A program made the position numbers and the translations under genes. A DNA stretch of 32,000 nt from Candidatus Saccharimonadota bacterium (GTDB lineage Bacteria; Patescibacteriota; Gracilibacteria; BD1-5; UBA6164): positions 960,001-992,000 of the forward strand of contig OZ245922.1 of assembly GCA_965229705.1 (NCBI GenBank), written 5' to 3'. The notes beneath the pieces are model-generated. The model did not search any database. It saw only the letters and a list, made by a program, of their open reading frames with translations, and was not told the origin of the DNA. Each line of letters starts with the position of its first letter. Within the stretch, counting starts at the first letter, position 1. Shown piece after piece: positions 1-32,000 of this stretch.

Positions 1-325
1 TTTCTCTCAGTATCGTTCAAATAGCTATCTTTGTGTATGAGAGGAGATTCTCTACAGGAGCATAGTTTGTAATCTCAAACTTTTGAGAGAGGGTATCGAT
101 GATTTCGAGAGTTTCCCATACCTGTAAGTCCTCAGGCAAGAAGAGGGTATAAAACTGTCAAAATTTATCCCTTTCTCCACTTGCCTCCAGAAACTCTCAT
201 CGTTTCCCCTCAAACTCTTCACGCGAAACAAACTCTGCAGAGATATGATCAAGAGACGCTAAAATCTCTTGAAAAGTAGACTGTTGTATTTGTTCAGAGA
301 AGACAAGGTTTTCCAGTGGAGACAT
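1..325 (-). CDS. hypothetical protein; the gene continues past the window edge at position 1
   Basis: ATG at 325-323 on the minus strand. Reading TGA as Gly gives an open frame MSPLENLVFSEQIQQSTFQEILASLDHISAEFVSREEFEGKRGEFLEASGERDKFGQFYTLFLPEDLQVWETLEIIDTLSQKFEITNYAPVENLL... down to position 1. Its composition is protein-like, unlike the S/L/R-rich 52..252 track ORF in another frame. No family recognised. Confidence 0.45.
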
Positions 326-405
326 AGAGATAGAACATATAATATGTATATATCTTTATGGTATCACATTATGTATGAGAAATGCAAGAAATGGGAGGGT
401 ATTTT

Positions 406-1272
406 CTAATATATTAGTCTCTGTTTTTGTATATTTACGACTTTCCATCGAGAGTCTTGTTGCTGCAGGAGCTGGAAAATTCCTTCAAAATGGAGCATAC
501 CATAGAGAATAATGATTTTTTCATATTCACTTTTACGAACTTCTTCAACGACATAGGCATTTCTTTCGTCGAGGATAACAGAAAAAATATCAGGTCAAAA
601 CTGTCAGAGTATCATATCTTGCAATCATGGATTTTTAATAAATATATTCATAAATCCTTGATTGATATACTGCAGTATCTTTTTCTCGCGTGGACGAAGA
701 CCGTCAAGTACCTGGAGGATATCACTCTCTATATTTACAATATCCTTTTGCATGCTTCTTTGAATATTCTCTTGTCCTACTTTCTCACGATACAGCCTCA
801 CAACACTGTCTAGGTCAAGATCAACATTTATATCTTCTGTACTTCCAAAACCAAGAAAATCCTGATTATTTTGGGCAACCATACCATAGAGCTCTGAGAG
901 TTTTTCATAGCTCTCACTATCAAGGTCTATTCATAAAGCTTGACGAAAGATAGTAATACTCTCCTCAGAGCCCCCACTCACTCCTTCATAGAAGAGTACA
1001 TATCCTTGAGATTTTTTTTCTTGAATATTTTCTTGAACTTTTGTATAAAATTCTGGACTCGCAATATGACTCATAGCTTGAAAAAATATAGTTTTTTCGC
1101 CATTACTCAAACTATAAGACTCAATATACGCTGGAGATATATGGTTATGGTAGTAAAAAAAGATACATAAACTTACAATAACTCCTCAAATAACTATATA
1201 AACCCTGAGTAAAAAATATATAGCAAAGTTTTTCCAAGAGGGAAGAGGCGCGTTTCGAAGATACTTCCACAA
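406..1272 (-). CDS. TraB/GumN-family-like protein with an N-terminal TM helix; start uncertain
   Basis: With TGA=Gly the minus frame is open from 1290 to the TAG at 408-406. It contains EKTIFFQAMSHIASPEFY (compare the GTxHv motif of TraB/GumN) and a C-terminal IIILYGMLHFEGIFQLLQQQDSRWKV (compare the GxxHLxG motif). No upstream in-frame ATG exists, so TTG at 1272 is proposed as the start. Confidence 0.45.
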
Positions 1273-1531
1273 GCACGAAATGCAAAAAGCTACGAGCGTA
1301 TAAAAACCTAGAGAAATAGTGAGGGAAAAGACTCAGTATCATCAGGAGATAGAGAATAATACAGCGATGTATAAGAGGCTGAGTCATATTATAAGGAGGA
1401 TATTTCTAGGGGGAATGTGGTTCATGTTTTTTTAATTTATACGAAGTTATAAAAAATATACTTGCGTTTTTATGAAAGCATATATACTTCACGAAGGAAA
1501 TAGTTTTTTCACGTTTTGTACAAAAACAATT

Positions 1532-1957
1532 ATGAAGTACAGAGTATACATTTTGATGTGATTTTGCATACTTTTTTCTGCATTTTTTTGAACACAGGCG
1601 TGATTTTTTGATGACTTTCTCAATGATGGAGCACCAGAAATTCGCTATTGTCAGTGAGATTATGAGTGTGGTCTTGACCAGGGAATAGAAAAAGTAAAAG
1701 AAGGTATTACAGATATCGAAACAGAGAGAACCGCCTCTGAGTATGTCCAAGATTTGGTAGTATACATACTGACATTTTTATCTATAGTGGCAGTACTGTA
1801 TATCATATATGCGGGTTTCCAGATCCTCCTTGGAGGATGAGATGAAGAAAAAGTCAAAAAATCAAAACAAACTATCCTGTATGTTGCTATAGGTGTTATA
1901 GTGATTTGGCTTGCTTGGCCTATAACCAGTTTTATATTATTGCTTCTTAACGCATAG
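1532..1957 (+). CDS. small secreted/membrane protein resembling the TrbC/VirB2-type T4SS pilins common in CPR genomes
   Basis: ATG 1532, TAG 1955-1957, with 5 in-frame TGA. It has an N-terminal signal-like helix (MKYRVYILMGFCILFSAFFG) and a C-terminal pair of hydrophobic helices around YIIYAGFQILLGGGDEEKVKKSKQTILYVAIGVIVIW. Confidence 0.5.
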
Positions 1958-1960
1958 ATT

Positions 1961-2485
1961 ATGTCAGACACAAAAACGGACTTTTATAAAAGAAAAAGAG
2001 TGAAAGGTTTTTACCTATCATGTATTCTCTTTTTCTTGATACTTGCTTTTACTCTTGCAGCAGCTTTTTACAATATGAAATTAGCAGCAGCAAATGAAGA
2101 CCTTGAACGAACACTGACTCAGAGAAATGACTTAATACAAACATTGCAGGCAAACGAAAATATTGCCAGTTATAGTATATACGAGAAAAATGCAGAAGTA
2201 TTTGAAGAAATTCAAAAAAAATCAGCAGTCCCTCTTTATATTTCTCATCTGAGAAAAAGCCTTAATCGTTTTGATCTTGTTATGTGAGATGCCCGATATA
2301 GAGCTCCCGAGTTAGAAATAGAAGTTGCTTCAGAAACAAATGAAGAAGGATATGCTTTTCAAAAACTTCTCGAATTTATGGAAGAATACAGAAATAGTGA
2401 AGAATCTCTTTTTGAACTCGAATCTGTCGAAGAACTTCGATGATACGATAAAATGGCGTTTACGCTTCGATTTACTCTTAAATAA
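1961..2485 (+). CDS. single-pass membrane protein with a coiled coil, PilN-like by position in the pilus cluster
   Basis: Extends track ORF 1961..2287 through TGA codons at 2285 and 2441 to the TAA at 2483. It has one TM helix (GFYLSCILFFLILAFTLAAAF) followed by a coiled-coil region. It lies directly upstream of pilC. The functional call rests on context only. Confidence 0.45.
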
Positions 2486-2494
2486 TATTCAAGT

Positions 2495-3040
2495 ATGAAA
2501 AACATTACACACAATCCAATTCTTGTTTATCTCCTTATTCTTTTTTCAGCGTGTACGCTCATATTTTTCACATGAAATCAGTATAGCGCCCTGCAAGAAA
2601 ATCAAGATGCTCAAGTATCTCTCTCACAAGAGCTAGAAGAAAAAGAGGATCTCCTACAAAAACTCTGAACACTCAAAATCAAGCTCGAAAGTGAGGACAG
2701 CACACTCTTAGATGAGATTTCATTTCTAGCAGAAGGTTATACAGATGCGGAAATGATAGAGTACATATACTCTTATGCACAAAAAGTGAATCTAGGAAAT
2801 GAAAGAGTGATTATAAAAAATATGAGCTTCACAGATAGTGGTGAGTCAGATGTATGATTTAATACTCTTTCTCTCAAGCTTTCTGGAGTATTTTCATCTG
2901 AGGCGACACTTTTTGCTTTTCTTGATTTTATGAGTTCCACTGAAGGAAAATATAGCTTTCAGGTATCTAACTTTTATTATCCTGCTCAAGAATCGGGAAA
3001 TATTACGACAAATATTCCATTTACTCTCTATTACAAATAA
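2495..3040 (+). CDS. single-pass membrane protein, PilO-like by position
   Basis: ATG 2495, TAA 3038-3040, with several in-frame TGA. It has an N-terminal TM helix (ILVYLLILFSACTLIFF) and then a coiled coil (QENQDAQVSLSQELEEKEDLLQKL). The functional call rests on context only. Confidence 0.4.
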
Positions 3041-3049
3041 TACAACTTT

Positions 3050-4123
3050 ATGTTCCAATTTTCACTTTTTCGTTCGAGTATTTCTCTCACGGATAAATTT
3101 AATTTTTACGAGTATCTTAGCGTGATGCTTGAGGGAGGTGTTGGTATGGCTGAAACATTGCAGTCTGTAGGGTCAAAGATACAAAATCCATACTTCAAAG
3201 AAAAAATCTTAGAAATTGAGACCTATGTCTCTTCATGAGATGCTCTTTCAAAAAGTTTTAAAAAAATACCACAAGTATTTTCGCCTTGAGAAGTTGCTAT
3301 GGTTGAGTCTGGTGAAGCAACAGGAAAACTCTCACAGTCTCTTGATCGACTTTCAAAAAACTTAAAAAAGAGCCATGACTTACGGTCAAAAATAAAGTCA
3401 GCACTGACATACCCGAGTATTATTTTTTCTTTTCTTGTTTTTGCTATTGTACTCGTACTCGTATATGTTATTCCTGCACTGAGTGAACTGTTTGATAACT
3501 CAGGCGTGGGTCTACCGATAGCAACACAGATGCTGATAGGTACATCAAACTTTATTATATACAACTGGTTTCTTATCATACTTCTTTTGCTGATGTTAGT
3601 CATTGTTTCTTTTGTGTATAAAAATACAGAATCAGGAAAAGCAAATATTGATTCTCTCATACTGAGTCTCCCTCTTATCGGGAAAGTGTATAGAAACTAT
3701 CTTCTTGCGAATTTTGCAACAAACTTTGGAAATCTTATTTCTTCAGGAGTTTCTGTAGTTTCTTCTCTGAGACTTGCGGGAAAATCTCTCAATAATGCTG
3801 TGTATGAACATTATATTCTTGAAGTAGAAAAAAAAGTAACATGAGGAAGTAAGATTGTGGATTCTTTTTCTGAAGTGGATCCTGATCATCATTGTTTTCC
3901 TCAAGATTATCTTCAGATGCTCGCTGTAGGAGAAAAAACTGCTTCACTCGAAAAAGTATCAGAACGACTCTCAGAACAGTATACAAGAGAGGTACAATAC
4001 TCTGTTGCAAACATGACAAAGTGGATAGAGCCTCTGGCAATCCTCATTTCGGGAGTGTTTGTACTCTGGTTTGCTTTTGCAATATTTGGAGCTATCTTAA
4101 AGGTGACACAAACAGTTTCCTAA
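3050..4123 (+). CDS. pilC: type IV pilus / type II secretion platform protein (GspF/PilC family)
   Basis: Three track ORFs (3050, 3299, 3857) are in one frame and join through TGA at 3236, 3287 and 3842. There are two T2SSF-like repeats (LSVMLEGGVGMAETL and NLISSGVSVVSSLRL) plus TM helices. Confidence 0.85.
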
Positions 4124-4133
4124 TACCTGATAC

Positions 4134-4655
4134 ATGAAAAAGAGAGAGAAAAAGGCATTTACTCTGATAGAAATACTTATAGTTATTCTCATTGTATGAC
4201 TTGTCTCTTTTAGTACCTATATTCCATACTCTTATCACCAAAAAAAAGTGTATCTCCAAGAATGAGTAAAAGATATTTCACAAGGTCTCACCAGAGCGAG
4301 AAATATCGCAATTCACTGATATGCGAATGCGTGACAAAATCAAAGAAGTTATGTAGAAATTGTTCCTGGCGAATCAGAATTGCACATTTATACTCTTTCT
4401 TTTGATGAGTCAGACCATAGCCTCAAAACACTTTTTTCCAGTATTGATCTTCCAAGGGGAGTGATAGTAGAAACAGTAAATGGCTCAAAAGATATGCTGA
4501 CTCTTATATATGATGCTATCAGTGGGGAACTGAGTTTTGTCTCAGGAAATCCCTGAGACACAATAGAGATACTTCTTTCTTATAAATGAGCCAACAACGC
4601 AACACTCCAAAAAAATATACAGTATTATACTGCTACACATATAAGCGATTACTAA
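4134..4655 (+). CDS. pseudopilin with a prepilin-type N-terminal cleavage/methylation domain (GspH/FimT-like)
   Basis: The N-terminus MKKREKKAFTLIEILIVILIVGLVSF carries the class III signal (AFTLIE). The frame is open with TGA=Gly to the TAA at 4653. Confidence 0.7.
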
Positions 4656-4656
4656 T

Positions 4657-5289
4657 ATGAGATATACACATTCATACTCAGCGTCAGCATTTTCTATAAT
4701 AGAGATTCTTATAGGAATTTTTGTGTTTTCTTTAGGACTTATATCTATATACGCTTTGCTGTCTTCCTCTGTATCTGTATGAGCATATAATAAAAATACG
4801 ATTATTGCTTCAAATCTTGCAAGAGAGCAAATAGAACTATTTTTTCATCTTCGTGATACAAATTATAAAAAACTTCAAATATGGGATAAAAAAGATCCCT
4901 ACACTCTCTATGATTCAGATATTCCTCATGAGGATCAAACCTTTAACGCTGATACGTATTATAGTCTTTCTCCTTGACTTGAGGGGAAAGAAGTAAGTAT
5001 ATATGAGTTTCCGAGTGTTCCTCCAGAAGGTCGAGAGAAAATACAAGAAATGCATAATACATCTTGATATAAGATATGTATACAAGACAATGCCTACATG
5101 CCATGTTCGTGAGAAAGTGATGAAAAGAAGACCTTTTTCTTCCGTTATCTATACATCAGTGATACTGCAGAAGATGGAAGCTCTCTTCCAGAGGGATCAT
5201 ATAGACTGGTCTCAAAAGTTATATGGAAGGCAAGAAACTATCATGAGTATGATATTTCTACTATTATTACTGACTGGAGAAGAATATAA
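4657..5289 (+). CDS. minor pilin-like protein (PilV/GspI-like)
   Basis: ATG 4657. The N-terminus SAFSIIEILIGIFVFSLGLISIY is a degenerate prepilin motif. There are several in-frame TGA, and the TAA at 5287-5289 overlaps the next ATG. Confidence 0.6.
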
Positions 5290-5939
5290 TGAAAAAAATA
5301 TATAACCATCCCCGAGCTTTTACTCTCATAGAGATTATTGTTGCTGTAACGATTTTTGGTATTATCATGATATCGGTAATGAGCATTTTTTTTATTGCTG
5401 CAGAAACATCAAAAAGTATTGAGATAGCCCGAGTATTACAACAAAATACAAAGAGTCTTGTAGAAGATATTTCACAAAGTATTCGCTCAGAGTGAATCTA
5501 TGATTTGAGTCCTGATATCCTTACTGATTGTAGTGAGACTTCTTTTTCATTGTGAACAGAGGATTATAAAACAGGGACAAAACTCTGTATAGGTGATGGA
5601 GATACTGCCTACTTTATTGCTCAGCAAGTAGCAGGATCATGGCAGAGAGTAGCAAATGTGGAAGATTGTAGGTTTACCTCCGAAACGGCAGCAAGCCTTT
5701 GGCGCAATCCTTGCCGTATGGTAAAAAAGCAGCAGTGAACAATATTTCCTATTACAAATAATAGGGTTCATATAGCAAATGCGTCTTTCTTTTTGGCAAA
5801 CAGGGATATTCCAAGGATTACTATCATGCTTGATATGCACTCAAGTGTTTGAGAAGGAGTGCGTTCAGATAATATAGAAAAGAGCAGGCTCATATTTCAG
5901 ACAAGTTTAAGTGAGCGTCTTATATTCCAAGATTTATAA
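5289..5939 (+). CDS. minor pilin (PilW/GspJ-like) with a prepilin N-terminal domain
   Basis: The N-terminus is MKKIYNHPRAFTLIEIIVAVTIFGIIM. Track ORF 5289..5495 continues through TGA codons to the TAA at 5937. Confidence 0.7.
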
Positions 5940-5941
5940 AT

Positions 5942-6709
5942 ATGAAAATTGATCTACATCATAACAATGGCGGATACTCTATTATTGCTGCTATCATGCT
6001 AGTAGGTTTTTTATTGGTACTGTGTAGTGGAATTCTCAAGGCAGTACTTTTAGAAATGCAAGACAATAAATGACGACAAGAGTATCTCAAGGCAAGCGCT
6101 TGAGCACTCTGAGCTTTAGAACTCTCTCTTTTAGAGATAAAAGAATATGGATATGGCTTTGATGGATATCAAGAGGATATATCCACTCTTTGAGAGACAA
6201 GAAAAACCGCTTTGATGCACTATGATTTTGAAAGTAGAGTGAAAGAATATAAAGGAGAGCTTGAACCATATGAAACAACATTCATTCCTCTTTTTTGGAT
6301 AGATGAGTGAGGTATATACAGTTTGTCTTGAGATGATATATCACTGAGCGTGAATGATGAGGTTGCCTGGAATATTATAGGAAATAATACAGGTATGTCA
6401 GGAAGATGACCATTTAGTAGCTTGTCACAAACCTATGTCACATGAATTGATGGAACAAAGTCTTTTATTTCTGTAAAAGATTTTCTTGCATCAAACTCTC
6501 AGAGTTATCTCCAACTGTATAATACAAATTCTGTATCGCAGGAGGAAGTGACACTCAAGATTGATACAATATCAAATGAGTATTTTACTCTTCCGAGTGC
6601 AAGTATTTTTGCAAAGTGAACTATAGGAAATCATCATCAAAATCTCATTGCAGAGGTAGATAATACGAATTTCTTGCAAATATTACGCTATTCTATATTT
6701 TCTCAATAA
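5942..6709 (+). CDS. PilX/GspK-like minor pilin-associated protein
   Basis: ATG 5942. It has an N-terminal hydrophobic segment GGYSIIAAIMLVGFLLVLCSGIL and many in-frame TGA, ending at the TAA at 6707. It is the last gene of the pseudopilin run. Confidence 0.45.
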
Positions 6710-6773
6710 TAGCTATTTAAAGGTAAAAACTCTCTTCTTTTCTCTAAAAATAAAGAAAAACTCAAAAAAAAAC

Positions 6774-6801
6774 TTGAAAAAGCCTTTTCCTTAGCTAATA
6801 T
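6774..6801 (+). promoter_or_regulatory. candidate sigma70-type promoter for hup
   Basis: TTGAAA (6774-6779), a 16-nt spacer, then TAATAT (6796-6801), about 36 nt upstream of the hup ATG. Confidence 0.3.
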
Positions 6802-6836
6802 CTGAATGTTTATTTTATATACTTACTATTTACGGT

Positions 6837-7109
6837 ATGAAAAAACAAGATTTTATTAAAGCTGTTGCAGCTTCTGCTGGTATTTCTCAAGACGCTGTTG
6901 CGAAAGTACTTGCTGCGGAGATTGATGTTATTACTGCTGAACTTTCAAGATGAGGTGAAGTAAACATCACTGGTTTTGGTGCTTTTAAAGTAGCTAAAAG
7001 AGCTGCAAGAAATGGTGTAAACCCAAGAACACGACAAGCCATCAAAATTCCTGCAATGAAGTCTCCAGTATTTAGATCTGGAAAAACTTTTAAAGAGGCA
7101 GTGAGATAA
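6837..7109 (+). CDS. hup: HU family DNA-binding protein
   Basis: Sequence is MKKQDFIKAVAASAGISQDAVAKVLAAEIDVITAELSRGGEVNITGFGAFKVAKRAARNGVNPRTRQAIKIPAMKSPVFRSGKTFKEAV. The canonical HU arm motif RNPxT and GFGxF are present. The TGA at 6951-6953 falls on the conserved Gly before the beta arm. Confidence 0.9.
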
Positions 7110-7124
7110 TAACTTGAGTTATTC

Positions 7125-7163
7125 AAAAAAGTACTTTGCAACTTGCAAAGTACTTTTTTTGTA
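7125..7163 (+). terminator. rho-independent terminator after hup
   Basis: Inverted repeat AAAAAAGTACTTTGCA / TGCAAAGTACTTTTTTT, followed by a T-run. Confidence 0.7.
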
Positions 7164-7218
7164 TTTTTTCCTCTTGAGTGATATACTAGAGTTATAATTC
7201 ACAAGTTTTTACTCATAT

Positions 7219-7764
7219 ATGTATAAAATACACCTAGATTCTCTTCAAGATACACAAAAAGAAGAAGAATTTATCTCACGACTATCTCTTCAGGAGGGAA
7301 TAGATATATGTATATCTTTTCCTGCTATTTTCTCGAGCTCAAAAACTCTGCGGGATATTATTGATAAAGTATGTCAGAAGATAGATGTTCTCCCGTTATG
7401 GAGGACTCGTCTTATTCTTATCGCAGATGAACTGAATAATAACTCTATAGAACATGGAAGTGAACCATGAGATGAAAATGAGTTTGTTTTTCGAGTAATA
7501 GTAGAAGATCAAGATACTCTCTCTCTCTTTCTACAAGTTACAGATACAGGAAATTCTCCTGGTAATAAAACTGCCAAAGAAATGGAAGAGCTCCGACAAG
7601 CTTCACAAAAAAAAGACTATAAACAGCATACCTCTATTAGGTGAAGGGGATTATTTTTGATTATTTCAGATCTTGTTGATGAACTTTCTTTTGATGATAC
7701 TGCAATGTGAGGATTGCAGGTTGGGGTATCTTTACATATTCCTAGATATCCTTCAAAAAGCTAA
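7219..7764 (+). CDS. GHKL-type ATPase, anti-sigma factor/serine kinase-like (RsbW/SpoIIAB-like)
   Basis: It has an N-box ADELNNNSIEHGS, a G1-like VTDTGNSPG and a G2-like GRGLFLI. The track ORF is extended through TGA at 7468, 7642 and 7708 to the TAA at 7762. Confidence 0.55.
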
Positions 7765-8518
7765 ACTCCCGAAAATCATAATACTTTTCAAGAGTACTCC
7801 TACAAGCATACTCCTCTCAGAGGGAACAATAATGAATTTTCCTTGGGATACGAACATCAATATATACAAAGTTCGCCTCGGAGATATTCGTATGTTCATT
7901 ATGAAATACGGAAAGCCTTTTTACTTGATCATTGATATCACCATTCAAGTCAAAAATCAATATATTCAATCCGGTACCTTGAAGGATAAGCTCTTGCTGC
8001 TTGATGTAATATAAGGCTGGATCATAAGAAAAACTGGGTATATTTTTTTGCAGGCTTTTTTGGAGTTCTATAATTTTTTGTATGTATTCTTCTTCTAGCA
8101 CTTCGCTATACTGATCTAAGAGTTGTTTGTGAGAGTCGTACAGAACAATTTTTGGGATATCTATATAATTTTTGTTTTCTTTTTTGAGCGTTTTTCCACT
8201 TTCAAGTATGAGGAGGTTTTCCGTTTGAAATATGATATTTTCCGATCGGAGAGAAATATAGAGTTTATTAGGAAAACTTCTTCGTATATATACATCACGA
8301 ATCCATGGTTGGGATTTTTGGAGTCGATTCTCAATTTTGGCAAAGTCTGTAAAAGCAATATGTTCTTCTCGAAGGTATCACAAAGTTTCATAGGCCCTAT
8401 TTATATCAATAAGTGTATCACCTCGAGCAATATAGAGCGATTGGTAAGATATTCGAAAAAAAGGAAGTAGGAGGAAAAGTACACACAGGATAAGTAGTCA
8501 TGCGCAGAGAGTTCATAG
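7742..8518 (-). CDS. ftsQ: FtsQ/DivIB-like cell division protein (TM helix plus POTRA-like region)
   Basis: ATG at 8518 (minus). It has an N-terminal TM helix (LLILCVLFLLLPFF) and then a POTRA-like segment LIDINRAYETLGYLREEHIAFTDFAKIENRLQKSQPWIRDVYIRRSFPNKLYISL. It joins track ORF 7817..8101 via TGA and stops at the TAG at 7744-7742. Confidence 0.5.
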
Positions 8519-8676
8519 TTTTGCAAAAAGAGAGTATTGCTTTATTCCCGAGATTCAGGGAAGAAAGGAGGTTTTTTTCTTTGTCTTGCGCGAAAAAAAA
8601 GGCCTTTTTCTTGAACTTCCAATTTCTCAAAAGAGCAGCATTTGAGAAGATTTTTTTTTCTTCTTTGAAAAAAATT

Positions 8677-9021
8677 TTATTCATTTCATGAAACCTCAGC
8701 AATAGTGGTATAAATATTAGCGCTGGTTTCTCCACTATGATCATAGCGAAAGCGTACTTTTGGAATCTTGAAGAAAGCTATTTTTTTTGCCATAATACGA
8801 GTGATGTTACTCGCGTGAGATGCAAGAGCTTTTGTAAGAGTTTCTGTATTTTTTTGACAACTGACAAAGACATCCATATAAGAACTATCAGGGCTTATAC
8901 AAATCTTTGTAAGAGTAATGATACCAAATGTAGTAATGTAGGAGTCTTGCACCCCAAGAATATACTCTCCTATTTCTTGAGCGCAAAGAGACTGTGCTTT
9001 TTTTCTTCTTTCTTCTTTCAT
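8677..9021 (-). CDS. rbfA: ribosome-binding factor A
   Basis: Track ORF 8686..9021 reads ...ITLTKICISPDSSYMDVFVSCQKNTETLTKALASHASNITRIMAKKIAFFKIPKVRFRYD, the typical RbfA layout. One TGA read-through adds 3 residues up to the TAA at 8679-8677. Confidence 0.75.
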
Positions 9022-9148
9022 ATATGATGTGATTTTTCAGAGAAAATACTTCATTTGCATACTACTCGGACATTTCGTTTTGACAAAAAAAAATATTCCA
9101 TAAAATGCAGGCACTTTATACTATTATTATTTGTTAAGGAGATAGAGC

Positions 9149-9349
9149 ATGATATACGCAGTTCGCAAGGAGAATGAGTCAAACGAAAAACTCGTACTTC
9201 GTTATAAGAAGCTTTTTTTTGGTTCACGAATAGTGACAAAACTCAAAAAAGAAAGATATGTCAGCAAATGACTCAAGAAGAGAAAGCAAAGAGAAAAAGC
9301 TATAGTGACACACAACTATAGAGAACTCAACGCAAAAGTGTATTTTTAG
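9149..9349 (+). CDS. rpsU: 30S ribosomal protein bS21
   Basis: AAGGAG lies 8 nt upstream of the ATG at 9149. The 66-aa basic protein is MIYAVRKENESNEKLVLRYKKLFFGSRIVTKLKKERYVSKGLKKRKQREKAIV..., with one in-frame TGA and a TAG stop at 9347. Confidence 0.7.
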
Positions 9350-9376
9350 TTTTTCAGACTTTCCTCTAAGAATAAT

Positions 9377-9409
9377 AAAAAGCATCTTCCATTCTTGGAA
9401 GATGCTTTT
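9377..9409. terminator. bidirectional hairpin terminator between rpsU (+) and the pilin gene (-)
   Basis: A 14-bp stem AAAAGCATCTTCCA / TGGAAGATGCTTTT with a TTCT loop. A/T runs lie on both sides. Confidence 0.6.
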
Positions 9410-9426
9410 ATATGTTAAGAATACTT

Positions 9427-10014
9427 CTAGAAGCCCGTGATACTATTTTTTTGTATTCTAATTTTTGCGCTCGAATCAGTTGTAGTAAGAGAGGTTGTTG
9501 GGAAAGCACTGCTACTATTTGGCTTACTTGTGTCAAACCCAGTTCATCATACAGTGAGTTCCCATCTATTATCATCAGAGTTAGAAACTGTTACATCGTC
9601 TTCGGCTCTATTTGATCTATTTCCATCATTTTCAAATGCCGTAGAAAGTTCATAAGATCATTGGTCTATCCCTACAGTATCTTCTCATACCATATAAGCA
9701 TATCCACATCGTGACTGATTACATGTTTGGTCATTTTTTGGGTCACCCGCAAGTGATGGAACATAGTCTTGTACATCAGTATCTGAAGTATTACTGAGCC
9801 AGTCAGATCCCCCTTGAGGGTATTCTGCAGTATCTTGATAAAATTGTTCAATACCTCACTGAAGCGCTTTCATATCGTTGATACGGGTTGTATCTCGAGC
9901 TTTCTGTATTTGAGAGGTATATACAGAAACAGCCCCTGTTGCAAGAACTCCAATAATAGTAATCACTACCAGTAACTCTATCAGAGTAAAACCCTTATTT
10001 TTCAATGCTAACAT
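9427..10014 (-). CDS. pilA: type IV major pilin / GspG-like pseudopilin
   Basis: The minus-strand N-terminus MLALKNKGFTLIELLVVITIIGVLATGAVSVYTSQIQKARDTTRINDMKAL is a textbook class III signal plus alpha-1 helix. There are 5 in-frame TGA and a Ser/Thr-rich C-terminal tail. The stop is the TAG at 9429-9427. Confidence 0.85.
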
Positions 10015-10259
10015 AATATATTGTATTAGTAATAAATTAACATTGCTTAGTATATGAAAATCTCTCTAAAAAGCGAAATACTCAAGAAAAAAGTCCTTGC
10101 ATATATGATAAAGATTATTATGAATATTTTTTTACTTACATTTTGTATTTTTTCTATTTTTTTATATACTCCCTGCGTTATTTTATATTCCTTATATTTC
10201 TTTCCCGGAGTATTCACGGAAAGATGTCTTAAAGCGATAGAAAGGGCTAATGAACTATT

Positions 10260-11573
10260 ATGAAAGTAGAGAAAAAAATACTTCCTCACTCGAGAGTAGA
10301 ACTTATTATAGAAGAAAGCGCTGAAAATGTCGCAAAATTTCGAAAAAAAGTTATTACTCATGCCAGTAAACATGCTGATATAAAATGATTTCGAAAGGGA
10401 GTAAAAATCCCTGAAAATGTCATTGTGCGTCAACTGTGAGAAGAAACTATAGCGCAAATGACTATTGAAAAAGCTATAGAATCAACATATAGAGAAACAT
10501 TAACAAAAGAGAAGCTCATCCCAGTTTCTCAGGCAGAGATTCAAGAAGTTATTTCTCAAAGTCCACTCAAAGTACGAGTACAACTAGAAGTATTTCCAAG
10601 CGTAGAAATACAATCTGGATACAAAAAAATAAAACTCAAAAAATCAAAGCTCTCCGTGACAAAAAAAGAAATAGATGCTGCGCTAGTTGATATCCAAACT
10701 CGTTTTACCCATTTTCATGAAGTAAGCGACACAAAGGTTGCCGCAAAGATGGGAGATAAAGTTACGATTGATACGCAAGGTTTTGAAAATGGAACAGCGC
10801 TTGAATCAACACAAATGCAAGACTACCCAATTGTTCTTGGTTCAAATATTCTTGTTGCTGGATTTGAGGAAGATATTGCTGGCATGAAAGTAGGAGAAAC
10901 AAAAGATATTGATGTGACATTCCCAAAAGACTACCACGACGCTGACTTTGCTGGGAAAAAAACGAAATTTACGGTAACAGTAAAAAAACTTGAGTCCGCT
11001 CACAAGCCAGAGTTTACCCCAGAGTTTATTGAGCAACTTCGTGGGAAGAAGCTCGATCTTGAGGGGTTTAAAAAACTTATTGAATCTGAGATTTTGGAAA
11101 CAAAAGAAGCAAATGATTCTCTAGAGAGAGAAATGCAACTCATAGAAGAACTTTTGAAACATACTACGATGCAACTCGGAGAAAAATTCATAGCTCAGCA
11201 AACGGATATAGTTTTTGGAGAAATAAAAGAAAATATTTCAAAAGATGGTATGAGAATAGAAGACTATCTCGCATCTCTGAGTCTTTCAGAGGCTGAATAT
11301 AAAGAGAAACATGTAAAAGAAACAGCAATAAAGAGACTTCAAGGAGAACTCATCTTACATGAGTTATTAAAGCTCGAAAAAGTTGAGGTATCAGATGATG
11401 AGATGAAGGTTGAGGTAGAAAAAATAATGTCTCGTTTTGAGTCACAAGAGGTACTCAAAAGACTCAAAGAACTCTATGTTCCAGGAAATAAATACTATGA
11501 AGAGATGAAGAGGAGAGTAGTATTTAAAAAACTTATTGAGAGTTTCTTTGAATTTGAAGAAGCAAAAAAATAA
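10260..11573 (+). CDS. tig: trigger factor
   Basis: The N-terminus MKVEKKILPHSRVELIIEESAENVAKFRKKVITHASKHADIKGFRKGVKIPENV contains the ribosome-binding GFRxGxxP motif, whose Gly is encoded by TGA. It is in frame with track ORF 10458..11573, which carries the FKBP-like and C-terminal domains. Confidence 0.9.
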
Positions 11574-11587
11574 TTTTTTATAAAAAC

Positions 11588-11620
11588 ATCCTCTTCAGCT
11601 TGCTGCAGAGGATTATTTTT
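11588..11620 (+). terminator. rho-independent terminator after tig
   Basis: Stem ATCCTCTTCAGC / GCTGCAGAGGAT with one mismatch, followed by TATTTTT. Confidence 0.55.
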
Positions 11621-11630
11621 ACCGAACATT

Positions 11631-12329
11631 ATGAAAAAAATTTATAAAGATGCCATTGTAAATATTGATGGAACGGATGAGTATGACCAAATTTTTTCCT
11701 TGGACTATGCTACTTCATTGCAAGCTACAAAGGATAGAGAGATAATTTATATGAGAGATCTTTTAGAGAAATATAAAAATGAAGAAATTTCAAAGAAGGT
11801 AAAAGAAAAACCAGCAATGTGGTCTGAGGTATACTCTCCAAAAAATGAGCTTGCTCTCTTTACAGAACTATTTGAAAAGGCCCTTAAAGAGAAGAAGAAA
11901 ATTCATATTATCTGAATAACTCTCGGAGAAGAAATCGAGATGCTGGAGAGGTACTACGAGGAGCTCGGATGTATGCGAGAAGATATCAATGCCTTTGAGG
12001 TAGATTTTTCTCTCCCACTCGTAACAGTGAGTTGCCATATAGAGAATCTTATTTGGAAGTGAAGTGACTACAAATCTCAGTGAAGCAAGATATTTTTTTG
12101 CCCTCCTATTCGTGAATCGGGTCAAAATAAAGCACTTTTCAAGGGAATTACGAGAGGAGTTATAGCTGGAATAGAGCTTTGAGAATTTACTAATGAAAAG
12201 CAAATATTTATTGGAGATTGTATCAGACAAGAAAAAATCCTGCCCATTCATATGGCAAAAGTTTTGAAATATAATTTGGAGGATATGGGTATACTATGAG
12301 GTACTCAGAGTATGTGTGTCTCTTATTAG
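11631..12329 (+). CDS. hypothetical protein (232 aa)
   Basis: Track ORF 11631..11915 continues through 5 TGA codons to the TAG at 12327. The composition is protein-like. The segment FCPPIRESGQNKALFKGITRGVIAGIE loosely recalls amidohydrolase motifs, but the DH metal ligands are not seen, so no family is assigned. Confidence 0.55.
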
Positions 12330-12348
12330 TGAGTTTCTCAGAGCTTCT

Positions 12349-12807
12349 TTAGAATACTATATCTTCTCAAAAAATTTCTTTCCAAACTTTTTTTTCCCAC
12401 TGTATCATTTCTTCATATTCTTCATCGGTCTCATGATCATATCCAAGTATATGGAGAAGCGAATGAATGAGGAGTTTATAAAACTCTTTCTCTGTTCATA
12501 ATCCATACTCTTTTCCCTGAGAGATGATTCTTTCTTCGCAAAAAATTATCTCTCCTGCAAGGTCCGTTTCTCAGAGATGACAAAAACTTTCATAATAGTG
12601 AAAACTCAAAACATCTGTTACTTTATTTATTTTTCTATATTTCTTGTTCAAATTTTGTATACCTCAAGCATCAAAAAACACGAGATTTATGACTCATAGT
12701 TGTTTTTTTTCTATGAGTTTAGAAATACAGAGTCATATTTCGTCAAGGATATTTTCAGAAACAGTAAACTGAGGTTCTTTTACTATTTGAAGCGAAAACA
12801 TAAGCAT
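12349..12807 (-). CDS. ybeY: rRNA maturation endoribonuclease YbeY
   Basis: The minus strand encodes ...DVLSFHYYE...AGEIIFCEERI...LLIHSLLHILGYDHETDEEYEEMIQWEKKVW. The HxxxHxxGxxH zinc motif is diagnostic. ATG at 12807, TAA at 12351-12349. Confidence 0.85.
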
Positions 12808-13232
12808 TATAAAAAAGAAATATATAGTAAAAGAGTATAGAAAATTTGCTCCTTATGTCGAGTAGAAGTATAATCTCTTTGTTTTTCTGGTCTATCGGTG
12901 GCATGCCCAATAATTTTTTCCTTACAACAAAAAATTATATGCGGGTGTTCTACACTAATTATCTGGGTAGAGGGGTTCGTCCTTTCCGAAAGATAGAGGC
13001 TCCTGCAGAAGCTGTATTCAATAAGGAATACCAAAATCTTGAGCTGACCATAGATTGGATATATATCATAAAAAATCAGGTTTTCGGACTTGATTTTTTT
13101 TACTCTCTCATATAATTTTGTGAGTTTTCTACGCGGAGTTTCAGGAAAAGATGTTTCCTCATTTTGAGATCAGTTTTACAAGGATTTTGTACTTCTCAAA
13201 GCTTCTAAAATATTATTTACTTTGAAAGATAT

Positions 13233-13466
13233 ATGTCGATTATTACTCAAGAACAAGTATCAGCGCTCAGATCTGCAAATGTTGCAGTGCCAGACGTTAA
13301 TGAGACTTGTATAGGATGTAGTGCTTGTGTGGCAATTGCTGGGGAAGTGTTTGAACTCAACAGTGAGGGGAAGTCGGAGGTAGTATATAAAGACAGCTAT
13401 GAGTGATGTGATGTTGATGATGCTATATGCGCTTGTCCGGTTGATGCAATATCTTGGACAGAATAA
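13233..13466 (+). CDS. fdx: small ferredoxin (single Fe-S cluster type)
   Basis: The 77-aa protein carries CIGCSACVAIAGEVF ... CACPVDAISW, a CxxCxxC...CP pattern. It has one in-frame TGA. Confidence 0.75.
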
Positions 13467-13495
13467 ATTTCTATCTCGTTTCTTTTGGTTATTTA

Positions 13496-13530
13496 CTCCT
13501 GCTTTTCTCAAGAAAGCAGGAGATTTTTTT
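13496..13530 (+). terminator. rho-independent terminator after fdx
   Basis: Stem CTCCTGCTTT / AAAGCAGGAG, followed by ATTTTTTT. Confidence 0.7.
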
Positions 13531-13801
13531 AGAGTAATATACCTTCTCGATATTTTGTAAATTGACAAAAATTACAATTTTTATTCCTAAAAATTTTCTT
13601 AAAAAAACTTATTTTTGGAGAGATTTTTTCTCTATCCAATAACGCCTTTGAGTTTTCCACATTTTATTAACATAACTGCACACATTTTTGTAGCAAAACT
13701 TTTGAAAAACTATACATTCTCTCTGCGTGATGATGTGAAAATATCATCCTTTATTTTTTCCCTTATGGAGGGGATAGTAATATATTATATAGAGAGAAAA
13801 A

Positions 13802-15079
13802 ATGACAATAGAACATGTAAGAAAACGCTCAGGAGAAATGGTAAGTTTCGACGGAGAAAAAGTCACACAAGCAGTGTATAAATGCCTTGAACAAATAGGA
13901 CATACTGACGCTCTCGGAGAGTCTGTAAAGATTTCAAAAAAAGTAGAAAAAAAGATCATAAAGTTTGCCAAAGATCACAAGGACTTTATCCCTACAGTTG
14001 AAGAGATACAAGATATAGTAGAATTTCAACTTATGAAGGCAGGACTTTTTGAGGCAGCAAAAGCATATATCCTTTATCGTGAAGAGAGAAAGAAAGACAG
14101 GAGTAGGAGTATTTTTCGAAAGCGAATCAATCTCAAACCATACGAGTATCCAGAACTCGCAGAATATGTTGATGCTATTCGTCATTCATACTGGGTACAT
14201 ACAGAGTTTAATTTTACCTGAGATATACAAGACTTTAAAGTTATGGTTTCTCCGCAAGAGCGAAATGCTATAAAAAACACCATGCTTGCTATTGCTCAGA
14301 TAGAAGTATCTGTAAAGACTTTCTGGGGGGATATTTATAAAAGAATGCCAAAGCCAGAGATAGGAGCCGTTGGTCAAACTTTTGCTGAATCCGAAGTTCG
14401 TCATATGGATGCCTACTCACACCTACTAGAAATACTTGGGCTCAATGAAGATTTTGAGAAAGTAAAATCTCTTCCTGTTCTTTCAAAGAGGGTGAATTAC
14501 TTGCAAGATGTTTTAAAAAATACACACTCAGAGGACAACGAAGAGTATGCACATTCTATTCTGCTTTTTTCCCTGTTTATTGAACACGTTTCTCTTTTTT
14601 CCCAGTTTCTTATTATGATGGCGTTTAATAAGCATAAGAATATTTTTAAAGGGATATCAAATGTTGTCGAAGCAACGAGTAAAGAAGAACAAATTCATGG
14701 ATTATTTGGGATTGATCTCATCAAGCTTATCAAAGCAGAACACCCAAGCTGGTTTCACGATGATTTTTATAATGAAGTCAAAAAATCATGTCTGAGAGCC
14801 TATGAAGCTGAGTCTGATGTTCTTGACTGGATATTTGAAGAGGGAGAGTTGAGTTTTCTTCCAAAGGATATGATAGGAGAGTTTGTAAAAAATAGATTTA
14901 ATAAGTCTCTCGAGTCTATTGGTATGGAGAAGCTTTTTGAAATAAATGAAGAGCTCTTGCAAGAAACAGACTGGTTTGATGATGAGATTATTGCCACAAA
15001 GCATGGGGATTTCTTTTACAAGAGACCCATTAACTATAACAAAAAGTCTAAAAGTATTACGGGAGACGATTTATTTTAA
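13802..15079 (+). CDS. nrdB: class I ribonucleotide reductase beta subunit with an N-terminal ATP-cone fusion
   Basis: Track ORFs 13802 and 14243 are in one frame, joined by the TGA at 14219. Residues 1 to about 95 (VRKRSGEMVSFDGEKVTQAVYKCL...IQDIVEFQLMKAGLFEAAKAYILYREERKK) form an ATP-cone. The remainder is R2, with metal/radical-site motifs AQIEVS, AESEVRHMDAYSHLL (ExxHxxxY), FSLFIEHVSLF and SKEEQIHGLF. Confidence 0.9.
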
Positions 15080-15105
15080 ATATTATTTTTTAAACATTTG
15101 CAACT

Positions 15106-16776
15106 ATGAGATGGCTTAATGAACACTCAAAACTTTTTCTGGAAAGAGGATATTTGGTAGAATGACAAACGGCACAAAAACGACTTCGAGATATTGCAGA
15201 AAATGCAGAAAAAATACTCAAAAAACCAGGATTTGCAGATACATTTTATGGATATATGGAAAAAGGGTATTACTCTCTTTCATCTCCTGTTTGGGCAAAC
15301 TTTGGTCTTGATAGAGGTCTTCCGATTTCTTGTTTTGGTTCATATATTTGAGATGATATGTGAAGTATCCTTCATACGCACGCAGAGGTAGGAATGATGA
15401 CGAAGTATGGAGGAGGAACAACAGGATATTTTTGAGATTTGCGTCCAAGATGAGCAGAGATAAAAGACAACGGACATTCTTCTGGAGCAGTACACTTTAT
15501 GAAACTTTTTGATTCGTTGATAGATGTGGTATCTCAGGGAGCTGTAAGACGATGAACATTTGCTACCTATCTTCCTCTTGAACATGCAGATGCAGATGAG
15601 TTTTTGGATATTCGTTCAGATGGAAACCCGATTCAGCATATCAATTTTGCCGTAACGGTCACAGATCAGTGGCTCAATGAAATGGTTGATGGAGATGAAG
15701 AAAAACGAAAACTGTGGGCAAAAGTCATTCAACGAAGGAGTGAGTGAGGTCAGCCATATATTTTCTTTACTGATAATGTCAATAATCATACGGTTGATAC
15801 ATATAAAGACCACAACAAGCGTATTCATATGAGTAATGTGTGTAGCGAGATCATGCTTCCAACCGATGAAAATGAGTCATTTGTTTGCTGTCTTTCTTCT
15901 ATGAATGTTGAGTATTTTGATGAGTGGAAAGATACAGATGCTGTGGAGATTATGACCTATTTTCTTGATGCCGTGATGCAGGAGTTTATTGAAAAACTTG
16001 AAGCACTCAGAGATAGCGATGACCTGCAGAAGCAGAGAGCCTTTGGGTTCATGGAGAGAGCATATAACTTTGCATACAATCATAGAGCTCTTGGTCTTGG
16101 GATATTTTGATGGCACTCATACTTGCAATCAAAGATGATTCCTTTTGAACATCCAGATGCGATGCAGCTCAATAAAACGATTTTTCAGTTTCTTCACGAG
16201 AAATCTTACAAAGCGTCAACGCAAATGGCAAAAGAGTATGGAGAAGCTCCACTCACACAAGGATATGGAAGAAGAAATACGACCCTGCTTGCAGTTGCTC
16301 CAACAACCTCATCAGCGTTTATCATTGGTCAAGCATCTCAATCTATCGAGCCGTGGTGGTCTAACTGTTATGTAAAAGATCTTGCAAAGATGAAAGTCAC
16401 AATTAAAAACAAATATCTTGAAGCACTTTTAGAAGAGAAGGGAAAAAATGACAGAGATACATGGAACTCGATTCGTGATAATGATGGATCTGTACGACAT
16501 CTCGATTTTCTCTCAGATCTTGAAAAAGATGTGTTTAAGACTTTTGCGGAAATCAATCAGTTTGTGATTGTAGCACAAGCAGCTGATCGTCAGCAATATA
16601 TTGATCAAGGACAGTCACTCAATCTGATGGTTCATCCAGATACACCGGTAAAAGATATCAATGCTCTTTACATAGATGCATGGAAGCAAGGAATAAAAAC
16701 GCTTTATTATCAGCATAGTAAGTCTGCAGCCCAAGAACTTTCGAGAAAGATTAGTTGCGTTGGGTGTGAAGCGTAA
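15106..16776 (+). CDS. nrdA: class I ribonucleotide reductase alpha subunit, short form without an ATP-cone
   Basis: ATG 15106; the frame runs through about 9 TGA codons into track ORFs 15829 and 16123. It has the catalytic NVCSEIMLP (NxCxE), PISCFGS (the Cys of the redox pair), the KTLYYQHS Tyr-Tyr pathway pair, and a C-terminal CVGCEA redox tail. The N-terminus starts directly in the catalytic barrel with no cone. Confidence 0.9.
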
Positions 16777-17563
16777 ACTCCGTACACTCCTTTTCTCAAA
16801 ACTCTCATGCTGACTCCTCTATAAATGCTATTCTCTCAGAACTTATAGGATGAGTTGAAAAATATACTCCATATTGTTCCCAATCCTCCTGGTTTCTCTC
16901 GAAAAATCATATCGCGCAACGAGTGTTCAACTGGAGATCGTGCAAAAGTTCTACTCCTCAAGCATCTGCGCTTCGTTCTAAACTGCGAGATTGAGTATTG
17001 CTAAATATTTGGGCAATCTCACTGATAGGAATACCAGAATCAAACCCCAGAAAAGCAAGACCAAGAGTCATAGGTGCGTGTACCAGGAGTCATCGAAGAG
17101 CGTCCCTATTTTCTAAATGTTCTATTTCATGACCGAGGATAAATAACAGTTCCTCTTCATACTGTATTGCTTCTAAGAGTCACCTTGTTATCATGAGGGT
17201 TGCTCCTATCATCGCAAAGGCATTTTCTGCTTCTTCCTCAAGAATATAGATGTCATAGTCTTTACTTTGAGGAAGACGATACTGAAGACGACTCATATCA
17301 AGCTTTTCTAGCGAAGTATCAAGAAAGAGGGGACCAAGATATTTCTTTTCTTTTTCGAGGTCTATGATTAGGAGAACAGACCACGCAAATATCCAAAATG
17401 CCACATAACAAAACACTATAGCAGCGATGAGATAGCCAAGCGTTATCATTGCCCACCTCAGATTTGGACGCAGAGGAAGTGCTTCGTGAATATTTATAGG
17501 AAGCTCTATTTTTTCAATCTCTTTCTTTTTTGTCTCATCTTTCATAGGAAAAAAATTCGTCAA
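16751..17563 (-). CDS. M48 family zinc metallopeptidase, membrane-anchored
   Basis: Track ORF 17180..17563 (a TM helix, then AFAMIGATLMITR) continues through TGA into LFILGHEIEHLENRD (HExxH) and ERSADAGG (third ligand, ExxAD). Its 3' end overlaps the nrdA 3' end by 26 nt. Confidence 0.7.
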
Positions 17564-17613
17564 AGAGTATTATTTTTTATAATATGAAAATATTATTTTT
17601 GTAAATAATCTCT

Positions 17614-19872
17614 ATGTCAAAGGAAAGCAAAATCATACGACCAAAGTTTTGGAGCTTTATGCTCCCTCGAAGCATAATGCTTGTGATCCTCACCATTATT
17701 ATGCTATTTGTGAGTATATGACTCATGATGGAAGATATGCTTATAGGAGCAGTAGTAGCTCTTGTGAGTTTTGTCATAGTATCCTTTCTCTACTATCTTC
17801 TCTATGTGATGTACACAAAAGAGTCATATCACTTCGAAGGAAATAAAATAGTGAGATACTATGGAACACTTTTTTCTGATAATCATCTGGAGTTACAGCT
17901 TCATCGAACAGCAATCCTGCGTCTTACCAGGCCATTTCTTTTACAAATATTTTTTTGAACTGGACATATTGCTATTCAGGCAGCAGGAAGTTCGGGAGCA
18001 AGATTTTTTCTCCAACATATAGGGAATCCTAAAGAGGTCTATGAAGAAATTCAATGATACCTGCAAGAATCGTGATTTCACCTCAAGAAAGAAAAACTCG
18101 TCCAAGAGGCTCGTCCTCATCCACTTGGAGTGTTTTGAGAAATAGGAAAGAAACTCGCAGTAACAATATTTTTTACGGCGTATATTCTTGGTTCAATCAT
18201 ATATGAGTTTTCTTCACAGCTCAGTTTTGCTGGATTAGGATTTCTATCATATTTTAGCAGCTGAACTCTCATCTTGATCATATTGGGAGTATATATCTCT
18301 TTGAGCTATATGGATCTCAAGAGAAGGCGTTACAACATATATGAAGATGCAGTTGAGTTTTATGAGTGATTTCTTACAAAAAGATATAGTGTGATTCCTA
18401 TGGAAAATGTGAGCGATGTAGAAAACACGCAAAGTTTTCTCTCAAAGATTTTTGGCTTACATGATATAAAAGTGAGTTGTGCATGATGAGAAAACGAAGT
18501 GCTATTTAAAAATATGACGCAGGGAGAAAAGATGATAGAAAATCTCAAATTTCTTAAAAATGAGATTATCCCAAAAGAGAGAGCAAAAAGTATCCCAAAA
18601 GACACTCGTTCTCTTATCAGCTTTATCGATAAGATTGAGGAGCCTCTAAAGTACGATGAGTGATTTACCGGAGAATATAGGATGAAGTATATCAGATCTA
18701 TCGCGCCATACCTGCTCTTTCTTATTCCACCACTTACCCCTGTGGGTATTGGGATGATTGTATGGGAAACTCTTAGAGTAAAATTTACTGATTATAGTAT
18801 CACTCCGTCAAGCATTGATAAGAGATTTCATTTTCTCTCAAACAAACATGTGAGCTACAGTATTGAGAAGATTACAGGAATGATAGTGAAGAGAAATGTC
18901 ATTGATATTATTTTTGGGACATGCTCTGTGAGCTTTTTGTCTCTTGGTTCAAGTGGAACGCTTGATTTTTCCAATATTGCATATAGCGAAGATATTGAGA
19001 AACATATGAGGCAAAAGGTCTGAATATATCTTCCTAAAGAACAACCTATTCTTCCTATTCGGTTTGGATATATAAACTTTTTTAAGGCAAATATTTTTTG
19101 GTCATGGTTTCTACCACTTTCTTTACCGATATATGCTTATAAGCTCTTTTTTTATTCACAGCGATTTTACAAAAATATATTTTTTGATGAGTGTATTTGT
19201 GCAAAAAAGGGAATTTTTATGCAAACAACTTTTTACGCTCTTTCGAGAAATATCAAATGAATCACTTCTGTGAAGTATCCTCTTACTCAGGTAGGACAAC
19301 TGAACTTGAATGTTGCAGGAGAGAAAATGATTCAAAGCAAAAATAAAAAAGGCTCATGACAATGAATTATGCTGTTATCTCATAAAATACATATTCCATA
19401 TCTAGATAACGTACAAGATGCTCAGGATTATTTTGATACGAGATTTTTTGGGACATGATTTTCTCGTGAAATGGTGGTTGAGACTTGACAGTCAGTAAAA
19501 AATACGCTTTTCTCTCTTAGTATTCCTTTTGCGATATTTATAGCATACATTTTTAGTCAAGGTATTATGTGACTTCTTGTATGTATAGCGCTTTTGTTAG
19601 GGTGCGCATGAATGATAGTATGGGTAATTCGTATGAGGTATTTTCGTTTGGAGAAGTCGAGAGTGATTTTCGGATCATGAATTATCTATAAAAGACGGCA
19701 GTCTATCTTGTACTCAAAATTGAACTTTATCGAGCTCAATAGATGATTTCTCAATAAGATTTTTACAAATGGGAGTATTGGAATATATACACTTGGGAGT
19801 ACTTCTCGTGAGATGACGCTCAGAGATATAGATGAGTACCAAAACTTGTATGAGCTCTTACAAACTCAATAG
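17614..19872 (+). CDS. large membrane protein with repeated bacterial PH (bPH_2, YdbS/YdbT-like) modules
   Basis: I checked codon by codon that the frame is continuous from the ATG at 17614 to the TAG at 19870, with more than 20 in-frame TGA. Units of a TM hairpin plus a PH-like segment repeat, for example YSVIPMENVSDVENTQSFLSKIFGLHDIKVSCAGGENEVLF and ILYSKLNFIELNRGFLNKIFTNGSIGIYTLGS. Confidence 0.6.
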
Positions 19873-19926
19873 GGAAATACTAAGAAACTGCGAAAAAACT
19901 TCGTATTCTAGACGGTTTTTCCCTTG

Positions 19927-20322
19927 TTATTCACTTCAAAGATTTTCCTCCATTCTTTGCATAATCTCTTTTGAAAGTGAGCTTTCATCTTGCTCCATGA
20001 GGTGTAGAAGAACTTCGCTTGATAGGACAATGACCTCAAGTTCTTGAGTGGCAACTACGCTTGCGCTTCGAACCTCTTCACTGAGAAGAGCCATTTCTCC
20101 AAAGATATCTCAAGTTCTCATGATATGCCGTGATCCTTGGGGTGTTGATACTTCGACAGATCCAGAAAGAATAATATATCATTCCCCATTTGGTTCCTCT
20201 CCTTGAGAAATAATAGTTTCTCCCTCGAGAAATTTCTTGGTACTACTAGCGGCGATAATCTCCTCTATCACTTCGTCTTTGAGACCTTGGAATATTTTGA
20301 GATGAGAATAATAGGAACTCAT
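19927..20322 (-). CDS. stand-alone cyclic-nucleotide-binding-domain protein
   Basis: The sequence MSSYYSHLKIFQGLKDEVIEEIIAASSTKKFLEGETIISQGEEPNGEGYIILSGSVEV...GDIFGEMALLSEEVRSASVVA matches the cNMP-binding beta-roll and FGEMAL phosphate-binding-cassette pattern. No HTH follows. The ATG at 20322 is preferred over the upstream alternative start at 20403. Confidence 0.6.
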
Positions 20323-20578
20323 AATCTTTATATTTAAGAAATAAAAAATACTTGCTTTAGGAAATGCGGAAAAAATTCGTATTTTATCGTCAAAAACCAA
20401 CATTAACTAGTACGCTTATTTCAGCCAAGTTGATTTTTCCTTGAACTACTTGTTTTTACACATTTCTTATTTTCTATGCTTACTGTTAGTATAGGCTATA
20501 TTTTTTTTATAAGCAAATAATTGCTCTGAGTATCATAATATGATACGATACTTTCAGTAGAAGTATAAAAAGAGTATT

Positions 20579-21421
20579 ATGAGTATGCAACATTTTCTTG
20601 AAACTTTGAGTGTATTTTATATTTCTCCCTCTATGATGGGGATAGTTTTTGTGATGTTGTTTCTTTTAGGAATTTCTTTTCTTTTTACGAGATTCCCTGA
20701 GAGTAACTTTTCTCTTGTATGAGATATGTTTTACGAAAAAATATTTTCTTTTTTTGATGACCTTTTATGAAGCGACTTTTCTCTTGGTACAAAAACATTT
20801 ATTGTGAGTCTCTTTTTCATTATTCTTTTCACAAATATTCTTGGAATATTTTTGGATTTTTTGGCTCCTATCTTTGGTGTGAGTGAAGGGGGCTTTGTTT
20901 TGGAAAAATTTATTCGTATTCCGAGCGCTGATGTTCAGTTTAATATGGCATTAGCAATCGTCAGTATGGTACTGCTCATCTATTTACAGTTTTTAGCTCT
21001 TGGAAAAAAAGATTTTTTTCTGAGCTATTTTCCGATATATGGGAAAGGATATCTAGAATTGCAGAAGGGAAGTATGAACCATATTTTGTATTGGATCGTT
21101 TTTCCTTTGGTCAAAATTTTTGATATTCTTATATCATTTTTTCTGAGTTTTTTGGATATTATTGGCTTGTTTGCAAAGGTCATTTCTCTGTCGTTTCGTC
21201 TTTTTTGAAATATTGTTTCAGGCGGAGTTCTCCTAGCGATACTCATAGTTGCTCTTGGGAACTTTACGGAGTCCCTTACAAGTTTTATGGGAGGGATTCA
21301 TTTTCCTGTAATACTTCCGTTGATAGTATATGCGCAGTCACTGCTTATAGCAGTGATACAGGCTCTGGTATTTTCTCTCTTGGTTGCGATATTTATGAAG
21401 GTAAGTCAGGGGGAGAATTAG
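20579..21421 (+). CDS. atpB: ATP synthase Fo subunit a, paralog 1 (alternative Fo module)
   Basis: It contains SLSFRLFGNIVSGG (essential Arg; the Gly of RLFGN is encoded by the TGA at 21206-21208) and the C-terminal helix LLIAVIQALVFSLLVAIF. It is in frame with track ORF 20804. Confidence 0.8.
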
Positions 21422-21499
21422 GAGACAAGAGGCTACTTTTTTGCACTTATAATAAAAGTATGATAGCATAGAAATATATTATTTCTTACACAGACACTT

Positions 21500-21949
21500 A
21501 TGGATATCTCGGCAATTTCACTTTGAGCGTCACTTTCAGTATGACTTGCAGGAATCTGAGTAGCTCTTGGTCAATCAGGACTTGCAAGAACAGCTATCGA
21601 AATGATAGGGAAGTCGCCACGACTCTCAGGAACTATGCTTATTTATACTATTCTTGGATTGGCACTTGTCGAAACAGCAATTATTTATGGACTGGTAGTA
21701 GCTTTTTCGATTATCGGAGCAACAGATGTAGGGAGTAGCCATCTTATAGGCGCTGGTCTTGTTATGGGTCTTACAGCTTTTTGAGCTGGTTATGGTGAAG
21801 GGAGACTTCTCTGCGCTGCTCTTGAAGCCGTAAATAGAAACCCAGAGAACAAGGCGCAAATACTTCAGTATATGGTACTTTTTGCAGCACTTGTCGAGAC
21901 TTCTGCTATATATGGACTGATTATTGCGATGAAACTCCTTAACGCTTAA
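21500..21949 (+). CDS. atpE: ATP synthase subunit c, tandem-fused double hairpin (149 aa, 4 predicted TM helices)
   Basis: There are two c-type hairpins in one ORF. Hairpin 1 is GVALGQSGLARTAIEMIGKSPR...LGLALVETAIIYGLVVAF. Hairpin 2 is GAGYGEGRLLCAALEAVNRNPE...LFAALVETSAIYGLIIAM. Four in-frame TGA fall in Gly-rich helix positions. Confidence 0.8.
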
Positions 21950-21954
21950 ATATC

Positions 21955-22422
21955 ATGCTCCAAATAGACATATACATTCTTTTTGCGCAAATAATCAATT
22001 TTTGAATTCTCTTTTTTATATTCAAAAAATATATTGCCAATGCGATGAATGCTCGAATACAGGAGCGCAGAAGAGAGCTAGAAAAACTCAAAAAAGCCGA
22101 TGAACACTACGAACAAAAAATGTCTCTTGCACAACAACAAAAAAAAGAAATACTTGATACCGCTCGAGAAACAAGCTCAGCATTGATGAAAGAGTCAGAA
22201 GTGATTATACAACAAAAGGTAGGAACAATTATTGCAAAAGCCAAGCAAGAAGCTCTTGCTATTTTGGAGAGTGGTAAACGCGAGCTGGAAAAAGACCGTC
22301 TTTCTATGCTCTCTCAGATGAAGTCTCATATTATTGATGTCTCACTCAAACTGAATGAGAAAATGTTTGGAAAATGAAAAACCAATAAAGAGTTTTTAGA
22401 AAAAGAGTTAGAGAATTTATAG
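21955..22422 (+). CDS. atpF: ATP synthase Fo subunit b, paralog 1
   Basis: It has an N-terminal TM helix (IYILFAQIINFGILFFIFKKYI) and then a long charged helix (RIQERRRELEKLKKADEHYEQK...). It is in frame with track ORF 22045. Confidence 0.75.
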
Positions 22423-22436
22423 AAAGCTCTGAATTT

Positions 22437-22470
22437 AAACCCCGGGGTATAATACCCCGGGGTTTATTTT
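22437..22470 (+). terminator. strong GC-rich rho-independent terminator closing the first Fo module
   Basis: An 11-bp stem AAACCCCGGGG / CCCCGGGGTTT with a TATAATA loop, followed by ATTTT. This is one of the most GC-rich segments I noticed in the window. Confidence 0.85.
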
Positions 22471-22672
22471 GAGTGGAGGTTGGTGTGAACTCGAAGATTT
22501 TTTCTTCTTTACATACTCATAAATCCAATACAATAAAAAGTAAGATATATTCTCTTGCTTTTTCATGCTCAAAATCTCTCTCAAAATCTTTGTAATAATT
22601 CTCTGAAATTTATTTGCGTTTCTCACTCTTTGACTTATACTTGGGCGCGTTTTTAATGCAGAGGCACAATGG

Positions 22673-22780
22673 ATGATAATCATGATGGTTCTTTCCATAC
22701 TTCCCCTGTACTGGTTTCTCATCAGCGTTATGAGAAATTTTCGAAAAGAATCAGAATTATTATATAAAGATCCAGAGTAA
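22673..22780 (+). CDS. possible small hydrophobic AtpZ/AtpI-like leader protein (35 aa)
   Basis: The peptide is MIIMMVLSILPLYWFLISVMRNFRKESELLYKDPE. Its TAA directly abuts the atpB ATG at 22781. It is called from position and hydrophobicity only. Confidence 0.3.
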   Translation: MIIMMVLSILPLYWFLISVMRNFRKESELLYKDPE

Positions 22781-23620
22781 ATGGCTGAAGCATATCCTGA
22801 AAAAACAGATACCACTCCTATTGGAGAAACCTCTCACGCGCAGTCACATCATGAGTGACCACATATTCCTTTAATACAAGGAGAGACTGTGTATGGTCCG
22901 ATTTCTAATACGACACTTACCAGTTTTATATTTTTGGTTATTGTCTTTTTTGTTGCTATTTCAGCAAAGAAAGCCCTCCTCAATAATAAAAAATCAAAAC
23001 CCAAGCTCTTTTTTCTCACTTTTGTAAAATTTTTTGATGATCAGCTTCGAGATGCTTTTGGAAATAAGAAAATGGCAAGAGCCTATTTTCCCCTCATCGT
23101 AGGAATGTTTTTTCTCATACTTTTTGGAAATCTCTTTTGACTCCTCATAGACTGGTTTGGTCTTTCAGTTATGCCAAATATCCTTTACTACTTGAGACCT
23201 ATGCATAGTGACATGAATACTACTCTTGTACTTGCGAGTATTACCGTTGTAATACTTCTCACAATACAGATAAAAACTCATGGGACAGGAGGAATGCTCA
23301 AATCATATTTATGGAACTTTCAGGGAGACGGCATCATGTCAAAATGTATAAATGTCTTTGTTGGATGGCTTCATCTTATTGGTATTCCAGCGACTCTAGC
23401 ATCTCTTTCTCTTCGTTTATTTGGAAATATTTTTGCGGGAATCGTTTTGATTGGAGTGATAAGTTATTTGATGGCATGAGCAACATGAGCAGTTTTTGAG
23501 ATTGGAAGATTGGCAGTAATACCGTTTTGGTTTTTTGAAGTATTTGTCGCGCTGATTCAGGCGATCGTTTTTACATTTTTGATGATTGCATACTTTAAGT
23601 GAGCAAGCGAACACCACTAA
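22781..23620 (+). CDS. atpB: ATP synthase Fo subunit a (main operon)
   Basis: ATG 22781, in frame with track ORFs 22889 and 23171. It contains LSLRLFGNIFAG and the C-terminal ALIQAIVFTFLMIAYF. There are several in-frame TGA. Confidence 0.9.
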
Positions 23621-23689
23621 AAAGTAAGATACATATTTTCTCTTTATTTTTCAAGAAGAGAAAATATAATTTTATTTTTTATACTATAA

Positions 23690-23920
<231 letters not shown>

Positions 23921-24036
23921 ATATGCAGAAGCTTTGTGCTTCTTTGCTCTCGCTTTGCAGTGTGCTTCGCGGGATGAGTAAAAAGAATAGATGAGTTTTT
24001 ACATGCAAAAAGTATTTTTATTATGTGAGCATCACT

Positions 24037-24045
24037 TGGTATAAT
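24037..24045 (+). promoter_or_regulatory. candidate extended -10 promoter element inside the atpE-atpF spacer
   Basis: TGGTATAAT (the TGnTATAAT form) lies about 60 nt upstream of the atpF ATG. Confidence 0.3.
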
Positions 24046-24107
24046 ATTTTTTACTCTGTATCTCATTATCTTTAAGTATTTTTAATAAGTAATTTATAAT
24101 TGATTTT

Positions 24108-24608
24108 ATGGCAGCACAACAAGCCCAAGGACTTATAAATCTTCAATTTGTCACAGTAGAAACATTTATTATTCAGTTTATTATACTCTTAGTAGTATTA
24201 TGGGTATTGAATAAATTTGTTTTCAAACCATATCTTGCGTATCTCGATGAATGGGAGGCAAAACAAGAAAAGGTGCAAGAAGACTATAATAACGCTGAAA
24301 AAATACTTGAAGAAAAGCGTCAACAGTGAGATAAGATGCTCGAGAATGCTCGCATGAAATGAAACCTACTCATAGAAGAGTCGGAAACACTTGCAAAACA
24401 AAAAAAGGAAAAAATACTTCTTGATGCTGAGACAGAAGCTCAAAATGCTGTAAACGCTGGACAGAAACAAATAGAACAAGAACGCCGATGAATGCTTTCG
24501 GATATGAAAGAAAATGTTATGAACCTGGCACTTAAACTCAATGAGAAACTTTTTCAAGATGAAAAAGCCTCAAAAGATTTTATGAAAAAGCATATAGATA
24601 CCCTTTAA
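24108..24608 (+). CDS. atpF: ATP synthase Fo subunit b (main operon)
   Basis: It has a TM helix (FIIQFIILLVVLWVLNKFVF) and then a charged helix. Track ORF 24108 is extended through 3 TGA to the TAA at 24606. Confidence 0.85.
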
Positions 24609-24620
24609 TAACTGATATAC

Positions 24621-24968
24621 ATGCAATACATTGATACGCTTGATGCATCTTCCGCAACGGTAGTGCTTTGAGAACTCAAAAAATACGCTGAACTGAGAAA
24701 GAAGCTCGGAAAAAGAGGGAGAGATCTTTTTCATCGCAAACTTAGTGGTCAAAAACATCTTGTTGTAGAGCATGCGCAAAGCGTCTCTGAGGATATGGCG
24801 TGGCAGCACGCTGAGTGAGTATTTGAAAAAACTTTTTGACACAAGACAGAAAAACGGCAGGTAGTATTTGTTCCTCGATCATCTCTCAAAGGCTGAATGA
24901 AAGTATATCTTGATGATATGATGGTTGATGTGAGCTTTAAAAAAGTAGAAAAACACATGCAAAAATAA
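24621..24968 (+). CDS. atpH: short ATP synthase delta (OSCP)-like subunit, 115 aa
   Basis: It occupies the delta position between b and alpha. The C-terminal VVFVPRSSLKGGMKVYLDDMMVDVSFKKVEKHM matches the conserved delta C-terminal pattern (P..L.GG..v..gd...D.S). The N-terminal domain is much shorter than usual. Confidence 0.6.
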
Positions 24969-25002
24969 AAAACATAATTTTATAATCTAAACAAAATAAA
25001 AT

Positions 25003-26508
25003 ATGTCACAAGATGTATTACAGTCAATTATCTCTGAAATAGAGGCAAAGATAGATTCTACTGATTTTTCTCCTGAGATTGAAAATGTTGGAGAAGTTTT
25101 TTATCTCTGAGATGGAGTTGCAAAAGTATCAGGACTAAGAGGAGCAAAATACAATGAAGTCTTGGAGTTTGATTCTGGAGCAACAGGAGTAGCTCTCAAT
25201 CTTGAGGATCACTTTGTTGGTGTAGTGATTCTCTCGGGTTTTGCTAGTGTAAAAGAGGGAGAAAAAGTTACTTCTACCGGGAAAACACTTGAGGTACCAG
25301 TTGGAAAGGAGATGATAGGAAGAGTTGTTGATGCTCTTGGAAGACCGATCGATGGACTTTGAGAGATAGCTACAAAGGAGCATTATCCAGTAGAGAGAAC
25401 CGCAGAATGAGTAATGGCTCGTAAGTCGGTTCATGAACCTATGGAGACAGGTATCAAGGCGGTTGATGCGCTCGTACCTATTGGACGAGGACAGCGTGAA
25501 CTTATTATTGGTGATAGGCAAACAGGAAAAACACAGGTAGCAATAGATACGATTCTCAACCAAAAAGGTCAAAATATGATGTGTGTGTATGTTGCTATTG
25601 GTCAAAAAGAAGGAAAAGTATCACGAACAGTAGAAGAACTCCGAAAGAGAGGGGCTATGGACTACACTATTGTTGTTTCAGCAGGGGCTTCAGAACCAGC
25701 AGCAATGCAGTATCTTGCTCCATATACAGGGTGTGCTATGGCTGAGTACTTTATGTACAACAGTCAGCACGCACTTATTATTTATGATGATCTCTCAAAA
25801 CAGGCAACGGCGTATCGTGAAATGTCTCTCCTCCTCAGAAGACCACCAGGACGAGAGGCGTATCCGGGAGATGTATTTTTTCTTCACTCACGACTTTTGG
25901 AAAGAGCTGCCAAACTCTCAGATGAAAAAGGTGCTGGATCTATGACAGCGCTTCCGATTATTGAAACGCAAGCAGGTGATGTATCTGCTTATATCCCGAC
26001 GAATGTGATTTCTATTACTGATGGGCAGATATTTCTCGACTCAAACCTCTTTAACTCAGGACAAAAACCAGCGATATCAGTAGGTCTTTCAGTTTCACGA
26101 GTTGGATGATCAGCGCAGATGAAAGCCATGAAAAAAAATTCTGGAACACTCAAACTTGATCTTGCTCAGTATCGTGAACTTGCAGCATTTTCACAATTTG
26201 CTTCTGATCTTGATGAGGCAACGAGAGCCCAGCTAGACAGAGGAGCTCGTATGATGGAACTTCTCAAACAAGGGCTTAATGCTCCAGTACCAGTACCAAA
26301 ACAGGTATGTGCACTCTATGCGGGAGGAAAAGGATATCTTGATGGTATTTCAGTAGAAAAGGTTTTGAAATTTGAAGAAGATTTACACGCTGCTCTTGAT
26401 CAGGATAAGAAAGTACTTGAGACGCTTGCAAATGAGAAAAATCTCTCAGAAAATACAGAAAAAGATCTGGTAAAGATCATAGAAAAAGTAGTTGAGTTAC
26501 ATAAGTAA
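25003..26508 (+). CDS. atpA: ATP synthase F1 alpha subunit
   Basis: ATG 25003. It has Walker A GDRQTGKT and [25 protein letters not shown]. The TGA at 26107-26109 falls in SVSRVG-G-SAQ. It joins track ORFs 25162, 25414 and 26119. Confidence 0.95.
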
Positions 26509-26513
26509 AAAAC

Positions 26514-26645
26514 ATGTTCAATTCTGAAAAAGGAATCGTTGATTTTGACATAGATGGTAATGTTGTAGAGATAGAAATGTTTTGAGTAAAGAAGACTTTT
26601 GCGAAAAATAATATTTTTCTTGATCAAAAAGAATTAATAGCATAA
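26514..26645 (+). CDS. DUF2283-like mini-ORF (43 aa), possibly a remnant
   Basis: The peptide MFNSEKGIVDFDIDGNVVEIEMFGVKKTFAKNNIFLDQKELIA has a core vDfD.dGnvvgiEi that resembles DUF2283 small proteins. It starts 6 nt after the atpA stop. Confidence 0.3.
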
Positions 26646-26666
26646 ATGTAAACTTTTTACTTTTAT

Positions 26667-26698
26667 CTTTTAACCTTAGACTTTCCACTTTAAACTTT
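26667..26698 (+). repeat. left copy of a perfect 32-nt direct repeat bracketing the two TA cassettes
   Basis: CTTTTAACCTTAGACTTTCCACTTTAAACTTT is identical at 26667-26698 and 27727-27758; I checked this base by base. Confidence 0.9.
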
Positions 26699-26760
26699 CC
26701 ACTATTGAGAAATACAAAAAAAATATATAATAGAGGCAGTATTTTCTAAAAAAAATTATG
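26695..26760 (+). promoter_or_regulatory. conserved promoter/operator block of TA cassette 1
   Basis: CTTTCCACTATTGAGAAATAC-A8-TATATAATAGAGGCAGTATTTTCTAAAAAAAATTATG contains TTGAGA (26705-26710) and TATAAT (26726-26731). It is nearly identical to 27234-27300. Confidence 0.55.
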
Positions 26761-26955
26761 GCAACAATACAAGTTGAGTTACCTGAACAAGTACAAGATA
26801 CATTTAAAATATCAGAAGAGCCAATAACAACAGAAGACTTTCTGACTCGTCTTGAACAAGCAGAAGAAGACATGTGGATTGATATAGAGTTAGATGAACC
26901 AATATCTATGCAAGAATTTTCCAGGATGCTAAAAAAAGATATTTATGGTTCCTAA
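26758..26955 (+). CDS. putative antitoxin 1 (small acidic protein, family not recognised)
   Basis: A 65-aa acidic ORF, MATIQVELPEQVQDTF...DEPISMQEFSRMLKKDIYGS. Its 3' end overlaps the RelE/ParE toxin start by 11 nt, which is classic type II TA architecture. Confidence 0.6.
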   Translation: MATIQVELPEQVQDTFKISEEPITTEDFLTRLEQAEEDMWIDIELDEPISMQEFSRMLKKDIYGS

Positions 26956-27184
26956 ATGGCTGAAAATTATTCAAAAATCACCATATGAATCTCAACTACA
27001 AAAAGTTTCTGAGAATATCGTTTTAGGGGATTTTCGATGATTAGATATTAAGAAGATACGATGAAAGTTTTGAATATATAGGTGTAGAGTGTGAGACTAT
27101 AGAATTATTTTTGAGGAGAGAGTAAATGGTGAATACAAAATTCTCCACATAGGAGGAAGAGGAGATATTTACAAAAATATATAG
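26945..27184 (+). CDS. RelE/ParE superfamily toxin 1
   Basis: With 4 TGA read as Gly the sequence is MVPKWLKIIQKSPYESQLQKVSENIVLGDFRGLDIKKIRGKFGIYRCRVGDYRIIFEERVNGEYKILHIGGRGDIYKNI. The yRxRvGdYRiiF...RgdiY signature of RelE/ParE toxins is clear, and the Gly of RVGDYR is a TGA. Confidence 0.8.
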
Positions 27185-27233
27185 TATACTTTCCACTTTA
27201 AACTTTCTACTTTAAACATCTTTTAACTTTTCG

Positions 27234-27300
27234 CTTTCCACTATTGAGAAATACAAAAAAAGTATATAATAGAGACAGTATTTTCTAAAAAGAAATTATG
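27234..27300 (+). promoter_or_regulatory. conserved promoter/operator block of TA cassette 2
   Basis: It is the same block as 26695-26760, differing by 3 substitutions and one single-base indel. It contains TTGAGA (27244-27249) and TATAAT (27265-27270). Confidence 0.55.
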
Positions 27301-27492
27301 GTTGTAATGGAGGTAGAGGTTCCACAAAAAATAGCAGAATCGTTTTTTGAATCAAAACAAAGAATTAGCTATGCTGACTTGAGGAAAAAAGAACAAGAAA
27401 TCGAGGCGACAGAGTGGACGGACGTTATGTTTGATGAGCCTGTCCCTATAGAAGAATTTAGTGTCTACCTCAAAAAACAAATACATGGTTAA
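27298..27492 (+). CDS. putative antitoxin 2 (paralog of antitoxin 1)
   Basis: The sequence MVVMEVEVPQKIAESF...DEPVPIEEFSVYLKKQIHG shares the VxVPxxI...W.D...DEP...EFS..LKK.I.G skeleton with antitoxin 1 but is otherwise diverged. Confidence 0.6.
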   Translation: MVVMEVEVPQKIAESFFESKQRISYADLRKKEQEIEATEWTDVMFDEPVPIEEFSVYLKKQIHG

Positions 27493-27722
27493 AAAATGGC
27501 AGAAAACGATAAAAAAAGCTCCGAATAAAGAAAAAATTAATGAAGTAATTGATAAGATATTTAGTACAAGATTTTCAGGAATTAGATATCGATATACTTC
27601 ATGGAAAAGAAAAGCACTTTCGTTGTAGAATATGAGATTTTAGAATCATATTTTCCAAGAAAAATGGAAAAATAGAGATAGAGGGAGCCGGACATAGATG
27701 AGATGTTTACAAAAATATATAG
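27485..27722 (+). pseudogene. RelE/ParE toxin 2, disrupted by a +1 frameshift
   Basis: The frame from the ATG at 27485 gives MVKKWQKTIKKAPNKEKINEVIDKIFSTR and then runs into a TAG. The conserved C-terminal part DFQELDIDILHGKEKHFRCRIGDFRIIFSKKNGKIEIEGAGHRGDVYKNI is in the +1 frame from 27570 to the TAG at 27720. Relative to toxin 1 there is one extra base near 27566-27570. Confidence 0.7.
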
Positions 27723-27726
27723 TATA

Positions 27727-27758
27727 CTTTTAACCTTAGACTTTCCACTTTAAACTTT
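27727..27758 (+). repeat. right copy of the perfect 32-nt direct repeat
   Basis: It is identical to 26667-26698 and lies immediately after the toxin 2 stop. Confidence 0.9.
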
Positions 27759-27806
27759 TAACTTGTAACTTTAAGCTTTAAACTTTTAACTTATAACTTG
27801 TAACTT
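27752..27806 (+). repeat. tandem TAAC/TAAAC-rich repeat directly upstream of atpG
   Basis: AAACTTTTAACTTGTAACTT (27752-27771) and AAACTTTTAACTTATAACTT (27780-27799) have a 28-nt period. An extra GTAACTT follows, and the repeat ends 3 nt before the atpG GTG. Confidence 0.75.
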
Positions 27807-27809
27807 CCC

Positions 27810-28715
27810 GTGGCAAACGCAAAAGAAATAGGACGAAAAATTTGAAGTATTAAAAATACCTCAAAAATCACCAAAGCAATGGAACTCATCTCAACAGTGA
27901 AGATGAAGAAAGCTCAAGACCTTGCAATGCAAAAAAAAGACTTTGTGATAGAAATGCTGAAAGTATTTTCTCGTATTGAAGGTTTTTTAGAAGATTTTTC
28001 ATATTTTCAAAAATATGAGAGTCAGAAAACTCTGGGGATCATTATCACTTCAAATAAAGGTTTATGTGGAGGGTATAATGTAAATGTTTTAAAAAAAGTA
28101 CATGAGTACACAAAACAAAATCCAGATGAAGATATGGACTATATCAGTCTTGGGAAAAAAGCAGCAGCCTTTGTAACTCGAACAGGAAATACGCTTCATG
28201 CAGATTTTTCTCCAGAGTATACAGATAATATTGATACACGCTTTGTAAAATCTCTCACGCAGACTATGTATGATGCCTATCTTTCTGGAAAATATGGGAA
28301 GGTTGTAGTGTTTTATAACTACTATGTCAACTCTATTAAACAAATTCCGGTTGCCCGAGAGTTTCTTCCTATTGATGCTCAGGGAGTACGAAACTATCTT
28401 GAGAGCATTATTGATGACGAAAAGGTTCTTGAAGATATAGGAAGCGAGACTATAGATTATATTATAGAACCAAGCTCAGAGTCTATTGCTGATGATCTTA
28501 TACCAATGATTCTTGATATGATGTTTTATGATATTTTACTTCAGGCAAAAGCCTCAGAACACTCAGCAAGAATGGTTGCGATGAAAGCAGCAAAAGACAA
28601 TTCTCAAAAAATTGCGGATATGCTCACACTGCAGTTTAATAAAGCCCGCCAAGGACTCATTACTAGAGAAGTATCTGAGATAGTCGCAGGTGTTGAATCT
28701 CTCAAGGATACCTAA
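27810..28715 (+). CDS. atpG: ATP synthase F1 gamma subunit (GTG start)
   Basis: GTG at 27810 gives (M)[35 protein letters not shown], the conserved gamma N-terminus, in frame with track ORF 27879..28715. The C-terminus is ITREVSEIVAGVESL. Confidence 0.9.
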
Positions 28716-28784
28716 CAATTCTTGAGAGAAGTATTTGAAAAACACGATACAAGAAAGATTTTATTTTTTTACACATATCTTCGT

Positions 28785-29237
28785 ATGAAATATATAAGCA
28801 TAGCTCTCAAGATGATGATAAATATCGCGTTATATTGTATATATGTGATTTGTATTTCTTTTGTTTTTTCTTTCTTTTTCCCTCTAGCACTCAGACTTAT
28901 GGGAAAAAATATTCCACACTACGCAGATCCAGTTTTTGTCAAAATCCAAGTATTTATTGCAGCTCTTGTACTCCTATTGTCCCTTATTTTTCGTAAATAT
29001 CTCTACACTTCCTGTAAGGATAAAAAATATCTTTCTGCAAAAAATCAGAAATCTAGTAGTAATCCAACAACTACTCAAGCTCATAATCATCAAAAAACAG
29101 TGAAAAAAACGGTAAAAACACCAGCAAAGAAAACTCCTGCAAAAGCAAAAAAACCAGTAAAGAAAAGAGCAAGTTCTCAGGCAAAAACAAAAAAAGAAGA
29201 TGATATGAAAATATATGTAGAAAAAGAAATAAAATAA
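28785..29237 (+). CDS. membrane protein with a Lys/Ala/Pro-rich basic C-terminal tail
   Basis: The ATG at 28785 is preferred over the TTG at 28722. It has two hydrophobic helices and then KTVKKTVKTPAKKTPAKAKKPVKKRASSQAKTKKEDD, a histone H1-like low-complexity tail. No family recognised. Confidence 0.5.
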   Translation: MKYISIALKMMINIALYCIYVICISFVFSFFFPLALRLMGKNIPHYADPVFVKIQVFIAALVLLLSLIFRKYLYTSCKDKKYLSAKNQKSSSNPTTTQAHNHQKTVKKTVKTPAKKTPAKAKKPVKKRASSQAKTKKEDDMKIYVEKEIK

Positions 29238-29244
29238 TTTCGGG

Positions 29245-29301
29245 ATTTATTCAAATCCTCAAGTAAAAGAATTATTCTTTTGTTTGATCTTTTGAATAAA
29301 T
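29245..29301 (+). terminator. nested AT-rich hairpins after the Lys-rich protein gene
   Basis: The outer inverted repeat is TTTATTCAAA (29246-29255) / TTTGAATAAA (29291-29300). The inner hairpin is AAAAGAA-TTA-TTCTTTT (29264-29280). Confidence 0.4.
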
Positions 29302-29381
29302 ACACATACAAAAAGGAATATCGAGACCGGTCTCGAGTTCCAAATATTTAGTAACAGGAGACCGGTCTCTCTCAAGAAAAG

Positions 29382-29780
29382 ATGTTACTACGAGTATATA
29401 CAGATTGAGGATCTAGAGGGAACCCATGAGTGGCAGGCCTAGGAGTGTATATAGTGGACAAAGAGGGAACACCTCTTGAGAGACGCTATAAGTATCTCGG
29501 AACGACGACCAATAATATCGCCGAGTATACAGGGGCATTCTATGGAATAAAAAGAGCTCTTGAGCTCTGAGCTACACAGATAGAACTCTATATGGATTCA
29601 AAACTGGTTATATCGCAACTCAAGGGAGAGTGGAAGGTAAAAGACGCTGAGCTCAAAAAAATTTATTTAGAGATTCTCCAGTTAGTATGAGACAGAGATG
29701 TGAGCTATAACTGGATCCCAAGAGAGCAAAATACTGAGGCAGATGCACTCAGTAATAAAGCTATGGACGAAAAGATCTAA
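29382..29780 (+). CDS. rnhA: ribonuclease HI family protein
   Basis: The sequence is MLLRVYTDGGSRGNPGVAGLGVYIV...TNNIAEYTGAFYGIKRALELG...ELYMDSKLVISQL...NTEADALSNKAM. The DEDD catalytic pattern (YTDGG, AEY, MDS, EADAL) is present. There are 4 in-frame TGA, two of them in the DGG/NPG Gly positions. Confidence 0.85.
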
Positions 29781-29807
29781 AAATAATTATTAAACATATT
29801 TTATCCT

Positions 29808-31199
<1,392 letters not shown>

Positions 31200-31210
31200 T
31201 AATAAACACT

Positions 31211-31642
31211 ATGAAACTTAGCGTATTGTCATTTTCAGGAGAAAACTTTTTTCATGAAAATATTCTCTCTGTGACACTCATGACAAAGTCATGAGAAATA
31301 ACCATTCTCGATAATCATGCTCCAATGATTGCATTGATTGAACCTTGTGTTCTTTATACGAAATATAAAGATGAAAATGGTATTGAGCAAAGGGATGATT
31401 TTGCAATAGGAACGGGTGTAGTCGAGATACATAATTCGAGCGTAAAAATCATGTCAGATATGCTTATTGATGTGGAAGAGGTAGATCTTGATCAGGCGCA
31501 ACTTGCAAAAGAGAGAGCTCTAGAACTTATGGAGAAATACAAGCACAGAAAAGATAGGGTTGATATGGAAAAGTTTATTGAGGCTGAGGATCAGCTCCTC
31601 AAATCTATAGCGCAGCTCAAGCTCTATGATCTGAAAAAATAG
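31211..31642 (+). CDS. atpC: ATP synthase F1 epsilon subunit
   Basis: ATG 31211. The beta-sandwich N-terminus (SGEITILDNHAPMIALIEPCVL, whose first Gly is a TGA) is followed by the helical tail DLDQAQLAKERALELM. It is in frame with track ORF 31325. Confidence 0.85.
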
Positions 31643-31645
31643 ATA

Positions 31646-31680
31646 GTAAAAGACATTGAAAATTCTTCAATGCCTTTTAC
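31646..31680 (+). terminator. hairpin after atpC
   Basis: Stem GTAAAAGACATTGAA / TTCAATGCCTTTTAC, 15 bp with one mismatch and an AATTC loop. There is no long T tail beyond the stem. Confidence 0.45.
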
Positions 31681-31724
31681 GGGTAAGACATAGTAGAGAA
31701 TTTATATTTTTCATATCTCCTTAA

Positions 31725-31823
31725 GGAAACTCTGAGAAACAAAAAATTTCTAATCCTCTCTGGCTCTAACGAGCCATCTCTCCTTTGAAAAAGGAGAGGA
31801 AAAAGGACTTTCTCAGAGATTCC
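31725..31823 (+). ncRNA. candidate structured RNA element (three-way junction) in the leader of the downstream gene
   Basis: The closing stem is GGAAACTCTGAGAAA (31725-31739) / TTTCTCAGAGATTCC (31809-31823), with one mismatch. It encloses two hairpins: TGGCTC-TAAC-GAGCCA (31761-31776) and CTCTCCTT-TGAAA-AAGGAGAG (31778-31798). No known RNA family recognised. Confidence 0.3.
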
Positions 31824-31852
31824 TAAAAAAATATTTTTTCACTCCTTAATAT

Positions 31853-32000
31853 ATGGAAATACTGATACCAGTATGTGTATTTCTCTTCTTACTGAGTATT
31901 CTTATTCCAGCGCTTTCTCTGGCTCCTTGGGTTCCTACTCGCATGCTGGATATAGAAAGACTCTTGAAACTTATACATCTCAAAGCTGGAGATACATTCC
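31853..32000 (+). CDS. membrane-anchored protein, possibly a class I SAM-dependent methyltransferase; truncated by the window end
   Basis: The sequence is MEILIPVCVFLFLLSILIPALSLAPWVPTRMLDIERLLKLIHLKAGDTF... The APWVPT...L..L..GD pattern resembles N-termini of small SAM-dependent methyltransferases. Only 49 codons are visible. Confidence 0.4.
   Translation, partial: MEILIPVCVFLFLLSILIPALSLAPWVPTRMLDIERLLKLIHLKAGDTF

Follow-up and report, generated by a model that had tools for sequence, protein, structure and literature searches.

The locus analysed here carries genes for two complete Fo membrane sectors and for one F1 head, and on this gene content we consider it rather probable that the single F1 is shared between two alternative Fo sectors whose predicted ion specificities differ. 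The window, i.e. the whole 32-kb stretch of DNA that was analysed, reads in the order a1-cc1-b1, a terminator-like hairpin, and then a complete operon with its own a2, c2 and b2 followed by delta, alpha, gamma, beta and epsilon; no second F1 gene is present in these 32 kb. The usual account of rotary ATP synthases pairs one F1 with one Fo, and organisms in need of a second ion specificity are known to have a whole second enzyme for it, such as an N-ATPase or V/A-type ATPase. As the same F1 is run on one or the other membrane set alone in relatives of the window organism, the two membrane halves look like interchangeable cassettes. That one F1 head could pair with either Fo had been raised in a sequence-only reading of this DNA, and the idea gains indirect support from these relatives, whose orthologous F1 is used with type 1 (a1, cc, b1), with type 2 (a2, c2, b2) or with both.

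Gene content of the locus

Reading UGA as a sense codon mends atp genes that table 11 splits into fragments, and UGA codons stand at universally conserved glycine positions in alpha (SRVG-G-SAQ) and beta (SAV-G-YQPT); the genetic code is therefore code 25 (UGA = Gly), in agreement with the table-25 lineage proposed earlier. Under this code, positions 20579-22422 yield three intact products, namely an F-type subunit a, a c subunit made of two fused hairpins (cc) and a subunit b. These reading frames and their Pfam matches confirm the earlier claim that paralogs of a, a fused cc and b lie ahead of a complete F1Fo operon, and the companion claim, that there is no second alpha, beta, gamma, delta or epsilon, holds within the 32-kb window. 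Many database copies carry Trp at the conserved glycines that UGA encodes. The paralog pairs are old, as their low identities indicate: 28% for a1/a2, 28% for b1/b2, and 34% and 44% for the two cc halves against c2. Neighbouring genes in the window are chromosomal housekeeping genes (PilC, pseudopilins, an FtsQ-like protein, trigger factor, YbeY and ribonucleotide reductase) and GC content is flat across the module (0.33-0.38), which rules out a mobile element or island as its origin.

The type-1 module and the operon that follows lie on the plus strand. Subunit a1 (20579..21421; 280 aa, three UGA = Gly; PF00119, E = 1.4e-22) is identified as an F-type subunit a by the arginine in LSFRLFGN and the glutamine in VIQALVF, both kept across the family, and scores 23 bits against the N-ATPase model altF1_A (cut-off 302). 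The fused double-hairpin c, cc1 (21500..21949; 149 aa, four UGA = Gly), contains two PF00137 domains and shows the features of an F-type c, i.e. a carboxylate, present in both hairpins (E58 and E133), and a polar R/K-x-P loop, here K-S-P and R-N-P. The cc family comprises 66 clusters, and E58, E133, P40, N114, P115 and Y138 are invariant in the 52 aligned members; one cc homolog, P0001, is 97% identical. Among solved structures the best relative of cc1 is A. woodii c1 (4BEM_J, E = 4.9e-13). Subunit b1 (21955..22422; 155 aa; PF00430, E = 1.4e-10) has the N-terminal membrane helix, the long stalk and the normal length (~150-170 aa) of an F-type b, and reaches ~33 bits against the long N-ATPase b model alt_F1F0_F0_B (cut-off 225). 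It resembles b2 in its C-terminal part and not in its membrane anchor: similarity between the b1 and b2 families (BLOSUM62 per column) rises from 0.2-0.9 in the anchor to 1.5-2.0 at the C-terminus. Gene conversion, rather than a common partner, could be the source of this C-terminal similarity.

At the end of the type-1 module stands a GC-rich hairpin with a T-run (22436..22470, plus strand). The stem measures 14 bp (22436-22466), 8 of them G-C pairs, and TTTT comes after it; no other such hairpin occurs in the window. With a folding z of -7.15 for the spacer 22423-22570, the hairpin bears out the strong GC-rich terminator that had been placed at 22437-22470. Alignment puts this hairpin inside a segment of ~88 nt that is found only in the window and is an insertion relative to the dual-Fo genomes L001, L006, L007 and L008. 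The positionally conserved boundary element is a second, weaker hairpin with a U-run (22535..22564, plus strand) that abuts the ATG of the next gene, I2: in the same four genomes hairpins of 9-13 bp followed by 4-7 U lie at this position with differing sequences, and a hairpin with a U-run marks the b1/I2 boundary in 5 of 5 dual-Fo genomes tested. The U-run (UUUU in L001, UUUUUU in L006, L007 and L008) stops at the I2 ATG in all four and thus leaves no space for a promoter. With this arrangement, read-through may account for expression of the main operon, and separate control of the two modules is uncertain. A riboswitch or other known RNA in the spacer was considered and dropped, all Rfam matches being below threshold and due to the hairpin itself.

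The I2 gene (22565..22780, plus strand) encodes a 71-aa membrane protein with two hydrophobic segments and two UGA codons, and ends in a TAA that abuts the a2 ATG. It occupies the slot directly upstream of a, which is usually that of AtpI/AtpZ; it is a conserved ORF that precedes a2 in all examined loci of classes A and C (the three architecture classes are termed A, B and C) and never precedes a1, and is 100% identical in L087 (dS 0.02). Since the gap between b1 and a2 holds this ORF, the true spacer is 142 bp; the ~300 bp reported earlier before the complete operon is right as a stretch but not as an empty gap.

Subunit a2 (22781..23620; 279 aa; PF00119, E = 2.7e-37) is canonical and belongs to a large, Gracilibacteria-wide family (420 hits) whose tree is broadly congruent with the alpha tree. 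The single-hairpin c2 (23693..23920; 73-75 aa; PF00137) likely starts at the ATG at 23699, and the solved relatives that match it best include cyanobacterial and chloroplast H+ c-rings; b2 (24108..24608; 166 aa; PF00430, E = 2.1e-15) follows. The single-copy delta (24621..24968; 115 aa) is truncated: it keeps the C-terminal, b-binding OSCP domain and is without the N-terminal helical domain of ~100 residues that binds the alpha N-termini, and its residues 1-47 match no delta region. Its match to PF00213 is weak (E = 0.027, profile positions 100-163), HHalign against canonical deltas gives a probability of 69% (E = 4.4e-5) through the motif L-x-GG-x-K/R-V..D..D-x-S, and a search of the delta profile against solved structures gave nothing significant; it is this C-terminal delta/OSCP motif, defined as L-I-G-G-x-x-V..G-D..I-D-x-S, and the conserved gene position between b and alpha that identify the protein. 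Alpha (25003..26508; 501 aa), gamma (27810..28715; 301 aa), beta (29808..31199; 463 aa) and epsilon (31211..31642; 143 aa) are likewise present once each. Between gamma and beta lies x3 (28785..29237), a protein with two hydrophobic segments and a Lys-rich tail; homologs occur there in all three classes, with 27 distinct sequences in the alignment, and this conserved placement makes x3 a candidate clade-specific ATP synthase accessory protein. Neither I2 nor x3 matches any Pfam or NCBIfam family, including AtpR, AtpQ and AtpI. The operon is also interrupted by a gene for RNase HI (29382..29780; PF13456, PF00075), which is no part of the enzyme and has the same operon position in many relatives.

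Divergent from a1, a gene on the minus strand (19927..20403) encodes a 158-aa protein that consists of a cNMP-binding domain only (PF00027, E = 2.6e-19). Homologs lie 28-410 bp upstream of the first Fo gene, whichever its type, in loci of all three architecture classes, a placement consistent with a possible regulator or partner. No common operator was found between the cNMP gene and a1, the intergenic regions being AT-rich and not aligning, and a sigma-70 scan gave no more hits than in shuffled sequence.

Three architectures among relatives

The three architectures, type 1 alone, type 2 alone and both, are observed with an orthologous F1 and the same truncated 115-aa delta, and the relatives' alpha subunits are 72-91% identical. 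Type 1 is the only Fo, straight ahead of delta-alpha-gamma-beta-epsilon, in ~18 related lineages (L009, L012, L016, L019, L021-L024, L027, L028, L036, L101, L103, L104, L106, L108, L112 and L114); type 2 is alone in at least five (L084-L086, L096 and L118); and both occur in ~8 (window/L087, L001, L006, L007, L008, L011, L088 and L094). Delta comes directly after b1 in class B loci and after b2 in class A and C loci. Type 1 is moreover the only Fo found in the deepest code-25 branches sampled (SR1/Absconditabacteria and Vampirococcus) and the sole Fo of many Gracilibacteria. The survey of related genomes for the a-cc-b triad that the sequence-only reading had proposed thus finds it both by itself and beside type 2, and the description of the triad as a second or accessory paralog set has to be given up. 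We found no report in the literature of duplicated Fo modules, or of multi-hairpin F-type c subunits, in these lineages. In relatives the type-1 c occurs fused into single polypeptides of 4 to 13 hairpins, and rotor stoichiometry would thereby be set in the gene itself.

In the alpha tree, near relatives can belong to unlike classes: the sister of L085/L086 (type 2) is L108, a type-1 lineage, and that of L011 (both) is L036, again with type 1. The trees are neighbour-joining trees of single proteins and do not fix the sequence in which modules were gained and lost. With a2, outgroup a subunits reach scores only a little higher than with a1 (e.g. 80 vs 73 bits), the distance between a1 and a2 equals that of each to the outgroups, and in the a1 tree, the root of which is unreliable, the copies from dual genomes lie near those of SR1. 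We dropped the simple idea that a2-c2-b2 was inserted into a type-1 operon, given that relatives with type 2 only exist and that the a2 tree is congruent with that of alpha.

Both Fo modules are under purifying selection (dN/dS 0.03-0.19): the values are 0.19 for a1 (vs L088/L006), 0.03-0.10 for cc1 and 0.06-0.10 for b1, and 0.12 for a2, 0.07 for c2 and 0.05-0.13 for b2. Frameshifts, stop codons and loss of the Arg or Glu were looked for in every dual locus and none was found. The check for decay that had been suggested therefore shows intact modules, and these dN/dS values together with the residue conservation rule out decaying paralogs.

A single hybrid complex, with a mixed ring of cc1 and c2, a b1-b2 heterodimeric stator of the cyanobacterial b/b' kind and one a used or both alternating, would account for the kinship of cc1 with A. 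woodii c1, which is part of a hybrid rotor, for the alike C-terminal halves of b1 and b2, and for two adjacent modules on the same strand whose co-transcription by read-through is possible. We nevertheless regard it as unlikely: each set is self-sufficient, the same F1 and delta being run in relatives with only type 1 or only type 2; a complex has room for only one a, but selection is purifying on both a genes; Na+-type and H+-type ion sites would follow one another by turns in a mixed ring; and A. woodii has all of its c genes in the same operon, together with only one a and one b. A little less probable again is transitional redundancy, where the dual state would be a snapshot of Fo replacement after transfer or duplication, one module being used and the other on its way to loss. 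Many relatives have indeed lost one or the other module, and the junctions are unstable: in L087 a1 and cc are separated by inserted genes, in L088 a gene on the opposite strand stands between b1 and a2, and L007 has a third partial Fo set. The intact modules nevertheless keep dN/dS of 0.07-0.19 where synonymous sites are near saturation (dS 0.8-2.2), and the dual state, with no frameshift, stop codon or Arg/Glu loss in its loci, recurs in ~8 lineages whose alpha identities span 78-100%.

Two further explanations dissociate type 1 from the F1 of the window. That a1-cc-b1 has a matching F1 set elsewhere in the genome, making it part of a split second enzyme, is in our judgement very unlikely. 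The window covers only 32 kb of the genome, and unlinked F1 genes do occur in the clade (the oral SR1 L026 has dispersed ATP synthase genes, with beta alone 8 kb from the triad); against this, ~18 lineages place type 1 directly before the same delta-alpha-gamma-beta-epsilon that type 2 precedes elsewhere, the 10-kb flanks of dual loci contain no second F1 gene, these genomes are ~1 Mb in size, and published analyses of the clade describe just one F-type ATP synthase and the lack of a respiratory chain (PMC8080830, PMC6851277). We give hardly any weight to a type-1 Fo that works without F1 as a regulated ion channel or independent rotor, although the module ends at a terminator and the triad stands alone in L003-L005, L026 and L018: b1 has a full-length stalk with a conserved delta/F1-binding end, cc1 keeps the R-N-P loop that contacts gamma/epsilon, type 1 is the operon's sole Fo in most relatives, and the genomes with a stand-alone triad have their F1 genes elsewhere.

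Predicted coupling ions and a working model

The Na+ ligand set of c subunits, Gln/Glu32, Glu65, Ser/Thr66 and Tyr70 in I. tartaricus numbering, has been defined previously, and predicted Na+ enzymes carry one of the polar residues Ser/Thr/Gln/Arg at position 67 (PMC2359735). Both hairpins of cc1 carry the set at 32, 65, 66 and 70, the site being Q25/E58-T59-A60/Y63 in hairpin 1 and E100/E133-T134-S135/Y138 in hairpin 2, and most type-1 hairpins read [Q/E]32-E65-[S/T]66-Y70. Position 67 is S135 in hairpin 2, A60 in hairpin 1 and Ala in most relatives' hairpins, so the set that includes 67 is complete in cc1 hairpin 2 only (E/E-T-S/Y). The site of c2 has V at 32, E65, A66, I67 and Y70, and all nine type-2 c sequences (9/9) conform to [I/V]32-E65-A66-[V/I]..Y70. 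Glu65 is kept in every hairpin tabulated. An E32/E65 pair is Na+-coupled in F. nucleatum (PMC3692424); two-carboxylate sites can also be H+-selective or promiscuous, e.g. in M. acetivorans (discussed in PMC3692424), and Moreira et al. judged the Vampirococcus c motif to be unlike that of typical Na+ enzymes. The systematic difference in ion-site residues between the two c types supports, at the level of prediction, the earlier suggestion that the two Fo may differ in coupling ion, with the type-1 rotor probably Na+-coupled and the type-2 rotor probably H+-coupled.

Our preferred reading, one F1 shared by two Fo sectors, can be cast as a model in which F1 sharing, ion specificity, direction of operation and regulation are the predicted elements. 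A single catalytic head with its central stalk (alpha, beta, gamma, epsilon) and one truncated delta would be combined with two complete alternative membrane sectors, type 1 (a1, cc ring and b1; 20579-22422) as a clade-specific Fo and type 2 (I2, a2, c2 ring and b2; 22565-24608) as a canonical bacterial Fo. The membrane anchor of each b would be particular to its module and suited to the a subunit encoded there, the alike C-terminal ends of b1 and b2 would dock on the same delta/F1, and the cc1 and c2 rings would offer an R-N-P loop to the same gamma/epsilon, F1Fo-1 and F1Fo-2 being assembled from one F1 pool. The likely outcome would be a Na+-coupled type-1 enzyme and an H+-coupled type-2 enzyme; in a non-respiring, fermentative epibiont both would probably act mainly as ATP-driven pumps that build up sodium-motive and proton-motive force, and the terminator-like boundary hairpin would set the ratio of F1Fo-1 to F1Fo-2 at the transcript level. 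Tentatively, we would extend this to the possibility that in Gracilibacteria Fo is a swappable cassette on a vertically inherited F1, and that the window organism keeps both cassettes and splits one F1 pool between a Na+-coupled fused-cc rotor and an H+-coupled single-hairpin rotor, the split being set at the terminator/attenuator and perhaps by the cNMP-binding protein.

If the sharing of F1 is real, it would provide the Na+/H+ division of labour known from organisms with a separate N-ATPase while leaving F1 unduplicated, and the F1-Fo interface (b C-terminus with delta, c loops with gamma-epsilon) would be modular in vivo. The relatives would amount to a natural genetic experiment, with the same F1 and delta joined to Fo-1, Fo-2 or both, that informs coupling ion, ring size and stator fit. 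Two Fo of different predicted ion specificity point to the ATP-driven making of two ion gradients, and a non-respiring epibiont could draw on fermentative ATP to produce sodium- and proton-motive force or to convert one into the other; this bears on the role of ATP synthase in CPR bacteria without a respiratory chain (PMC8080830, PMC6851277). On the practical side, these genes are missed or mistranslated by annotation pipelines run with table 11 or table 4.

Comparison with known systems

The Na+ F1Fo of A. woodii, with its hybrid rotor of c1 and c2/c3 (PDB 4BEM), resembles the present locus in having a fused four-helix c in an F-type operon, and its c1 aligns with cc1 over the full length (E = 4.9e-13) with a common Q/E...E-T...Y ion site. 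However, A. woodii c1 has lost the carboxylate of the second hairpin (Q in AVAQTTGIY), whereas the cc1 family has Glu in both hairpins, invariant in 52 members, and A. woodii has one a, one b, one operon and one mixed ring where here there is a second full a-c-b set. The two carboxylates of cc1, the duplicated a and b, and the occurrence of each set alone in relatives all argue against a rotor of the A. woodii type.

The N-ATPase (atpDCQRBEFAG, Dibrova et al. 2010, PMC2881411) amounts to an entire additional enzyme: it brings alpha, beta, gamma and epsilon of its own as well as AtpR (three membrane helices, two conserved Arg) and AtpQ, lacks delta and has a long b. It shares with the present locus a Na+-type c, often with Glu at 32, alongside an H+-type F-ATPase, and the proposed logic of Na+ extrusion beside H+ coupling; the locus differs in having no second F1 and no AtpR/AtpQ, with b1 of normal length and delta present. 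The models TIGR03306, TIGR03322 and TIGR03321 score 23, 60.5 and 32.7 bits against cut-offs of 302, 131 and 225, and a1, cc and b1 have no ORF among them or in front of them that could be AtpR or AtpQ. With alt-F1F0 models this far under cut-off and a different gene order, we reject an N-ATPase, and the sequence-only reading was right that its markers (AtpQ/AtpR, beta-epsilon-first order) are absent, as judged from models, ORF content and gene order. A K proteolipid of the V/A type is rejected too, the best V-type K models giving 33-51 bits against cut-offs of 101-211 and the neighbours being F-type.

Split atp operons, with atpIBE(F) apart from atp(F)HAGDC, are found in Alphaproteobacteria, Deltaproteobacteria/Myxococcota, Aquificae and cyanobacteria, and Myxococcota loci have a-c pairs without nearby F1 genes. 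These organisms likewise have a separate Fo transcription unit, but it encodes a single, unlinked Fo, whereas here two non-identical complete Fo accompany one F1. The b/b' stators of cyanobacteria, chloroplasts and Alphaproteobacteria also represent two diverged b paralogs per genome; those two, however, act jointly in a complex that has one a and one type of c, whereas in the present locus either b is accompanied by an a and a c of its own and works alone in relatives. Fusion of c is likewise seen in the multi-hairpin A/V proteolipids (the 13-hairpin K of Methanopyrus kandleri, the triple hairpin of M. jannaschii and NtpK of E. hirae), which often lose ion sites, whereas the fused c described here belongs to an F-type operon and keeps Glu65 in all hairpins tabulated.

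Two Fo gene sets and the boundary between them

Read with table 11, the region dissolves into a mosaic of short ORFs; with UGA as sense, ORFs of 100 aa or more add up to 17,889 residues instead of 5,143. In alpha (SRVG-G-SAQ) and beta (SAV-G-YQPT), UGA sits where glycine is universally conserved, so the code is 25 and not 4. Among database homologs of the fused c subunit, many carry Trp in place of conserved Gly in the GxGxGxG helix, the mark left when this recoding is mistranslated with table 4. Under code 25, gene calls, Pfam matches and key residues bear out the sequence-only reading of an intact a-cc-b set ahead of a complete operon. On the plus strand, a1 (20579-21421; 280 aa; PF00119, E = 1.4e-22) keeps the essential Arg (LSFRLFGN) as well as the Gln of its last helix, cc1 (21500-21949; 149 aa) has two PF00137 domains with a carboxylate in each of its two hairpins, and b1 (21955-22422; 155 aa) matches PF00430; after a spacer follow a2, c2, b2, a 115-aa ORF, alpha, gamma, beta and epsilon, also on the plus strand. 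Since the type 1 and type 2 paralogs (a1/a2, cc1/c2, b1/b2) are merely 28-44% identical, a recent tandem duplication is excluded.

The same reading had allowed that the paralogs might be decaying, which comparison of the window with three relatives contradicts. Against the closest, L087 (~98% aa identity), dN/dS is 0.03 for cc1, 0.06 for b1 and 0.05 for b2, and c2 has zero amino-acid changes at a dS of 0.07; substitutions in a1 and a2 are too few for a meaningful ratio. Against L088 and L006 (dS 0.8-2.2), the ratios are 0.19, 0.10 and 0.10 for a1, cc1 and b1 and 0.12, 0.07 and 0.13 for a2, c2 and b2. Alpha, as yardstick, gives 0.05. All loci carrying both sets are free of frameshifts and keep the Arg and Glu. 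Synonymous divergence from L087 is itself a mosaic across 20579-28715 (dS: a1 0.005, cc1 0.18, b1 0.19, I2 0.02, a2 0.01, c2 0.07, b2 0.20, delta 0.35, alpha 0.02, gamma 0.23), which suggests between-strain recombination within the operon.

The gap of about 300 bp noted earlier is not empty: in the 358 bp between b1 and a2, an alignment of five genomes reveals a conserved ATG and a code-25 ORF of 69-75 aa. This ORF, I2 (22565-22780, plus strand), encodes two hydrophobic segments, and its stop abuts the a2 start. Every genome with an a2-type gene has I2 ahead of a2, and none has it ahead of a1. In other operons AtpI/AtpZ-like genes hold this position. I2 has no family match in Pfam or NCBIfam. 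The b1/I2 boundary appears to be a transcriptional punctuation mark, given a 14-bp GC-rich hairpin followed by TTTT (22436-22466, plus strand), a weaker hairpin and U-run just before the I2 start, and, in L088, an opposite-strand gene of 294 aa that separates the two modules between b1 and a2 (L088:10925-11809). The GC-rich hairpin occurs once in the window, and the ~88-nt segment containing it is missing from other dual genomes; the weaker hairpin is conserved in position, with differing sequences, in 5/5 dual genomes tested. Since the U-run reaches the I2 ATG in four relatives, expression of the main operon may rely on read-through or on a promoter within b1. No known RNA family was found at the boundary, and no conserved operator between a1 and the divergent cNMP-binding gene. 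Module junctions are unstable in relatives (L087, L088, L007): at L087:6780-8632 an insertion of two genes (110 and 504 aa) separates a1 from cc, and a third, partial a1..cc-b1 set lies upstream at L007:383-3872.

Three Fo architectures and closely related F1 sets

The fused cc family comprises 66 clusters (145-150 aa, 38-97% identical), with E58, E133, P40, N114, P115 and Y138 invariant; all source-named clusters are called Candidatus Gracilibacteria. Among the species-representative genomes scanned, fused cc is found only in code-25 lineages, i.e. Gracilibacteria, Absconditabacteria/SR1, Vampirococcus lugosii and the oral HOT-871 and HOT-345, the remaining matches being archaeal or clostridial V-type proteolipids and single-hairpin c subunits. 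Locus flanks were classified by tblastn under code 25, with the addition of three loci anchored on distant a2 homologs, two close relatives and 80 metagenome loci anchored on alpha. In roughly 18 distinct lineages (class B) the sole Fo is of the a1/cc/b1 type and leads directly into delta-alpha-gamma-beta-epsilon; in at least five (class A; L084-L086, L096, L118) delta is preceded by I2-a2-c2-b2 alone; and about eight (class C; window/L087, L001, L006, L007, L008, L011, L088, L094) have both sets, always with type 1 before type 2. The a-cc-b set, first read as a second Fo module, is thus no accessory: the deepest branches sampled have no other Fo type, and elsewhere it serves as a full alternative. 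The triad of oral SR1 is isolated, with beta alone 8 kb off, because the ATP synthase genes are dispersed.

Some relatives encode F-type c subunits as single polypeptides with 4, 6, 7, 8, 10, 12 and 13 hairpins (L009:6091-8997 and 9977-11332; L016:9971-11314 and 12429-13778; L019:6329-9022; L027:2394-4646; L023:1231-3030; L024:9980-11545; L022:1021-2379; L012:951-1841; L021:9749-10639). Pfam finds 13 ATP-synt_C domains in a 968-aa protein, 10 in a 750-aa protein of Vampirococcus lugosii and 7 in a 521-aa protein from the complete genome of Gracilibacteria HOT-871; Glu65 is kept in every hairpin tabulated, and in some genomes two such genes flank a1 (13+6 or 6+6). The A-type K subunit of Methanopyrus kandleri is the one other case known on this scale, and we found no literature report of such chains in bacterial F-type enzymes.

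The 115-aa ORF after b occurs in all three classes. It has a weak Pfam OSCP match to the C-terminal part of the model and aligns with canonical deltas of outgroup operons (HHalign probability 69%, E = 4.4e-5) through an L-x-GG-x-[KR]-V..D..D-x-S motif; we read it as a delta that keeps the b-binding domain without a recognisable N-terminal domain. In the window (24621-24968), as across the clade, ~47 unrelated residues replace the usual N-terminal alpha-binding domain. Across 24 b1-type and 9 b2-type proteins, per-column similarity between the families is 0.2-0.9 over the membrane anchor and rises towards the C-terminus, where it reaches 1.5-2.0, and the last 41 residues of the window's b1 and b2 are ~46% identical, against 28% overall (counted on the alignment). 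If each anchor is matched to its own a and both stalk ends bind one shared delta/F1, such a gradient is expected, with gene conversion between b1 and b2 as an alternative cause of the C-terminal similarity. R-N-P is shared by the second cc1 loop and the c2 loop.

In a neighbour-joining tree of alpha, the SR1 groups, Vampirococcus and L022 have type 1 only. Among crown Gracilibacteria the three classes intermingle: the sister of L108 (type 1) is L085/L086 (type 2), that of L036 (type 1) is L011 (both), and L084 and L096 (type 2) adjoin the window clade (both). An old dual state followed by reciprocal losses fits the broad congruence of the a2 and alpha trees; cassette exchange between lineages is a possible alternative. 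Because outgroup a and c genes are slightly nearer to a2/c2 than to a1/cc1, type 2 is canonical and type 1 clade-specific, and type 1 may have arisen by either duplication or transfer. Irrespective of that origin, either Fo works with F1 and delta sets that are close relatives of one another. Of the evidence available, this speaks most strongly for one F1 in the window being able to serve both sectors. Comparison thus supports the earlier proposal of a shared head as a probable reading.

Other genes of the locus

Between gamma and beta lie x3 (28785-29237; ORF from 28722), with two hydrophobic segments, a Lys-rich tail and no family match, and an RNase HI gene (29382-29780; PF13456/PF00075) that occupies the same slot in many Gracilibacteria relatives. 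Homologs of x3 (27 distinct aligned) hold this position in all three classes, which makes x3 a candidate subunit or assembly factor of the ATP synthase specific to the clade. The long alpha-gamma gap contains two paralogous acidic ORFs of 64-65 aa with zero UGA codons (26758-26955 and 27298-27492); L006, L007 and L087 have one copy each, L001 and L008 none. Divergent from the first Fo gene is a protein consisting only of a cNMP-binding domain (19927-20403, minus strand), with no DNA-binding domain; it lies 28-410 bp from whichever Fo gene leads in classes A, B and C, accompanies the a1-cc-b1 triad in L018, and may be an ATP synthase regulator or partner.

Further upstream, a ribonucleotide reductase small subunit (13802-15079) carries an N-terminal ATP-cone (PF03477 + PF00268); the adjoining large-subunit gene (15106-16776) is without one, and its N-terminal-domain match is marginal. 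Such an arrangement is uncommon. A type IV pilus/type II secretion cluster (3050-6709 and 9427-10014, minus strand), with PilC/T2SSF and several prepilin-like proteins bearing N-terminal methylation motifs, fits the epibiotic lifestyle described for the clade.

Predicted coupling ions and other rotary ATPases

In I. tartaricus numbering, Na+ is liganded by Gln/Glu32, Glu65 and Ser/Thr66, Tyr70 stabilises Glu65 without ligating, and predicted Na+ enzymes also have a polar residue at position 67 (PMC2359735); in F. nucleatum an E32/E65 pair is coupled to Na+ (PMC3692424). At positions 32, 65-66-67 and 70, cc1 has Q, E-T-A and Y in hairpin 1 and E, E-T-S and Y in hairpin 2, and c2 has V, E-A-I and Y. 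Type-1 hairpins at all loci are mostly [Q/E]32-E65-[S/T]66-Y70, with a minority having Val at 66 or R/M at 32, and 9/9 type-2 c subunits are [I/V]32-E65-A66-[V/I]67-Y70. Among solved structures, cc1 comes nearest to the fused c1 of the A. woodii Na+ enzyme (4BEM, E = 4.9e-13); the solved relatives of c2 include cyanobacterial and chloroplast H+ rings. From these residues and relatives we predict, with moderate confidence, that type 1 couples to Na+ (or is Na+/H+-promiscuous) and type 2 to H+. Against Na+ stands the Ala at position 67 in cc1 hairpin 1 and most relatives; Moreira et al. consider the Vampirococcus c motif atypical for Na+.

Full-text literature searches returned no description of a two-Fo arrangement. 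The type-1 module does not qualify as an N-ATPase: within the window it lacks a separate F1, its b is normal, and delta is present; the absence of N-ATPase markers seen at first reading held up, with no AtpR or AtpQ and the specific models far below cut-offs. Nor is it an A. woodii-type hybrid rotor, since cc1 keeps both carboxylates, whereas A. woodii c1 lacks the second, and since a and b are duplicated too; and with two different complete Fo sets the locus is more than a split operon. Functionally, the arrangement resembles having both an H+ F-ATPase and a Na+ N-ATPase, here without a second F1 at the locus.

Follow-up and report, generated by a model that had tools for sequence, protein, structure and literature searches.

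Small gene cassettes with variable interiors stand in a row in integrons and in the orphan cassette arrays of cdiA-CT/cdiI and Rhs. The orphan toxin/immunity arrays (cdiA-CT/cdiI, Rhs) carry a constant recombination handle, and Vibrio superintegrons contain toxin–antitoxin (TA) cassettes with promoters of their own. At the locus analyzed here, cassettes are likewise stacked at one slot, with constant ends and variable interiors. The gene pairs themselves are laid out as in archaeal aRelE/aRelB (1WMI) and in RelBE3 of M. jannaschii (3BPQ), where a small upstream antitoxin gene overlaps the gene of a toxin of about 79 aa. Short tandem repeats near genes and promoters are also known from other systems. 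For marine Beggiatoaceae, Cyanobacteria and Bacteroidetes, MacGregor (2015, PMC4679880) describes TAACTGA heptamers that form intergenic direct repeats before start codons. The RHH protein omega/ParB of pSM19035, in turn, binds four or more contiguous heptads (PMC9499535).

Two cassettes in the atpA–atpG spacer

The locus lies in a window of 32,000 nt, by which we mean the whole stretch of DNA that was analyzed. The genome is a single contig of 1,006,762 bp with 35% G+C, in which TGA encodes glycine (table 25). A reading under table 11 was rejected, since atpA is then interrupted by an in-frame TGA; atpA and the toxin genes are intact with TGA as Gly only. Downstream of atpA follow a DUF2283 remnant, a RelE/ParE cassette, a second cassette with a frameshifted toxin gene, and atpG:

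25003–26508, + strand: atpA (F1 alpha), a 501-aa ORF, intact under table 25 only
26514–26645, + strand: truncated DUF2283 remnant of 43 codons (PF10049, E=0.002, C-terminal half of the model only)
26758–26955, + strand: antitoxin 1, type 1, 65 aa, pI 4.05, table 25 ORF
26945–27184, + strand: toxin 1, 79 aa, intact, with four TGA=Gly codons, RelE/ParE superfamily (PF05016)
27298–27492, + strand: antitoxin 2, type 2, 64 aa, intact, table 25 ORF
27485–27722, + strand: toxin 2, type 2, with a +1 frameshift near 27565 as given by the assembly alone
27810–28715, + strand: atpG (F1 gamma) with a GTG start, table 25 ORF

Going by their sequences, we predict that both cassettes are type II TA modules of the RelE/ParE superfamily. 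The match of toxin 1 to PF05016 is marginal (24.0 bits at a cut-off of 23, E=6.1e-5), and that of the toxin 2 frame-B segment, with 17.6 bits, stays under the same cut-off. Both frame segments of toxin 2 are still similar to intact orthologues. A profile built from three toxins matched archaeal RelE (1WMI, E=2.9e-6) and RelE3 (3BPQ, E=6.2e-5). Antitoxin and toxin genes overlap by 11 nt in cassette 1 (26945–26955) and by 8 nt in cassette 2 (27485–27492), and the overlapping layout recurs in the related cassettes G009, G010, L130 and L133. For the antitoxins, searches returned no Pfam or NCBIfam family and no PDB sequence match. The antitoxin N-terminus opens with a beta-strand-like stretch, TTIEVEIP, and the first 30 residues of antitoxin 1 include one basic and seven acidic residues. 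An AF2 model computed from seven antitoxin sequences, of low confidence with a pLDDT of 67.5, features two helices and no RHH fold.

Few related cassettes were found. A wider scan of genome contigs for the cassette family found only G009, G010 and a distant Solidesulfovibrio match. A metagenome scan yielded 80 loci, all of them at most 45% identical over the full toxin length, that is, generic RelE/ParE proteins; higher percentages among these matches stem only from short partial matches. Three more useful contigs were added by a search with an antitoxin profile. The comparisons below use six distinct cassettes, namely cassettes 1 and 2 of the source genome (c1 and c2), L130, G009, G010 and L133.

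We then compared the spacer between the same-genus genomes in which atpG was located (n=12). In eight of the twelve the atpA–atpG junction is empty, with a gap of merely 5–16 nt. Where the spacer is occupied, its content varies:

Source genome: DUF2283 remnant and two TA cassettes
G009: one type-1 cassette
L132: a strain of G009
G010: a small ORF and one type-2 cassette
Contigs L130 and L131: a 52-aa gene, an intact DUF2283 gene and a type-1 cassette
L133: DUF805 and a type-2 cassette
G005: an unrelated 307-aa gene

The spacer serves as an insertion slot in this Gracilibacteria genus. At the equivalent place, L130 carries an intact 66-aa DUF2283 orthologue (E=6.9e-16), and the remnant in the source genome is the leftover of an earlier cargo gene in the slot. 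Two genomes contain duplications at the borders of the insert. G009 repeats atpG codons 1–12 before its cassette and the final 33 nt of atpA after it, and G010 has a direct repeat of ~62 nt that takes in the toxin tail and the atpG start. These duplications look like footprints of homology-based integration or duplication rather than of a transposase. No intrinsic terminator was predicted between atpA and atpG, and cassette transcripts may hence continue into atpG.

Cassette ends and coding interiors

At both ends of the cassettes we found stretches that are almost the same in c1 and c2:

26704–26757, + strand: promoter/leader block 1, read from the sequence, with a -35 element TTGAGA (26705–26710), a 15-nt spacer, a -10 element TATAAT (26726–26731) and a leader of ~20 nt
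27243–27297, + strand: promoter/leader block 2, 94.5% identical to block 1, with the -35 element at 27244–27249 and the -10 element at 27265–27270
27162–27192, + strand: homogenised 3' tract with the end of toxin 1, its TAG stop and TATACT; the partner tract lies at 27700–27730

A preliminary description of this DNA had noted upstream blocks about 94% identical in front of strongly diverged coding sequences, and the alignments bear out both parts. Positions 26695–26761 and 27234–27301 differ by three substitutions and one 1-nt indel, which corresponds to 94.5% identity in the 54-nt core. At the nucleotide level, the antitoxin coding sequences are 58–59% and the toxin coding sequences 63–64% identical. 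The boundary is sharp, as identity falls to ~55% directly after the antitoxin ATG; over the 497 columns of the whole cassette alignment it amounts to 61.8%. In a permutation test, 0 of 20,000 permutations reached the best high-identity segment, and 5 of 20,000 reached the 28-nt perfect run. At the 3' end, c1 and c2 are identical in the final 23 nt of the toxin genes and in the bases that follow. A TAC codon, the TAG stop and TATACT in this tract are common to these two cassettes and found in no orthologue.

Judged by sequence and conservation, the blocks would be the cassettes' own sigma-70-type promoters together with short leaders. TTGA(G/A)(A/G) and TATAAT are found at 15–16 nt spacing in six of six cassettes. 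All six leaders are A/T-rich, ~20–27 nt long and contain an invariant TATTTT; a Shine-Dalgarno site is present in the L133 leader only. A promoter scanner gave nothing but minus-strand consensus matches, not above the level of shuffled sequences. The + strand promoter, with its 15-nt spacer, escaped the program, which takes spacers of 16–18 nt only. An Rfam search with blocks and arrays gave no match at E<=1.

Coding sequences and blocks support different groupings of the cassettes. In the coding part, the nearest relatives of c1 are L130 (79–82% nucleotide identity) and G009 (66–70%), and those of c2 are G010 and L133 (69–70%). The maximum likelihood tree of the coding sequences accordingly separates c1, L130 and G009 from c2, G010 and L133 with a UFBoot value of 100, on a branch of 0.65 substitutions per site. 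In the atpG tree, L133 stands outside the other hosts. The type split in the coding tree, taken together with this outermost position of L133, suggests that the type 1 and type 2 lineages are older than these species and split before their hosts did. In contrast, block identities track the host. They amount to 94.5% for c1–c2, 87.9% for c1–L130 and 86.2% for c2–L130, and further to 82.5% for G009–G010, 75.4% for c2–G010 and 68.3% for c2–L133. At nine columns of the block, c2 shares its base with c1 but with neither type-2 orthologue; at two columns the opposite holds.

Tests of tree topology point the same way. For the block alignment, the AU test rejected trees arranged by type with p=0.006, a value obtained on few sites (54–63 block columns, six distinct cassettes). 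For the coding alignment, trees arranged by genome were rejected with p<=0.0003 and a delta lnL of 92–100. Synonymous sites are saturated in every pair (pS 0.53–0.83), and the 5.5% divergence between the blocks must thus be recent. The dN/dS ratio of ~0.1–0.2 shows that the coding regions are under purifying selection. Gene conversion, which had been put forward among the explanations for a noncoding stretch better conserved than its neighboring genes, is supported by this reciprocal rejection, as the blocks group by genome and the coding sequences by cassette type.

The 9-mer and the CTTTNNA arrays

The cassettes are set between arrays of a short tandem repeat:

26649–26703, + strand: heptamer array 1, ~8 CTTTNNA units (tandem repeat finder, period 7/14), with 9-mers at 26681 and 26695
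26667–26698, + strand: left copy of a 32-mer, in array 1
27188–27242, + strand: heptamer array 2, with 9-mers at 27189 and 27234 and a variant at 27203
27726–27809, + strand: heptamer array 3, ~12 units, reaching the GTG of atpG, with a 9-mer at 27741
27727–27758, + strand: right copy of the 32-mer, in array 3

Attention had been drawn to this region by the 9-mer CTTTCCACT, reported at 26681, 26695, 27189, 27234 and 27741, and by a variant, CTTTCTACT, at 27203. All of these + strand positions proved correct. An additional minus-strand copy of CTTTCCACT at 15923 is unrelated. The six copies in the window compare with 0.41 expected, and none of 100 shuffles reached six; genome-wide there are 18 copies on both strands, five of them at this locus. 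CTTTCCACT consists of CTTTCCA and the first two bases of the next unit, and is just one variant of a 7-nt minisatellite, CTTTNNA. Arrays 1 and 3 have a perfect 32-mer in common. Neither this 32-mer nor the 66-nt upstream block, both of which we looked for genome-wide, occurs elsewhere in the 1.007 Mb. Array 2 has a hybrid appearance, being similar on the left to the head of array 3 and on the right to the tail of array 1; it also holds CTTTCTACTTTAAACATCTTTTAACTTTTCG, which is in neither of the two. Arrays 1 and 2 stop 1–2 nt short of each -35 element.

Arrays of at least four units in register occur at eight sites of the genome, as compared with 0–1 in shuffles. Five of them end 0–12 nt before a start codon, namely those of ileS, rpsR, sufU, a small gene upstream of tuf, and atpG. 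Two arrays in mirror orientation flank a gene for a 23S-rRNA-IVS-type four-helix bundle (PF05635, E=1.4e-35), which is inserted between sufS and sufU. In the 12 same-genus genomes we found no array of at least five units; as far as the genus was sampled, the minisatellite was seen in the source genome only. Likewise, there is no array within 600 nt of the five other ParE-family loci of the genome, and none upstream of the -35 element in the orthologous cassettes of G009, G010, L130 and L133. In L130 and L131, just three to four units follow the toxin gene, and the two runs are not the same. Other genera have scattered arrays in front of dnaB, a gene for a pilin, an rpsA-like gene and tRNA genes. 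The 5' regions of toxin 1 and atpG are similar over 28 nt, which was judged to be a chance match in AT-rich sequence.

The 9-mer had been proposed to be an antitoxin operator or a recombinase core site, and neither role is supported, since the repeat stands before unrelated genes and is missing from the orthologous cassettes and from the other ParE loci. The operator reading is further weakened by the antitoxin itself, which in cassette 1 has a pI of 4.05 and no detectable DNA-binding fold. As for a core site, the repeat is not cassette-specific, and no recombinase is encoded nearby. The sole tyrosine recombinase of the genome (PF00589) is found at 451.8 kb, 535 kb from the locus, and the four serine recombinases are each more than 370 kb away; no site-specific recombinase adjoins the arrays. 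In sum, CTTTCCACT appears to have no cassette-specific role.

Origin of the pattern and relation to known systems

We consider it probable that the cassette ends evolve in concert by homologous recombination, atop purifying selection on the promoter. The ends would be copied onto each other by gene conversion or by unequal exchange within the tandem. On one side, the copying would take in promoter and leader as far as the antitoxin ATG, and on the other the final ~25 nt of the toxin gene with what follows. Exchange probably begins in the flanking heptamer arrays. These may be the starting points of misaligned pairing because both tracts abut arrays, a 32-mer is shared and array 2 looks like a joint. 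A conversion tract that extends into the coding region would create a mismatched toxin–antitoxin pair and might thus be selected against. In addition, the ~40% divergence of the interiors may block strand exchange and so keep them apart. The genome encodes RecA, and for the exchange itself RecA-type homology alone is indicated.

Cassettes might instead be exchanged between genomes. The two types would then be alternative alleles of the slot, with the constant head and tail and the atp ends as homology arms, and the tandem pair would come from an unequal crossover between two such alleles. The constant cassette ends, regarded in the preliminary description as a possible recombination adapter, would be the sort of homology that permits such an exchange. 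At the same slot, G009 has type 1 only and G010 type 2 only. The duplications in both genomes are what one expects if a circle integrated by a single crossover or if tandem units were lost. The cassettes c1 and L130 (79–82% nucleotide identity) are moreover more alike than the atpG genes of their hosts (76%), and array 2 looks as if the head of array 3 had been joined to the tail of array 1. However, the analysis revealed no donor whose type-2 interior is near-identical, c2 being only ~70% identical to its nearest relatives, and conversion inside a long-standing tandem pair gives the identical pattern. We regard exchange between genomes, be it between strains or between species, as an unlikely alternative to which these footprints and the high c1–L130 similarity lend some support. 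By another account, selection alone keeps the promoters near-identical for a common regulator, be it the operator of cross-regulating antitoxins or a host factor. One part of this account stands. The hexamers are kept in six of six cassettes, the TATTTT of the leader is invariant, and the c1 and L130 blocks differ by 12% at a pS of 0.58–0.65. Orthologous blocks thus change at a lower rate than synonymous sites, the promoter is indeed under selection, and the comparison supports such selection as a partial cause of the block identity. It is insufficient for 94.5%, because orthologous blocks are only 64–88% identical and thus still 12–36% different. Nor can promoter selection yield shared derived states, of which c1 and c2 have nine columns in common, or a homogenised stop codon: the 3' tract spans a synonymous codon, the stop codon and bases after it. 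The antitoxins, which would have to recognize a common operator, are just 34% identical in protein sequence, with their N-termini included in the divergence. As the whole explanation, selection is therefore highly improbable.

The heptamer arrays could also be thought of as protein-binding operators or centromere-like sites in TA regulation, after the example of the omega repressor of pSM19035. Here as in the epsilon-zeta-linked omega heptad operators and parS sites (PMC9499535), contiguous 7-bp repeats lie next to TA-linked promoters, abutting each -35 element, and the beta-strand-like antitoxin N-terminus (TTIEVEIP) would fit a protein of this kind. Unlike the omega heptads (PMC9499535), however, the heptads at this locus are not TA-specific and not kept in orthologous cassettes or at the other ParE loci. 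They precede ileS, rpsR, sufU and atpG, where they leave no room for a promoter. In contrast to the omega system (PMC9499535), there is also no recognizable RHH regulator: the N-terminus of antitoxin 1 is acidic, no RHH family was matched, and the low-confidence AF2 model lacks the RHH fold. We therefore think a regulatory function of the arrays in these cassettes very unlikely. Since both the tandem arrangement and the toxin 2 frameshift are read from the assembly alone, one may finally ask whether two strain alleles with common flanks were joined in tandem by mistake. The assembly probably derives from a metagenome or an enrichment, and the shared ends are repeats. Yet array 2 includes CTTTCTACTTTAAACATCTTTTAACTTTTCG, which is absent from arrays 1 and 3, the genome is one contig of 1.007 Mb, and alleles with common flanks would normally assemble as a bubble, not in tandem. 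An artefact of this kind is hardly credible.

Concerted evolution of the cassette ends leaves room for a wider and rather doubtful scenario, in which the slot works without a dedicated recombinase. TA cassettes, uniform at promoter head and tail, would travel from genome to genome as circles and integrate by homology via the atp ends or the heptamer arrays, so that types stack in tandem. Conversion would keep the ends uniform, and cognate pairing would keep the interiors apart. As the cassette promoters face atpG with no predicted terminator in between, they may also feed the transcription of the essential atp genes downstream. If true, such promoter read-through would make the insert hard to lose. 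In any case, the locus offers a clean case from nature of two selfish gene pairs whose regulatory ends stay uniform and whose protein-coding cores stay distinct. This is the pattern expected if a toxin with the wrong antitoxin is lethal, and the locus could thus be used to test TA specificity as a limit to recombination. It also shows that, in a recoded CPR lineage, accessory genes have landed repeatedly in a tiny spacer of the essential ATP-synthase operon. For annotation, it follows that the repeated 9-mer is not to be read as an operator and that the toxin genes are visible under table 25 only.

In our literature search we found no account of such an end homogenisation for TA modules, which is not a proof of novelty, and nothing directly relevant on the conversion of TA promoters or on TA systems of Gracilibacteria. 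As in the concerted evolution of tandem paralogues, paralogues within the genome are more alike than orthologues inside the tract, outside it the tree follows orthology, and the tract boundaries are sharp. In contrast to the usual case, the homogenised parts are a noncoding promoter and the extreme 3' end, whereas the cores are ~40% diverged. From integrons and from the cdiA-CT/cdiI and Rhs arrays, the locus differs in that it has no attC-like repeat, no adjacent integrase and no constant coding handle. No matching attC-type inverted repeat brackets the cassettes, whose flanks are direct heptamer arrays, and any exchange would rest on plain homology.

The arrays are a known kind of repeat with a different word. 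Like the TAACTGA repeats (MacGregor 2015, PMC4679880), they are tandem 7-nt repeats a few nt from start codons, essential genes included, with a sense-strand bias and a patchy phylogenetic distribution. Unlike the TAACTGA repeats (PMC4679880), they have a unit, CTTTNNA, with degenerate positions and form only ~8 arrays in the genome, of which three flank inserted TA cassettes and two an inserted 23S-IVS-type gene. The toxin resembles known RelE/ParE proteins in its match to PF05016 and, by profile, to both aRelE and RelE3; it ends in an RGDIYK motif, and each gene pair has its own putative promoter. In contrast to known RelE/ParE modules, the antitoxin is very acidic and outside the described families, TGA serves as a Gly codon in the toxin genes, and the cassettes reside within the F1Fo ATP-synthase operon. 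Each part is thus of a known kind, be it the RelE/ParE TA module, the concerted evolution or the heptamer leader repeats; to find them together within the ATP-synthase operon of a recoded CPR bacterium is unusual.

Cargo of the atpA–atpG spacer

The spacer between atpA and atpG apparently is a general insertion hot spot. In the same-genus genomes G005 and G010 and in contig L133, which also carries a cassette in this slot, it holds cargo unrelated to the RelE/ParE-type antitoxin–toxin gene pairs (cassettes). In the window, the remnant of a further gene precedes the two cassettes.

L016 (G005) 568-1491: gene for a 307-aa secreted or lipoprotein-like protein, in the atpA–atpG spacer
L133 1842-2285: DUF805 gene, in the atpA–atpG spacer
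L006 (G010) 1470-1652, minus strand: 60-aa membrane-like ORF, in the atpA–atpG spacer
Window 26514-26645: truncated DUF2283 gene, directly 3' of atpA

At a position equivalent to this remnant, contig L130 (59-408) has an intact DUF2283 gene together with a 52-aa partner. Taken together, remnant and intact pair mean that the slot most probably held an older small gene pair, DUF2283 and its partner, before or alongside the cassettes.

The toxin of the second cassette

Window 27485-27722: toxin gene of cassette 2, split by a +1 frameshift near 27565

The partner antitoxin gene is intact although the toxin gene is frameshifted. When each frame segment was compared with intact orthologues, pN was 0.21–0.31, which is the level of intact–intact pairs. 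Because the segments match the orthologues this well, the break would be either recent or a sequencing error.

Possible exchange and integration of cassettes

In relatives, host sequence is duplicated at the cassette edges. The G009 cassette is flanked on the left by a copy of atpG codons 1-12 (L007 1471-1504) and on the right by the final 33 nt of atpA in duplicate (L007 2018-2050), and in G010 (L006, minus strand) a direct repeat of ~62 nt, which includes the toxin tail together with the beginning of atpG, surrounds the cassette. These brackets suggest either that a circle integrated by a single crossover or that a tandem array decayed.

Cassettes of different type also share the start of the antitoxin gene. 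Its first 27 nt (ATGACAACAATAGAGGTAGAAATACCA) are identical in L130 (type 1) and G010 (type 2) and nearly identical in G009.

L130 469-495: 27-nt antitoxin 5' stretch
L006 1557-1583, reverse complement: the same stretch
L007 1557-1583: the same stretch

The atpG genes of the hosts sharing this start are only ~78% identical; the stretch may represent a second tract shaped by recombination or constraint. Between cassette 1 and its L130 counterpart, nucleotide identity is 79–82% (tree distance 0.28), whereas atpG of their hosts is less alike, with 76% identity and a distance of 0.47. The difference may point to a cassette transfer that followed the host split, or to unequal evolutionary rates.

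Heptamer arrays and repeats elsewhere in the genome

G000 690238-690808 (L002 2739-3309): 23S-rRNA-IVS-type four-helix-bundle gene (PF05635), inserted between sufS and sufU

Mirror-image heptamer arrays with units of the CTTTNNN kind lie on either side of this gene. At G000 415740-415830 (L001 3741-3830), two short arrays stand back to back in opposite orientation, upstream of a threonine-dehydratase-like gene and adjoining a GC-rich hairpin. Copies of a MITE-like repeat of ~130 nt with a GGAGG/CCTCC hairpin (at least three in L001 5570-6760, G000 about 417.6-418.8 kb) surround a tRNA gene together with an orphan ORF of 163 aa; this group lies a short way upstream of the heptamer array at ileS.
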